A DNA stretch of 64,000 nucleotides from Bacteroidota bacterium. Lineage in GTDB: Bacteria > Bacteroidota > Bacteroidia > 2-12-FULL-35-15. Below the pieces are notes generated by a model. That model was not told where the DNA came from. It did no database searches and was given only the letters and a program-made list of their open reading frames with translations. Every line of letters begins with the position of its first letter. The stretch's first letter is position 1. Shown here one piece after another: positions 1 through 64,000 of this stretch. The position numbers and the translations under genes were made by a program. The stretch is from contig JAHEXZ010000019.1 of the NCBI GenBank assembly GCA_023251835.1, forward strand, positions 9,168 to 73,167, given 5' to 3'.

Positions 1-1239
1 CATTTTATTAAAACTACAAGTACAGTTGCAATTGCAGGACTATTGTGCTGCCAGTTAAATGCGCAAACTGACAGAAGAGATAAAGCTTCATTCAAGCCAA
101 AAATCAATGAATTTTATGAACAAATAAAAAAAGGCAACCTAGCGTTTAATGAACAGAAACCAACTGCCCCACTTGTGTTACGTATGGATCATTCAGGAAT
201 AGATGTTCCTAAATCAACTTCTGAATTTAAAACCATATTCTATCAAAAACCAGAATCTCAGGGTGAAACAGGAACATGCTGGTGCTTTTCAACTACTTCC
301 TTCTACGAATCCGAAATCAAACGGTTAACCAATCAGGATATACAGCTATCTGAGCTGTATACCGTATATTGGCAATACATTGAAAAAGCAAAAGAATTTG
401 TTCGTACACGCGGAACATCGTTATTTGATGAAGGCTCTGAGACAGAAGCAGTAGCTGCCATGATGAAACAGTATGGAATAGTCCCTTTGGAAGCATACAG
501 TGGCCTTAGATCCGGACAGCCTTTTCATGATCATAAAAAAATGGTAGAAGAAATGCGTAATTACCTGAACTTTGTTAAAACAGCCAATCAATGGAATGCT
601 GACGAAGTAACAGCTACCATTAAATCAATAATGAATTTTTACATCGGTGAACCACCTGCAACAATTACTGTTGCAGGAAAAAAAACAACCCCCATAGAAT
701 ATCTAAAAACAGTTGCCAAGCTCAACCCCGATGATTATGTAGATGTAATGTCATTAATGGAAAGCCCTTACTGGACACAGGCTGAATACAAAGTGCCTGA
801 TAACTGGTGGCATTCTGCCAACTACTACAATGTACCTTTAGATGATTTTATGAATGCCGTTAAAAATGCTATTAAAAATGGTTATTCTATGTCAATTGGA
901 GGTGACGTTTCTGAAAGCGGAATGGACAATAAGACAGGGATAGCTATGGTTCCTTCTTACGATATTCCTTCTGCTTATATTGATGAATATGCCCGTCAGA
1001 TGCGTTTTTCAAATGGCTCTACCACTGATGACCACGCAATGCACCTTGTAGGTTATACCGAAAGAAAAAATGGCACATGGTTTTTAATTAAAGACTCCGG
1101 AAGTGGTGGACAGAATAACCAGACAGCTCCAGGTTACTGGTATATGCACGAAGATTTTGTAAAACTAAAAATGACAACTTTCACTGTACATAAAGATGCT
1201 GTTAAAGACCTGTTAATTAAGTTTCAGAAGAAAAGTTAA
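1..1239 (+). CDS. Papain-like cysteine aminopeptidase (peptidase C1B / PepC-like), 5'-truncated by window edge
   Basis: QGETGTCWCFS catalytic Cys motif, DDHAMHLVG His motif, LSELY motif; frame is open from base 1 (HFIKTTSTVAIAGLLCCQLNAQ, signal-peptide-like). Confidence 0.85.
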   Translation, partial: HFIKTTSTVAIAGLLCCQLNAQTDRRDKASFKPKINEFYEQIKKGNLAFNEQKPTAPLVLRMDHSGIDVPKSTSEFKTIFYQKPESQGETGTCWCFSTTSFYESEIKRLTNQDIQLSELYTVYWQYIEKAKEFVRTRGTSLFDEGSETEAVAAMMKQYGIVPLEAYSGLRSGQPFHDHKKMVEEMRNYLNFVKTANQWNADEVTATIKSIMNFYIGEPPATITVAGKKTTPIEYLKTVAKLNPDDYVDVMSLMESPYWTQAEYKVPDNWWHSANYYNVPLDDFMNAVKNAIKNGYSMSIGGDVSESGMDNKTGIAMVPSYDIPSAYIDEYARQMRFSNGSTTDDHAMHLVGYTERKNGTWFLIKDSGSGGQNNQTAPGYWYMHEDFVKLKMTTFTVHKDAVKDLLIKFQKKS

Positions 1240-1260
1240 TATGAAATAATAAAAAAAAAT

Positions 1261-1650
1261 ATGCCCGCAATTCAGAAAGTGTATGAAATGAATGCATCAC
1301 CTGAAGAGGTTTTTGATGCATTGGTAAACCCTGATCTTATTCAAATCTGGTCAGGAGATGAAGCTCAAATGAGCGACAAAGTAGGAGGAACATTCTCTTT
1401 ATGGGGTGGACAAATGTATGGAGTAAACTTAGAAGTTGTAAAAAATAAAAAGTTAGTGCAGGAATGGTCCTACTATCAATGGGCAGAAGCATCAAAGGTT
1501 ACTTTCCTCATTAAATCAAAAGGGAAAAAAACTATAGTTGAACTCATACATGAAGGTGTCCCCGAAAAGTCCATCAATAGTATTTCCGATGGATGGGATT
1601 CATATTACCTGGGAGCTATACAAGAAATGTTTCAGATTGTAAAAAAATAA
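1261..1650 (+). CDS. SRPBCC/AHSA1 (START-like) domain protein
   Basis: ASPEEVFDAL...W, VGGTFSL, KKLVQEW, T-VELIH-GVP, GW-YY pattern typical of AHSA1. Confidence 0.85.
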   Translation: MPAIQKVYEMNASPEEVFDALVNPDLIQIWSGDEAQMSDKVGGTFSLWGGQMYGVNLEVVKNKKLVQEWSYYQWAEASKVTFLIKSKGKKTIVELIHEGVPEKSINSISDGWDSYYLGAIQEMFQIVKK

Positions 1651-1667
1651 GGTTATTATCGATATAA

Positions 1668-4115
1668 ATGAAAAAATATATTTCTATAGTTATTATTACC
1701 TGTTCATTTTTAACCAATCTGGCATCTGCACAAACCTGCCAGCAAAACAAACATCACCCTGCCAAATACAAATCTTTATCCGGGGTTAGCCATGTGCAGG
1801 CTGCTAATTCCCGCAGTGATACCGCTGATATCTTAAATTATACTATCAATTTAACCATTACGGATTTTACAAACAATAAAATAAGCGGAAATACACAGAT
1901 AAAATTTACGCCTAAAATCAATGGAGTTAACAAACTAAATTTAGACCTTCTAAAACTAACTGTTGATTCCATTGAAATTAATGGAACTAACTTGTCGTAC
2001 ACGTACAATGATACACTATTACAGGTAAGTCTGCCATCAACTTATAACCCATCTGATACTGTTCTGTTAACCGTTTATTATCAGGGAACGCCACAAGGGG
2101 ATCCATCCGGCTGGGGAGGTTTTTATTTTAGTAATGGTTATGCTTATAACCTGGGAGTTGGTTTTGGTGCTAACCCACACACATACGGCCGGGTGTGGTT
2201 CCCCTGTTTTGATAATTTTGTTGAACGATCTGCATACGAGTTCAATATCACTTCCAACAATGGTAAAATAGCCTATTGTAATGGTTATCTTGCAAATGAT
2301 ACCACTGACAATAACGGAGACCGTACCCGCAAATGGATACTTAATGAACCAATACCAAGTTACTTAGCTTCGGTAACTGTTGCTAATTACACACAGGTAA
2401 ATCAAACCTATAATGGTATAAATGGCAATGTGCCAATTGTTTTAACTGCTGTACCAGCTGATACTACCAATGTAAAAAATTCATTTACTAACTTAAATAC
2501 AGCGCTTTCTACATTTGAAAGTCACTTTGGCCCTTATATGTGGAACAGGGTTGGATACTGTATGGTACCATTTGATGCCGGAGCAATGGAACATGCTACA
2601 AATATCTCCTATCCAAAAGTAACAGCAGATGGTACAATTAATTACCAGACATTGTATGCTCATGAACTTTCCCACCACTGGTTTGGAAATCTGGCCACTT
2701 GCCGCACGCAGGAAGACATGTGGCTCAATGAAGGATGGGCACGCTATTGTGAATTTTTATTTACTGAATCATTATATGGATATAACAGTTACCTGAATTT
2801 AGTTAGAACAAATCATGAAGATAACTTACATTTTAATCGCCCAAAAGAAGGTAATCTTACGCTTTCCAATATACCGTTTGAATATACTTATGGAGATCAT
2901 GTATACAACAAGGGAGCGGATATTGCACATACATTGAGAGGATATATGGGTGATAGCCTATTCTTTAATTCCGTTAAAACCTATCTTTCACAGAACAATT
3001 ATAAAGATGTTTCCAGTGCTGATTTTAGAGATGCACTCACCGCTGCAAGTGGCCTTGATATGTCTTACTTTTTTGACAATTGGATATTTAATCCCGGATG
3101 GCCACATTTTTCAATAGATTCATTCACAGTAGTTCCTAATGGTTTGAGCTATCTTGTTACAGTTTACATAAAACAAAAATTAACAGATGCTCCCAATTAT
3201 TATACAAACGTACCCTTAGAAGTTACTTTCAAAGCTGCAGATTGGACAGAACAGACGCAAAGCATTGTAATGTCCGGACAAATATCATCCTTCAACTTTG
3301 CCCTTCCTTTCAATCCTGTATTTGTTGCTGTAAATATGGGGGAAAAAATTAGTCATGCAGTAGCACCTGAATACAAGAAAATAAAAACCACGGGGAATGC
3401 TAATTTTACAAATGCCAGGATGAACTTAACAATTCAAAGTATTTCTGACTCGGCATTTGTTCGTATAGAACATAATTATGCCGCCCCGGATGGTTTTAAA
3501 AGCTGCTGTCCTCCATATCGTTTATCACCAAATCATTATTGGAAAGTAGATGGCATTCTTCCTGCAAATTTTAAAGCTAAAGCCGTTATCAATTACGATG
3601 GCAGAACCACTGGTTTTGCTGGAAACCAATGGTTAGATAATGAGCTGGTAAATGCCAGTGAAGACAGCCTTATACTTATGTATCGCGCAAACACTGCGGA
3701 TGATTGGACAGAATATTTGTATTATACTAAAAATAATATAGGCAATAACAATGATAAACGTGGAACAATTACTATTGATACTTTAAAATTAGGAGAATTT
3801 GTTTTTGCGATGCATGATTATACAATGGGAATACAAACCCGAGAAATAAACACAGCACCTGAAATTAAATTATATCCTAATCCAACTAAAGATATATTGA
3901 CGATAGACTTGTTATCCTCCGGAATAAAAATTTATGGTTCAGTTATTTTAATCATTACAGATACTTCCGGAAAAACTATTTACAAAGAAAAACTCAATCC
4001 ACAGCAAACCACTACAACTATTAAAACAACAGGATATAGTAACGGAGTTTATTTTGTTTCTATTAATAACAACGAAACAGTATTGGCAAAATCTAAATTT
4101 ATAGTAACCCGCTAA
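1668..4115 (+). CDS. M1 family zinc aminopeptidase with T9SS type-A C-terminal sorting domain
   Basis: Signal peptide; GAMEH and HELSHHW...WLNEG motifs; C-terminal LYPNP...GVYFV...KFIV. Confidence 0.92.
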   Translation: MKKYISIVIITCSFLTNLASAQTCQQNKHHPAKYKSLSGVSHVQAANSRSDTADILNYTINLTITDFTNNKISGNTQIKFTPKINGVNKLNLDLLKLTVDSIEINGTNLSYTYNDTLLQVSLPSTYNPSDTVLLTVYYQGTPQGDPSGWGGFYFSNGYAYNLGVGFGANPHTYGRVWFPCFDNFVERSAYEFNITSNNGKIAYCNGYLANDTTDNNGDRTRKWILNEPIPSYLASVTVANYTQVNQTYNGINGNVPIVLTAVPADTTNVKNSFTNLNTALSTFESHFGPYMWNRVGYCMVPFDAGAMEHATNISYPKVTADGTINYQTLYAHELSHHWFGNLATCRTQEDMWLNEGWARYCEFLFTESLYGYNSYLNLVRTNHEDNLHFNRPKEGNLTLSNIPFEYTYGDHVYNKGADIAHTLRGYMGDSLFFNSVKTYLSQNNYKDVSSADFRDALTAASGLDMSYFFDNWIFNPGWPHFSIDSFTVVPNGLSYLVTVYIKQKLTDAPNYYTNVPLEVTFKAADWTEQTQSIVMSGQISSFNFALPFNPVFVAVNMGEKISHAVAPEYKKIKTTGNANFTNARMNLTIQSISDSAFVRIEHNYAAPDGFKSCCPPYRLSPNHYWKVDGILPANFKAKAVINYDGRTTGFAGNQWLDNELVNASEDSLILMYRANTADDWTEYLYYTKNNIGNNNDKRGTITIDTLKLGEFVFAMHDYTMGIQTREINTAPEIKLYPNPTKDILTIDLLSSGIKIYGSVILIITDTSGKTIYKEKLNPQQTTTTIKTTGYSNGVYFVSINNNETVLAKSKFIVTR

Positions 4116-4150
4116 AATTGCCAATTCATTGTCTACTGCACACAAAAATT

Positions 4151-4182
4151 TCCTCTCCTGTGGAGAGGGTTAGGGAGAGGTG
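4151..4182. repeat. Short GC-rich REP-like palindromic element (TCCTCTCC...GGAGAGGG family)
   Basis: tcctctcctgtggagagggttagggagaggtg, hairpin plus purine tail; related copies at 56535 and 63587. Confidence 0.6.
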
Positions 4183-4184
4183 AT

Positions 4185-6059
4185 ATGGGATACAAAACCA
4201 CACAGCAATGCATTGATGATTTAGAGAAACACGGACATTTAGTTCGTATTAAGGAACAAGTAAGCCCCAACCTCGAAATGGCAGCCATTCATCTTCGTGT
4301 GCATGAAAATAATGGACCGGCCATACTATTTGAAAATATCAAAAATTGTAAATTCAAAGCAGTATCTAACTTATATGGCTCTTTAGAACGTAGTAAATTT
4401 ATTTTCAGAGACACACTCGAAAAAATAAAAATACTCATCGACTTAAAAAATAATCCTTTAGAAGCGTTTAAACATCCTCTCAATTACTCCGGTGTTGCAT
4501 TAACTGCGCTTGCCGCCTTACCAAAAAAATCTGTTTTTAACAATCCGGTTTTACAACATCAAACCATAATTTCAGAACTCCCTCAAATAAAATGCTGGCC
4601 TGATGATGGTGGCGCTTTTATTACACTGCCTTTGGTATATACTGAAGATATTGATAAACCAGGAGTTATGAACTCTAACCTTGGTATGTACCGGATACAA
4701 TTGAGTGGCAATGAATACATCACGGATAAAGAAGTTGGTTTGCATTATCAGCTACACCGGGGCATTGGGATACATCAGACAAAATCGAATAAAAAAAATC
4801 AACCTCTGAAAGTAAGCATATTTGTTGGAGGCCCTCCATCACTTACTTTAGGAGCAATTATGCCACTGCCCGAAGGAATGAGCGAACTTACTTTTGCCGG
4901 AGCATTGGGCAACAGAAGAATCCGGTATACTTATGAAGATGGATTTTGTATTGCTTCTGATGCTGATTTTGTAATTACAGGCGAAGTATTTCCCAACGAA
5001 AATAAACCCGAAGGCCCTTTTGGTGATCATCTTGGTTATTATAGCTTAAAACATGATTTCCCGCTCATGCGTGTGCATAAAGTATTTCACCGTACCAATG
5101 CGCTATGGCCATTTACAATAGTTGGCCGGCCTCCACAGGAAGACACCAGCTTTGGTGCCCTGATTCATGAAATTACCGGAAATGCAATCCCCAAAGAAAT
5201 TCCCGGACTTAAAGATATTCATGCTGTTGATGCAGCAGGTGTACACCCGCTCCTTCTGGCAATCGGGAGTGAACGTTATACTCCATACAACAACAATCGG
5301 AAACCCCAGGAGATACTTACTATTGCCAACCACATACTTGGCTCCGGCCAGCTAAGCCTTGCAAAATATTTATTCATTATTGCAGGTGAAGATAACCCGC
5401 AGTTAACAACACACAATATTGAGGGGTATTTTAAACATGTGCTCGAACGAGTTGACTGGACAAGGGATATACACTTCCATACCAGAACCACGATTGATAC
5501 ATTAGATTACAGCGGCAGCGATTTAAACAGTGGTAGCAAAGTAGTAATTGCTGCTGCTGGTAACAAAATCAGAGAGCTTGGCAACACTATAGAAAATCTG
5601 AATTTACCGGATGGTTTTCGAAACCCTAAAGTAATAATGCCCGGCATTATTGCTATTGAAGCCGGTAAATATATTGATGAAAAAACAACACTTACCCATA
5701 TCTCATATCTCAAACCTGTGGTGAGCATAGTCGAACCATCTCATATCTTTGGTGAGCTGAGCCAAACTATCTCAAATCTCAATTCATTCCCACTCCTGAT
5801 CATTTGTGACAACAGCGACTTTATAGCACGCAACCTGAATAATTTTTTGTGGGTAACTTTTACACGTAGTAACCCCTCACATGATATTCATGGTATTGAT
5901 AGCTTTATAGAACACAAACACTGGGGATGCCATAGTTCACTGATAATTGATGCCCGCATCAAACCACAGCATGCACCTCCATTAATTAAAGACCCTGAAA
6001 TTGAAAAACAGGTAGACGCTTTGGGTACAAAAGGAATGTCCCTGTATGGAATTATTTGA
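4185..6059 (+). CDS. ubiD: UbiD family prFMN-dependent decarboxylase (long form)
   Basis: CWPDDGGAFITLP, NLGMYRIQ, EGPFGDHLGYY motifs; substrate not determinable from sequence. Confidence 0.88.
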   Translation: MGYKTTQQCIDDLEKHGHLVRIKEQVSPNLEMAAIHLRVHENNGPAILFENIKNCKFKAVSNLYGSLERSKFIFRDTLEKIKILIDLKNNPLEAFKHPLNYSGVALTALAALPKKSVFNNPVLQHQTIISELPQIKCWPDDGGAFITLPLVYTEDIDKPGVMNSNLGMYRIQLSGNEYITDKEVGLHYQLHRGIGIHQTKSNKKNQPLKVSIFVGGPPSLTLGAIMPLPEGMSELTFAGALGNRRIRYTYEDGFCIASDADFVITGEVFPNENKPEGPFGDHLGYYSLKHDFPLMRVHKVFHRTNALWPFTIVGRPPQEDTSFGALIHEITGNAIPKEIPGLKDIHAVDAAGVHPLLLAIGSERYTPYNNNRKPQEILTIANHILGSGQLSLAKYLFIIAGEDNPQLTTHNIEGYFKHVLERVDWTRDIHFHTRTTIDTLDYSGSDLNSGSKVVIAAAGNKIRELGNTIENLNLPDGFRNPKVIMPGIIAIEAGKYIDEKTTLTHISYLKPVVSIVEPSHIFGELSQTISNLNSFPLLIICDNSDFIARNLNNFLWVTFTRSNPSHDIHGIDSFIEHKHWGCHSSLIIDARIKPQHAPPLIKDPEIEKQVDALGTKGMSLYGII

Positions 6060-6084
6060 TTGGATAGTTATAACAGATAATACT

Positions 6085-6122
6085 AAAAAGAGTTATATGA
6101 ATGGTTTCATATAACTCTTTTT
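6085..6122. terminator. Bidirectional intrinsic terminator between convergent genes
   Basis: Perfect hairpin aaaaagagttatatgaa-tggt-ttcatataactcttttt. Confidence 0.75.
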
Positions 6123-6170
6123 GTATGTAAGACACTAAACTAACTTCCTCGCTATTCCAATAAAGTATTC

Positions 6171-9100
6171 TTATTGAATTGAAAACTTACCGCTTCCTAT
6201 CATTTCCTCTTTATTGGTTAGCTTATAGAAATACATGCCGTTTGACAAGTCATTTCTGTCTATGGTAAACATCATTCCTCCTTGTGTAGCACCGTTTTGT
6301 GAGCTAGGTGCTAAAGCAACCTTTTTGATTTCTTTTCCAAGCATATCATAGATTATCATTGTAACCTGGCCATTTCCAATAGTTCCATTTATTTGAAGTG
6401 TTGCACTGGTACTAAATGGATTTGGATAAATTATTACCGTATGTCCACCATTACCCAATTTATCTATTCCCAGGAAGCTGATTATAGGGAATGGAGGAGA
6501 AGTTGCTGTACAGCCGGAAGAATTAGTAACTACAACAGTATAATTTCCATTTTGGGTTGCCAGATAGCTTTGTGAAGTAGCACCAGGTATAAGAATACCA
6601 TTCAGATACCACTGATACGATGCCCCTGGAGTTGAAGTAAGCAGATTCTCCAATTGAGTAATCGTTGCTGTTGCAGCGGGAGCAACTGCTACTGTAGTCA
6701 CTTGTGTACTTGAACAGCCGTTAGATGTACCCGTAACTGTATAAGTAGTTGTCGTGGTAGGATTTGCCGTAACCGATGGGCCGGTTGTTGTATTTAATCC
6801 TGCAGAAGGTGCCCATGAATACGAATTAGCACCACTTGCCATCAAATCAGCAGAGTTACCTGCACAGATGGTAGTAGAAGCAGGAGTTACCATTGTATTT
6901 GGAGGCATGCAAGGAGTAGTTACACAAATATTAAACGTTGTAGTTGCAGGAACACTACTTCCATAGTGATATACTCTCACATAATAAGTATCTCCAACAA
7001 CAAGATTTGGAGCCGTTAATACTTCAGTACCACCGGAGTACGAAGTATCAGCACAGCTTACATTCGTTCCGTTACATGCACCACTTAATAACTCCACAAC
7101 AGCGTCAAAACTTGAAGAACCATCAACAGTAATTTTGTGAGTTGATGCTGTTGCAACAAATTTATACCATATATCATCATTAGCTGTTCCACCACAGGTT
7201 GCAGGCATTGTTTGTGTTGCCCCTGCAACATCTCCGGTTACAGTTCCACCACAAGTGGCACCATAAACAGTTAAAGTAACAGCACCAGCACAATCATCAT
7301 TAGCCGGAGCTGGTGGAGGCGGTCCGGGAGTTGTTACACATATTGTAAATGTAGTAGTTGATGGAACAGAACTGCTGTAGTGATATACACGCACGTAATA
7401 AGTAGTACCAATAGTAAGTCCTGTTGCATTCAACACTTCTGTACCACCGGTAAAAGTACCATCTGCACAATTAATGTTTGTTCCGTCACATGCTCCGGAA
7501 CGTAAATCAATTACAGCATCAAAACCGGTTGAACCAGCAACTGTAACAATATGCGTTGTGTCGGTTGCAGTAAAGCTATACCAAACATCATCATCTGCCG
7601 TACCTGTTGAACCACCGCAGGTAATTGCAGGTATTGATTGAGTAGCTCCTGCAACATCACCGGCAGTTGCACCACCACAGGTTGCACCATAAACATTCAA
7701 GGATACTGCACCTGAACAATTATCATTGGCAGGACCATTATTAGAAGATGGTGTTGTTACACAAATGGTGAATGTAGTGGTTGCAGGTGCACTGGTACCA
7801 TAATGATATACACGCACATAGTAAGTAGTGCCTGCGGTCAATCCTGTAGCATTAACTACCTCTGTTCCTCCGGCAAGTGTGCTATTTGCACAATTGATGT
7901 TCGTTCCGTTACAAGCACCTGAACGTAAGTCAATTACAGCATTTAAGCTATCAGAACCAACAACCGTAATGTCATGGGATGTTCCTGTAGCAACAAAGCT
8001 ATACCATACATCAGCAGCTGATGTTCCGGTAATACCATTGCATGTTATTGGTGCAATAGATTGTGTCGCTCCACTAACATCTCCGCTTGTAGCTCCGCCA
8101 CAGGTTGCGCCATAAACAGTTAAAGAAGCAGCATTGCCACAGTCATCATTCGATGGAATTGATGTTGAAGGAGTAGTAACGCATATTGTAAATGATGTAG
8201 TAACCGGAGCTACAGTATCATGATCGTAAACCCTTACATAATAGGTGTTACCAATTGTAAGTCCTGTTGAATGTATTACTTCGGTACCACCTGCTAATGT
8301 ACTATCAGCACAGGATACATTGGTTCCAGGACATGAACCTGAAAGTAATTCTACAACAGCATTCAGGTTGGTAGAGCCAACTACTGTAACATCATGGGAT
8401 GTGGCTGTTGCTACAAATGTATACCATACATCGTCTTCTGAACCGCCAGTAGAACCATTACAAGTTATTGGAGGTGCGGATTGAGTTGCCCCACCTACAG
8501 TTCCATTAGTTGCTCCACCACAGGTAGGCCCGTATACCGTCAATGCTGTTGCACCAGAGCAACTATCATTAGCAGGTGTAGAAGGATTTGGTGTTGTTAC
8601 ACAGATAGTGAACGTTGTTGTTGCGGGAACAGAGCTGCTGTAGTGATAAACACGTACATAATAAGTGTTTCCAACAGTCAGTCCTGCAGCATTTATAATT
8701 TCCGTACCTCCACCAAAAGTAGCATCAGCACAATCTATATTAGTTCCACTACAAGCACCCGAACGTAAATCTATAACAGCATCAAAGCTGGTTGAACCCA
8801 CTACAGTAATATCATGTGTAGTAGAGGTTGCTACAAAGCTATACCAAACGTCATCATTGGCTGTACCTGTCCAGTTATTACAAGTTATAGCAGCAATTGA
8901 CTGGGTTGCACCAGCAACATTGCCTGTTGTGGCACCACCACAAGTTGCACCATAAACGGTTAAGGCTGTTGCATTAGCACAATTGTCATTTGAAGGGGGT
9001 GGTGGCGGAGGCGTTGTTACACATATTGTAAATGTGGTAGTTGAAGGAGCAATACTATCGTAATCGTATACCCTAACATAATAAGTGTTACCGATTGTAA

Positions 9101-12100
9101 GCCCTGTGGCATTTAACACCTCTGTACCACCTGTTAACGTAGAATCTTCACACGTGATATTTGTTCCTGTACATGCACCTGAACGTAAATCTACAACAGC
9201 ATTAAAGCCAGTAGAGCCAACTACAGTAATATCATGTGTAGTAGAAGTAGCTACAAAGCTGTACCATACATCATCATTGGCTGTACCTGCACAAGGAGCA
9301 GCCACTATTGATTGTGTGGCACCTGCAACATTACCTGTTGTTGTTCCACCGCAAGTAGCCCCATACACTGTTAATGCTGTTGCACCTGCGCAATCATCAT
9401 TAGCAGGAACAGAAGGATTTGGTGTTGTTACACATATTGTGAATGTTGTTGTTGCAGGAACCGAACTGCTGTAATGATAAACACGTACATAGTAAGTGTT
9501 TCCAATGGTCAGCCCAGTAGCATTTATTATTTCTGTACCACCACTAAATGTAGCATCAGCACAGTCTATATTGTTTCCATTACAAGCACCCGAACGTAAA
9601 TCTATGACAGCATCAAAGCTGGTTGAACCTACTACAGTAATATCATGTGTAGTAGAGGTAGCCACAAAGCTATACCACACATCATCATTGGCTGTACCCG
9701 TCCAGCTATTACAGGTTATAGCAGTAATTGACTGGGTTGCACCAGCAACATCACCTGTGGTAGCACCACCACAGGTTACACCATAAACAGTCAAGGCTGT
9801 TGCATTAGCACAATTGTCATTTGAAGGAGTTGGTGGTGGAGGTGTGGTTACACAAATTGTAAATGTAGTAGTTGAAGGAACAGTACTACCAAAATCATAT
9901 ACACGCACATAGTATGTTGTGCCTATAGTAAGCCCTGTAGCATGCATTACTTCAGTACCACCTGTTGATGTAGCGTCTTCACATGTAATATTAGTTCCTG
10001 TACAAGCACCGGAACGTAAATCTACTACAGCATTGAAGCCGGTAGAACCAACTATAGTAATATCATGTATTGCAGCTGTTGCCACAAAGCTGTACCATAC
10101 ATCATCATTTGCAGTACCAGTACATGGTGCAGCAGCAATTGATTGTGTAGCACCTGTAACATTGCCTGCTATAGCACTTCCACAGGTAGCTCCATACACT
10201 GTTAATGCTGTTGCGGCTGAACAATCATCATTAGCAGGCGGAGGTATTGTAGGAGTAGTAACACAAATATTAAATGTAGTGGTAGCAGGATAACCAGTAC
10301 CATAATCGTACACCCTCACATAATAAGTAGTCCCTATGGTTAACCCTGTAGCATGTATTACTTCTTTACCTCCGTTACCGGTACTGTCAGCACATCCTAC
10401 ATTTGGTCCTGAACAGCTGGTAGAATGCATATCCACCACGGCATTGAAGCTGGCAGAACCCTGAACAGTAACATCATGCGAAGTAGCTGTTGCAACAAAC
10501 TTATACCAAACATCATCATTGGCTGTACCTGTAGAACCATTACAGGTTATTGCTGTGATAGACTGGGTTGCACCTGCAACATCGCCTGTCGTAGCACCAC
10601 CACATGTTGCACCGTATACAGTCAGTACTGTTGCATTCGAACAGTTATTGTTCGCAGGAGGAGGAGTGGTAGGAGTTGTTACACATATTGTGAATGTTGT
10701 TGTTGAAGGAACCGAACTGCCATAATCATATACCCTCACATAATAAGTGTTTCCGATGGTAAGCCCGGTAGCAATTACTGCTTCGGTTCCTCCTATTGCT
10801 GTGGCATCGGCACAATTGATATTTGTACCATCACAAGCACCGGTTCTTAAATCTACTACAGCATCAAAATTTGAAGATCCAACAACAGTGATATTGTGTG
10901 AGGTTGCTGTTGCCACAAAACTATACCATACATCATCATTGGCCGTACCTGTAAGGCCATTACATAATAACCCTGGTATCGACTGAGTAGCGCTGGCCAC
11001 ATTTCCAGTGGTAGCGCCACCGCAAGAAGTACCATAAACTGTTAATGATGTTGCACCAGAACAATTATCATTAGATGGTGTTGGCGGGGCTGGTGTTGTA
11101 ATACATATGTCAAATGTAATAGTTGATGCTAAACCTGAATAATAATGATATACCCTCACATAATAAGTATTACCTATTGTAAGCCCTGTTGCAGTTAATG
11201 TTTCTGTCCCCGCCATTCCTGTAGCATCCATACAACTAAGGTTAGTACCGTTGCAGGAGCCGGAACGCAAATCAATAACAGCATCAAAACTGGCAGATCC
11301 TGTTACAGTAACAATGTGAGATGTAGCTGTTGCAACAAAGCTATACCAAACATCATCATTTGCTGTACCGACACATGGTGCAGCAGATATAGACTGTGTT
11401 GCACCTCCAACAGAACCAGCTGTGGTTGCACCACAGGTAACGCCATAGACAGTTAAAGGAGTGGCATTGGCACACTCATCGTTAGCAGGAGGCGGAGTAG
11501 TTACACAGATTGTAAATGTTGTTGTTGAAGGCATTGAGCTGCTGTAATGATATACTCTGACATAATAAGTACTTCCAGGAACAAGGCCTGTAGCATTTAC
11601 CACCTCTGTTCCACCTCCTGTTGTAGCATCAGCACAATTTATATTTGTCCCAGTGCAGGAACCTGAACGAAGGTCTACTACTGCGTCAAATCCTGAAGAG
11701 CCAATAACAGTAATGGTATGCGAACCGGATGTTGCCACAAAGCTATACCATACATCATCATCGGCTGTGCCCGAGAAAGAGTTACAGGTTATACCTGGTA
11801 ATGACTGAGTAGCACCAGTAACATCACCGGTGGTAGCACCTCCGCAGGTTGCTCCGTAAACAGTTAAAGCGGTAGCTCCGGAACATTCATTATTAGCTGG
11901 TGGCGGTGGAACCGGAGTGGTTATACATATTGTGAAGGTTGTGGTAGAAGGAACGCTGGAATACCAGTGATATACTCTCACATAATAGGTAGTTCCAATG
12001 GTAAGGCCTGTAGCATGCAATACTTCGGTGCCCCCTGAATATGAAGTGTCTCTACAACTCATATTGGTTCCATTGCAGGAACCGGAACGTAAATCAATTA

Positions 12101-15100
12101 CGGCATCAAAACTGGCAGAACCAACAACTGTAATATCATGTGAAGTGGCTGTTGCAACAAAGCTGTACCATACATCATCATCGGCTGTACCAGAACATGG
12201 GGCAGCTGATATAGACTGCGTTGCACTCATAACATTTCCGGTAGTTGCACCACCACAGGTAGCACCATATACAGTTAAAGGTGTTGCTCCTGCACAATCA
12301 TCATTAGCAGGAGGAGGTGTAGTTATACAAATAGTAAATGTTGGTGTAGCTGGCGTATAATTACCATATTGATATACACGCACGTAATAAGTTGTTCCAA
12401 TAGTAAGGCCCGTAGCATTTATTACTTCTGTTCCTCCTGAATAGGTAGCATCTGCACAGTTAATATTAGTACCATTACAAGAGCCCGAACGTAAATCTAC
12501 AACAGCATCAAAGCTGGTTGCGCCTACAACTGTGATAGTATGTGCCTCAGCAGTAGCCACAAAGCTATACCATACATCATTAGCACCCGAGCTGGTAAAA
12601 TTGTTACAGCTTATCGGAGCTTCTGATTGTGTAGCACCTGTAACATCACCGGTAGTAGCACCTCCACAGGTTGCTGCATAAACAGTCAAAGCGGTAGCTC
12701 CGGAACATTCATCATTAGCAGGTGGTGGAGGAACAGGTGTTGTTATACATATTGTAAATGTTGTAGTTGAAGGTACGCTCGCATAATAATGGTATACTCT
12801 TACATAATAAGTAGTACCTATAGTAAGGCCGGTAGCATTAAGCACCTCTGTACCTCCACTAAATGTGGCATCTTTACAGCTGATATTTGTTCCATCACAT
12901 GAACCAGAGCGTAAATCAATTACAGCATCAAAGCCTGAAGAACCTACAACTGTTATATCATGGATAGTTGATGTTGCAACAAAACTGTACCATACATCAT
13001 CATCGGCTGTTCCACCGCAACTGGCAGCTAATGACTGAGTTGCACTTATAACATTTCCGGTTGTAGCACCACTACAGGTAGCGCCATATACAGTTAAAGC
13101 AATAGCTCCTGAACAATTATCATTAACAGGAGGAGGAGTAGTTACACAAATGGTAAATGTTGGTGTAGCGGGAGTATAATTACCATATTGATATACACGC
13201 ACGTAATAAGTTGAGCCAACAGTAAGGCCTGTAGCACTTATCACCTCTGTTCCTCCCGAATAGGTGGCATCTGCACAGTTAATATTAGTACCATTACAAG
13301 AGCCGGAACGTAAATCTACAACAGCATCAAAGCTGGTTGCACCTATAACTGTGATGGTATGTATATCAGAGGTAGCTACAAAGCTGTACCAAACATCATT
13401 AGCAGCCGAGCTGGTAAAATTGCCGCAGCTTATTGGAGCTTCTGACTGTGTAGCACCTGTAACATCACCGGTAGTAGCACCTCCACAGGTTGCTCCATAA
13501 ACGGTCAAAGCTGTAGCAGCCGAACACTCATCGTTAGCTGGTGGAGGAGGAATGGGCGTTGTTATACATATTGTAAACGTTGTAGTTGAAGGCACACTGG
13601 ATGACCAGTGATATATTCTTACATAATAAGTGTTGCCTATTGTAAGTCCTGTGGCATTTAAAACTTCTGTTCCTCCGTTGGCAGTTGCATCCTTACAACT
13701 AATGTTAGTACCATTACAAGAACCGGAACGTAAATCTATTACAGCATCAAAACCTGAAGACCCTACAACTGTTATATCATGTGTAGCTGATGTTGCAACA
13801 AAACTGTACCATACATCATCATCAGCAGTACCTGCACAATTTGCAGCCAATGACTGTGAAGCTCCGGCAACATTGCCGGTTGTAGAACTACCACAAGTTG
13901 CTCCATAAACAGTTAAAGGTGTTGCACCTGAACAATTATCATTTGAAGGTGCCGGAGTAGTTATACAAATTGTGAATGTTGTAGTTGTGGGAGTAGAAGC
14001 AAAATAGTGGTACACTCTCAGATAATAAGTATTGCCAGGGGTGAGTCCGGTGGCTGTCATTGTTTCTGTTCCTCCTCCGCCTGTAGCATCAGCACAACTG
14101 ATATTTGTTCCATTGCAGGAGCCGGAGCGAAGGTCGATAACAGCATCAAAATTTGCTGAACCAACAACACTAATCACATGTGAAGCAGCTGTTGCCACAA
14201 AACTATACCAAACATCATCATCAGCTGTACCAGCACAGGTTGCAGCAAGCGATTGTGTAGCACCTGCAACATTTCCTGTAACTGCTCCACCACAAGATGA
14301 GCCATAGACTGTAAGAGGAGTAGCTCCCGAACAATCATCATTAGCAGGAGCAGGAGTTGTTACACATATTGTAAATGTAGTAGTAGCAGGGATGCTAGAA
14401 CTCCAATGATACACTCTTACATAATAGGTGCTTCCTATAGTAAGTCCTGTAGCAGTTAATACTTCTGTGCCCCCATTTGCATTAGCATCCTTACAACTGA
14501 TATTTGTTCCATCGCAGGAACCGGAGCGTAAATCTATCACCGCATCAAAGCTTGCAGAACCTGCCACAGTGATATCATGTGATGAAGATGTTGCAACAAA
14601 GCTATACCAGACATCATCATCTGCAGTACCGGCACAACTTGCCGGTAATGATTGAGTAGCACCCAAAATATTTCCGGTTATCGCACTACTGCATGTAGGA
14701 CCATTTACTGTTAAAGATGTGGCTCCTGAACAATTATCGTTAGCCGGAGGTGGTGTAGTTACACAAATTGTAAATGTAGTTGTTGAAGGAAGAGTACTCC
14801 AATAATGATAAACCCTTACTAAGTAAGTGGCACCAATTGTAAGACCTGTAGCAGTCAGCACTTCGGTACCACCATTATTGGTAGCATCAATACAGCTAAC
14901 ATTTGTGCCGGTACAGGAACCGGAACGGATGTTAACCACAGCATCAAAGTTTGCAGAACCTACCACGGTAATGTTATGTGAAGTAGAACTTGCAACAAAA
15001 CTATACCAAACATCGTCATCGGCTGTACCAGCACATGGAGTTGCTGATATGGATTGTGTTGCACCAGCAACATTACCTGTCACAGTTGCACCACAAGCGC

Positions 15101-15647
15101 TGCCATATACTGTTAAAGGCACTGCACTTGCACAAGCATCATTAGCAGGCGGTGGAGTAGTAATACAAATAGTAAAAGTTGTAGTGGAGGGTACACTTGA
15201 GCCCCAGTGATATGCCCTTATATAATAAGTAGTACCAATAGTAAGTCCGGTTGCATTTATAGTTTCCGTCCCCCCCAGAAAAGTACCATCAGCACAGCTA
15301 ATATTACTTCCACAAGCACCATCAAGCAGCTCAACCACTGCATCAAAACTCGAAGAACCAACTACAGTAATAGTATGAGCGCTTGCTGTTGCAACAAATT
15401 TATACCACACGTCAAGGGAAGACGAACTGGTTGAACTATTACAAGTTATTGGTGACATAGATTGAGTGGCACCGGCAACATCCCCGGTGGTGGATGAACC
15501 ACAGGAAGAGCCATACACAGTGAGGGTGGCAGCATTACCACAATAATCATTAGCAGGTGATTGTGCAAATGCCCAATTCATTCCTGTGATTATAACAGCA
15601 AGACTGAAAAAAGCATTTTTTAATGTACTAGGTAGTTTTGTTTTCAT
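6171..15647 (-). CDS. Giant T9SS-secreted repeat protein (21 Cys-rich ~138-aa PPC-like modules), probable adhesin/surface filament
   Basis: Signal peptide; 21 units PANDxC...DDVWYSF...FDAVxDLRSGxC...GGTE...GLTxGxTYYVRVY...TIC; C-terminal IYPNPF...GMYFYKL...GKFSIQ T9SS type-A domain. Confidence 0.9.
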   Translation of the reverse strand: MKTKLPSTLKNAFFSLAVIITGMNWAFAQSPANDYCGNAATLTVYGSSCGSSTTGDVAGATQSMSPITCNSSTSSSSLDVWYKFVATASAHTITVVGSSSFDAVVELLDGACGSNISCADGTFLGGTETINATGLTIGTTYYIRAYHWGSSVPSTTTFTICITTPPPANDACASAVPLTVYGSACGATVTGNVAGATQSISATPCAGTADDDVWYSFVASSTSHNITVVGSANFDAVVNIRSGSCTGTNVSCIDATNNGGTEVLTATGLTIGATYLVRVYHYWSTLPSTTTFTICVTTPPPANDNCSGATSLTVNGPTCSSAITGNILGATQSLPASCAGTADDDVWYSFVATSSSHDITVAGSASFDAVIDLRSGSCDGTNISCKDANANGGTEVLTATGLTIGSTYYVRVYHWSSSIPATTTFTICVTTPAPANDDCSGATPLTVYGSSCGGAVTGNVAGATQSLAATCAGTADDDVWYSFVATAASHVISVVGSANFDAVIDLRSGSCNGTNISCADATGGGGTETMTATGLTPGNTYYLRVYHYFASTPTTTTFTICITTPAPSNDNCSGATPLTVYGATCGSSTTGNVAGASQSLAANCAGTADDDVWYSFVATSATHDITVVGSSGFDAVIDLRSGSCNGTNISCKDATANGGTEVLNATGLTIGNTYYVRIYHWSSSVPSTTTFTICITTPIPPPPANDECSAATALTVYGATCGGATTGDVTGATQSEAPISCGNFTSSAANDVWYSFVATSDIHTITVIGATSFDAVVDLRSGSCNGTNINCADATYSGGTEVISATGLTVGSTYYVRVYQYGNYTPATPTFTICVTTPPPVNDNCSGAIALTVYGATCSGATTGNVISATQSLAASCGGTADDDVWYSFVATSTIHDITVVGSSGFDAVIDLRSGSCDGTNISCKDATFSGGTEVLNATGLTIGTTYYVRVYHYYASVPSTTTFTICITTPVPPPPANDECSGATALTVYAATCGGATTGDVTGATQSEAPISCNNFTSSGANDVWYSFVATAEAHTITVVGATSFDAVVDLRSGSCNGTNINCADATYSGGTEVINATGLTIGTTYYVRVYQYGNYTPATPTFTICITTPPPANDDCAGATPLTVYGATCGGATTGNVMSATQSISAAPCSGTADDDVWYSFVATATSHDITVVGSASFDAVIDLRSGSCNGTNMSCRDTSYSGGTEVLHATGLTIGTTYYVRVYHWYSSVPSTTTFTICITTPVPPPPANNECSGATALTVYGATCGGATTGDVTGATQSLPGITCNSFSGTADDDVWYSFVATSGSHTITVIGSSGFDAVVDLRSGSCTGTNINCADATTGGGTEVVNATGLVPGSTYYVRVYHYSSSMPSTTTFTICVTTPPPANDECANATPLTVYGVTCGATTAGSVGGATQSISAAPCVGTANDDVWYSFVATATSHIVTVTGSASFDAVIDLRSGSCNGTNLSCMDATGMAGTETLTATGLTIGNTYYVRVYHYYSGLASTITFDICITTPAPPTPSNDNCSGATSLTVYGTSCGGATTGNVASATQSIPGLLCNGLTGTANDDVWYSFVATATSHNITVVGSSNFDAVVDLRTGACDGTNINCADATAIGGTEAVIATGLTIGNTYYVRVYDYGSSVPSTTTFTICVTTPTTPPPANNNCSNATVLTVYGATCGGATTGDVAGATQSITAITCNGSTGTANDDVWYKFVATATSHDVTVQGSASFNAVVDMHSTSCSGPNVGCADSTGNGGKEVIHATGLTIGTTYYVRVYDYGTGYPATTTFNICVTTPTIPPPANDDCSAATALTVYGATCGSAIAGNVTGATQSIAAAPCTGTANDDVWYSFVATAAIHDITIVGSTGFNAVVDLRSGACTGTNITCEDATSTGGTEVMHATGLTIGTTYYVRVYDFGSTVPSTTTFTICVTTPPPPTPSNDNCANATALTVYGVTCGGATTGDVAGATQSITAITCNSWTGTANDDVWYSFVATSTTHDITVVGSTSFDAVIDLRSGACNGNNIDCADATFSGGTEIINATGLTIGNTYYVRVYHYSSSVPATTTFTICVTTPNPSVPANDDCAGATALTVYGATCGGTTTGNVAGATQSIVAAPCAGTANDDVWYSFVATSTTHDITVVGSTGFNAVVDLRSGACTGTNITCEDSTLTGGTEVLNATGLTIGNTYYVRVYDYDSIAPSTTTFTICVTTPPPPPPSNDNCANATALTVYGATCGGATTGNVAGATQSIAAITCNNWTGTANDDVWYSFVATSTTHDITVVGSTSFDAVIDLRSGACSGTNIDCADATFGGGTEIINAAGLTVGNTYYVRVYHYSSSVPATTTFTICVTTPNPSTPANDSCSGATALTVYGPTCGGATNGTVGGATQSAPPITCNGSTGGSEDDVWYTFVATATSHDVTVVGSTNLNAVVELLSGSCPGTNVSCADSTLAGGTEVIHSTGLTIGNTYYVRVYDHDTVAPVTTSFTICVTTPSTSIPSNDDCGNAASLTVYGATCGGATSGDVSGATQSIAPITCNGITGTSAADVWYSFVATGTSHDITVVGSDSLNAVIDLRSGACNGTNINCANSTLAGGTEVVNATGLTAGTTYYVRVYHYGTSAPATTTFTICVTTPSSNNGPANDNCSGAVSLNVYGATCGGATAGDVAGATQSIPAITCGGSTGTADDDVWYSFTATDTTHIVTVAGSTGFDAVIDLRSGACDGTNINCADGTFTGGTEVLNATGLTIGTTYYVRVYHYSSSVPSTTTFTICVTTPGPPPPAPANDDCAGAVTLTVYGATCGGTVTGDVAGATQTMPATCGGTANDDIWYKFVATASTHKITVDGSSSFDAVVELLSGACNGTNVSCADTSYSGGTEVLTAPNLVVGDTYYVRVYHYGSSVPATTTFNICVTTPCMPPNTMVTPASTTICAGNSADLMASGANSYSWAPSAGLNTTTGPSVTANPTTTTTYTVTGTSNGCSSTQVTTVAVAPAATATITQLENLLTSTPGASYQWYLNGILIPGATSQSYLATQNGNYTVVVTNSSGCTATSPPFPIISFLGIDKLGNGGHTVIIYPNPFSTSATLQINGTIGNGQVTMIIYDMLGKEIKKVALAPSSQNGATQGGMMFTIDRNDLSNGMYFYKLTNKEEMIGSGKFSIQ

Positions 15648-15739
15648 GAAAAATTAAAATTTATGAGTTTAGACTGCTTTTTTTATGTTGACCTTTATTT
15701 TTAACATGACTTCAATTCCTTTTTGAAAGGAACGGGTGG

Positions 15740-15771
15740 CAAAAGTAGTTAAAAATTGTGAATTTAACAAA
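15740..15771 (-). promoter_or_regulatory. Bacteroidota primary-sigma promoter for the giant repeat protein
   Basis: Minus strand TTTG-N20-TACTTTTG matches TTTG-N19-21-TAnnTTTG. Confidence 0.6.
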
Positions 15772-15861
15772 GATTGGTCAAATTCTGATGATTTTAACCC
15801 AATAATTTGGATAATTATTATAGTTCAACCAATTGATTTTGTGATATTTACAAAAAAAAAT

Positions 15862-16818
15862 TCAATTGGCATTGGTTTCGTATATCTCAACAATTTTCTT
15901 TACAAGTTTATGCCGTATCACATCATTTCCATCCAGCTGAATAAATTCGATACCGTTTATACCATTTAACAGCTTCATAGCCTGAATTAGTCCTGATGGC
16001 TGATGCTTAGGCAAATCAATTTGTGTAATATCGCCCGTAATTAAAAATTTAGCGGATGAGCCCATACGTGTTAAAAACATTTTTAACTGACCCTGAGTAG
16101 CATTTTGAGCTTCATCCAGAATAACAAAAGCATTATCTAAAGTACGTCCTCTCATAAAAGCGAGTGGTGCAATCTGTATAATCCTGTTTTCAATATAATA
16201 AGAAAGTTTTTCCGGTGCAATCATATCATCCAGCGCATCATAAAGGGGTTGCAGGTATGGGTCTAACTTTTCTTTTAATGCACCAGGTAAAAAACCAAGA
16301 TTTTCTCCTGCCTCTACTGCAGGACGTGTAAGTATGATTTTTTTCACTTCTTTATTTTTTAAAGCCCTTACAGCTAAAGCAACTGCGGTATATGTTTTGC
16401 CGGTTCCCGCAGGACCAATGGCAAATACCATATCATTTTTTTTTATGCTTTCTACTATTCTGCGCTGATTTGGAGTGCGTGCCTTAATAATAAGGCCGCT
16501 ATTGCCAAATACCAGAATATCATCACTTTCCGCAACTGCTTCACTACCGTTGTTCCGGCTGTTAGTATTTTTACCTAAAATTTGTTCTATTGCGTTCTCT
16601 GTTAAATTTCCATAGCGGTTAAAATATGCAGTAAGAACATTCACCACCATCTCCAGCTGGTTTATATCTTCTGCTTCGCCCGTAGCTTTAATAACTTCAC
16701 CACGTGCAACAATTTTCAGATTTGGAAAACGTTTTTTTATTAAACCCAGCTTCGAATCATTAACCCCGTATAAATCAATAGGAGCAATATCTTCCAATAC
16801 TATTTTTTTTTCGCTCAT
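15862..16818 (-). CDS. phoH: PhoH family ATPase
   Basis: GPAGTGKT Walker A, LTRPAVEAGENLGFLPG, APLAFMRGRTL, ILDEAQN. Confidence 0.96.
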   Translation of the reverse strand: MSEKKIVLEDIAPIDLYGVNDSKLGLIKKRFPNLKIVARGEVIKATGEAEDINQLEMVVNVLTAYFNRYGNLTENAIEQILGKNTNSRNNGSEAVAESDDILVFGNSGLIIKARTPNQRRIVESIKKNDMVFAIGPAGTGKTYTAVALAVRALKNKEVKKIILTRPAVEAGENLGFLPGALKEKLDPYLQPLYDALDDMIAPEKLSYYIENRIIQIAPLAFMRGRTLDNAFVILDEAQNATQGQLKMFLTRMGSSAKFLITGDITQIDLPKHQPSGLIQAMKLLNGINGIEFIQLDGNDVIRHKLVKKIVEIYETNAN

Positions 16819-16854
16819 TAATCCTTAATTGATGTCTTAAGTTTCCGATTTTAA

Positions 16855-16911
16855 GTTATACTTCGGCTGAATGAGTTTGAAAAACTTACAAACTCATTCG
16901 CTCAGTATATA
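16855..16911. repeat. ~57-bp palindromic repeat element, copy 1
   Basis: tatacttcggctgaatgagtttg...caaactcattcgctcagtata; near-identical copy at 44598-44655. Confidence 0.75.
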
Positions 16912-17072
16912 AAAACCCTTGCCAAATCTCATACCTTAAACCCCGAACCTGAAACTTGAAACTTGAAACTCTTTTAAACTTTAAACTTTTTATTACTATT
17001 CAAGCACGAAAATAATATATTTTTGCAGATGAAACGTATAAAGCATACAGAGTAATACAAATTACTAACGAA

Positions 17073-17846
17073 ATGGCAATTATAACACTTACTACAGATT
17101 TTGGATTAAAAGATCATTATGTGGGTGCTGTTAAAGGAGCTATCTTAAAGCAATTGCCGGATGTTACAATTGCTGATATTTCACACCAGATAGAAAAATT
17201 TAATATTCAGGATGCTGCATTTATCCTTAAAGAAGCATACTCAAATTTTCCGGAAAAAACAGTTCATATCATAGGTTTGCTCACAGAGCGGCAAAATACA
17301 GGGGGTTATGTTGCAGTTGAACATAAAGGTCATTTCTTTATCAGTGCTGATAATGGAATTTATTCGTTACTATTTGACGAATTTCCTGAAAAAGTCATAG
17401 AAATACCAGCTGATAGCATTATCAATTTGAGCTTTCCTGTTCGTGATATATTTGTAAAAACAGCATGTTTGCTTGCCAATGGAATTGATATAAAATCTCT
17501 TGGAAAACCAAAAGAAAACCTATTGCAGCGTCTCCCTTTCCGTGCTACCTCAATGGGTAATATTATCAGGGGATCAGTTGTATTTGTTGACTCTTATGGC
17601 AATGTAATAACTAATATTGACCGTATTTTATTTGACCAGGTTGGAAAGAAGTTACCATTTGTTATTGAATTAGCCCGTAGTAACCAAATAGATAAAATAA
17701 GCCAGGAATATAATTCAGTTCCTGAAGGAGAGATTCTTGCACTATTTAATGCATCCGGCCAGCTCGAAATTGCAATGCGTAATGGTAAAGTAAGCAGTAT
17801 GCTCAACCTGAAGTTAAATGATTCCATAACCATTCGTTTTCAATGA
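17073..17846 (+). CDS. SAM hydrolase / SAM-dependent halogenase family protein (DUF62)
   Basis: IITLTTDFG...YVGAVKG, DISH, FISADNG, VDSYGNVITN, LFNASGQLEIA. Confidence 0.92.
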   Translation: MAIITLTTDFGLKDHYVGAVKGAILKQLPDVTIADISHQIEKFNIQDAAFILKEAYSNFPEKTVHIIGLLTERQNTGGYVAVEHKGHFFISADNGIYSLLFDEFPEKVIEIPADSIINLSFPVRDIFVKTACLLANGIDIKSLGKPKENLLQRLPFRATSMGNIIRGSVVFVDSYGNVITNIDRILFDQVGKKLPFVIELARSNQIDKISQEYNSVPEGEILALFNASGQLEIAMRNGKVSSMLNLKLNDSITIRFQ

Positions 17847-18127
17847 TTGTACGTATAGTAAAAATGACATTTAAGCCGGAAAAAGTAGCTGATTTTCTGA
17901 AAGTATTCAATGCATCCAAACAGTATATTCTTGCTATAGAGGGCTGCTTGTCTCTCGAATTACTGAATGATATTTACTCAACCAATGTATTTTTTACATA
18001 CAGCCGTTGGAGGAGTGAAGAATACCTGAACAATTACCGTAATTCCGAGCTGTTTGGAAATGTTTGGGGGAAAACCAAAGTGCTATTTGAGAAAAAAGCA
18101 GAAGCATGGAGCCTGAGACCACAATAA
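17843..18127 (+). CDS. Antibiotic biosynthesis monooxygenase (ABM) family protein
   Basis: MIVRIVKMTF...GCLSLEL...FFTYSRW...YR.SELF; 4-bp overlap with the upstream gene. Confidence 0.85.
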   Translation: MIVRIVKMTFKPEKVADFLKVFNASKQYILAIEGCLSLELLNDIYSTNVFFTYSRWRSEEYLNNYRNSELFGNVWGKTKVLFEKKAEAWSLRPQ

Positions 18128-18146
18128 ACAAACGTGTTCAGGAATT

Positions 18147-19742
18147 TTATGGTTTATAGGTAATAAATTGAAATCCATTTTGGACTCTGGTTCCGCTCCA
18201 ATTATATATTGTAACCAAAAGATTTCCTGATCCATCATCGGATATTGAAATTTTAACATTACCATTTTCTGGAGGGCCGTCATTCTTGGGTGTCACCAAA
18301 GTAATATAATTTGAAGTAACATAAGCTTCGCCTGTTATTGTAATTTTATACCTATTGTTTGGATTACCTTCCCAAACAACAGTAAAATTACCTGTACCAC
18401 TTGTGGTGCTGTCACTGTCGGCAACATTACCATAAGCAATAGGTACCAGATTTGCGCTTCCTGTTTGCGTTCTGTTTAATTCGTTTGAATTACTTCCACT
18501 AATACTGATTGTACCATTTACATCCAGCCTGGAACCGGGGTTTGTTGTATTTATTCCAACATCTCCATTCTGTCCAATACGCATTCGCTCAGAACCATAT
18601 ATCATTCCGTTGGGAGTAGTCATAAATCGCAGATATGAGCCATTGGCGCCTGGGGTAAAATCTTCGGAGGCGATGGCTCCTATTTCTGTTTGATCACTTG
18701 AATGAAAGCCATTACTACTATCCCAACCCCTGAATTTAATAAAGCCGAGTTCGTCTCCCACCTCAACAGCTGAAGGTGAATTTTCGGTACCTCTTGCTTT
18801 TCTTAACCATATCTGTGCATCTGCAAAGCTATTACTAGAATATTCTGTAGAAATAATACCATGTGGAGAATTTGTACTGTTACTTATAACCTCTAATTCC
18901 CCATCAGGAGTGGCAGTTCCAACTCCCACATTCCCTGTGTTATTATTGTAAATATCATTACCGGAAGCTGTCCAAACACTGTTAAGAGTTGTGCCTAATA
19001 AACTTAATCCATTGCCCGGAGTGAAAGGTGTTGTTGTTGCCGGTAATTCCCAGTATGCTAATCCTGACGCATCTGAAGTTAGCACTTTACCCAATCCTGG
19101 AGTACCTCCCGTAATTTTAACCTGACCAGCAACTTCAAATAAAGCAGCCGGGGTTAAAGTTCCAACACCAACACGTCCCAGAGAATCAATAATCATTCTG
19201 TTAATATTAGAAGTTTTAAACTGTAAGGAGCTGTTATTTGTTGTTCCCAAAAAATGTGTTGAATTGGTTGAATTTCCCTCCAGTGCCCAATTATAAGCAC
19301 TTAACAAAGCTGTTTTTGAATGTAATGCATAAGGCACACTTACCATTTGGGTTCTGGGCATTGAAATGAAGCCGTTTCCACCAGAGTCAATACTTACTTC
19401 AAGGAATTTAGAACCGGCAGCCCAGTTTATTGAATCAAACCCTGCGGCATAGGCACTTCCGATGACTAATGTAAATAGTCCATAACGGTTAGTACTCACT
19501 GAATCATGTGTTTCCTCAAACATCGGGTTTCCTACACCTGTAGTAATAGTATCAAAAATACTGAATTTTACTTTTAAGTTATTGCAATACCCCATTGGAT
19601 TTCCTGTAGTATCACGTGCTATTGCCTGGTAATTAATTCCTCCGGGAGGAGCAATTGTTTGCGCGTAAAATGGTGTACTTAAAAACAGAAAAGTATATAT
19701 ACAGATAATTTTTAACAGATAACAGAAAGATGGTTGCTGCAT
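18147..19742 (-). CDS. Secreted tail-fibre-like protein (GNVGIGT repeats)
   Basis: Signal peptide; GINYQAIARD...GLFTLVIG...MVSVPYALHS N-domain; GRVGVGT/GNVGVGT/GDVGINT repeats; ATG at 19742 preferred over ORF-track start 19787. Confidence 0.72.
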   Translation of the reverse strand: MQQPSFCYLLKIICIYTFLFLSTPFYAQTIAPPGGINYQAIARDTTGNPMGYCNNLKVKFSIFDTITTGVGNPMFEETHDSVSTNRYGLFTLVIGSAYAAGFDSINWAAGSKFLEVSIDSGGNGFISMPRTQMVSVPYALHSKTALLSAYNWALEGNSTNSTHFLGTTNNSSLQFKTSNINRMIIDSLGRVGVGTLTPAALFEVAGQVKITGGTPGLGKVLTSDASGLAYWELPATTTPFTPGNGLSLLGTTLNSVWTASGNDIYNNNTGNVGVGTATPDGELEVISNSTNSPHGIISTEYSSNSFADAQIWLRKARGTENSPSAVEVGDELGFIKFRGWDSSNGFHSSDQTEIGAIASEDFTPGANGSYLRFMTTPNGMIYGSERMRIGQNGDVGINTTNPGSRLDVNGTISISGSNSNELNRTQTGSANLVPIAYGNVADSDSTTSGTGNFTVVWEGNPNNRYKITITGEAYVTSNYITLVTPKNDGPPENGNVKISISDDGSGNLLVTIYNWSGTRVQNGFQFITYKP

Positions 19743-19920
19743 AATGTACCGCTTTATTTCAAAACTAAAATTCCTGATACTTAACAAAAAAAATCTGCCT
19801 CTATTTTAGATTTGACGGGAATAAATATAAACAATTTTTGAAAGATTTCAAATTGTTGGATTAGAATTAAACGCAATTCGTTCTGCTAAAGAAACTGTTC
19901 TCCGAGTCTAATGGATAATA

Positions 19921-21885
<1,965 letters not shown>

Positions 21886-21954
21886 AGTTGTGTAGAATAA
21901 TGAATTGATTGCATTAAAAATAGATTTTTTTTGATTTCGACAATTTTCAACTTA

Positions 21955-22925
21955 TTCCCAAAACTCGCAAAGGAATAAAACAAAGCCCCTCAAGCTGTTG
22001 ATAAAACAATGCTTGATGGTTTTGTTTGTATCACCCAAAAGGTGAATATAGTGGTTGCAAAATCAACTATATGGACAAAGTTATACAATCTTCTAAAAAC
22101 AGCACTCCTTATGGCGGATTAAATTTTATCTGCCATGCTATGAACCGCGTTGGGTTTGATAAATTTCTTAATGATCATCTTGGCTCTCGGAGCATTTATG
22201 CTCACTATTCTAATGCTGATTCCGTCAGAATTGTGCGCAGATTCAATCCTGGAAAACTATTGAAATCAACGGTGAAACCAAAGAAGCAGCAAGCATCGAA
22301 TATCAACCTGCTATGTGCAAAAAAGAATATCGCATCATAGTAACCAGGAATAAAAGAAAAGACAGGCAAATAGATTTGTTATCGGGCAGTGCTTACACTT
22401 ATCAGGGTATCATCACCAACAATAACGTGATGAGCGAAAAAGAAGTGATTGAATTTTACAATCAGCGGGGAGGTGCCGAAAACTCAAACAGGTATATGCT
22501 TAACGATTTTAATTTACACCAGTTGCCTTTTATGGATATGGACACCAATACTGTGTATATGTACCTGATGGCAATGTATGCAACTTTATTTGAGTGGATG
22601 AAAGAGCTGTTGGTGAAAAACAAAACGGAAGGAATCACCCTAAAAATGAAGGTAAAAGCTGTTTGTTTTAATTACATCACTGTAGCAAGCACATTTATTT
22701 ATCATGCCAGACAAAAAATACTCAACGTGTTTTCCTCTCAAAATTATCCCCCGCTTAGAATATAGCACCCCCATTTACTGGAATAAACTTTAAACCCCCT
22801 CTGGGGGAAAGGGGGAGGAGTGTTGGACACGCTGAAAATTCAATGATTTTCGACCCATAATAACATATGGTTGCATCATTTTTCTTTAGCTTTACTCCAA
22901 ATAATGCGGTTGCGACTTTTGGGAA
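21955..22925 (+). mobile_element. Internally deleted IS1380-family element
   Basis: 16-bp terminal inverted repeats ttcccaaaactcgcaa (21955-21970) and ttgcgacttttgggaa (22910-22925), one mismatch, enclosing transposase remnants. Confidence 0.82.
22071..22765 (+). pseudogene. IS1380-family transposase pseudogene (central deletion with frame change near 22222)
   Basis: N-terminal TPYGGL...LGSR...YSNAD joined out of frame to C-terminal WKTIEING...YRIIV...IITN...VIEFYNQRGGAE...NDF..LPF. Confidence 0.82.
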
Positions 22926-22935
22926 ACAAATTAAA

Positions 22936-22967
22936 TTTGTTTTTTAAAAAAACAATTAGTACGTTTG
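22936..22967 (+). promoter_or_regulatory. Primary-sigma promoter of the tssB-tssC-hcp operon
   Basis: TTTG(22936)-N20-TACGTTTG(22960), 65 bp upstream of the tssB ATG. Confidence 0.7.
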
Positions 22968-23032
22968 CAACAGAACTGTAAGAACTGTACCTTTTTTATT
23001 TTTTAATACTAACTCTCTAAAAAGAAAAACTT

Positions 23033-23482
23033 ATGCTGGAATACGGAATAGGCGGAACTGAGCGGAAATTGAACAATGCGAACGAAGCATTCGGAGATAT
23101 TTCTCCGAACAGAACTATATTTGTTCAAAAACTTACCCAAGACCCTCCCTACTCTCCGGAGGCTGTATTTGATCTAAAAACTGTAGAAGAAGTGTTTGAC
23201 CATTTTCAGCCAACCTGTGATATTGATTTTGAAACAGCCGATGGTGCTACACAATCAGAAACAATCCGTTTCAATAATTTAGGCGATTTTGGACCTAAAG
23301 GAATTAAAACCAATAGTAAATTTTTAGAGGACTTATCAAATACAGAAGAACAACACTTAAAAATTGTGAAAGAGCTAAAATCAAACCGTGCTTTGCAAAA
23401 TGTTGTTCAAAACCCGGAAACAAGGCAAGCTCTTATTTCCTCTATTCAGGCAATGATTGCTGAACTTGAAGCCGGAGCCTAA
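23033..23482 (+). CDS. tssB: T6SS-iii contractile sheath small subunit TssB
   Basis: YGIGG.E...NRT.FVQKLT...VFDHFQP...F.NLGDFG pattern of Bacteroidota TssB; directly precedes tssC. Confidence 0.88.
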   Translation: MLEYGIGGTERKLNNANEAFGDISPNRTIFVQKLTQDPPYSPEAVFDLKTVEEVFDHFQPTCDIDFETADGATQSETIRFNNLGDFGPKGIKTNSKFLEDLSNTEEQHLKIVKELKSNRALQNVVQNPETRQALISSIQAMIAELEAGA

Positions 23483-23539
23483 AAAAAAAATTTTAAAACG
23501 TAATTTTTTCATAATCCCAAATAAAAAAATAGAAAACGT

Positions 23540-24913
23540 ATGAGTCCGGAAACAAATCCTGAATTCGAATCCTCTAAACAAGAAAAATTTGCTCCTAAAG
23601 AAGGAGCTGTTGATATTAATGAAAGTATTACCAAACTTGCAAAATTTGGTGGATTTAAAATTATTGAAGGAAGTATAAAAGGTACTCAAAACCTCAATCC
23701 TGACTCAAAAGCAAGGAAAAAAATATTCCTGACCGATGCCAGCAAAAAAGCTGAACGTGAAACACTGAAAAAAACTCTGGAAATATGGAAAGATTTAATT
23801 TCCAGCTCTAATGACATTACTGAAATGGTTACCAAAAGCCAAAACAGTGCAGATGTCGCTTCTAAAACCTTAAAAAACAATCTGAAAAAAGCTGTTGAAG
23901 CTACCAAAGAAATGGAAGCATCCTACCGCTCGCTTCAGCTTTTCTTTAAAAATACAGAGTCTGACAAACTCAAAAATCTCACCATTTTTAATGCCGACCT
24001 GGAACAGTTAAAAGATTTGGATAATCCTATTTTCTTTAATGATATAGCCGAACATATCAAAGGTGGATATGACAGAATGGATTTAAGAGAAAACTATTCC
24101 ATCTTATCAATTCCCGGATACCTTGGTTCCGGTGCCGTTATTGATAAATGGGCTAAACTATGCCATGACAATAAAGTTATGCTGGTAACAGATTTTGAAA
24201 ATCTGGAAACCCCTGACGGAGTTTTGGATTTTTTTGAATCATCAAAACTAACAGGCGGTGAAGCACATAAGTCAAACGTAATAATGGCTTGCAACTGGAT
24301 AGTTGGCAGAGGTAAAGATGCAGAAATCGGAGAAGATGAAGATGTTCATGTAGCACCTTCCTCTGCACTTGCAGGAAACATATACAAAACATTAATGTCA
24401 CAAGTTGCAGCCGGCAAAAAACACGGAGGATTAAACGAAGTTAGTGCCGTTAGATTCCCATTGAAAAAATCTGAAATTACAAGCCTGGAAAAAGCAGGAT
24501 TGATTCCAATGGTTAATGAATATGGGAAAGTAATGGCAATGTCTGCTAAAACATTATTTACAGGCGATAATTTGGGATTACAAACCTACTCTGTTGTAAG
24601 GGTGTTTGACTATGTTATGAAGGTATTAATGGACTTCCTAAACAGAAGAGCTTTCGAAAATTTTGATGTAAATACCAAAAAAGATCTGCAAGCCCAAATT
24701 GAAAAATGGCTCGACCAAATTACAGGGCCTGGAAAATTAATTGAAAAGTTCAAAATTCTTAAATTTCAACAAGATCCAAACCAAAAAGACCGTATATTCT
24801 TGGATATACACATCACCCCCTATTTCCCTGCCAAAAACTTTGTTATTTCTTTGGATGGACAAAAAGGAGATGATGCTGATGCAAGCTGGAAAGCGGAATA
24901 TAAACAACAATAA
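23540..24913 (+). CDS. tssC: T6SS-iii contractile sheath large subunit TssC (DUF5458)
   Basis: NYSILSIPGYLGS, MSQVAAGKKHG, LGLQTYSVVRVFDY, ITPYFPAKNF. Confidence 0.9.
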   Translation: MSPETNPEFESSKQEKFAPKEGAVDINESITKLAKFGGFKIIEGSIKGTQNLNPDSKARKKIFLTDASKKAERETLKKTLEIWKDLISSSNDITEMVTKSQNSADVASKTLKNNLKKAVEATKEMEASYRSLQLFFKNTESDKLKNLTIFNADLEQLKDLDNPIFFNDIAEHIKGGYDRMDLRENYSILSIPGYLGSGAVIDKWAKLCHDNKVMLVTDFENLETPDGVLDFFESSKLTGGEAHKSNVIMACNWIVGRGKDAEIGEDEDVHVAPSSALAGNIYKTLMSQVAAGKKHGGLNEVSAVRFPLKKSEITSLEKAGLIPMVNEYGKVMAMSAKTLFTGDNLGLQTYSVVRVFDYVMKVLMDFLNRRAFENFDVNTKKDLQAQIEKWLDQITGPGKLIEKFKILKFQQDPNQKDRIFLDIHITPYFPAKNFVISLDGQKGDDADASWKAEYKQQ

Positions 24914-25056
24914 AATTAATAACTTTTAAATCTTTTTTCTGAAAAAATTATTCTGAGAGGATTTATAAATTATATAATAACTCCGATACGTATCGGCTAA
25001 AATCCAATAAATCTATAATTATTTATTCATTTATTAACCCTTAAATTTTAAACACT

Positions 25057-25455
25057 ATGTCATTTCAAGCACATTTATCAATTGAAGGAGGTTCTGATAT
25101 CAGATTGCTTCATTGCAGCTATTCTTTAAACAGAGATGTTGATGCAACCGGACGTCCATCCTCAATGGTACGCGGTGGAACGGTACAATTTACAATAGAG
25201 TCTACGCATGATACCCAGTTAAATGAATGGATGGTTGACCAGTTTACTACAAAACAAGGCCGTGTAACTTTTTTTAAACGTGATTCCAACACTAAAATGA
25301 AAGAATTAAAATTTGAAAATGCTTACATTGTTCACATAACTGAATCATATGATGCCACAGGCACTAATCCTATGACAATTCATTTTACCATTACCGCTGA
25401 AAAAATTACTGTTGGTAGCGCAACCCATACTAATCCTTGGCCTAAAGAATCTTAA
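25057..25455 (+). CDS. tssD: T6SS tube protein Hcp/TssD, copy 1
   Basis: MSF.A.L...LHCSY...DATGRPSS.VRGG...MKELKFENAYIV...ITAEKI...H.NPWP. Confidence 0.92.
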   Translation: MSFQAHLSIEGGSDIRLLHCSYSLNRDVDATGRPSSMVRGGTVQFTIESTHDTQLNEWMVDQFTTKQGRVTFFKRDSNTKMKELKFENAYIVHITESYDATGTNPMTIHFTITAEKITVGSATHTNPWPKES

Positions 25456-25536
25456 TAGCAAAAACAATAAAAATTCATTATATATAAAACAGATTTTCAC
25501 AATTAACCTTAGTACTAACCCTTAATCATAGAAAAC

Positions 25537-25935
25537 ATGTCATTTAACGCAAAATTATCTATTGAAGGCGGATCTGAAATCAGATTACTTCACTGCAGTT
25601 ATTCTTTAAACAGGGATGTTGATGCAACTGGCCGTCCTTCTTCAATGGTACGTGGAGGAACGATACAGTTCACAATTGAATCCACTCACGACACTTCATT
25701 AAATGAATGGATGGTTGATCAATTTACTACAAAAAAGGGGAATGTTATTTTTTTGAAGCGTGATTCTAATACTAAAATGAAAGAATTGAAATTTGAAAAT
25801 GCTTACATTGTAGCATTAACAGAATCATACGATGCTGTTGGAGCTAACCCTATGACAATTCATTTTACTATTACAGCCGAAAAAATTTCAGTTGGCAGTG
25901 CAACGCATACCAATCCTTGGCCTAAAGAAGCCTAA
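25537..25935 (+). CDS. tssD: T6SS tube protein Hcp/TssD, copy 2
   Basis: Same motifs; close paralogue of copy 1. Confidence 0.92.
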   Translation: MSFNAKLSIEGGSEIRLLHCSYSLNRDVDATGRPSSMVRGGTIQFTIESTHDTSLNEWMVDQFTTKKGNVIFLKRDSNTKMKELKFENAYIVALTESYDAVGANPMTIHFTITAEKISVGSATHTNPWPKEA

Positions 25936-26025
25936 AATAATTGTTAATTTTTAGTCCCGATAGCTATAGCTATTGGGGCTGAATTCAAAAAATTTATTTT
26001 ATTAACCCTTAAAACCCCTAAAACT

Positions 26026-26424
26026 ATGTCATTTAAAGCAAATTTATCTATTGAAGGCGGTAGTGAAATCAGACTGTTGCATTGCAGTTACGCCCTTACC
26101 AGAGATGTTGATGCAACCGGCCGGCCATCGTCTGCAGTAAAAGGCGGAATTGTTAAATTTGTAATCGAATCAACTAATGATACTTCACTAAACGAGTGGA
26201 TGGTTGATCAGTTTACACATAAAAATGGACATGTTGTTTTTATGAAACGGGATTCTAACACCAAAATGAAAGAATTGAAGTTTGAAAATGCCTACATTGT
26301 TGAATTAAATGAAATTTTCGATTCAGTTGGGGAAAATCCTTGTAAAATTCATTTCACAATTACTGCTGAAAAAATCAAAGTGGGAAGTGCTACTCATACA
26401 AATCCTTGGCCTAAGGAATCTTAA
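26026..26424 (+). CDS. tssD: T6SS tube protein Hcp/TssD, copy 3
   Basis: Same motifs; most divergent paralogue. Confidence 0.92.
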   Translation: MSFKANLSIEGGSEIRLLHCSYALTRDVDATGRPSSAVKGGIVKFVIESTNDTSLNEWMVDQFTHKNGHVVFMKRDSNTKMKELKFENAYIVELNEIFDSVGENPCKIHFTITAEKIKVGSATHTNPWPKES

Positions 26425-26442
26425 ACAAAAATTATTTTACCT

Positions 26443-26487
26443 AAAAAACGATCTGAAGGACTTTTTGTTTTTTAGATCGTTTTTTTA
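26443..26487 (+). terminator. Probable intrinsic terminator after the hcp cluster
   Basis: aaaaaacgatct ... agatcgttttttt stem followed by a T-run. Confidence 0.55.
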
Positions 26488-26608
26488 TTTGTGGAATTCC
26501 CCGATAAAATCAGAAGGAGCAAGTCTTGTTTGTACTAGGAACTGAAGTTGTAACGCTGAAATGCTTACTTTTAACCCAAATTTTACAAAGTAAAATTTCT
26601 GCTTGCAG

Positions 26609-26674
26609 CGATATAGTGTTTGTAAGATTTCCCAACGCGCTTGCTCAATAGAAAATCTTACAAACACTATATCG
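26609..26674. repeat. Perfect 22-bp inverted repeat (MITE-like hairpin)
   Basis: cgatatagtgtttgtaagattt / aaatcttacaaacactatatcg with a 22-nt loop. Confidence 0.75.
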
Positions 26675-26736
26675 GGATTAACCCTGATGCCATATATATT
26701 TCAGCGCACTTTGCATTTTTTATAGGATATTAATCA

Positions 26737-29211
26737 ATGAAGAAATTATATATAGCACTTTTTTATAGCTTCCTTTTTATACTAAATAATGTTAATAGCT
26801 TCTCTCAATGTATTTCCTGTGATGTACATGCATGTATTGATGTGATTGATTATCTTCATGTTCAGGGTAACCAAATGTGGTGGGTTCATCAGGGAGGCTC
26901 AAACCCAGGCCAACATTCCAGTTGTTCTGGTGATGTATTATCTGTTAATGGAACACCTTGGGGAGCATGGAGTAATCCATTTATACTTGCCGGTGTTACA
27001 AGTTGTATGGATGTTACCTCCACAGTAACACAATGTTCTAATAGTTGCAGTCTAATACAAGCCCCTAGCGGAAATAATGGTTGGGAAACCATTTATAAAT
27101 TTGATGATAGCGGTCCTTCTGCGGCACACAATTATAAAATTCTTTTCACTTTTTGTCCTTTCACACCTACTTCTACTTTTTCTGTTAGTTCCCCTGCGTG
27201 TGCAGGAAATGACGTAACCATTACATATACCGACACAGCCACAGACACTGCGGCTTATAATTGGAATTTTGATGGGGCAACCATTGTATCGGGTTCAGGA
27301 AAAGGGCCTTATATAGTTAATTGGCCTGCCCCCGGTAATTATAATGTTACACTTGATGTTACAGAATGTTCCTCTACTTCTTCTACTACAACGGTTCCAG
27401 TAACAGTAGCAATAAGTCCTTCCTCTGCTTTTAATACTATATCACCTGTTTGTAAAGATTCAATTTCTGTCATTACATATACAGGCAATGGCTCTGGTAG
27501 TGCCAACTATAACTGGAACTTTGATGGAGGTAATATTATATCAGGCACCGGACAAGGACCTTATATGGTTAGTTGGCCTGTGGCCGGAACTAAAAATATT
27601 ACGTTACAGGTAGATGAAAACGGATGTCTTTCGCCTGTTACAACAGATACAATAACGATTATCGCTCCCCCAACATCAACTTTTACTGCTTCTGCGCCCG
27701 TTTGCCAGGGCGATATGGCAACAATTGCATACACAGGGAATGCCTTGGCAAGTGCTTCTTATAATTGGAATTTTGATGGTGGAACTATTGTGTCTGGCTC
27801 TACACAGGGACCTTATAGTATCCATTGGTCATCTTCTGGCACTAAAAATATCTCTCTTATTGTAACAGAAAACAGTTGTCCTTCATTAATAACAACGGTT
27901 CAGCAAATGGTTGAACCTCTTCCCTCGGCAAATTTCATATTTTCAGATGTTTGCTTAAATGAAACAATGTTCTTCAATGATTCATCAATTGCTTCAGGTA
28001 CGCCAATTGCCAGCTGGTCATGGAACTTTGGTGATAACAGCCCTGTTAACAATAACCAGAATCCCTCTTATACTTATAGCAACAATGCAACATATAGTGT
28101 TTCTCTACTGGTAACGGATAGCAGTGGCTGCAAAAATGCTGTTACAAAAACAGTTATTGTTCATCCGCTACCAACAGCTATCGTTTCTACATCAAATGTT
28201 TGTCACGGCTCTACAGCACAATTTAACAGCCAATCGGTAATCACAACCCCTGATAGTATTATTCTTTCGTTATGGGATTTTGGAGATGGCAATACTTCTG
28301 GTGGTACATCTGTTGCGCATCTTTACTCGGCAGCCGGATCATATTCAGTTAAATTACTGGTTACTTCAAATGCCGGTTGTCCTGATTCCGTTACTGCAGT
28401 ATTTGTTGTTAATCCCAACCCTTCTGTAGCTTTTATTTCCAGTGACACAGTTGGATGTACTCCTCTTTGTATTTCTTTCCAGGATTCAACTCCTGGCTCT
28501 AATATCCAGTGGGTGTGGCAAACTGGCGATGGAACAACAGTAAACAATTCACAGAATTTTAATCATTGCTATACAAATGATTCAGTCTTTTCACAAGTAT
28601 TTTACAGTCCAGGTATCACAGTTACTTCTGATAGTGGATGTATAAGCGCGTTAACAAAAAATAATTATATTGCTGTATATCCTAACCCACTTGCAGGTTT
28701 CATAGCTCAACCGGATACTGAACCTTACACCACTCCAATTATTTCGCTTACCGACTTATCTATCGGAACAACATCCTGGAAATGGAATTTTGGTGATCTT
28801 CAAACAGATTCTTCATCCACTCCTTTACCTCATTTTTATGCTGATACGGGAACCTATACTATAACTTTGATTTCATCTAACTCCTATAATTGTAAGGATA
28901 CGGCATATCAAACAGTAAGTATAGAACCCGATTTTGTATTTTATATTCCAAATGCATTCACTCCGGATGAAGACGGTATTAATGATACTTTTTCTGCTAA
29001 AGGAACCTTCGTCAGCTCTTATGAAATGAGAATATTTGACCGTTGGGGAAATATGGTTTTCTTCTCCGATAGTTTGGATAAACCTTGGGGTGGTAAAATA
29101 ATCAACAGTGAAACCACAGCCCAACGCGATGTATATATTTATTCGATTATGGTTACGGATATAAAAAACCGTAAACACAATTATAAAGGACTTGTTTCTT
29201 TAATTAGGTAA
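26737..29211 (+). CDS. Multi-PKD-domain surface protein with T9SS type-B (gliding-motility-associated) C-terminal domain
   Basis: Signal peptide; YNWNFDGG and WNFGD PKD-type repeats; C-terminal YIPNAFTPDEDGINDTF...IFDRWG...W.G...GLVSLIR. Confidence 0.9.
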   Translation: MKKLYIALFYSFLFILNNVNSFSQCISCDVHACIDVIDYLHVQGNQMWWVHQGGSNPGQHSSCSGDVLSVNGTPWGAWSNPFILAGVTSCMDVTSTVTQCSNSCSLIQAPSGNNGWETIYKFDDSGPSAAHNYKILFTFCPFTPTSTFSVSSPACAGNDVTITYTDTATDTAAYNWNFDGATIVSGSGKGPYIVNWPAPGNYNVTLDVTECSSTSSTTTVPVTVAISPSSAFNTISPVCKDSISVITYTGNGSGSANYNWNFDGGNIISGTGQGPYMVSWPVAGTKNITLQVDENGCLSPVTTDTITIIAPPTSTFTASAPVCQGDMATIAYTGNALASASYNWNFDGGTIVSGSTQGPYSIHWSSSGTKNISLIVTENSCPSLITTVQQMVEPLPSANFIFSDVCLNETMFFNDSSIASGTPIASWSWNFGDNSPVNNNQNPSYTYSNNATYSVSLLVTDSSGCKNAVTKTVIVHPLPTAIVSTSNVCHGSTAQFNSQSVITTPDSIILSLWDFGDGNTSGGTSVAHLYSAAGSYSVKLLVTSNAGCPDSVTAVFVVNPNPSVAFISSDTVGCTPLCISFQDSTPGSNIQWVWQTGDGTTVNNSQNFNHCYTNDSVFSQVFYSPGITVTSDSGCISALTKNNYIAVYPNPLAGFIAQPDTEPYTTPIISLTDLSIGTTSWKWNFGDLQTDSSSTPLPHFYADTGTYTITLISSNSYNCKDTAYQTVSIEPDFVFYIPNAFTPDEDGINDTFSAKGTFVSSYEMRIFDRWGNMVFFSDSLDKPWGGKIINSETTAQRDVYIYSIMVTDIKNRKHNYKGLVSLIR

Positions 29212-29646
29212 AATATTGATTTGGTGTAACGCCTCCGGGGTTATTTGTGCATTTTCTTGTACACCTTATTGATTTTTGGTGGGTTAAACCGGGATTTTTC
29301 AGTTGATTTTTTAAATCAACTGAAAACAGCTCCTGATAAGGAGCGTACCCGGTAACCCCGACTTAGAAAATCTTACCCTGAGCAATTTTGCGAAGTTTAG
29401 ATTTTATTAATCGTTTGCAGTTCAATAAAAATTGAACTGTAATATTTGGGTTAAAATAAATAATTTAAAAAAGGTATAATCTTCGTTTTTTTTCTTTAAC
29501 TTAGTATCTTTAGTACAATAGGGTTTCATATTGACCTTAACTTTATGAGAGATTCTGTAAGATAAATTTATGGATACAACTAAAAAAAGTTACAACATCA
29601 CTCAATAAATATATTAACCTGCTTTATTTATTAAAATTATCAAGTT

Positions 29647-31464
29647 ATGGAAACACACGTTAAAACCAATATTGAGCTTGGTGGTCAAAAAAAAATCACA
29701 GCTTTTAAACAACTGAATATTAAGCAGAGTGAAAACAATCATCATTCATTTGAGCTGAGATTGCCGCTTCAGGATGTTGAAGGCAATGACATTGTTAACC
29801 TTCAGAAAAGCAAAGATTTTATTGGCAAACCAATTAAAATAGAAATACTGCCTGAAAAAAATTCTAAACAAACAAACCAGTTTAATCAATTTAACGGAAT
29901 CATTACTGATATAAAAATTTCGCGCTTTGGCGGAAATATAAGTGATCTTATTATCTGTGGTTATAGCCCGACAATAATTTTGGATGATGGGCCCAACACC
30001 AGATCATTCTCAGAAAAATCATTAAGCCAAATCATCAATGAAGTTTTAAAACCTTATCCTAAAAATGATTTGATTTGTAAAATAAACCCTGTTCCTGATA
30101 CAACAATTCCTTTCTTAATTCAATATAATGAAAGTAATTTTAACTTCTTGCAAAGAATTACACAAACCTACGGACAATGGTCATATTATAATGGAAAAGA
30201 TTTTATTTTAGGTAACCTTGAATCAGATAATGACCAGATTGAATTAAACGTAGGCCAGGATTTGATCGATTTTGAATTAGGACTCCGATTGCGACCACTT
30301 AAATACAAAGCTACCAGCTATCAATATGAAGAAAATCAAACTATAGAACACTCCGGAAGCCAGGTTGCCCTTTCTGGGCTTGACCAAAACGGAAGCTTTG
30401 CCAGCCAGGAATCAGATAGTTTATATGGACAAGAACCATTAAACAATTCACATCATTTTTTTAAAAATTTAAATGAACAAAAAGATTTTTATAAAAGTAA
30501 AAAATCTTCAAATGCTGCCGGACTTGTAATTGCCAGAGGAATGAGTGTAAATCCTAAATTAAAAGTTGGCTCGAAAGTAACTATCAAATCTGCAGCAGAT
30601 AAACAAAAAGAAAATTATGGTTCTTATACCATTATAAATGTTTCGCATTATACAGATGGTATGGGTATATACAAAAACAGTTTTGAGGCAATTCCTTCTA
30701 CTTTAACCATTCCTCCTCAAAACCCAAACTGTAGCGTACCAACATGTGGTATTCAACCGGCAACAGTTAAAGACAATAATGATCCCGATAAATTAGGAAG
30801 AATAAGAGTACAATTTTTCTGGCAAAAAAGCCCTGAAAAAACGCCATGGATACGTATGGTTACTCCTCATTCCGGGAAGAATAAAGGCTTTCAGTTTTTG
30901 CCTGAAGTTGGTGATGAAGTATTAGTGGGCTTTGAAAATAATAATCCGGATTTTCCTTATGTAATTGGTTCCTTATATCATGGAAAAGCAAACCATTCCG
31001 ACAGGTTTGATGCCGACAATTATGTAAAAACAATTCGTACAGTAAGTAATAATGAAATAAAATTTTTTGATAAGCCCGGTGAAGAAACAATCACTATACA
31101 TAATAAAGAATCTGCCAACATTATTGTGTTGAATATTAAAGAAGATAAAATATACATTAAATCAAACGGCACAATTGAAATGCTTGCCAAGGATATAAAA
31201 GTAGATGCTGAAAAAACAATTAAAATGAAAGCAGATGAAATTACTATATCCTCAAAAAGCAAAATGTTGCTGGAATCAGAAAATTCATTTACTGTAAAAA
31301 ATAAAACTTCAAAAATGGAGTCGAACAGCAAAGCAGAAATTAAATCGGCAGGTAAAATGGAAATCCAGGCTGCCTCAGGCTTAGATATTGATGGCGGGCC
31401 AAAAGCGTCTTTATCGTCATCAGCTCAAATGGAAATAAAATCCGGACTGGTAAAGATTAACTAA
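29647..31464 (+). CDS. vgrG: T6SS spike protein VgrG (TssI), no C-terminal effector extension
   Basis: QYNESNFNFLQR, DPDKLGRIRVQF.W...TPWIR, FLPEVGDEVLVGFE..NPD.PYVIGSLY; ends VKIN. Confidence 0.93.
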   Translation: METHVKTNIELGGQKKITAFKQLNIKQSENNHHSFELRLPLQDVEGNDIVNLQKSKDFIGKPIKIEILPEKNSKQTNQFNQFNGIITDIKISRFGGNISDLIICGYSPTIILDDGPNTRSFSEKSLSQIINEVLKPYPKNDLICKINPVPDTTIPFLIQYNESNFNFLQRITQTYGQWSYYNGKDFILGNLESDNDQIELNVGQDLIDFELGLRLRPLKYKATSYQYEENQTIEHSGSQVALSGLDQNGSFASQESDSLYGQEPLNNSHHFFKNLNEQKDFYKSKKSSNAAGLVIARGMSVNPKLKVGSKVTIKSAADKQKENYGSYTIINVSHYTDGMGIYKNSFEAIPSTLTIPPQNPNCSVPTCGIQPATVKDNNDPDKLGRIRVQFFWQKSPEKTPWIRMVTPHSGKNKGFQFLPEVGDEVLVGFENNNPDFPYVIGSLYHGKANHSDRFDADNYVKTIRTVSNNEIKFFDKPGEETITIHNKESANIIVLNIKEDKIYIKSNGTIEMLAKDIKVDAEKTIKMKADEITISSKSKMLLESENSFTVKNKTSKMESNSKAEIKSAGKMEIQAASGLDIDGGPKASLSSSAQMEIKSGLVKIN

Positions 31465-31535
31465 GAATTTTTGAATTTTAGAGTTAAAGGAATTGCAACT
31501 ATAGAAAGTATAATTCAAAAATTACAAAAAAACGT

Positions 31536-31964
31536 ATGCAATATTATAGCTTCCCTTTATTATTTACCGACTTATTAAAAAAAAACGATCTGGCAAAATG
31601 CCGTGATATAAAAGAATCTATAAGTCAGAACATTCATTTGATTTTAATTACCCATTTCGGAGAATATAAGCAGGATCCTTCCTATGGGTGCTCTATCTGG
31701 GATAATGATTTTGAAAATATTGTTTCAATAAACTTATGGAAAGAACAGGTTGGAAAGTCTTTAAAAATTGTTTTAACTAATCATGAACAACGATTAACAA
31801 ATATTACTGTTAAAACAGATATTGGGCAGGAAGAAGTTGTAAACTCACACTTAAAAAAACTAAAGAAAAAGGTAGAGGTTAGTGTTGAAGCCAATATAGT
31901 TGAAACCAATGAACCTTTTTATTTTAGAGACAGCCTATTCATTAGTCCTTTATCTTTTGATTAA
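31536..31964 (+). CDS. tssE: T6SS baseplate TssE (gp25-like)
   Basis: SISQNIHLILIT.FGE...YGCSIWD.DF...E.RL...FISPLS. Confidence 0.88.
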   Translation: MQYYSFPLLFTDLLKKNDLAKCRDIKESISQNIHLILITHFGEYKQDPSYGCSIWDNDFENIVSINLWKEQVGKSLKIVLTNHEQRLTNITVKTDIGQEEVVNSHLKKLKKKVEVSVEANIVETNEPFYFRDSLFISPLSFD

Positions 31965-31967
31965 TAT

Positions 31968-33821
31968 ATGAGTAACAATAACACCAGTGACAAGATTAAA
32001 AACCGCTTGTTAAAAAATGCTTCCCTGCTTTGGGGAGTCCAACAAGCTGAGCTGAGCGGATTCGATCCTGTTGTAAATATGCTTTTTGGCTCCTGCTCAA
32101 AAGAATTTGAAAAAATATATAATGAACAGGATGCATCTCAGGCAAGAGTTTTGGAAAGACTCTCTAAACTGCTTTTACCGGAAGTAAATGTTGGATCCAT
32201 ACCAGCCCATGGAATTGTTCATGGCAGACCCAATGAACCTGTTTCTATTTTGAGTAAAAATTCGCAGTTATTCTATAGAAAAAGCAGGCCTGCAAGTGAA
32301 AGCAGCTATAAAGAAAATTATTTTGATATTCATTTTGCCCCGCTTAGTGATGTATTGATAGTAGATGGAAGAATTAAATATTCAGTATCTCCACACGGAT
32401 TATATGAACACAAAGATGTTTATATCAAAGAAAAACTTTTTGGTTATGAAAATAACATCTCTAACAAACTCACCTGCTATCTTGGAATAGAGCTAAATTC
32501 AGCTATTGAAAACTTAGACAAACTTAGTATTTACTTCGACTGGTCGTCCAATTCTGAAAAAGAACGGCTGTATGATTCTTTACCTTTTGTAAGATCCTCC
32601 ATTGATGGCAGGGAAATTCCTGCTTCCACAGGTTTTAAAATGGGTAATCTGAATTTAAAAAGCGAGTTTGTGTTAAATGAAAGCAATGACCTGTTAAACA
32701 ATATTGAACATACTGTAGCTTCTTTCTATAAAAACAGGTTTATTACTATAGATATTAAAAATAAAAAAGGAGGCATTAATTCCATTGAAAAGAAGAAATA
32801 TCCTTTACACTTTCCTGACTTGTTTGGCCCCAAAAATTTAGATAAACTACAATCAGATTTACTATGGATTGAATTTAAATTTCCTTCTTATATTTCTGAC
32901 GAGGTTCTTGATGAATTGGTTTGCACTATTAACTCTTTCCCTGTTTGTAACAAAAAACTAAATGAATTAACATTCAGAATTCAATCAAATTTTAATATAG
33001 TTCCGTTAAGTACACACGAGGACTATTTATATAACGTGCAGTCAGTTAAATCATTCAATGGCGAACGCTATAATTCTATTAAAGTATCTGATACCAATAA
33101 AATAGAAAATGGCGAATATGTAGTCAGAAAGGGAGGAGTTGAAAGGTTTGATCAACGAAATGCCAAAGACCTGCTGAATTATTTAATTGATTTGCTTAGA
33201 GATGAAAGTGCTTCTTTTGCCCTCTTCGGGCAGGAAGCCATTTCAACCAATTTATTTGAATTAAACCAGCAATTAGCTGCGCTTGAACAAAAAGTAAAAA
33301 AAGGAAAAGGTGGGGAAGCTGCTAATTATTTAATGATAAAACCTAAATCAACAAAGGATAATATTTTTGTTGAATACTGGACTACTGCCGGTGAAAAAGC
33401 AAACAATATACGAATAGGGTCTAAACTACTTACCTCTTCAGCCATTGATATAAGAACAGATGAGCTTATTTTACTCTCTAATACACTTGGTGGCAGAGAC
33501 CCTCTAAACCAGTCTGAAGTATTAAATAATTTTAAGTCGGCATTAATTACAAGGGACAGGATTGTAACCACAGCCGATATCAAAGTTTTTTGCACTAAAG
33601 AGTTTCAGGGACAAGTGAAACATATTTCATTTGAGAAAAAATTTGAGGTGAGTGATAAAGCCAATGCAGGCTTTGTTAAATATTTAGAAGTAGAAATAGA
33701 GCCTGCCAATTATGAAAAATATAAACCTGAAGAATGGGAATCAATAGCTGCTATTCTACAGTCAAAATTAGAAACAAAATCATCTTTTATATTGCCTCTT
33801 AAAGTGCGGATCAAGAATTAA
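31968..33821 (+). CDS. tssF: T6SS-iii baseplate TssF
   Basis: IKNRLLKNA..LWG...FDPVV.ML, N.FPV.N, R.GGVERFD.RNA, LITRDRIVT..DIK.FC. Confidence 0.88.
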   Translation: MSNNNTSDKIKNRLLKNASLLWGVQQAELSGFDPVVNMLFGSCSKEFEKIYNEQDASQARVLERLSKLLLPEVNVGSIPAHGIVHGRPNEPVSILSKNSQLFYRKSRPASESSYKENYFDIHFAPLSDVLIVDGRIKYSVSPHGLYEHKDVYIKEKLFGYENNISNKLTCYLGIELNSAIENLDKLSIYFDWSSNSEKERLYDSLPFVRSSIDGREIPASTGFKMGNLNLKSEFVLNESNDLLNNIEHTVASFYKNRFITIDIKNKKGGINSIEKKKYPLHFPDLFGPKNLDKLQSDLLWIEFKFPSYISDEVLDELVCTINSFPVCNKKLNELTFRIQSNFNIVPLSTHEDYLYNVQSVKSFNGERYNSIKVSDTNKIENGEYVVRKGGVERFDQRNAKDLLNYLIDLLRDESASFALFGQEAISTNLFELNQQLAALEQKVKKGKGGEAANYLMIKPKSTKDNIFVEYWTTAGEKANNIRIGSKLLTSSAIDIRTDELILLSNTLGGRDPLNQSEVLNNFKSALITRDRIVTTADIKVFCTKEFQGQVKHISFEKKFEVSDKANAGFVKYLEVEIEPANYEKYKPEEWESIAAILQSKLETKSSFILPLKVRIKN

Positions 33822-34742
33822 ATGAAAACAGTCCCCTTAAAAGTTGATGGTATAGCTTCCGATGTTAAAGCCGAAGTTATAGGAGCAGGTCTGGTTGAAA
33901 ATGGCACCAGGATAGATGATATTGTTATTAAACCTGTTGGCATTTCACAACGTAATGTAAGAAAAGATGTACTCGAAATTTACTATAAACAGGGAGCTCC
34001 TGACAATGAAGAATACCTGTTTTTAGATGTTTCAAGGGAAAGTATATACGATACCTTACCCCAAGGTGTTTTTCATCAAGCCAAAATTACCGGAAGAAAA
34101 AGAACTTCCGATGATTTAATCGAGGAAATGAAACTGTTTAAAAAACAGGAAGAAGCCGCCAGGCTCTTTTTTCTTGCACTCGAAAAAGAATATGGCAGAC
34201 TCCGCTTATCAGAGGAATTAGAAGAAAGAAAATCTATTCTTGGTTTTTCAGAACACTATAAATATGACCTGTATTTAAAAATATGGCCTGAATTAAAAAA
34301 AATTGACCCAAAATATCTTCCCCTTCTGTTTCAGATTCTTCCTGAAAGCTACAAAATATCAGGTAACTATAAGCTAATTTCAAAGTTATTAGAGATTGTT
34401 TGTAATAAACCTGTTGATATAAAAAAAATAGAAAATTCAAGAATAAATTATGCCAATACTGTCCATAACAATTTAGGAAATTGTTTATTGGGGCTCAACT
34501 TTATTCTTGGTAACCAATATATTGACTTTGACCCGCATCTTGAAATTAATGTCAGAGAAATTGAAAGAAAGGAATTAGCAGACTTTTTGCCCAACGGCAA
34601 AATCAGAAAAGTAGTAGACCTATTATGTGAACATTTTTTTTCTTATTCGGCTGAAATTAATGTACTTTTGTTTTTGCAAAAAGAGGAAGAAGGTATCTAT
34701 TTATCGGATGGGGAAGTTGTAAGTTACTTAGGTTATAATTAA
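33822..34742 (+). CDS. tssG: T6SS-iii baseplate TssG
   Basis: D.KAEV, SRESIYD.LP.G.FH, EEAAR.FF; abuts tssF. Confidence 0.85.
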   Translation: MKTVPLKVDGIASDVKAEVIGAGLVENGTRIDDIVIKPVGISQRNVRKDVLEIYYKQGAPDNEEYLFLDVSRESIYDTLPQGVFHQAKITGRKRTSDDLIEEMKLFKKQEEAARLFFLALEKEYGRLRLSEELEERKSILGFSEHYKYDLYLKIWPELKKIDPKYLPLLFQILPESYKISGNYKLISKLLEIVCNKPVDIKKIENSRINYANTVHNNLGNCLLGLNFILGNQYIDFDPHLEINVREIERKELADFLPNGKIRKVVDLLCEHFFSYSAEINVLLFLQKEEEGIYLSDGEVVSYLGYN

Positions 34743-34756
34743 ATTCCAACGAATTA

Positions 34757-34784
34757 CGCCCTTTGACTTCGCTCAGGGTGACGC
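34757..34784. repeat. Bacteroidota REP-like element
   Basis: gccctttgacttcgctcagggtgacg resembles the CTTCGAC..CGCTCAG..TGAC repeat type; relatives near 35785, 35817 and 56880. Confidence 0.55.
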
Positions 34785-34849
34785 GAGTTACAAATGACTA
34801 AACATGTTTGTAATCCCGGAAATGTTCGTAATTCGATAAAATTCGTAGT

Positions 34850-35707
34850 ATGATTTTACTTTCATTTATAAATAAAAGCCAGTTTATACCAATTATATTT
34901 TTCACCATTGCTGTGGCATTGGCATCTGTTTTCTTTGCTTTAAAAACCTATAATAAATCCATAAGTTTTAAAGTATTTATGATTTATTCCATAATTACGA
35001 TTGTTGTATATGGCAGCTCCGGGTTAATTGGTTTTCTTGATATAGACAGTTCTTTAAAAGTTTTTATTATCTCTCAATTCCTGTTTTTCACTTTCGGGAT
35101 TGTACATTATATTTTTTTGAACAGGTATATTGCGGCAGATAACAATGGCACTTTTTTTCAGGAGGTTATTTTTACACTTTATATAGCTATCCTTGGTATT
35201 TTAGCATTCCAGCTAATTTATTCATTTACCCCTCTGGCAGAATATGCATTGCTATTTTCTGCCGCACAAATAACATTTTTACTGCCTTTTTTAATAATTA
35301 AATCTGCTGAGCTGGCAGTATTAATCCCTGAAAAAATATATACTAAATGGTATTTCCCGGATAACCTTGATATTGATATTCCTGAAGAGCAATTAGAAGA
35401 TAAAAACATTATTTTAACTGAGATTCAGGTTCAAAGAAGTCTTGAAAGCCCGGATGTTATACCTATTCGAGGAAGGGCTCCTCTTAAAATGGAATTTGGG
35501 TTGTATTTTGCCTTGGCAATTGCAGAATACAATGATTCAAATCCAGGTAAACAAATAAGAATAACTGATGATATGGATGCCGTTTATGGATGGAATTTCT
35601 ATTTTAAGCCTAAATTTTTTAGCTCACATGAACTTATTGATCCCCAAGTTTCAATCAGAGAAAATGGAATACGGGAAAATGATGTAATAATTGCAGAAAG
35701 GGTATAA
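34850..35707 (+). CDS. tssN: T6SS-iii membrane complex protein TssN
   Basis: Five N-terminal TM helices, then IP.KIY..W, RAP..M.FG..F...YN, W.FY.KP, N.I.ENDVII.ER. Confidence 0.85.
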   Translation: MILLSFINKSQFIPIIFFTIAVALASVFFALKTYNKSISFKVFMIYSIITIVVYGSSGLIGFLDIDSSLKVFIISQFLFFTFGIVHYIFLNRYIAADNNGTFFQEVIFTLYIAILGILAFQLIYSFTPLAEYALLFSAAQITFLLPFLIIKSAELAVLIPEKIYTKWYFPDNLDIDIPEEQLEDKNIILTEIQVQRSLESPDVIPIRGRAPLKMEFGLYFALAIAEYNDSNPGKQIRITDDMDAVYGWNFYFKPKFFSSHELIDPQVSIRENGIRENDVIIAERV

Positions 35708-35732
35708 AAAAATTATAGAATTTTAGATTTAT

Positions 35733-35890
35733 AGTATCTGTTTAAATTTTATTCGAAAAGAATACAGTGAATGCTCCCGCACATATTTCGACAGAGCTCA
35801 ATATGACCACGCACGAGGTCAGTCTGGGCTTGTCGAAGACGTTGGGCTGTTATAGCAAAATATTTCAATAAAATTTAAACAATTTCTTAT
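35733..35890. mobile_element. MITE-like element carrying a REP doublet, between tssN and tssK
   Basis: Perfect 15-bp IR tgtttaaattttatt (35739-35753) / aataaaatttaaaca (35867-35881); internal ttcgacagagctca...tgggcttgtcgaa pair. Confidence 0.6.
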
Positions 35891-35979
35891 AGATTTATAG
35901 AATTAAATCTAAGAAAAAAAACAACTCTAAACCTGTCCTGACGACAGGTCAGGATTCAACAACACTAAAATTAATAAGC

Positions 35980-37140
35980 ATGTCAGGAAAATATAACTTT
36001 ATCAACTGGGTAGACGGAATGAAAATAAGCCGCTCCCATTTTGAAGCTGAAGAAAATGCACTTATTTACCAGTTAGGTGAGGTAGCTTCAGTTGTGGTTA
36101 ATAAATTTAACTATGGTTTACTACTACCATCAACAGGCCTGGCATCTTCATTAAAAGTAAATCTTGATGTTGACCGGGCCAAACTGTTACGAATAAGTAT
36201 TTCAAGATGTAAAGCTGTTACTCCCGGAGGAGTTCTCATTGATATTAATGATCAAAACGAAGTTAACAAGCAAAATACCTTAGCTGCTTTATCCGAAGAA
36301 TTTAAATTAGACGACCTTACCAATGGCCGCTCCTACTATATTACCATATCTGTTAATCCTTATTCAAAAAATCCGATAGGTACACCAGATCCATCTGAAA
36401 ATCCTCCACGCTACCCTTTTGCTGATTATACCTATTCATTGAATTTGTTAGCTACAGATGATATGAATATTAGAGAAAATGGAGCTTATCATATTGCTAT
36501 CGGTAAACTTAAAGTGGTACCAAATGGTATTGAAATTGACGATAGATACATCCCTCCTTCATCCAGAAGTAATAGCCAGATTGATTTAGCTGAAGCCTGC
36601 AAAGATTTAGATGGAGCTTTGGGCCAAATGGAACTTAACAGCTGTTCAATAGTTCAAAAAATATACAAAAAAGAACAACAAAATGTATTGGCCAAAACTA
36701 TACTCTATCTTGTTGAAGATTTAGTTAGGTATTTAAGCACAACCGTTCACCATTTCCGGTGGCAGGTTCCGGAACAGCCTCCTGTTGCACTTATTGAATA
36801 TTTTGCAGCAATGGCTCGCCAGATAAAAAATTCAATTGATGCAAAAACCGGAACAGGAAAAGAAGAAATGCTGAATTATTTTCATGACTGGGTAGTTGAA
36901 ATTAACCAGGGAGAGTTTGAAGCAATTATTGACGAAATGGTAAATGTTGAATACAATCATAACGATATAAATCAGGCAATGCAGGTTGTTGAAAAATTTG
37001 TATTCACACTTTCTTCCATACTTAGCAAATTAAGTAAACTTGATTTTATTGGAGATAAGAAAAAAACTGGAATTATTGTTACTTCTGAAAAAGCTGAAAA
37101 TACAGACAAACCTAAAAAAAGAAATTTTTTAATATCATAA
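35980..37140 (+). CDS. tssK: T6SS-iii baseplate TssK
   Basis: INWVDGMKI...HF, NYGLL, C.AVTPGG..I, G.PDP.ENPPRYP, YIPP, Y.HNDI. Confidence 0.87.
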   Translation: MSGKYNFINWVDGMKISRSHFEAEENALIYQLGEVASVVVNKFNYGLLLPSTGLASSLKVNLDVDRAKLLRISISRCKAVTPGGVLIDINDQNEVNKQNTLAALSEEFKLDDLTNGRSYYITISVNPYSKNPIGTPDPSENPPRYPFADYTYSLNLLATDDMNIRENGAYHIAIGKLKVVPNGIEIDDRYIPPSSRSNSQIDLAEACKDLDGALGQMELNSCSIVQKIYKKEQQNVLAKTILYLVEDLVRYLSTTVHHFRWQVPEQPPVALIEYFAAMARQIKNSIDAKTGTGKEEMLNYFHDWVVEINQGEFEAIIDEMVNVEYNHNDINQAMQVVEKFVFTLSSILSKLSKLDFIGDKKKTGIIVTSEKAENTDKPKKRNFLIS

Positions 37141-37146
37141 ATTTAT

Positions 37147-37668
37147 ATGGAGCCATTAAACTCAAAAGACCGTCTTTGGGCCATTGTTAAACTTTCTTTA
37201 TTATTTCTATTAACCTTTATAATTTTTATAGTTGCCATATTTTTTGATTATGGAGGAGTTCCTTTAAAAGAAAACCAGCTATTAAAAGAAGAAAATAAAA
37301 AGTTAAAAGAGGAACAAGCGGAACTGAATAAATTGTTTCAGCAGTTAGATTCCGTATATGTTAATATATTAAAATTAGACAACGACCCCAATGGTATTAT
37401 AAAAAGCACTGTTGCCGGTCAAATGGTTGCTATTTCCGGCTTTGCAAAATCCGAATCAAAATTAACAAGCAAAATTTCAAATAATGCTTTTAATTCCTAT
37501 TCAATCATTCTTTCTGAGAAGCAAAAAACAATGGAAAGTGCCGGACTAAATAAAGATAAAGAAAAACTCGAAACTGAAATTAAAGATCTGAAAGACCAGC
37601 TGAAGGATATGAAAGAAGAGTTAAAGGATTGTGAAACCGAGTTAAGAATGGGTTCGAGGAATAACTAA
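37147..37668 (+). CDS. tssO: T6SS-iii membrane complex protein TssO-like
   Basis: MEPLNSKDR...F, single N-terminal TM, coiled coil ending L..C; follows tssK. Confidence 0.7.
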   Translation: MEPLNSKDRLWAIVKLSLLFLLTFIIFIVAIFFDYGGVPLKENQLLKEENKKLKEEQAELNKLFQQLDSVYVNILKLDNDPNGIIKSTVAGQMVAISGFAKSESKLTSKISNNAFNSYSIILSEKQKTMESAGLNKDKEKLETEIKDLKDQLKDMKEELKDCETELRMGSRNN

Positions 37669-37694
37669 TTTTTTTATAAATCAATTACAACACC

Positions 37695-38372
37695 CTAATA
37701 AAACCTAAACTTTCTTGGTTTATCAGAATCCTGCTCCTTTTGCGTTTCCGGAGTTTTGTTTTTATCAGGTGGTGTGTGTGTGTCTTCTGTTTTTAAATCT
37801 GCTGATTCTATGGCATTATTTTTATCCTCTGAGGCATTTTTTACCTGCTCCAATAGCTTTTCTTTTCCAATTGTAGTAAATATTTCTTTAGACGGTATTC
37901 GCTGCGTTATTAGTTTCATATTGTCATGAAAAAATATCAAAGCAAATGCAGGGTCTTCATCTTCACATATAAATTTTGAAATGGGGCCAAAAAATTCGCG
38001 GAGCTGTGCTGCATCACAGGTGGGAAGAAAAATGCGAAGTACTCTGGGGTCATAATAACGAAAATAGAGTTGTTTGCCATCTTCAGTTTTAACCATTAAA
38101 AAACGCCTGAAATGCCTGTGAAGTTCAATTAATTCTTTATCCGAAAGTATGTATATCCCCCATGATTTACCCCAGCCGGTATCAAGCACCCAATTAAGAA
38201 ACGTTGAATTTCCATAACAGCTGAAAAGATAGGGAGCCACCTCCGAAAGTTCTTCCTCTGGCTGCCCCTTGTACAACGACAAGCCTTCCGGATTTAGCCT
38301 GTGTGCTGCTTCCATTTCGCAATCTAACCTGGCTGCATCGAGTATTACTGAATACTTTGTATTAATTGACAT
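37695..38372 (-). CDS. DUF4123 T6SS effector chaperone/adaptor
   Basis: ILDAAR, SLY.G...L..VAPYL, WG..WGI, L.RHFRRFL.V...G..LYFRYYDPRVLR.FLP. Confidence 0.9.
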   Translation of the reverse strand: MSINTKYSVILDAARLDCEMEAAHRLNPEGLSLYKGQPEEELSEVAPYLFSCYGNSTFLNWVLDTGWGKSWGIYILSDKELIELHRHFRRFLMVKTEDGKQLYFRYYDPRVLRIFLPTCDAAQLREFFGPISKFICEDEDPAFALIFFHDNMKLITQRIPSKEIFTTIGKEKLLEQVKNASEDKNNAIESADLKTEDTHTPPDKNKTPETQKEQDSDKPRKFRFY

Positions 38373-38671
38373 TTGAATTTACTCGGTTGATTTAGATTGT
38401 AGTTATTACGTTTCTGTTATTATTGGTTAACGTAAGTTACAGATTAGTTTCTAATCCGTAAAAATTGAATTGTGTACCCAATAACATATATTTATTAATA
38501 TTTCGGTGCGCTGCACCTGACAGATTAACAATCGATTTTAATAATCCACAACTTACGTTAGTTAGTATGTATTGGGTACCAGTAGTTCGGAGAGCGTGCC
38601 TTTTCCTTTTTAATGTCTACGAACTATCTCAATAGCCCAATAACTCAATAACCACTAACTTAATAACTATC

Positions 38672-39454
38672 TTAAAGAACAACCACTAACTTTTTGTCTT
38701 TCATACATAGATATATTGGAAATGCCGTAGTAATGCCACTTTCAGCATTATAATACTGAAGAGGCGACCGGTTTTCATCATTTATTATGGTTACTAACTT
38801 CCCAAAAGCATGAAGTTCCGGTTTCTTCACCTGAATATCAAAATCAATAAGTTCGTTTGCCGGGTCTTCAAAAGTTTCTGCATAAGACTCACGCAGGCTA
38901 TTCAGATGGCTGTTTAGATTTTTATAAACAGAATCTGCATACACTTTATTTTTTATACCAGTAAGCCTGAAAATTGCATCTACATTTTTATTTTTAAGAG
39001 CTTTATGATATTCTTTATAAATATCCATAATTTCACTTACTGTCTGTTCATTAAGCTTTAACACGGGTGATGTACTCCAAAGAGGGGCATCTAATAATAA
39101 AGTTGCTTTAAACTCTTTTTTTGAAGAAATAACAGACTGCTTAAGTTTTTCATCGTTGTGGTAATCCGGGAACTCGGCAGAAGCCAGCAATTGGCGATTC
39201 TCTCTTACATCATTTATATCTCTATAATAGATTTCGAAATTTGTTTTTGTATGATCAACAAATTCGCTTTCATGTTTAGCAGGTGAAACAGATACCTGCA
39301 AAATATTTATTCCATTGATCAAAAGGTGATTGATAGGAAATTCAACAGATGTTGGCTTTCCTTCATTATCTGCATACAAGGGTATATCATTAATTTTTAT
39401 ATCAAAACAAGCAGATATAGCATTTATTTGCAGCGTATAATAAGTTTGATTCAT
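38672..39454 (-). CDS. Hypothetical protein, candidate T6SS immunity protein
   Basis: No signal peptide; starts 9 bp after the candidate effector; C.FDIKINDIP...PIN.L N-terminus; role inferred from position only. Confidence 0.5.
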   Translation of the reverse strand: MNQTYYTLQINAISACFDIKINDIPLYADNEGKPTSVEFPINHLLINGINILQVSVSPAKHESEFVDHTKTNFEIYYRDINDVRENRQLLASAEFPDYHNDEKLKQSVISSKKEFKATLLLDAPLWSTSPVLKLNEQTVSEIMDIYKEYHKALKNKNVDAIFRLTGIKNKVYADSVYKNLNSHLNSLRESYAETFEDPANELIDFDIQVKKPELHAFGKLVTIINDENRSPLQYYNAESGITTAFPIYLCMKDKKLVVVL

Positions 39455-39463
39455 GATAAATGA

Positions 39464-41047
39464 TTATGGTTTTTTAAAATCATAACTAAAAAATTCGTAT
39501 TTGCTTTCAAACGTTTTTTTATAAAGTTCATGTTTACCCTCAGGCCCATATCCCGCGTGAGAACCATACTTATTGTGTCCTGTATCACTATGAGCTCCAC
39601 CAAATGAGTTCATTCCACTCCACCAAATGGACAAATCGAGCATTCCACCCACACAATTTAACACTTTTGAATTCGAGACATAGCTTATTGCAACTTCAAA
39701 TCCGCTTTCAACACCTACCTTATACTCCATAGTAGCGTGGACTATCCATATATCTGTGTCAACCCTAAGAACAGTTAATTCGGCTGCAAGTGGAATTTTT
39801 CCTTTTATTTTACCGGTGACATTTTCTATTTCTCTGTTTTTGATAACAAGTTCAATTTCTCCGGCAATTTCAACTCCGGCCTTAAGAACTAATTCTAAAA
39901 AACCATCCACCAATCTTTGCTTAATTTTTTGAAAAACTATGCCCCCTGGCAGAGATTGTAATACTGTTGTTGTAATATTCCATTCCAGAAAAAAACCAAT
40001 AAGGGGATTTGTTTCAAGTTTTATTTTGCCTTCATAAGTAACGGTAGGCAAACCGGAATCCTCTTGCCAGGAGCCACCAACGTGGAGATCTACCACGGGT
40101 AATTTTATACCGAGCGCCACAGGGCTATCAAAAATCTGAGTTACACCAGCCGCATCTTTTTTTCCCTTTATTTGTGATAGTGCCACCTTGGCCTTATCTA
40201 CAATTTTACCAACCTTTTCTAATGTTTCAATTGTTTTTTGAAAAACAACTTCAACCTTATGTTCATGGCCATCGTACTTTATTTCTCCCCCAACACGCAC
40301 TCCTTTTTTTACTTCCGTAGATTTTTCCTGGGTTGTAGTTGTTTTTATCCTACCCATTCCATTTCGGGCATCGGCTCTTGCCGCTTTTCTATTTCCTGGT
40401 GTTTGCTCAACCTCTACCCTGTCATCAGTCCACCCTTTTTTTTCTCCGAAGTTAAAACCAATAAATACATCAGTTTCAGTATCAGGGTAAACTTCAATGG
40501 TAACAGATTCGCTAAGATGCCCACATCGGTTAGCATTAATGGAATATTTGTCAGTAGCTAATCCCCAGGGAAACAACTGAATACGGGTACTGGAAGTAAC
40601 ATCAAGTTCCAATTTATTTTCAGTGCTGGATGGTAATATTTTGAAGGTATTACTACCTGTATTAAAGCTGCGTTTATTGTTGTGGGTTTCAGGGCAAGGT
40701 CCTGCGGGGCCTTTTAACTCAACAGATACTTTTGCTGGTTTATTTTTAAAACCCGCTACAATTCCAATCGTTCTTTGGGTAGCGTTGGTGGAACGTGATA
40801 CAATCAGATCAAATTTACGTTCGGGTTTAGTTACTTTAACAGCAGTAAAGTTACATACCTTGTTATTAGGATCATTTTTGGGTGCAGGTTTGTTGGCTAA
40901 AGGACAATTCTGCACAGATGTTGATGGAGGTACATTGGTGGTATTTTTAGCAATATTCTTTTTAACATCTTTAGTAAGATCTGCATCTGATTTTGCCGGT
41001 GGTGGATACCAATGACCATTAGAAGGTGTATTAACGGGTTCTGCCAT
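39464..41047 (-). CDS. Hypothetical 527-aa protein, candidate T6SS effector
   Basis: Long ORF between PAAR and DUF4123 genes; Pro-rich N-terminus with VQNCP; no recognisable catalytic motif. Confidence 0.55.
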   Translation of the reverse strand: MAEPVNTPSNGHWYPPPAKSDADLTKDVKKNIAKNTTNVPPSTSVQNCPLANKPAPKNDPNNKVCNFTAVKVTKPERKFDLIVSRSTNATQRTIGIVAGFKNKPAKVSVELKGPAGPCPETHNNKRSFNTGSNTFKILPSSTENKLELDVTSSTRIQLFPWGLATDKYSINANRCGHLSESVTIEVYPDTETDVFIGFNFGEKKGWTDDRVEVEQTPGNRKAARADARNGMGRIKTTTTQEKSTEVKKGVRVGGEIKYDGHEHKVEVVFQKTIETLEKVGKIVDKAKVALSQIKGKKDAAGVTQIFDSPVALGIKLPVVDLHVGGSWQEDSGLPTVTYEGKIKLETNPLIGFFLEWNITTTVLQSLPGGIVFQKIKQRLVDGFLELVLKAGVEIAGEIELVIKNREIENVTGKIKGKIPLAAELTVLRVDTDIWIVHATMEYKVGVESGFEVAISYVSNSKVLNCVGGMLDLSIWWSGMNSFGGAHSDTGHNKYGSHAGYGPEGKHELYKKTFESKYEFFSYDFKKP

Positions 41048-41067
41048 AGCTTTATTTTTTTATGATA

Positions 41068-41421
41068 CTAAGATAACTGATTGCGTTTATATACTTCTTT
41101 ACAAATCTGAACTATTTTATCGTCTTCATTACGTTCCGGCCAGGTGAGTATCTCAATCGCCCATTGTGGCATACGTGGATGAAAATAGTTGGGATTTTCA
41201 GCAACTGTAAGTATATACATGAAAACATTTTTAGAGTCATATATACCATAATTGTTTGCCATTTTTATTTTGCTTAAAATAAAAGTTTCCCACTCACCAT
41301 CAGGCCGGGTTGCATATACTTCCGGATGTTCATCTTTGATAAGTTTTTTACAGGATAATACAAAATCCCGGAATTTAATATCATTAATTTGTTCAAGCTG
41401 TTGTTTTTTGATGATAAGCAT
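41068..41421 (-). CDS. Small hypothetical protein, candidate co-chaperone of the PAAR/DUF4123 module
   Basis: 117 aa, MLIIKKQQLE...F...A..YGI...WA.EIL; located between PAAR and the candidate effector. Confidence 0.55.
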   Translation of the reverse strand: MLIIKKQQLEQINDIKFRDFVLSCKKLIKDEHPEVYATRPDGEWETFILSKIKMANNYGIYDSKNVFMYILTVAENPNYFHPRMPQWAIEILTWPERNEDDKIVQICKEVYKRNQLS

Positions 41422-41474
41422 GATAATTTCAGATGTTTGATTTTGTAATTGCTGTCATCAACTTTATAAATAAT

Positions 41475-41790
41475 TTAATTCAATTTCAATCCATGTTTAA
41501 AAAGAAATTCTATGTATTCCCACATTTGAATAACACTTGTTTCTGCAGAAGAATAAGGATATAGCATTCCTTTAAATAGTTTATGTTCCGCTTTATATTT
41601 TTCAAACATTTTTATATTTGAATTAAATACGCAAAATTCAACGTTTGCAATCCTGTCGGCAAGTTTTAATGGAATTGACTTTGCATTGGATTGTAATTTT
41701 TTATAGACCTGCATTTTTCTTTCTTCTCTTTTTAGACTCTTATCGTCAGTGACAGCCCAAACATGTTCAGCTATTTCTTTTCCAAAACAG
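41475..41790 (-). pseudogene. N-terminally truncated RelA/SpoT-type HD hydrolase (small alarmone hydrolase-like)
   Basis: FG.EIA..V.AVTDDK...RK...KLADRIAN is present; the upstream HD metal-binding half is absent and replaced by the PAAR 3' end in another frame. Confidence 0.68.
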
Positions 41791-42241
41791 CAGGAGAAGG
41801 GCCATTTGCTGCACTCATCATAGCCTGCTGACATTTTTCACAGAATGGAGCCCCGGTATCGGCAGCTTGTTTTAAAGCAGTTACCTGAGAGAGTTCAGGC
41901 ACTACAGTAACCATCTCCAGCAACATCTGAAGTGGCATACCTCCTGAATTTTCACCGATTAATACAGTAGGGCATCCTACAACAATAGCTCCACCGTGTG
42001 CACATTTATCGCCTAAACGAGCTGCCGGCTTTCCACCTATGAAAACACCGGTTGAGCCCTTAACAATAGTATCAGGAGGGCCTGTACATACACACATATC
42101 CGTCATAACTGCTGCCGGCATACCTCCTATTAAAACTGTAGGACATCCCGGACCAATGATTGGGCCGCCAACATGCGGAACGGTTCCTGTTACCATTGGG
42201 CAGGTATGCATATCACCTATTCTTGCTGCCGGCTTTCCCAT
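41771..42241 (-). CDS. PAAR spike-tip protein with C-terminal extension
   Basis: PAARIGD.HTCP, MPAA, KPAARLGD..AHGG; tail ending AADTGAPFCEKC. Confidence 0.93.
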   Translation of the reverse strand: MGKPAARIGDMHTCPMVTGTVPHVGGPIIGPGCPTVLIGGMPAAVMTDMCVCTGPPDTIVKGSTGVFIGGKPAARLGDKCAHGGAIVVGCPTVLIGENSGGMPLQMLLEMVTVVPELSQVTALKQAADTGAPFCEKCQQAMMSAANGPSPAVLEKK

Positions 42242-42292
42242 TCGTTTAATTTTACAGGTTTATATTATTATAATAATTCCATAATAAAGTTT

Positions 42293-42650
42293 TTATGGGC
42301 ATATCCAAAGTGATACTCTGGTTAAAATAACTCCTGTGCCACTGGTAGGGAGGTTAAACTCATCACCATACAGAAGTTTGGTACCATCCCATAACGAAAA
42401 ATGTCCGGTTGCATCGCTCCAACCACTTACATCAAATGCAATGATTCCTTTTTTATTATAGAAATCAACTTGTCGTATTTTGGTTCCTTTTTCAATAATA
42501 GTAGGTGACCCGAACACATTATGCATATATTTTTTTAGTTCCGCCACCCTATATCCGTATAGCAAACCATCGCCTCCCTTTATAACCTCCATACCATGTC
42601 CTCGCTTTATCCTGTATGCTACACCGGCATAATTTAATGCTTTAGAATGT
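42293..42650 (-). pseudogene. Truncated Tae4-like peptidoglycan amidase effector
   Basis: SKALNYAG...YRV.EL...KGII.F...GWSDATGHFSLWDG; an in-frame TGA just upstream removes the N-terminal catalytic Cys motif. Confidence 0.72.
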
Positions 42651-42667
42651 ATAAATTGCTCCTCTCA

Positions 42668-42698
42668 CAAAGATATAAAAAGGAGAGGACAAATCAAA
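42668..42698 (-). promoter_or_regulatory. Primary-sigma promoter for the effector cassette
   Basis: Minus strand TTTG-N19-TATCTTTG. Confidence 0.5.
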
Positions 42699-43010
42699 TT
42701 TTCATTCCTTAAGAAGAAACTGAACAAAATTAATTTTACTGGCGTTTCCTGATAAATTAATCAAACTCAAAACTGAGTTGAAAGCTATTATTCTCAAAGA
42801 TAATATTTTTCTAAAAAGGGTAATCACTTGATTTGAGTAGATTGTAGATTCCAGTAGCCATAGCGCAACAAAAGAAAACAGGTACAGCAAAAAACCTTTT
42901 AGGAAGGATGAATAACTTTTCTTTCATTACCTTCAATTTTAAGCTATCCCCCATATAAATCATTGCAAAATATACGACAGCCATTACAAAAGCTCTTTAT
43001 AATTAGAATT

Positions 43011-43583
43011 TTATTGAACTGCATGAATAATTACAGCAATTAAAGGAGGGATAACCCCTGCTATTATAAGCCATTTACCTCGTTTTGTAATTCCATATTT
43101 ACCTTTTAGAATAAAAAGTCCTGTTATATTTATTACAATGAGCATAAAAGCAAAAACATCAGATGCCCATTTCCAGCCTTTGAGGCTATTACGATGGATT
43201 ACATTGGTTTGATAAAAAAATGGCCGCTTTGAAACTCGTTCATATATTCCTTTTCTTGTTGTGAAATTAAGGTGCAATGAAGCATTGTCATAATAAATTT
43301 TTATTTGATCGGAAGTTGGAAAGTCGGCTATTTTATATTTGTTTTCACCAACCAATTTCCCGAATTCATTGATTTGTTTTTCTCCTGTTTCGGCTCTTGT
43401 TAAAGAGGCTGGAATTGTTATTGTATTTTTAGTTATTATAAAATCAGGGTTCCAGTCGTCCACATGATTTAGTGCAATTCCGGAAATACAATACACTAGA
43501 ATGAGAGATGAGAAAAAGTATCCGAGGTCGCGATGTGTAGCAGCATTGAGCCTCCTGATTTTTATTTTTTTCCAATCAAACAT
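43011..43583 (-). CDS. PepSY-associated TM helix protein
   Basis: HRDLGYF...YCISGIALNH, second His (NVIHRN), W.W.SD.FA...ITGL. Confidence 0.85.
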   Translation of the reverse strand: MFDWKKIKIRRLNAATHRDLGYFFSSLILVYCISGIALNHVDDWNPDFIITKNTITIPASLTRAETGEKQINEFGKLVGENKYKIADFPTSDQIKIYYDNASLHLNFTTRKGIYERVSKRPFFYQTNVIHRNSLKGWKWASDVFAFMLIVINITGLFILKGKYGITKRGKWLIIAGVIPPLIAVIIHAVQ

Positions 43584-43588
43584 ATTTG

Positions 43589-44557
43589 TTAATTCATTGC
43601 ATTTGTTTGAATTTTGTTTGTATATTCCTTAGCAATAGCTATTACCCAGGCTTCTATGTTTGAATCAGGAAGAATTGCATCGGGTTTATAAAGAACTTTT
43701 TCACTATTATTTTTTACTTTTTCAATACCACCACCAATAATTTTTATCTGAAAATTTTCATCATGTGCCACAAGAACGGGAATAACAAGGGCAACTTCTT
43801 TTTTCTTAAGCACATTGTTTATAGTTTTTGTGGTTTCTTCGGGGTTATAGCGGGCAATATGTCCGCACCAACCATACGTATGTTCTGTAATTCCTTTATG
43901 TTGTTTTACAAATTCTGCTACTTTATTGAACAGTTCACCCCACTCTTTATCATAGGTTTCATCACCGTATCCAATAAGAACCAATCCTTCTTTTTCAGGA
44001 TTTTTTGATAACGCTTCCGTACGTCTTAATACATTTTTTTGTAAGATGTCAGTAAAGTCTAACAATGGAGTCATGTGCGTTTTGGCTTTAGGCGTGTAAC
44101 GTTCTATCTTTTCAATTTTTAGCATTTCCATTGATTGAGGATCTTCTTTTTGCCCTATAATTGTTGGAATATCTTCAAATGAGTGAGGACTAACGGTTAA
44201 GAATACCGGAACAATTATTATATCGGTGAAACCTTCTTTATCAAACTCTTTTAAGCGTGTGGCAATTGACGGTTCAGTATATTCCATGAAAGCGGTTTTG
44301 ATTCCTTTTACCTCACCACTTTTTAAAACGGAGTCAGTGACATTTTTTTCGAGCTCTAATAACGCATTTCTCCATGTCTCGGAACGTGAGCCATGATTAA
44401 CCAACAAAAGGCCAATCTTTTGGTTTTCAGATTCTACTGATGCTTTTAATTTATCATTTGTACTGTCGGTTTGGCAGGAATGAAAGGTAATGATAATTAA
44501 TAAGGCACTTAAAACGTTAAGGGCAGTTTTAATTTTTTTTGATTTTATATTTTCCAT
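43589..44557 (-). CDS. CbiX-like (class II) chelatase lipoprotein
   Basis: Lipobox FHSC; LLVNHGSR, AFMEY.EPSI, VPVFL...H motifs; ATG at 44557 preferred over 44587. Confidence 0.8.
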   Translation of the reverse strand: MENIKSKKIKTALNVLSALLIIITFHSCQTDSTNDKLKASVESENQKIGLLLVNHGSRSETWRNALLELEKNVTDSVLKSGEVKGIKTAFMEYTEPSIATRLKEFDKEGFTDIIIVPVFLTVSPHSFEDIPTIIGQKEDPQSMEMLKIEKIERYTPKAKTHMTPLLDFTDILQKNVLRRTEALSKNPEKEGLVLIGYGDETYDKEWGELFNKVAEFVKQHKGITEHTYGWCGHIARYNPEETTKTINNVLKKKEVALVIPVLVAHDENFQIKIIGGGIEKVKNNSEKVLYKPDAILPDSNIEAWVIAIAKEYTNKIQTNAMN

Positions 44558-44597
44558 AGGGGGATTGAAGATATTATTGCATTGCATTAGTTCTATT

Positions 44598-44655
44598 GTT
44601 ATACTTCGGCTGAATGAGTTTGGAAATAAAATGCAAACCCATTCACTCAGTATAT
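44598..44655. repeat. ~57-bp palindromic repeat element, copy 2
   Basis: gttatacttcggctgaatgagtttg...caaacccattcactcagtata matches 16855-16911. Confidence 0.75.
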
Positions 44656-44889
44656 ATTACAAAGATATTACGATTTAGAAATGATACCAATACCATAAAA
44701 ATGGTAATTTGGAAAAAGAATGAAAAACTATTTAGCTATTCAGTAATCGAAAGTAATATCGATACGGTATCTGTAATAGTCCAATGCGCATAAGGCTTTT
44801 GGCCTATAACAGCTACTCTATCGGCATTAACCATTCTAAAGTTTAAAATGCCCTTTGGACTATTTTGAACTAAGAATTGGTATAATAAG

Positions 44890-45372
44890 CTACTGCTCTA
44901 TTTTTAACTTATTTATCGCTTTTAATGGGCCGGGACAATGCTGCGAGTGGCAATTTGCACAAGCTGTAATTACTGCATTGTAATTTTGGGTGAGTTCTCC
45001 TTTAGGCGAGTTATAAAGGGTTTGAAGACTATTGATATAATTAGTTGCAAAACCCTCAAATGATTCTTTTTTTGTATCTGAGTCGGTTGGTGTTGCGGTG
45101 TGTATTTTTAAAAATTCTTCCGGAAATTTTTCCGGCAACTCTCTCTTTTTAATTTTTTCTTTCAGGCTTTCGGCAGAACTCTTCATTTCCCGCATCAGTA
45201 AAGCCAGCTCACTGTCACCATTCGGGTTAAGTGGCTTTTCAGAACAGGAAATTTTAGTTGTTTCTGCTTCTTTGACAGGTTGTTTTTCATTGCCGGTACA
45301 TTGGGAAAGCAACAAAACAACAGACATTAAAAACAGAACAACAGAAAGTTTATTTTTTAGGGGCTGCTTCAT
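44890..45372 (-). CDS. Cytochrome c (c'-like, C-terminal CxxCH) lipoprotein
   Basis: Lipobox-like LSQC; NPNGDSELALLMR; CANCH near the C-terminus. Confidence 0.75.
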   Translation of the reverse strand: MKQPLKNKLSVVLFLMSVVLLLSQCTGNEKQPVKEAETTKISCSEKPLNPNGDSELALLMREMKSSAESLKEKIKKRELPEKFPEEFLKIHTATPTDSDTKKESFEGFATNYINSLQTLYNSPKGELTQNYNAVITACANCHSQHCPGPLKAINKLKIEQ

Positions 45373-45862
45373 TTTGTAAAATAACACCATTTGCTTCGAA
45401 TGATATATTTATTTCAGGTTCTGTAATTTTTGCAATTTCTTCTTTTGTTTGTCCGGCATCTTCGGCATAATGCTGTAGCTCTGCAACCGATGTAGTATCT
45501 CTATATGCAAGACCTTCAATAAAAACAGTTTTTCCTGCTGCGTCTTTTGGCATAAAAAAGGCGTAATCCTTAAAACGAACCTTCATTGACTGGTTGTTTC
45601 CAATACTCAGGTTCATCCAGCAACCTTTTTTCTGGCAAACGTCTTCAATAGTTCCGGTAAGTTTTATTTCTATCGAATCTTTTCCATTCATTTTTGCAAT
45701 AAGCTGGTCAGCACTGATGGCTGCATCCTGAGTAATACTGTCACCAAAATATTCCAATGTTAATCCGGCTGCTGCTATTTGCTCATTGTTCTCGGGCTGG
45801 TGATTGGTACAGGCTGTGAGTAGAGTGATACCAAGTGCTGAAAGAAATACTGTATTTTTCAT
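45350..45862 (-). CDS. DUF4920 family lipoprotein
   Basis: LTAC lipobox; VCQKKGCWM, VRFKDYAFF.P, L.HYAEDAG. Confidence 0.85.
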   Translation of the reverse strand: MKNTVFLSALGITLLTACTNHQPENNEQIAAAGLTLEYFGDSITQDAAISADQLIAKMNGKDSIEIKLTGTIEDVCQKKGCWMNLSIGNNQSMKVRFKDYAFFMPKDAAGKTVFIEGLAYRDTTSVAELQHYAEDAGQTKEEIAKITEPEINISFEANGVILQNEAAPKK

Positions 45863-45994
45863 TGTTTTTAAGTTATGCGTTAAATAAAACAGGGCACAAA
45901 AGTAGAAATATTTATATATACTACACGTATAAATAAAGTAAAACTTTCACTGATTATAGATTCTGAAAAAGAGAGCAGTTATATATTCCAGGTA

Positions 45995-46759
45995 TCAATC
46001 CGAAAGGTTGGCAATTTTTACAAGTTCTTTATTATTTAAAATTTTAATCTTTTTTCCGATAAGATTAACAACTTTACTTTTATGAAATTCAGATAGAACT
46101 CTTATAGCGGTTTCTGTGGTAGTTCCGGCAATGTTGCCTATGCTTTCACGTGTAAGAACGGTGTTTATAGTTAAGTTATCCGGTTCTAACCCAAAAAATT
46201 CCTTTAACATCAATATAGTTTCTGCAATTCGTTCCCGTACCTGTTTCTGAACCATGTTTACAGCCTTTTGCTCGGCATTTTTTAAATCGGACGATAGTAA
46301 CTTGATAATTTGTATGGAAAGCGATGGGTTTGCAATAATCTGGTTTTGATAAGTTGCCTTAGGAAAAAAACATATTAGCGAATCTTCTATTGCTGTGGCT
46401 GAAGCATGATAATTGTCTTCGCTTAAAAGAGCACGGTAACCTATAACATTACCTTTTTTGGCAAGACGTAAAATCTGCTCTTTACCATCGTGCCCGAGTT
46501 TATGAATCTTTACTTTTCCTGAATACATACAGTATAATCCATGCGGATAGTTCCCTTCATAAAAAATAATCTGTCCTTTTTTATAGGAAATATGCGATTT
46601 ACTTTCCGAGAGAGCAGACAATTCCAGTTTGTTTAAAACACAAAAAATGGAATTAACCGATGACTCACACTTATCACATGGTGGAACTTCTTTTTGTTTA
46701 TTTTTAGGAATCAACATTGCTGAACATTTAGTATACGCAAAATTGTGGTTATTTATCAT
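45995..46759 (-). CDS. Crp/Fnr family transcriptional regulator with N-terminal Cys cluster
   Basis: CDKC...C, KKGQ.IF.EG..P.GLYC, HTH IAGTTTETAIR.LS; true start may be 46717. Confidence 0.92.
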   Translation of the reverse strand: MINNHNFAYTKCSAMLIPKNKQKEVPPCDKCESSVNSIFCVLNKLELSALSESKSHISYKKGQIIFYEGNYPHGLYCMYSGKVKIHKLGHDGKEQILRLAKKGNVIGYRALLSEDNYHASATAIEDSLICFFPKATYQNQIIANPSLSIQIIKLLSSDLKNAEQKAVNMVQKQVRERIAETILMLKEFFGLEPDNLTINTVLTRESIGNIAGTTTETAIRVLSEFHKSKVVNLIGKKIKILNNKELVKIANLSD

Positions 46760-46766
46760 AATAAAA

Positions 46767-46782
46767 TATGATGTAAATCATA
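46767..46782. promoter_or_regulatory. FNR-type box upstream of the Crp/Fnr gene
   Basis: Palindrome TATGAT-GTAA-ATCATA. Confidence 0.6.
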
Positions 46783-46855
46783 AAACCGCCAAAGATGTGT
46801 GATTTTTTGATGTTTTGTGAATCAATGTATGAAGCATAAACGTAGAGGAGATTTC

Positions 46856-47317
46856 TCACTCAATTCGGCTTGTTCTTCTTATTAGAGCCTCTTTGTATTG
46901 TTTTTTTTCTGTTTCGGTGATAGGTTTTAGTGGAGGAACAGCAGTTGGTCTTGCATTAGCATCAAGTGCAACAAATGTAAAATAAGCTTTATTGGCCAGT
47001 GTAGGTTTTAGTTCAGGAAGACGTTTAGTCCATACTTCAGCATAAATCTCCATAGACGTTTTAAAAGCTCTTGTAATTTTTGCTTTTATTGTTAGTATAT
47101 CTCCCAGCTTTGCCGGTGCTTTAAAAGATACCTTATCAATAGATGCTGTTACAGCTATCTTGCTTGAATGTGTTTGAGCACAAATAGCGCAGGCTATATC
47201 CATTAGCTGTATAATTCTTCCTCCCTGTATTATACCCATAGGATTAGTATCATTCGGAAAAACAACTTCCGTCATAATAATTTCTGAATCCCCTGGTGTT
47301 TTTATTGGTTTACTCAT
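46856..47317 (-). CDS. Acyl-CoA thioesterase (hotdog fold, YciA-like)
   Basis: VFPNDTN..G...GG....MD, VTAS.D.VSF..P..G, F.TSME, FTFVALD. Confidence 0.9.
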   Translation of the reverse strand: MSKPIKTPGDSEIIMTEVVFPNDTNPMGIIQGGRIIQLMDIACAICAQTHSSKIAVTASIDKVSFKAPAKLGDILTIKAKITRAFKTSMEIYAEVWTKRLPELKPTLANKAYFTFVALDANARPTAVPPLKPITETEKKQYKEALIRRTSRIE

Positions 47318-47750
47318 ATTTATTTACAGAAACCGGAGCTTCCCAGATTATTTTTTTTCCCAACCCCAGTGTATTGTCTGTCATTTTTACATGCAAAAGT
47401 TTTATGCCCCATAGTTCTCCCTTCATTGGTAAAGCAAATGGAAACATCTTATAATAGGCTCTTTTCGCTTTTACAGATAAGCTGCCGGTAAACGTCATAA
47501 ACTTTCCTGTAAACTGGATTCCTTTTATAGTTCCTATTTTGCTTACATCGGGAATAATTGTGCCTGCAACGTTGTTATTAAGCAGGGCATTGCAAATGTG
47601 CAGTGTTTCTCTTGCAGATTTGAATACAAGAAGATTATCGCTTTCTAAGTATGCATAAAAACAATTAGCGCAATAAGGACTATCATTCACTGCAGTACAC
47701 AAAGTCATATTTTTCTGGCTTTCTATAAAAGAAACTATTTTTTTATCCAT
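47310..47750 (-). CDS. Pyridoxamine-5'-phosphate oxidase-like protein (YhbP-like)
   Basis: PYCANCFY, T.H, VAGTI, IKGIQF.G, KMTDN.LG.GKK..W. Confidence 0.8.
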   Translation of the reverse strand: MDKKIVSFIESQKNMTLCTAVNDSPYCANCFYAYLESDNLLVFKSARETLHICNALLNNNVAGTIIPDVSKIGTIKGIQFTGKFMTFTGSLSVKAKRAYYKMFPFALPMKGELWGIKLLHVKMTDNTLGLGKKIIWEAPVSVNKYE

Positions 47751-47757
47751 ACTATGC

Positions 47758-47991
47758 TTATAACTTTTTTATTTGTATACAATTTACGGGGCAGTTAACT
47801 ACTGCTTTTTTATTTTCTTCCAGCTCATCATCACCAACAGTTATTAAATAAGTGTCTTTTACTTTTTTACCACCTATTAAAACACTTTTCCCGTCTTTTC
47901 TTGACATTCTCCATCTTGAATAAGAGGCTTCAGCACAAGCATAACATCCGATACATTTATTCCGATACTGAATTATCTGTATCATTTGCAT
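47758..47991 (-). CDS. Small ferredoxin
   Basis: KCIGCYAC...CPVNCI; overlaps the U32 gene end. Confidence 0.88.
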   Translation of the reverse strand: MQMIQIIQYRNKCIGCYACAEASYSRWRMSRKDGKSVLIGGKKVKDTYLITVGDDELEENKKAVVNCPVNCIQIKKL

Positions 47992-49216
47992 TTATAATTT
48001 TATATAATTTATCAGACGGGCGTATTTTATCTTTTAAGGGCATGGAAAACACATCACCCTTCTTTACACAATTCACAGCAGCGTCCTGTACCCGTAATTC
48101 TTCTACCTTGGTTTGAATTACACCAGTTGTTGGCCCTGTTATCAATACGGTATCTCCAACCGAAAGCTGGTTAGATTCTAATTTAAATTCACCGGCTTTC
48201 TTCTGGCTGTAATATTTCATTCCTTTGCCAACATATATTTTTCTTTGTGTAGCCTTTGAACCATATTCATCAGTCCATTCGCCCATTGTTTTTCCTAAAT
48301 AATATCCTTCCCAGAATCCCCTGTTGAAAACGGTTGATAATTCTTTTTTCCATTCGGAAACACGTTTTTCGTTATAAGTTTCCTTGTAATAGGAATCGAT
48401 AGCTTCACGGTAACATTTAGTTGTTGTATATACATAATCAGCAGAACGTCCTCTTCCTTCAATCTTTAAAATGTCAATACCACTTTCAATCAGTTTATCA
48501 ATAAAGTCGATGGTGCATAAATCTTTTGCTGACATGATGTATTCATTATCAACTTCAAATTCAATTCCTTCTTCTTTATCTTTTACAACATAAGCTCTTC
48601 TGCAATTTTGAATACATGCTCCCCTGTTTGCTGAAGCATAATTGGAATGCAGACTTAAATAACATTTGCCTGATATGGCCATGCATAAGGCCCCATGTGC
48701 AAATAGTTCAATCTTAATAAGCTCTCCGGAAGGACCTTTGATATTATAACGCTTTATTTGTTTAACAATATCTCCAACTTGCCGTAGGGTCAATTCTCTG
48801 GCTAATACAACAGTATCTGCATATTCTGAATAAAACTTTATGCTTTCTATATTGCTGACATTTGCCTGTGTAGATATATGAACCGGCATTTCTGCTTTTT
48901 TGGCATGATATAAAACTGCCTGGTCGCTGGCAATTACGGCACTGATTCGATTTTCCTTTGCCACTTTTATGATATTCTTCATTAAAGAAATATCATGGTC
49001 ATAGATGATTGTATTTAATGTAAGATATGTTTTTACCTTTTGTTTTGAACAGATTTTAGAGATTTCAGCCAAATCATCAGTAGAAAAATTATTACTTGAC
49101 CTTGCCCGCATATTTAATTGTTCAATTCCAAAATAAACAGCATCTGCTCCACCCTGAATAGCAGCTTTTAAAGATTCAAACGATCCTGCCGGAGACATTA
49201 ATTCTACTCGTTTCAT
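47957..49216 (-). CDS. Peptidase U32 family Fe-S protein (TrhP/UbiU-type hydroxylase family)
   Basis: ELMSPAG, GADAVYFG, HISTQAN, HGALCMAISGKC...NRGAC.Q.CRR, LKIEGR. Confidence 0.92.
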   Translation of the reverse strand: MKRVELMSPAGSFESLKAAIQGGADAVYFGIEQLNMRARSSNNFSTDDLAEISKICSKQKVKTYLTLNTIIYDHDISLMKNIIKVAKENRISAVIASDQAVLYHAKKAEMPVHISTQANVSNIESIKFYSEYADTVVLARELTLRQVGDIVKQIKRYNIKGPSGELIKIELFAHGALCMAISGKCYLSLHSNYASANRGACIQNCRRAYVVKDKEEGIEFEVDNEYIMSAKDLCTIDFIDKLIESGIDILKIEGRGRSADYVYTTTKCYREAIDSYYKETYNEKRVSEWKKELSTVFNRGFWEGYYLGKTMGEWTDEYGSKATQRKIYVGKGMKYYSQKKAGEFKLESNQLSVGDTVLITGPTTGVIQTKVEELRVQDAAVNCVKKGDVFSMPLKDKIRPSDKLYKIINANDTDNSVSE

Positions 49217-49379
49217 CTGTTTATTTTTATTTTTTAATTATTGTCAGTACCTGTTCCGAATTTAATTCGGAATGGAATGTCCATAAATAACCGTTGCCGG
49301 TTGGTATGATAATACTTGTGGACATTTCATAATTTTTCTTTGAAACGCTAAATATGGCGTTTTTTTAGTGAAAAAGAAA

Positions 49380-49393
49380 ATGATTTATATCAA
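49380..49393. promoter_or_regulatory. FNR-type box upstream of the U32 operon
   Basis: ATGAT-TTAT-ATCAA (TTGAT-N4-ATCAT on the minus strand). Confidence 0.55.
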
Positions 49394-49398
49394 TTTAA

Positions 49399-49558
49399 GA
49401 GGTTGTTTAAATTTATTTTATGAAAATATTATAGCGTATTTTTGAGCGAAACGAGGCAAATTTTGCAGCCATAGTGGACGAACTATGGCGAAAAATTTAA
49501 CGAAGTTGCAGCCAAAAAGACGCATAAGAATAAAATTAAATAAATTTTAAACAACCTC
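49399..49558. mobile_element. 160-bp MITE with IS5-like ends and a TAA target duplication
   Basis: TAA|GAGGTTGTTTAAA ... TTTAAACAACCTC|TAA; internal hairpin gccatagt...actatggc. Confidence 0.8.
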
Positions 49559-49677
49559 TAAAGGTAATACCAGTATAGTGTAGAAAATTACTTCCCGAAA
49601 CGCTATATCAATTGGTATTAAATAACTGATGTTACGCAAAATTTATATCTAATTCAGAATATCTCTATATTTCCACC

Positions 49678-49759
49678 TGTCATTTCGAACGCAGTGAGAA
49701 ATCCTGTCAATCAATTGCAAAGATTTCTCTTCCTGCTTTCAGCAGGATTCGAAATGACA
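49678..49759. repeat. REP doublet (GTCATTTCGAA...TTCGAAATGAC family), copy 1
   Basis: tgtcatttcgaa..gtgagaaatc ... gatttctc..ttcgaaatgaca; related copy at 59789. Confidence 0.7.
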
Positions 49760-49913
49760 ATGATTATGATTATGAATTATTTAAAGCAGTCATTTTTATT
49801 GTCTTTTTGAGAAAATTACCCTTTATCAATTCTTTTGTCCATTACAAGTATAAAAGTCTATCATTTTTAAATCTTTTTCTTTGCGTAACATGAGTGAAAT
49901 AACGATGAAGGAA

Positions 49914-51131
49914 TTAGTTTGAACGTAAACGGCTGGCAATCAATAAAACTATTCCCGCAACTATTAAAAGGTTTACATAAAATAACAATGAAGAGTAATA
50001 ATATCCTATCATACTTTTTGCTATCCATGTTGATATTGCCTGCATAAAAATGAGCAATTCGTTTAATATGAATCCCAGTAAAATAAGAGTCATGCCCGTT
50101 TTATTATTCCTGTTTAAATCAAGTTCTTTATGACTAACTAAAAATGCAAACAGGAAGAGCGAAACAAAACCAATAAACACCAAATGTAAATATCCTATGG
50201 TAAAACCTCTGATTTGATACGCTAAATCAGCAAAATAATGGAATGCAGTAAAAAATTGCAAAATTACTTTGATACAGAAACAAAACAAGGAGAAGCACAT
50301 AAGAAAATATACCCAACCACTAAATTTACTTTTTATTTCGAATTTTTTGTCCGCTATTAATGATAAAAATATGATTAACGCAGTGAGTTGTATAAAAGCT
50401 GAAACTCCTGCTATAATATAGATACTTACGTGTGGTTTCGTCCATAAAACAGAAAGGAGATAAGAAGGAATAACAGATATAAATAGTAAGCCCCGCAATA
50501 AATTCCCTTTTTTTACTGAGAAACTAATGGTATTGTTTTCCAGCATCCTGAAAAATAAACCCAATATGGCAAAACTAAACCAACCATTATACTGAAAGTG
50601 TAAATAAAAATAAATGGCATTATAATACAAATCACTTTTTCCTCCATTGGCCGAAAGAATTGGCCCAAGGCTAAAAGGCCCCAGCGAAGAGATGACCATA
50701 AAAAACAATCCTGCTTTGATAAATTTGAATGACAAACGTTGTTTGTTATCAGGATTGAGGCTTGCATCTTTTAAAAACTGATAGGTGAACCCAAAAGAAG
50801 TAAGTATATGTAAAGTAGAAAATGCAATAGAAAATAATCCATACCCCTGAATGGGGAAACTCAGTAACATTCCGATGTTAGCTGCTTGCGTGAGCCAAAA
50901 CAGAGATTGGTAAATTTTATTGCTTTGCTTTTGAGGACTTAAAAATGAATAAATGAGAAGCGCAAATAATATATTATAGACCCATCCCAGGAAGGCAATA
51001 TGAGAGTGGGTATGAAGAAGATTACTGTAGTTGAATCCTAATGATACGAACCCCATAAGCCGGAGAACACTTCCCAGGAGTGCTGTTATCAAAAGGTATA
51101 AAAGAGAAGTGTTTAACCAGGTTTTGTTCAT
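49914..51131 (-). CDS. Polytopic membrane protein with conserved His motifs (heme-copper oxidase subunit I-like)
   Basis: About 12 TM helices; HTHSHIAFLGW, YFYLHFQYNGWF, IGYLHLVFIG. Confidence 0.65.
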   Translation of the reverse strand: MNKTWLNTSLLYLLITALLGSVLRLMGFVSLGFNYSNLLHTHSHIAFLGWVYNILFALLIYSFLSPQKQSNKIYQSLFWLTQAANIGMLLSFPIQGYGLFSIAFSTLHILTSFGFTYQFLKDASLNPDNKQRLSFKFIKAGLFFMVISSLGPFSLGPILSANGGKSDLYYNAIYFYLHFQYNGWFSFAILGLFFRMLENNTISFSVKKGNLLRGLLFISVIPSYLLSVLWTKPHVSIYIIAGVSAFIQLTALIIFLSLIADKKFEIKSKFSGWVYFLMCFSLFCFCIKVILQFFTAFHYFADLAYQIRGFTIGYLHLVFIGFVSLFLFAFLVSHKELDLNRNNKTGMTLILLGFILNELLIFMQAISTWIAKSMIGYYYSSLLFYVNLLIVAGIVLLIASRLRSN

Positions 51132-51453
51132 AGCTGATTATTTGCTCTAAAGGTATTTATATTTTTACTTGTATATAATTTGTTTTTTAAAGGTTAGATG
51201 GCTTTCACCCTTAATTTCCCCTGATAACAGGGAAAGAGATGTTCAGTTGCAGTTCCCCCGACCAGCCATAAAAAACAATAGGGTTAAGATCAAATATATT
51301 TTATTTTCTGACCTGCGTCAACATTGCGATGCTCTCTGTAAGCTTGGCGACAGCCATTTAATAATGGAAAAAATTGCGAAAGAAATAATATGATGGGTTT
51401 TTCAGAAAGAGATGACAAAAATATAAAACACTAAGATCAAAAAAACATGAAAA

Positions 51454-51540
51454 CAAAAACTCGCAAATAAAAATACGAAGTCACTTTATTTTTTACCAAT
51501 ACATTTCATCCACTCAAACAAAGTTGCACACATGGCCATA
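51454..51540 (-). mobile_element. Tiny relic of a related IS1380-family element
   Basis: Reverse complement of 51491-51540 aligns to the transposase C-terminus near 22567-22620; IR-like caaaaactcgcaa at 51454. Confidence 0.55.
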
Positions 51541-51742
51541 GTAACTTTTTCTGTACCCTGTTCGTCCGTCTGAATAAGTGATTTTATATTTTTGATAAGA
51601 ATTTTCATCTTGAACAATATTTTATGAAAGTAGGAGTTATTGCAATAATTTTAAAATTAAAATTGACTAAAAAAGCATAATTTCATAGGATTAGTAGCTT
51701 TAATATTCTTTGTATAAATTCAATTATGTTAATCCCACAAAA

Positions 51743-54103
51743 ATGAAGCAAAACAACCTGCTATTCCCCTTTTTGTATGCCTTAATACTTAATTCTATAA
51801 TTGGCCTAGCCCAAACAAATCAAACATATACTATCTCCGGTTTTATCAACGAACAAGGCAGCAAAGAAAGCCTGCCGGGTGTAAATATATATGCGCCTAA
51901 ACTGAAAGTGGGAGTGGTATCAAACAATTACGGCTTCTATACATTAACCCTGCCAGCCGATTCAGTAGAACTTATAATAACTTATGTTGGTTATCAGCCT
52001 CAAATCTTTAAACTCGACCTGCACAAGAATATTCAACTCGATATTCCTTTAAAGACAAGTATTGATTTACAGGAAGTAGAAGTTTCAGCAGAAAAAGTGG
52101 AAAAAATAAGCCAGGAAGTTCAGATGAGTAAAATTGACCTTCCGGTAGAGCAGGTTAAAAATATACCCGCTTTAATGGGAGAGAAAGATGTGTTAAAAGT
52201 CATTCAGTTATTACCCGGTGTACAAAAAGGAAGTGAAGGCAGCAGTGGCATTTATGTCCGGGGTGGCGGGCCAGACCAAAACCTGATTATTTTAGATGAT
52301 GCTACTGTATACAATGCTTCCCATTTATTTGGCTTCTTTTCTTTATTCAATGGCGATGCGTTAAAAAGTATTGAACTTACCAAAGGGGGATTTCCTGCCC
52401 GCTATGGGGGGCGATTATCTTCCGTATTGGAAATGCAGATGAAGGACGGAGATAAACAGAAAATTCATGGAGAGGCCGGTATAGGCATTATATCTTCACG
52501 TTTAACATTAGAAGGGCCTATTCTGAAAGATAAGCTGTCATTCCTTGTTTCGGCAAGAAGAACCTACATTGATATATTGACCCAACCTCTTATCAAACAA
52601 CAAACAGGTGTAAATACCGGTTATTATTTTTATGATTTAAATGCCAAGTTGAACTATATAATAGATTATAAAAACAAAATCTACTTAAGTGGATATTTTG
52701 GCAAAGACAAGTTTTATCTTAAAAACAATGTTGATGCAAACTATACATCAGAAGCCGGATTGGGCTGGGGAAATGCCACAGGAACATTACGCTGGAACCA
52801 CCTTATAAATGAAAAAACATTTTCAAATGTATCACTCATTTTCACCAATTTTTTATTTGACATATCTGCTAAAGAAAAATTTTCAGGAGATTATTATAAT
52901 TTAAGCTATTTATCAGGAATCAGGGACTATTCTGTTAAATGGGATATTGATTACTCACCTAATGCCAAACATTTTATTAAGGGCGGGCTTTTAGCAACGT
53001 ATCATTATTTCAGACCAAGTGCTATAGTAACAGAAAGTTCCTATTCGGCTGATAATTTTTCCCATAAAACACGAATTGATACGTATGAAACAGCCATATA
53101 TGCAGAAGATGATTTTAAAATAAACGAAAAATGGCGGGCAAATGGAGGTATACGCTTTAGCAATTTTAATGTACGCAGCAAAAGTTATATAAACCCCGAA
53201 CCACGTATCTCACTGCGTTATTTGCTTAAATCCGACTTATCAATCAAAGCAAGCTATGCAACAATGAACCAATATTTGCATCTGCTTTCCAATTCAGGGT
53301 TTGGCTTGCCAACAGATTTATGGGTACCTGCTACAGATAGAATAAAACCTCAGCAATCACAGCAGGTAGCATTAGGGGTAGCTAAAGACCTCACCATAAA
53401 AGAAGCTTCTTTCATGGCATCAATAGAAGGTTATTATAAAAAATCAAAAAATATAATCGGGTACAAGGAAGGAGCCTCCTTCCTTAATATCGATCCAACA
53501 GAAAACTCATCAGACTTTTCTTACGAAGATATTGTTACCAGTGGTAATGCAGAAAGCTATGGAGCGGAATTTTTTTTCCAGAAAAAATTTGGCAAATTAA
53601 CCGGCTGGATAGGATATACGCTTTCCTGGACCTGGCTGCAATTTGATGAACTTAACTTTGGAAAGAGATTCCACGCCCGTTATGACAGAAGACACGACCT
53701 TTCACTTGTAGGTATCTATAAGCTAAATGAACGTATTACTTTATCAGCAACATGGGTATACGGCACAGGCAATGCAATTACATTACCTCTTTCTTCATAC
53801 CAGCTTGCGGAACAAAATCCTCATCCACAAACAGAATATAATAATTCTTATACTGTGAATGATTATGGAGAAAAAAACAGTTTCAGAATGGCTCCCTATC
53901 ACCGTTTAGATATAGCCATTCAATTTCATAAGAAAATGCCAAAATATGAACGAACATTTGAACTTGGTGTTTATAATGCTTATAACCGGAAAAACCCATT
54001 TTTTTATTATACTCAATACGATTATAATACACAACAAACCAAATTAAAACAAGTTTCCCTTTTCCCTGTCATTCCTTCCATTTCATGGACCTGGAAGTTT
54101 TAA
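51743..54103 (+). CDS. TonB-dependent receptor
   Basis: N-terminal carboxypeptidase-regulatory-like domain, plug LLPGV...VRGG..DQNL, C-terminal aromatic residue (WKF). Confidence 0.93.
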   Translation: MKQNNLLFPFLYALILNSIIGLAQTNQTYTISGFINEQGSKESLPGVNIYAPKLKVGVVSNNYGFYTLTLPADSVELIITYVGYQPQIFKLDLHKNIQLDIPLKTSIDLQEVEVSAEKVEKISQEVQMSKIDLPVEQVKNIPALMGEKDVLKVIQLLPGVQKGSEGSSGIYVRGGGPDQNLIILDDATVYNASHLFGFFSLFNGDALKSIELTKGGFPARYGGRLSSVLEMQMKDGDKQKIHGEAGIGIISSRLTLEGPILKDKLSFLVSARRTYIDILTQPLIKQQTGVNTGYYFYDLNAKLNYIIDYKNKIYLSGYFGKDKFYLKNNVDANYTSEAGLGWGNATGTLRWNHLINEKTFSNVSLIFTNFLFDISAKEKFSGDYYNLSYLSGIRDYSVKWDIDYSPNAKHFIKGGLLATYHYFRPSAIVTESSYSADNFSHKTRIDTYETAIYAEDDFKINEKWRANGGIRFSNFNVRSKSYINPEPRISLRYLLKSDLSIKASYATMNQYLHLLSNSGFGLPTDLWVPATDRIKPQQSQQVALGVAKDLTIKEASFMASIEGYYKKSKNIIGYKEGASFLNIDPTENSSDFSYEDIVTSGNAESYGAEFFFQKKFGKLTGWIGYTLSWTWLQFDELNFGKRFHARYDRRHDLSLVGIYKLNERITLSATWVYGTGNAITLPLSSYQLAEQNPHPQTEYNNSYTVNDYGEKNSFRMAPYHRLDIAIQFHKKMPKYERTFELGVYNAYNRKNPFFYYTQYDYNTQQTKLKQVSLFPVIPSISWTWKF

Positions 54104-54135
54104 TATACAAGTTCGACAAACATAAAAAATGAAAT

Positions 54136-54966
54136 ATGAATAATCTTTTTTCCATTCTAATTATCAGTTCAATAATCTCTTTTATTTCCTGTACCAAGGA
54201 TGCGGATGTTAAATTACCGGCTGTTGAACCGAAATTAGTTATTAGTTCGTTTATTTCTCCACAGGATTCAATCGTTAAAGTGGAAGTTACAATGAGCCAG
54301 CCGTTATACAATAATTCCAATGCCGGACAATTTTCAGCCGTTTCCAATGCAACGGTTCAGATTAATGATGGTACTATCACGCAAACATTAGCTTATGATT
54401 CAACAGGTAATTATTATTTTGTAAACACCTCGCTATTTCCCATAACAGTAGGAACAATCTACTATCTGACAGTATTAACTCCGGATGGCAAAAATATAAA
54501 TGCAAGCACAACTGTTCCCACGTTAAACTCAACGTTAACATACACAAGTCATCAAATAACTGATCCCTATGGGTCGGAGAAATACGTTATTGAAACTTCC
54601 TGGAATGATACTCCAGATACTGAAGATTACTACAGAATAGCTTTTTACAATAAAGATTATTATCCTGGCAATATTGATACCACCTATTGGGCCCTGCTTT
54701 CCGAAAATTTTTCTGATAAAGGTAAAGATGGAGGAGCCTTTAATCAGAATTCTGAAATATACACTTATAGCAGTACCGGAACAGTTGAAGGAGAACTTTA
54801 CCTTATACATGCATCAAAAGAATATTATCTTTTCCACTCCAAATTGCTGGATGCCGCATACTCTGGAAGCCCGTTTTCAGAACCTGTTCAAATGTATTCA
54901 AATATTAATGGTGGGTATGGTGTTTTTGCGGGGTATAACTCTTATAAACTGTTGGTTTCCCTGTAA
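54136..54966 (+). CDS. DUF4249 family lipoprotein
   Basis: FISC lipobox, P.LVI, W.D....YYR, SNINGGYGVF.G; follows the TBDR. Confidence 0.82.
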   Translation: MNNLFSILIISSIISFISCTKDADVKLPAVEPKLVISSFISPQDSIVKVEVTMSQPLYNNSNAGQFSAVSNATVQINDGTITQTLAYDSTGNYYFVNTSLFPITVGTIYYLTVLTPDGKNINASTTVPTLNSTLTYTSHQITDPYGSEKYVIETSWNDTPDTEDYYRIAFYNKDYYPGNIDTTYWALLSENFSDKGKDGGAFNQNSEIYTYSSTGTVEGELYLIHASKEYYLFHSKLLDAAYSGSPFSEPVQMYSNINGGYGVFAGYNSYKLLVSL

Positions 54967-54990
54967 TTGATTATTTATAGATAACAAACA

Positions 54991-55692
54991 GTGAAAAAAA
55001 TCACAATTATTTTTGCTTTATTCTCAATCATTATGAATGTGAGAGCACAGCTCGATACTGTATTTAAAAATTCTTTAGACTATTCAAGAAAAGACTATTC
55101 AAAAAAAGATATTTATGTCTCGGGGGCATATTTTAGTGGAGTATTTAGATTTATACCTAAAGATACGACAGAAGATTTTAATTTTTATGAGGGAATCAAC
55201 AGTTCATTGCAAATTGAATTGAAGAAAAATGTGGCAATCAATTTTTGGTATGGATTTACACCTAAATTTAACTATAATGATACATGGTTAAACAATAAAA
55301 TAACAATATTAGGCTCCAATATTAATTTCCCCTTGTATAAATACTATAAACATTTCGGTTTTTATATGATGGGAGGAATTTCATGGAAAAAGATAACCGG
55401 ATATTATACTACCTCAAATAATGTCTTCGCACAATCTAAATTCCAGGAATACTCTCCATACATTTTTAAAACATTGGGTGCAGAAACAGGAATTGGTTTT
55501 GAGTATAAGATCAACTATTTACAATTTTACTCATTATTCAAATTCAGGTTGAACAATTCGATTAAATACGCTAAGGGATTGTATGCTCCAATATATGCTC
55601 CAACAACAGAGTCATTTGATTTCATTATTGGAATAAGGTTAAAAATTCCTAAAATATTTAAAAATCCCAAACAGCGTTATACTTGGTTTTAG
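54991..55692 (+). CDS. Hypothetical exported protein, possibly a small outer-membrane beta-barrel
   Basis: Signal peptide; alternating aromatic beta-strands; GTG start. Confidence 0.55.
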   Translation: MKKITIIFALFSIIMNVRAQLDTVFKNSLDYSRKDYSKKDIYVSGAYFSGVFRFIPKDTTEDFNFYEGINSSLQIELKKNVAINFWYGFTPKFNYNDTWLNNKITILGSNINFPLYKYYKHFGFYMMGGISWKKITGYYTTSNNVFAQSKFQEYSPYIFKTLGAETGIGFEYKINYLQFYSLFKFRLNNSIKYAKGLYAPIYAPTTESFDFIIGIRLKIPKIFKNPKQRYTWF

Positions 55693-55742
55693 TAACACTT
55701 TTTTAGTTTAATTGATTAAATTTGTCTGTTCTATATAAAACT

Positions 55743-56840
55743 ATGGCTGGCAATACTTTCGGGAAATTATTTACACTTACCACTTTTGGCGAATCGCATG
55801 GGGAAGCCATAGGCGGTGTTATTGATGGTTGCCCTGCCGGATTACAAATTGATACTGATTTTATTCAATCCGAGGTAAACAGAAGACGCCCCGGACAATC
55901 ATCAATAGTTACACAAAGAAAAGAAACGGATAAAGTAGAATTTCTTTCAGGAATATTTGAAGGTGAAACCACAGGAACTCCTATTGGATTTATTGTTCGT
56001 AATGAGGATCAAAAAGCAAAAGATTATGAACATATCGCTGATGTATATCGCCCTTCACATGCTGACTATACCTATGATCTAAAATACGGCATACGCGATT
56101 ACAGAGGTGGCGGGCGTTCCTCAGCACGCGAAACAATAAGCAGAGTGGTTGCCGGAGCTATTGCGAAATTAATCCTTAAGCAAAATAATATCTCCATTTT
56201 TGCCTATACTTCACAGGTGGGCGACATACAACTGTTAAAAGATTATAACAATTTAGATTTCTCTAAAATAGATTCCAATGCTATTCGTTGTCCGGATCAG
56301 TTGATTGCGGAAACTATGATACAACGTATTGAACAAATTAAAAAAGCAGGTGATACCATTGGCGGAGCAATTTCATGTGTCATAAAAGGTACACCAGCTG
56401 GTCTTGGAGAACCTGTATTTGATAAATTGCATGCAGACCTTGGAAAAGCAATGTTAAGTATCAATGCAGTAAAAGGTTTTGAATACGGCAGTGGCTTTGA
56501 AGGAACAAAAATGAGGGGCAGTGAGCATAACGACAGCCCCATCCCCAGCCCTTCCCCTTTAGGGAAGGGAGCTGGTATAGCTTTTAAATCAAATAACAGC
56601 GGTGGTATACAGGGAGGAATAAGTAATGGAGAAGATATTTATTTCAGGGTTGCATTTAAGCCGGTTGCTACCATTATGCAAAAACAAACTACGGTAAATT
56701 CAAAAGGAGAAACTGTGGAAATGATTGGTAAAGGACGGCATGATACTTGCATATTGCCACGCGCTGTTCCTATTGTGGAAGCAATGGCTGCATTGGTGAT
56801 GGTGGATCACTTTTTGAGAAATAAAAGTGCGAGAATATAA
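55743..56840 (+). CDS. aroC: Chorismate synthase
   Basis: [43 protein letters not shown]. Confidence 0.97.
56535..56573. repeat. REP-like element embedded in frame in aroC
   Basis: agccccatccccagcccttcccctttagggaagggagct encodes [13 protein letters not shown]; same family as 4151-4182. Confidence 0.7.
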
Positions 56841-56930
56841 AAAACAGTATCAATCATTACAATTATAAGTACTCAAAAATCCCTCGACTACGTTCGGGAT
56901 AACACTTAACAAAAACAACTAACAACAACT

Positions 56931-59768
56931 ATGACAACAGAATCACCAAAAAAGAAAAAAAGCTTAATCCGCAGAATCTTTAAATGGACAGGTATTACTT
57001 TCCTTTTATTATTAGTTTTAATTATTGCAGCTCCTTTTCTGTTTAAAAAACAAATAATTCAGTTGGTAAAAGATAAAACCAACGAAAATGTAAATGCAAA
57101 AGTAGATTTTGGTGAATTTGATTTAACATTAATTAAATCGTTCCCAGACTTTACGTTATCAATAGAAAATGTAAGTGTAGCTAATGTTGGTGATTTTGAA
57201 GGTGACACTTTATTATTTGCAAAAAATATAACTGTTGGCCTCGATTTAATGAGTGTTATAAAAGGCGATCAATATAAAATAAATACTATCGCTCTTGAGC
57301 AGCCCCGTATACATGCTTTGGTATTAAAAGATGGTAAGGCCAACTGGGACATTACCAAGCCTTCTGCAGATACAACAACCACAACAGCCCCAACAGCGGA
57401 ATCCGCCCCATTTAAAATGACATTAAAAAAGTTTGAAATTAAAAATGGTTATATCGTATACGATGATGCATCTCTTGGTTTCAAAACAGAATTAGTAAAT
57501 ATGAATCATACTTTAAGCGGTGATTTTACTTCTGATAATTTCGTATTGGAAACTCTTACCGAAATAGAAAAATTCTCAATGAACTATGGTGGTGTCAGTT
57601 ACATGAATAAAGTAAAAACACGCATTAAAGCTGATTTAGATGCTGACATGCCGAATTTTAAATTTACATTTAAAAACAATGAATTTTCATTCAACGAGCT
57701 TTCACTTGGCTTAGATGGCTATTTTGCTATGCCAAAAGAAGACATGGATATGGATTTAAAATTTAAAGCCAATCAAACGGAATTTAAAAATATTTTATCA
57801 CTTGTTCCCGGAGTTTATACGACAGATTTTAAAGATGTTAAAACATCAGGCTTATTGGCGTTAGATGGATATGTAAAAGGTATTTACAATGATAAAAAAA
57901 TGCCCGCATTTAGTATAAAATTATCTATTAAAGATGCCATGTTTCAATACCCTTCATTGCCAAAGTCTGCAACCAATATACAGGTTGAGCTGGCTGTAAA
58001 TAACCCAACTGGCGAACCCGATGCAACCATTATTGACTTGAATAAATTTCATGTGGAACTGGCTAAAAATCCTGTTGATGCCAAATTGCACCTGTCAACA
58101 CCCGTTTCGGACGCTAACATCAAAGCCGAAGTAATGGCCAAAATTAATATTGCAAGCATAAAAGATATAATACCGCTTGAAAAAGGAGATGAGTTAAACG
58201 GTGATGTTATTGCTGATATAAAAATGAACGGACGTATGTCTTCTATTGAGAAGCAAGAGTATGAGAAGTTTGATGCTAAAGGAAACCTGACTATCTCAAA
58301 TATGAATTATAAAACAACAAGTCTTAATTATCCAACTAAGATCAATACACTAAACTTAAATTTTACACCACAATTTGTTGAGCTATCAAAATTTGATGCA
58401 AAAGTTGGTAAAAGTGATGTTCAATTAGATGGTAAAATTGAAAACTTTTTACAATATGCCTTAAAAGATTCTCTGTTGAAAGGAACATTTAATTTTAAAT
58501 CATCTTTACTTGATTTGAACGAATTTATGGCTGAAGATGAAACTGCGGCACAGCCAACTGCTGCTGATACCTCTGCATCAGCAATGAGTGTTGTTGAAGT
58601 GCCTTCTAACCTGAATGTGGTTTTGAATGCTGCTGTTGGAAAATTATTATATGATAACCTGGTAATTACTGATATTTCCGGTGGAGTAAAAGTAAAAAAC
58701 GGCCAGGCAAGCTTAGACCGCCTGAAGATGACATTTAAAGATTTAGGTGGAACAATGACATTAAGTGGAACTTATAGTACAAGAAATATAAAAAAGCCTA
58801 CGGTTGATTTTGATATTGATATTGCTGATTTTGATATTCCAAAAACCTTTCAGACCTTCAACACTGTACAAAAGCTTGCTCCTATCGGGAAATATGCAAA
58901 AGGAAAATTTGGTACCCAGTTGAAATTTACAACAACATTAGATGCCCACATGGAGCCGGATATGAAAATGCTTAGCGGTGGCGGAAAGCTAAACACTACG
59001 AATGTTGTTGTAGAAGGTTTTGAACCGATAAATAAGCTGGCAGATGCACTAAAACAGCCCAAATATAAGAAAATGACATTCGAGAACATCAATGCAAGCT
59101 ATCACTTTAATAATGGAAGAGTGGAGGTAGATGAAATGCCTGTAAAAATGGGAGCTGTATCGGCCACAGTAAAAGGATCTACGGGGTTTGACCAAACCAT
59201 CGACTACACATGGAACCTAGAGATGCCAATGTCAGAACTGGGCAGCCAGGCAAATGTCGCTGCGGGAAGCCTTGTAAGCCAGTTAAATAAGGCAGCGGGT
59301 ACCAGCTTAAAATTAAGCGATAAAATAAAGGTAAAAGCACTATTTGGAGGTAATGCCACTCAACCTACTGTTAAAGTGATGCCAATGGGTGCGGAAAGTA
59401 CACAGGATGTGAAAGAACAAGTGAAAGAGCAGGTAAAAGAAGTAATCACTCAAACTATTGATAATGCAAAAGAAAAAGCCCGCGCTGAAGCCGATAAAAT
59501 TATGAAAGATGCACAGGCGCAAGCTGCTAAAATAAAAGCAGATGCACAAGCCTTAGCAGATAAAACAAGAGCAGAAGGTTACGCAGCAGTGGATAAAACA
59601 GTTACTGATGCTAAAAACCCGATTGCTAAAAATGCTGCTAAACTGGCTGCTCCTGCTGCTAAAAAAGAAGTCGATAAAAAAGTTGCTGCAATCCTCGCTG
59701 AAGCTGATAAAAAAGCAAATGATATTTTAACAAAAGCAAAAACTGAATCGGATAAAAAATTGCAGTAA
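56931..59768 (+). CDS. AsmA-like (bridge-type lipid transfer) family protein
   Basis: N-terminal TM, SFP...DG.ANWDI, beta-groove repeats, G..GFDQT.DY, Ala/Lys-rich coiled-coil tail. Confidence 0.87.
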   Translation: MTTESPKKKKSLIRRIFKWTGITFLLLLVLIIAAPFLFKKQIIQLVKDKTNENVNAKVDFGEFDLTLIKSFPDFTLSIENVSVANVGDFEGDTLLFAKNITVGLDLMSVIKGDQYKINTIALEQPRIHALVLKDGKANWDITKPSADTTTTTAPTAESAPFKMTLKKFEIKNGYIVYDDASLGFKTELVNMNHTLSGDFTSDNFVLETLTEIEKFSMNYGGVSYMNKVKTRIKADLDADMPNFKFTFKNNEFSFNELSLGLDGYFAMPKEDMDMDLKFKANQTEFKNILSLVPGVYTTDFKDVKTSGLLALDGYVKGIYNDKKMPAFSIKLSIKDAMFQYPSLPKSATNIQVELAVNNPTGEPDATIIDLNKFHVELAKNPVDAKLHLSTPVSDANIKAEVMAKINIASIKDIIPLEKGDELNGDVIADIKMNGRMSSIEKQEYEKFDAKGNLTISNMNYKTTSLNYPTKINTLNLNFTPQFVELSKFDAKVGKSDVQLDGKIENFLQYALKDSLLKGTFNFKSSLLDLNEFMAEDETAAQPTAADTSASAMSVVEVPSNLNVVLNAAVGKLLYDNLVITDISGGVKVKNGQASLDRLKMTFKDLGGTMTLSGTYSTRNIKKPTVDFDIDIADFDIPKTFQTFNTVQKLAPIGKYAKGKFGTQLKFTTTLDAHMEPDMKMLSGGGKLNTTNVVVEGFEPINKLADALKQPKYKKMTFENINASYHFNNGRVEVDEMPVKMGAVSATVKGSTGFDQTIDYTWNLEMPMSELGSQANVAAGSLVSQLNKAAGTSLKLSDKIKVKALFGGNATQPTVKVMPMGAESTQDVKEQVKEQVKEVITQTIDNAKEKARAEADKIMKDAQAQAAKIKADAQALADKTRAEGYAAVDKTVTDAKNPIAKNAAKLAAPAAKKEVDKKVAAILAEADKKANDILTKAKTESDKKLQ

Positions 59769-59788
59769 ACCAAATAGTAATCTTTTAA

Positions 59789-59856
59789 TGTCATACCGAA
59801 CAACGTGAGGTATCTTGCTATTCTATACCAAGATTTCTCACTTCGTTCGAAATGAC
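59789..59856. repeat. REP doublet, copy 2 of the GTCAT...ATGAC family
   Basis: tgtcataccgaa..gtgaggtatc ... gatttctcacttcgttcgaaatgac. Confidence 0.65.
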
Positions 59857-59914
59857 GGATAGAGCATAAATATTCTGATATATAACATTGTATTATACTT
59901 CCTCGTAGATTTAT

Positions 59915-61936
59915 ATGAATCGTTTTCAAATTTTTTTCTTGTTTTTTTTATTAATTGCTGTATCTCCTGTTGTTGCTCAGGATGAAAAACCCTGTCAGGA
60001 GATAGATAATAAAAAAGCAAAAAAATTATACGAGCAGGGCACTGACAGAAAAAATAAAAAAGAAGAACGTCTTGCGTTTCTTAAACAAGCATTAGACTTA
60101 GAACCGGATTATATAGATGCTAATTTTGCTTATGCAGAAGAACGTATTAAAACATTAATCTATGAGAATGCTTCATTTAAGCCTGCCGAGCCTTATTTTA
60201 AGAAAGTAATCGAGATCTGTCCTAAATATCATTCCGATCCTTATTATTACCTGGGATTTATTTACTATGAAGAAGAAAACTGGGAAGAAGCAAGCAAATA
60301 CCTCAAACAGTTTCTGGATTTTAAAGAAGATGATGAAAAGAAATATAATAAAAGTTATGATAGCTTTTTATATCAGGCCAAAGAAATGCTGCGTTATGCA
60401 AAGCTCTATGGAGATTTATTTAAAAACCCCGTTCCTTTCGATCCCAATCCTGTTGCTGGAATATGTACTGAAAGAGATGAATACCTCCCCATCATTTCAC
60501 CTGATGATGAAATGATTTTATTTACACGCAAGGAACCTTATAGTGATAGAAGCGGTATAGCCGGTGTAATTACTGACAAAGAACAGGAATTATTCAGCTA
60601 TAGTAAACGTGAACCTGAAACAAGACAATTTGATAAAGGAAAACGAATGCCATACCCATTCAACAAAAATGGCAGTGAGGGTGGTGCAACCATGTCCATA
60701 GATAATAAACATTTGTTTTTTACTGTGTGTAAAAATGATGGTGGCGCACAGGCAAACTGTGATATTTATTATTCAGACCTTGTAAATGGCCAATGGACAG
60801 AGGCACAAAAGGTAGAAGGCATTAACGATCCTGTATTTTGGGATTCCCAGCCATCTTTAGCTTCGGACGGTAAAACATTATATTTCTGTAGCGATCGCAG
60901 GGGCGGACGTGGTGGTGTTGACATATACAAAACTGTTAAAAATACAGCTACAGGTGTATGGAGTACTCCCGAAAATCTTGGACCGGTAATTAATACCAGC
61001 GGTAATGAGATGTCGCCATTTGTTCACTCCGATTTTCAGACGCTTTACTTTTCATCAGACGGACATCCGGGAGTTGGAGGGGCTGATATTTTTATTGCCC
61101 GTAAAGGCGATGACGGCAAATGGATGGAACCTAAAAACATTGGAGTTCCAATCAATACTACCGGTGACGACTTAGGATTTTTTGTGAGTACTGACGGACA
61201 TCTTGGTTATTTTGCATCCAACCTGCCATCGCGTGCCAAAGGTAAATCAATCGGGGGCTATGATATTTATTCATTTGAGTTGTATAAGGAAGTTCGTCCC
61301 GATGCAGTAGCCTTTATAAAAGGTAAAGTGGAAGACAAGGCCAATGGAACGGATAAAAAATTTAATGTTGAAATAAAAGATGCAAGCAGTAAAAAAGTAA
61401 CAGATGCTGTAGTTGATACCTCAAGTGGTGAATACATGGCCATTGTAAATACAAAAGTGAAAAACGACCTGATTGTTACGGTGAAAAAAGATAACTATGC
61501 ATTCAGCTCCCAGTTGATTTCTAAAGATTCTATTGCTGGTTCAAAACCTATGAAAGTAAGCACCATTGCTGTAGATTCAATTAAAACAGGACAAACGTAT
61601 ACACTCAACAACATTTATTATAGAACCAATTCAGCCGATCTGGATCCTCGTTCGCTGATTGTTATTGATGAATTTGTAGAATTTTTAAAAGCAAACCCAA
61701 ATGTAAAAATTGAAGTATATGGCCATACCGACAATGTAGGTAATGATCAATCCAACCTTGCCTTATCTACCGATCGCGCGTTTACAGTACGCGACTTACT
61801 GCTCACAAAAGGAATTTCGGAAAAACGGCTGATCGCCTTTAAAGGATTCGGAGCAACCCAACCCATTGCAGATAATTTAACAGAAACTGGCAGAGCTAAA
61901 AACAGAAGAACAGAGTTTGCGATTGTGGAGAGGTAA
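59915..61936 (+). CDS. TPR + PD40 + OmpA-like peptidoglycan-binding protein (PorE-like architecture)
   Basis: N-terminal TPR, P.ISPD/LYF.SDR.GG.GG.DIY repeats, GHTDNVG...LS..RA...NRRTEF. Confidence 0.9.
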   Translation: MNRFQIFFLFFLLIAVSPVVAQDEKPCQEIDNKKAKKLYEQGTDRKNKKEERLAFLKQALDLEPDYIDANFAYAEERIKTLIYENASFKPAEPYFKKVIEICPKYHSDPYYYLGFIYYEEENWEEASKYLKQFLDFKEDDEKKYNKSYDSFLYQAKEMLRYAKLYGDLFKNPVPFDPNPVAGICTERDEYLPIISPDDEMILFTRKEPYSDRSGIAGVITDKEQELFSYSKREPETRQFDKGKRMPYPFNKNGSEGGATMSIDNKHLFFTVCKNDGGAQANCDIYYSDLVNGQWTEAQKVEGINDPVFWDSQPSLASDGKTLYFCSDRRGGRGGVDIYKTVKNTATGVWSTPENLGPVINTSGNEMSPFVHSDFQTLYFSSDGHPGVGGADIFIARKGDDGKWMEPKNIGVPINTTGDDLGFFVSTDGHLGYFASNLPSRAKGKSIGGYDIYSFELYKEVRPDAVAFIKGKVEDKANGTDKKFNVEIKDASSKKVTDAVVDTSSGEYMAIVNTKVKNDLIVTVKKDNYAFSSQLISKDSIAGSKPMKVSTIAVDSIKTGQTYTLNNIYYRTNSADLDPRSLIVIDEFVEFLKANPNVKIEVYGHTDNVGNDQSNLALSTDRAFTVRDLLLTKGISEKRLIAFKGFGATQPIADNLTETGRAKNRRTEFAIVER

Positions 61937-61942
61937 CAAAAA

Positions 61943-63673
61943 TTACCAGAAAAAAATATCACTAACCGAATGAGGCTGTTCACGGCCTCTCCAGCCAAAA
62001 TCCTTTAACCGCATATCTTTCATATTCACCTGATTTAGCGGGTAAAGTGTTGCTTCCGGCTTTGTGATAAATGTGATGTGATCAATTTTTTTATCCTTCA
62101 TATAAATATTTAATTTACCGCAATCAGTGCGGTTCACAGCCGTCAGCTTATCTTTATCCTTAGCAAAATAAATGGTTTGACCATTCCCATCTACCTTAAT
62201 AAGATACAATTCATTTTTCTTAAAAAAACCTTTTATATATTTCCCCTTTATTTGATTATATCGCAAACTATCTTCCTGAGATGCAATAAACCCACCGGTA
62301 GTTAATTCAATGGATTGAATGGCTTTTCCTCCTGTTTGTATCTTCATACTATCTGCTGTCAACTGGTTTGCCTCCGACCAAATCACAGGTTTACCATACA
62401 ATCTCATCATAGAATCAGACATTGTATAAACCATTGAATCGCATTTACCTTGTAAATCGTTTTTAAAAAATTTTACTTTATGATACGCATACAAACGTTT
62501 TCCTTTTTTACCAGTGGCTGTTTCAGTAGCATATATTGTTTCTGTGCCACTACCCTGTGATTCATTTTCCTGCGTTCTTCGTTTTTTACTTTTTGAATCT
62601 TTATCCTTATTTTTTGAATCCCTGCCTTTATTTTTTGTTTCCTGAACAACTATTTTCCGGGGGATAGAATCCTTCGGAACGCTGTCTCCTATGGCTTTTA
62701 AGGTATCCGCATGCACGTATAACGTATCTTTTTCATACTGTTGCGTCAACAATGCATGCCCTGTAACATACGATAAATCAACCAACTCATGATGAATAGC
62801 ATAATCACCGCCAATTATTATATTTTGAGTGGTATCAATAATCAACACATTTCCAAAAGCTTTTCCAAGCCCTTGTTTACGATCGTAATATAAACTATCA
62901 CCAGACATTTTCTGTTCTTTGCTGATGATATACGCTTTTTTGCTGAAGCGCGAAACATCATTATTGGTATCGTACCAGCCCGCTTCGCAATAAATCAGAT
63001 TTTCTTTACTTTTTATAATTGTAGGCCCCAGGAAATACGTCATTTTAGAAACTGTATTATACTGCATGGTATCGCAATTGATTGTAAACTGAGGATTGGT
63101 AAGCACCACATTTTTTTTAAAACTCACATCATTTGTTTTAGAAAAGTAGGTTCCACGTTCACTGGTAAGTACATTGTCTTTATTGACAATACGCCCGGGA
63201 GTGGTATAATAGCCAATGCCAGCTGCAATATCATAATTGAGTATATCTGTAGTAAGCTTCATGTCACCTTTATCCACTACTACATTGTTGGTTAAAATGG
63301 CTAATTTGGCATCCCCATTATATTTCAGCAAATCACCATATAAGTTAACACCGTCAGCCTGTTGTATATGCACGTGGCCGAAAGCATCCAATGAATTATC
63401 GGAATAGAAATAAGCACTGTCACAAAACATTAAGACATTTTCATGTTTGAATTGTACATCACCAATCAGTCGTTTAGCTCCTTCGGCAATATTGTTTGCG
63501 AACTTTAATGAACCAGCATTCACAATCTCTACTTTTTTTTGAGCAGGAGAAAGAAAAGAAATTAATAATAAAGAAAAAAAGAAAATCTTCCCTATCCATC
63601 TCTCCCCTGTTCCCCGAGACAGGATCCGGAGAGGAAACCGGGAAGCGTCAATTTTCTCATTTAACTGTATCAT
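61943..63673 (-). CDS. OstA-like (LptA/LptD N-domain) beta-jellyroll protein
   Basis: GDVQF.H....MFCDSAYFY, AFGHV.I.Q, LQGKCDS..Y, YNQIKG, L.DF.W. Confidence 0.87.
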   Translation of the reverse strand: MIQLNEKIDASRFPLRILSRGTGERWIGKIFFFSLLLISFLSPAQKKVEIVNAGSLKFANNIAEGAKRLIGDVQFKHENVLMFCDSAYFYSDNSLDAFGHVHIQQADGVNLYGDLLKYNGDAKLAILTNNVVVDKGDMKLTTDILNYDIAAGIGYYTTPGRIVNKDNVLTSERGTYFSKTNDVSFKKNVVLTNPQFTINCDTMQYNTVSKMTYFLGPTIIKSKENLIYCEAGWYDTNNDVSRFSKKAYIISKEQKMSGDSLYYDRKQGLGKAFGNVLIIDTTQNIIIGGDYAIHHELVDLSYVTGHALLTQQYEKDTLYVHADTLKAIGDSVPKDSIPRKIVVQETKNKGRDSKNKDKDSKSKKRRTQENESQGSGTETIYATETATGKKGKRLYAYHKVKFFKNDLQGKCDSMVYTMSDSMMRLYGKPVIWSEANQLTADSMKIQTGGKAIQSIELTTGGFIASQEDSLRYNQIKGKYIKGFFKKNELYLIKVDGNGQTIYFAKDKDKLTAVNRTDCGKLNIYMKDKKIDHITFITKPEATLYPLNQVNMKDMRLKDFGWRGREQPHSVSDIFFW

Positions 63674-63724
63674 TTAATAACTATTTTGGAAACACTCCTC
63701 ATAGAGGAGCGAGAGGTGGAGCCA

Positions 63725-64000
63725 TTATGGAAGAGCGGGAGAAGGAGTTCTCGTCAAGGTTTGAGTACGATCAGGTCCAACGGAAACAATTGAAATAGGC
63801 ACTCCCGCCTCGCGTTCAATAAATGCAATATATTCATTCAATGCTTCAGGCAGTTGTTCAGGATTGTTAAGCCCTGTTAAATCCTGGTTCCATCCTTTTA
63901 ATTCTTTGTAAACAGGAGATAGCAATTCAGGTGCATATTCATAAGGAAGATAATCAATTTTTCTGCCCTGGTAATTGTAGTGAGTACACACCTTAATGGT
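63725..64000 (-). CDS. purA: Adenylosuccinate synthetase, C-terminal fragment (runs off the window)
   Basis: IKVCT.Y...P.Y....GW...LP.....YI.FIE...GVPI.IVSVGPDR.QT. Confidence 0.93.
   Translation of the reverse strand, partial: TIKVCTHYNYQGRKIDYLPYEYAPELLSPVYKELKGWNQDLTGLNNPEQLPEALNEYIAFIEREAGVPISIVSVGPDRTQTLTRTPSPALP

Follow-up and report, generated by a model that had tools for sequence, protein, structure and literature searches.

A cassette of five minus-strand genes lies beside the core locus of a T6SS-iii in the window, the 64,000-nucleotide stretch of a Bacteroidota genome analysed here, and raises the question of what the cassette does for the adjoining machine and where it originated. 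With a probability of roughly 0.7, as judged from sequence and analogy, it is a cargo module of that system built like PAAR4/TecT/co-TecT/TseT of Pseudomonas aeruginosa. The genes of the P. aeruginosa split-DUF4123 system are named PAAR4, TecT, co-TecT, TseT, and TsiT. The core locus contains putative tssB, tssC, three hcp genes, a PKD/CHU_C gene, vgrG, tssE, putative tssF, tssG, tssN, tssK, and tssO; tssB and tssF were assigned only from their positions. The five open reading frames (ORFs) described in the initial annotation were all recovered, as was their convergence on tssO (37147–37668, plus strand), the stop codon of which is 26 nt from that of the DUF4123 gene. Comparison establishes the gene order PAAR-p117-p527-p260-DUF4123 and the domain identities of the PAAR and DUF4123 proteins. 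No Pfam or NCBIfam family matched p260, p527, or p117, and p527 also had no sequence match in the PDB.

Features of the cassette and the adjoining T6SS-iii locus, in window coordinates
Feature	Position	Strand	Properties
T6SS-iii core locus	23033–37668	+	Pfam: TssC 6.9e-215, TssN 3.1e-58, TssO 2.4e-12
VgrG	29647–31464	+	605 aa; Pfam domains extend to residue 603
DUF4123 gene	37695–38372	-	225 aa; PF13503 E 4.8e-31, 107.9 bits versus cut-off 25.8
Short dispersed repeat copy	38442–38532		Inside the 299-nt p260-DUF4123 gap
p260	38672–39454	-	260 aa; putative cognate immunity protein
p527	39464–41047	-	527 aa; putative T6SS effector, unnamed family
p117	41068–41421	-	117 aa; predicted stand-alone equivalent of DUF4123-adaptor C-lobe, putative co-TecT-like co-adaptor
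HD_4 phosphohydrolase remnant	41475–41834	-	119-aa ORF; overlaps PAAR 3' end by 64 nt
PAAR spike-tip protein	41771–42241	-	156 aa; PF05488 E 6.8e-26
PAAR tail	41831–41953	-	Residues 97–137, GMPLQMLLEMV...ALKQAADTGAPFCEKC; candidate DUF4123 N-lobe docking motif
Tae4 amidase-effector remnant	42296–42646	-	Pfam Tae4 E 6.9e-13, profile positions 31–105 of 125
Promoter-like motif TTTG-N19-TAtcTTTG	42668–42698	-	Bacteroidota-type; upstream of cassette

The VgrG of the locus ends in ...MEIKSGLVKIN and has no C-terminal extension, in agreement with the earlier description of a spike without an effector tail. The candidate docking site is on the PAAR protein, the core of which reaches to approximately residue 96 and is followed by a C-terminal tail with the motif AAxxGxPFCExC. 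The tail had been described as approximately 60 residues long and ending in PFCEKC; the tail and PFCEKC (residues 132–137) are present, but the protein extends 19 residues further. All four syntenic PAARs keep the tail, and those of loci L003–L005 are 69–73% identical to the PAAR from the window. The tail is at least 30 residues long in 45 of 50 Bacteroidota PAAR ORFs, and 33 contain CxxC, whereas the motif is absent from all 17 Bacteroidota VgrG ORFs from related loci. By contrast, in other phyla the motif forms the C-terminal end of 17 of 23 VgrG ORFs, located 63–172 nt upstream of DUF4123. A profile built from 22 PAAR tails identified 20 non-PAAR ORFs, and in 19 of these the match lay no more than 13 residues from the C-terminus. 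Beside DUF4123, the motif thus occurs on PAAR proteins in Bacteroidota and on VgrG proteins in other phyla. PAARs fused to toxins, in L005 and on contig C95 of the genome of the window, also retain the motif; therefore, it could be partly a linker.

The DUF4123 protein has the short form with only the N-lobe, comprising approximately 160 structured residues and a low-complexity tail ending in KPRKFRFY. The PF13503 match covers residues 8–125, and conservation ends near residue 160 (alignment A4). The NCBIfam model Tla1 scored 44.8 bits on the protein, far under its cut-off of 200.

A family HMM, for which p117 was combined with 24 small proteins, matches the gene after PAAR in most Bacteroidota cassettes, whichever effector they carry, with tandem doubles in four. 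In other phyla, it matches the gene that immediately follows a short DUF4123 gene, and in L072 and L077 the p117-family gene begins one codon past the DUF4123 stop. Members are present in 32 of 49 Bacteroidota-labelled loci and in 14 of 32 from other phyla, and the profile retrieved 7,760 cluster representatives, indicating a large family without a name. At least one protein, the 459-residue P0240, is a fusion of DUF4123 (E 1.7e-32) with a p117 domain. The predicted structure of p117 has an Atlas match (TM 0.78 over 114 residues) in a 340-residue DUF4123 cluster (96% PF13503), and the match falls on the part of these proteins not covered by Pfam. Because the p117 family adjoins short DUF4123 genes and is fused to DUF4123, which are both established observations, p117 resembles co-TecT in its gene context.

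Homologues of p527 comprise eight proteins with 41–63% identity and remote ones in eight cassettes. The AlphaFold2 (AF2) model of p527 has a pLDDT of 60.6, and its C-terminal half is similar to outer-membrane β-barrels (best Z 9.5). The gene for p260 follows a p527 homologue in all eight cassettes that have one, as well as in L005 and L092, and was seen only alongside p527 homologues. This strict co-occurrence is what would be expected of a putative effector and its immunity protein. The AF2 model of p260 (pLDDT 92) consists of a β-sandwich and an NTF2-like domain, with residues 132–260 matching NTF2-like folds (best Z 7.6, rmsd 3.0, 104 residues aligned). Such folds are frequent among the immunity proteins of polymorphic toxins. 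Residues 4–21 are modelled as β-strands; therefore, p260 is read as lacking a signal peptide and being cytoplasmic. Immunity conferred by a protein without a signal peptide appears to fit poorly with an effector whose model resembles a membrane barrel.

This poor fit is one reason to consider that the roles have been misassigned. In that case, p117 could be an immunity protein, an anti-toxin, or a PAAR-specific chaperone, and p260 a second chaperone keeping the β-rich effector soluble, while immunity would be encoded elsewhere or be unneeded, the target being something other than a bacterium. The missing Pfam families of p117 and p260, the two-domain cytoplasmic organization of p260, and the position of p117 next to PAAR and not DUF4123 in Bacteroidota cassettes are compatible with such a reassignment. 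Furthermore, the trees of p117 and DUF4123 follow effector type equally, with three label changes each, and thus do not single out p117 as the effector-specific part. However, the p117 family accompanies unrelated effectors, comes right behind short DUF4123 genes outside Bacteroidota, is fused to DUF4123 in P0240, and corresponds to a part of longer DUF4123 proteins, whereas p260 is restricted to p527 homologues and has a fold common in immunity proteins. Misassignment is therefore unlikely.

The cassette would most likely use a two-piece adaptor to attach the putative toxin p527 to the needle tip. The PAAR protein would cap the tail-less VgrG and offer its own C-terminal tail, consisting of two predicted helices ending in AAxxGxPFCExC, as the docking site. 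The DUF4123 protein, of which only the N-lobe is conserved, would bind this tail. As a detached C-lobe, p117 may bind p527 and couple it to the DUF4123 protein. The effector would then be fired along with the spike, and cytoplasmic p260 would shield the producer and its kin. We infer all of these protein contacts, as well as secretion, toxicity, and immunity.

The same five-gene order is found in L003, L004, and L092 at 57–75% identity, and in L005 up to the end of the contig, beyond which DUF4123 would lie. Remote versions of the whole cassette are present in six loci (L009, L019, L021, L027, L039, and L065). The initial annotation had proposed a loading module of proteobacterial style, possibly acquired across phyla; the reading as a PAAR/DUF4123/p117 module fits the comparisons, but the phylogeny does not support the proposed origin. 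Other Bacteroidia genomes encode the nearest relatives of the DUF4123 protein, again within this five-gene cassette. In the DUF4123 tree, the protein belongs to a clade of 51 rows, 46 of them labelled Bacteroidota; the branch between this clade and the 27 rows of other phyla has support of 99/96. At least 593 relatives were confirmed; the best-ranked are almost all from Bacteroidota (42–59% identity). All seven organism-named proteins among the best 120 are from Bacteroidota. The 80 loci were picked by likeness to a Bacteroidota alignment, and the tree contains no classical proteobacterial DUF4123 proteins; therefore, an ancient transfer may have occurred in either direction.

Such cassettes prove to be largely routine in T6SS-iii loci. 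Of the 49 loci labelled Bacteroidota, 39 have a PAAR gene on the strand of DUF4123 and upstream of it. Flanks of the full 7 kb were available for 24 loci; T6SS core genes are present in 19 of these and TssN or TssO in 14. Many T6SS-iii loci carry the cassette between vgrG and tssE. Within the genus of the window, DUF4123 is found in three of four other TssN-positive genomes and is absent from all 23 TssN-negative genomes. Such cassettes are not universal, as none of the 14 TssN-positive genomes in an even draw of 400 from Bacteroidota had DUF4123.

A T6SS-i-type module gained from Proteobacteria and then bolted onto the T6SS-iii could still be argued for from the rarity of DUF4123 in that even sample (1 of 400 other genomes), the patchiness of T6SS-iii within the genus (4 of 60), the different position of the cassette in two genomes of the genus, and the Atlas look-alikes of p117 and p527, which are commonest in Pseudomonadota. 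The experimentally characterised DUF4123 adaptors in the available part of PMC11582642 are also proteobacterial, and that of PMC13402684 names DUF4123 for enterobacterial loci only and sets Bacteroidota adaptors against them. However, the Bacteroidota clade, the cassettes embedded in T6SS-iii loci, and a cassette GC content (0.34–0.40) resembling that of the surroundings make this origin highly improbable. By sequence comparison, this design is well established in Bacteroidota and moves from one T6SS-iii neighbourhood to another; it is not a recent import from Proteobacteria. Its arrangement recurs across environmental Bacteroidota.

The cassette is part of a decaying effector island, where two gene remnants absent from the initial annotation are also located. 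Between the promoter-like motif and PAAR is a piece of a Tae4 amidase effector, with an ORF of 99 residues from the first ATG (42293–42592) and homology extending to 42646. This ORF matches the Tae4 family (PF14113); unlike a full Tae4, however, it is a remnant outside the loading module. By tblastn, it corresponds to residues 76–192 of the 192-residue Tae4 of L005 (73% identity); it is 5'-truncated, lacking approximately 75 N-terminal residues, and the homology begins just past the NNTC stretch of that L005 Tae4. The ORF overlapping the 3' end of PAAR has no Pfam match, but is 63% identical to the 183-residue HD_4 protein of L005 (69% over residues 81–183 by tblastn), with a gap of approximately 46 residues over ...LLHDSVEDT..., where the L005 protein has its HD motif. 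The dispersed repeat downstream of p260 has copies of 87% identity over 91 nt on contigs C65 and C2 of the same genome, and shorter matches on four more contigs (blastn). Because of the repeat insertion and the two neighbouring remnants, activity of the cassette is not assured.

It is conceivable that the cassette itself is a remnant that no longer functions, since tssR is on a different contig and the PAAR seems to have lost the fused toxin domain still present in the L005 and C95 PAARs. However, all five ORFs are intact and full length relative to homologues, and PAARs of 145–154 residues without a fused toxin occur in the same gene order in L003 and L004. The promoter-like motif, previously reported as the cassette's own, is also retained, but the window contains six such matches where 4.4 would be expected, a count that by itself is not above chance; another match is just upstream of tssB (22936–22967, plus strand). 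The search used what we take to be the Bacteroidota-type promoter consensus. Loss of function of the whole cassette is thus rather improbable, and a cargo module of the T6SS-iii remains the preferred reading.

Loading of a Bacteroidota T6SS-iii spike tip by a dedicated accessory protein encoded beside the effector is known from the Pte3/Ate3/Bte3 set of Bacteroides fragilis, in which, according to the available part of PMC13402684, Pte3 is a DUF4280 PAAR-like protein and Ate3 the adaptor. By contrast, the tip in the window is a canonical PAAR, and the putative adaptor is DUF4123 with p117. According to the available part of PMC11582642, the N-lobe of DUF4123 docks onto a helix-turn-helix with a conserved cysteine pair at the C-terminus of VgrG, as in the bilobed adaptors Tap6 and Tap14, which bind VgrG6 and VgrG14. 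The PAAR tail has a similar short two-helix motif with a cysteine pair; however, it is on PAAR, VgrG is tail-less, and the adaptor is split over two genes. The same source describes TecT as an N-lobe only, binding the PAAR C-terminal extension, and co-TecT as the split C-lobe, binding the effector; p117 is likened to co-TecT from this description. Unlike the P. aeruginosa system, the cassette would serve a T6SS-iii of the TssN/TssO type and not a T6SS-i, has the order PAAR-p117-effector-immunity-DUF4123, and encodes a putative effector and a putative immunity protein of no named family. As in PAAR4/TecT/co-TecT/TseT/TsiT, however, a PAAR with a C-terminal extension, an N-lobe-only DUF4123 protein, a separate small co-adaptor, a stand-alone putative effector, and a putative immunity gene are combined in a single cassette (PMC11582642, available part).

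The minus-strand cassette next to the T6SS-iii locus consists of the five genes listed in the initial annotation, encoding a PAAR protein, the putative co-adaptor p117, the putative effector p527, the putative immunity protein p260, and a DUF4123 protein. Pfam confirms the PAAR and DUF4123 members; two gene remnants flanking the PAAR gene had been overlooked. The DUF4123 protein reaches 44.8 bits with the Tla1 profile (NCBIfam NF053803), for which the curated cut-off is 200. The core of the T6SS-iii is encoded upstream on the plus strand and includes TssC, three Hcp genes, VgrG, TssE, TssG, TssN, TssK (a weak match), and TssO; the tssO and DUF4123 genes are convergent. The system belongs to subtype iii, as indicated by TssN (3.1e-58) and TssO (2.4e-12) in the window, TssR on contig C7 of the same genome, and the presence of the phage-like core genes. 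The VgrG is 605 residues long and ends with ...MEIKSGLVKIN, which bears out the earlier description of a VgrG without an effector tail.

Features of the cassette and its surroundings (window positions)
Feature	Position	Strand	Evidence or remark
3,158-aa protein	6171-15647	minus	21 T9SS-associated galactose-binding-like repeats, Por_Secre_tail
Two short ORFs	22026-22765	plus	transposase similarity (DDE_Tnp_1_4 E 1.2e-10; IS1380 weak)
PKD gene, 824 aa	26737-29211	plus	five PKD domains, CHU_C type IX secretion signal
Cassette, five genes	37695-42698	minus	
DUF4123 gene, 225 aa	37695-38372	minus	PF13503 E 4.8e-31, 107.9 bits (gathering score 25.8); residues 8-125 on profile positions 2-118 of 119
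C-terminal 60 residues of DUF4123	37695-37880	minus	end KPRKFRFY
p260-DUF4123 gap, 299 nt	38373-38671		
Dispersed repeat copy, ~90 nt	about 38442-38532		
p260, 260 aa	38672-39454	minus	no Pfam or NCBIfam match
p527, 527 aa	39464-41047	minus	no Pfam or NCBIfam match
p117, 117 aa	41068-41421	minus	no Pfam or NCBIfam match
HD_4 (PF13328) remnant, 119 aa	41475-41834	minus	63% identity to 183-aa HD_4 protein of related locus L005
PAAR, 156 aa	41771-42241	minus	PF05488 E 6.8e-26, 90.7 bits (gathering score 27)
Tae4 remnant, ORF 99 aa	42296-42646	minus	Pfam Tae4 (PF14113) E 6.9e-13, profile positions 31-105 of 125
Promoter-like motif, Bacteroidota type	42668-42698	minus	TTTG-N19-TAtcTTTG, motif scan

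The promoter-like motif has six matches in the window compared with 4.4 expected, and therefore its count alone says little; one other copy is located just upstream of tssB. Between positions 37400 and 42900, there is no excess of sigma-70 type promoters (17, with 19.7 expected by chance) or terminators (3, with 4.3 expected), and Rfam has no match anywhere in the window. The dispersed repeat in the gap between the p260 and DUF4123 genes occurs on at least six other contigs of the genome, two of which have copies that are 87% identical along 91 nt; in the related loci L004 and L003 the gap measures 10 nt and about 150 nt. The two short ORFs just upstream of the T6SS-iii locus resemble pieces of one IS element. 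The PKD gene lies inside the locus, between the three hcp genes and vgrG; a PKD gene is also found near tssR in L004 and on contig C7. The 3,158-residue protein is a giant type IX secretion substrate.

In DUF4123 adaptors, the conserved N-lobe binds a short C-terminal helix-turn-helix of VgrG with a conserved cysteine pair, and the variable C-lobe binds the effector (PMC11582642). In the window, it is the PAAR tail that ends with a candidate cysteine-pair motif, ...AADTGAPFCEKC. Residues 97-137 of the PAAR (GMPLQMLLEMV...ALKQAADTGAPFCEKC) are kept in all four syntenic PAARs, and the motif presumably has a helix-turn-helix form. Tails of at least 30 residues are present in 45 of 50 Bacteroidota PAAR ORFs, 33 of which contain CxxC, typically as ...AAxxGxPFCExC, and such tails occur in four of 14 PAAR ORFs from other phyla. 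The same motif terminates 17 of 23 VgrG ORFs of other phyla (10 with CxxC and seven with one cysteine) and none of 17 Bacteroidota VgrG ORFs. The distance from the stop to the start of the DUF4123 gene is 63-172 nt for all 17 VgrG ORFs with the motif; the six without it lie 370 nt or farther away.

A profile of 22 Bacteroidota PAAR tails matches 20 non-PAAR ORFs at E ≤ 0.01, 19 of them at most 13 residues from the C-terminus. Thirteen of the matched ORFs are VgrG-sized (681-931 residues) and seven are shorter. Seventeen end shortly before the DUF4123 gene located at locus position 7001; those of L033 and L055 are also upstream of a DUF4123 gene, and that of L079 ends about 2.2 kb before it. 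The tails were chosen by their PFCxxC motif, which biases the profile; however, the position of the matches is independent of this choice. The motif counts and the match positions thus suggest that the putative docking element is a VgrG feature in the other phyla, whose loci have VgrG directly before DUF4123, and a PAAR feature in T6SS-iii. A second PAAR in the window's genome (contig C95, locus L088, 2-1597) carries this tail as well, with an ADP-ribosyltransferase domain (PF01129, E 2.8e-12) after it, which indicates that toxin-fused PAARs keep the tail too; the contig begins inside this PAAR, and a 178-aa gene follows.

A family HMM built from p117 and 24 small homologues matches the gene after the PAAR in most Bacteroidota cassettes, irrespective of the effector that comes next. 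A search of all ORFs of the loci found a family member in 32 of 49 Bacteroidota-labelled loci. Among the loci of other phyla, 14 of 32 have one; there it comes directly after a short DUF4123 gene or after a DUF4123-PAAR pair in that order. Four proteins of 252-271 residues are matched twice each and contain tandem domains, and the family thus has a single (about 115 residues) and a tandem (about 250 residues) form. A profile search of 1.84 billion representatives gave 7,760 matches at E ≤ 0.001 and 2,234 at E ≤ 1e-10. The 459-residue protein P0240 from this search is the sole verified fusion, in which DUF4123 (E 1.7e-32) occupies residues 17-135 and p117-family domains start at residue 205. 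Apparent fusions in L072 and L077, where the p117 member begins one codon past the DUF4123 stop in the same frame, were rejected as two genes with one stop codon between them. By its linkage to short DUF4123 genes and by the verified fusion, p117 is a putative detached C-lobe resembling co-TecT, the separate half of the split DUF4123 adaptor of Pseudomonas aeruginosa.

The predicted structure of p117 from the ESM Atlas has a TM-score of 0.78 over 114 residues to a cluster of 340-residue proteins, 96% of which carry PF13503; the match falls outside the Pfam domain and is a lead rather than a test. All six named family members that were looked up are labelled hypothetical protein, and the family has no name in the main texts of the open papers searched. 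Kinship of p117 and p260, hinted at by a drifting search iteration, was rejected: the p117 HMM misses the p260 family, and the hhalign probability is 0.7%. Effector type is followed no better by p117 than by DUF4123, as the trees of both require three label changes. Four Cytophagales loci (L038, L047, L052, and L080) lack a separate p117 gene after the PAAR and encode a protein of 920-978 residues next to it. In two of them, the beginning of the p117 profile has a weak match (E about 1e-3) in the first ~30 residues of this protein, which could be a fused or replaced co-adaptor.

The DUF4123 homologues from Bacteroidota are mostly 162-226 residues long. In an alignment of 22 sequences, conservation stops near residue 160 and is followed by low-complexity sequence of variable length, consistent with proteins of the TecT type that consist of the N-lobe only. 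In many Bacteroidota DUF4123 proteins, the low-complexity linker leads to a short basic-aromatic C-terminal motif, as at the end of the window protein and in others that end with ...KTKWNMFD or ...GWSFLV. This end could be a contact peptide for p117 or the baseplate.

Among 5.8 billion clustered proteins, p527 has eight homologues, with 41-63% identity. Iterated searches placed p527 homologues in eight cassettes, all of which have an adjacent p260 homologue following; the same holds for L005 and for L092, a cassette in a genome of the window's own genus. Because of this strict linkage, p527 and p260 are read here as an effector-immunity pair of a new family with putative toxicity and neutralization. 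The AlphaFold2 model of p527 is weak (pLDDT 60.6) and predicts a β-sandwich at residues 69-200 and long β-hairpins from residue 310 to the end. In an exhaustive structural comparison, modelled residues 190-527 resembled the outer-membrane β-barrels of the NalP translocator (Z 9.5, rmsd 3.8, 173 residues aligned), AIDA-I (Z 9.1), and CymA (Z 8.7), which is slightly higher than the Z of 7-8 typically reached by unmatched models. A Foldseek search of the PDB with p527 turned up Ig-like sandwiches, none of them at E ≤ 0.001; the best E of the family profile against PDB sequences was 0.19; and the Atlas look-alikes of the model are unnamed proteins of 512-561 residues. The model of p260 (pLDDT 92) predicts a β-sandwich at residues 4-117 and an NTF2-like half, for which NTF2-like folds make up almost all of the 50 best matches (best Z 7.6, rmsd 3.0, 104 residues aligned); Foldseek gave no match for p260 at E ≤ 0.001. 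The first residues of p260 are modelled as β-strands, and therefore no signal peptide is seen. A membrane-active role of p527 is a guess, and an improbable one, which fits uneasily with a cytoplasmic immunity protein.

The family alignment of p527 led to three loci in metagenome-assembled genomes of Bacteroidia or Bacteroidetes (L003, L004, and L005); in a single-protein scan for p527 loci, none of 40 pattern matches was confirmed. The gene order of L003 and L004 is the same as that in the window: PAAR, a protein of about 115 residues, one of about 538, one of 260, and DUF4123. L005 runs off its contig after its PAAR, 89-aa, HD_4, and cassette genes. L092, which duplicates a locus already in the set and was counted once, is located after tssR and an ABC-transporter gene. 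The homologues of both genes in the window's genome are on contig C7, without a cassette. The flanking proteins of the two genomes are 65-82% identical and the cassette proteins 58-75%. The differing surroundings indicate that the cassette has shifted its place within T6SS neighbourhoods inside one genus.

The Tae4 remnant is positioned between the promoter-like motif and the PAAR gene. Only residues 76-192 of the intact 192-residue Tae4 of L005 are matched in the window, with 73% identity, and residues 1-75 have no counterpart; the similarity begins directly past the NNTC stretch of the L005 protein. Therefore, the window gene is a 5'-truncated remnant, and its ORF lacks the N-terminal part of a complete Tae4 domain. 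Upstream of its PAAR, L003 retains only the C-terminal ~35 residues of this gene; in L005 the intact gene is followed by one of 129 aa. The state of Tae4 in the three loci points to repeated decay at one island. The HD_4 remnant overlaps the final 64 nt of the PAAR gene and lacks the central stretch that holds ...LLHDSVEDT... in the L005 homologue; the 119-residue ORF has no Pfam match and thus no recognizable HD_4 metal-binding domain. The PAAR of L005 has 335 residues; beyond the shared tail it continues into a C-terminal domain that belongs to no known family, and its gene precedes an 89-aa gene and an intact HD_4 gene. The simplest reading is that deletion in the window lineage removed a fused toxin domain, the neighbouring gene, and part of HD_4. 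In L005, the C-terminal domain and the two genes may represent a toxin with two protective genes. A RelA/SpoT-like identity of the domain was dropped, as its best Pfam match (E 0.05) is to an unrelated family.

DUF4123 is rare in the phylum: one of 400 other Bacteroidota genomes, drawn evenly, carries it, and none of the 14 genomes of this sample above the TssN cut-off does. In the window's genus, TssN is above the cut-off in four of 60 other genomes, three of which carry DUF4123 (the fourth is 84% complete), and DUF4123 is absent from all 23 TssN-negative genomes among the 24 genus genomes G001-G024. For the DUF4123 protein of the window, 1,423 of 1,623 candidates are relatives at E ≤ 0.001; identity is 43-92% for the best 120, among which the seven with organism names are all from Bacteroidota. 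A scan of one genome per species confirmed at least 593 relatives, of which the best 80 were kept. Among these 80, 47 are Bacteroidota-labelled, chiefly Chitinophagales (18) and Cytophagales (9), and the others belong to Acidobacteriota, Planctomycetota, Myxococcota, and a few more groups. Culturable relatives with this type of cassette are represented in the scan by strains of Spirosoma, Fibrisoma, Dyadobacter, Adhaeribacter, and Segetibacter. All window proteins were compared by tblastn with the loci, in which the 47 together with L003 and L004 give 49 Bacteroidota-labelled loci; L001, L002, and L006 were excluded as own-genome or unlabelled pieces. A PAAR is present in 42 of the 49 loci (22 of the 24 with full 7-kb flanks), and in 39 it precedes DUF4123 in the same orientation. 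One or more T6SS core genes were found in 24 of the 49 (19 of the 24 with full flanks), three or more in 19 (16 of 24), and TssN or TssO in 14 (14 of 24). Such loci usually run from tssC-hcp-vgrG through PAAR, 2.5-4 kb of cargo, and DUF4123 to tssE-F-G-N-K-O.

The initial annotation considered the cassette a proteobacterial-style module that was possibly acquired across phyla. A maximum-likelihood tree of 78 DUF4123 domains, from which six loci were dropped because the matched stretch crossed a stop codon (L026, L048, L049, L056, L072, and L077), separates 51 rows from 27 rows of other phyla (ultrafast bootstrap 99, SH-aLRT 96). The 51 rows comprise 46 Bacteroidota-labelled loci, the window, a genome of its genus, one unlabelled contig, and two contigs labelled Phycisphaerales and Hyphomicrobiales; within them the window, L003, L004, and the genus genome form a group with support of 100/99. 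The placement of the window in this clade and the recurrence of the cassette in Bacteroidota T6SS-iii loci speak against the proposed acquisition. The loci were picked by likeness to a Bacteroidota alignment, and characterized proteobacterial DUF4123 proteins were left out; therefore, the tree rules out a recent import only, and an ancient transfer in either direction is compatible with it. The cassette recurs within Bacteroidota and travels with T6SS-iii, yet it is missing from many genomes that encode this system. L019 and L053, the contigs labelled Phycisphaerales and Hyphomicrobiales, nest within the Bacteroidota DUF4123 clade, which is due to either mis-binning or real transfer out of Bacteroidota; L019 also has a complete cassette.

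For the window alone, the earlier annotation was mostly correct and over-read the origin: the comparative evidence gives good support to a probable PAAR-borne loading module of the chaperone/co-chaperone style, which would serve a T6SS-iii whose VgrG has no tail, and none to the cross-phylum origin. The wider point, a modest one, is the portable docking motif. It is somewhat short of an even chance (about 0.45) that one split adaptor standard extends across T6SS subtypes and phyla. It would combine a short DUF4123 N-lobe, a detached C-lobe from the unnamed p117 family with its thousands of members, and the motif AAxxGxPFCExC, located at the C-terminus of VgrG in VgrG-linked loci of Acidobacteriota, Planctomycetota, and Myxococcota and moved to the C-terminus of PAAR in Bacteroidota T6SS-iii with tail-less VgrG; p527 and p260 would be a new toxin-immunity family, the toxin having a β-barrel-like C-terminal half. 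If the reading of the cassette as a loading module holds, many environmental Bacteroidota (Chitinophagales, Cytophagales, and some Flavobacteriales and Bacteroidia) use the TecT/co-TecT principle, and the p117 family would merit a name. The tailed PAAR, the p117-family gene, and the short DUF4123 gene would then mark the ends of cargo cassettes and offer a simple rule by which new T6SS-iii effectors could be found in genomes.

In the main texts of the open papers searched, DUF4123 adaptors are described for Proteobacteria only, with none for T6SS-iii or Bacteroidota, and the word DUF4123 has zero occurrences in a review from 2026 on accessory factors of the T6SS (PMC13584744). Descriptions of how effectors are loaded in Bacteroidota T6SS-iii have so far involved other accessory proteins, which in Bacteroides are a DUF4280 tip and the Ate3 adaptor (PMC13402684). 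The pattern of a short DUF4123 protein with a p117-family partner is as described for TecT and co-TecT (PMC11582642): TecT consists of the N-lobe only and binds the C-terminal extension of its PAAR, and co-TecT, which has a gene of its own, corresponds to the C-lobe and binds the effector.
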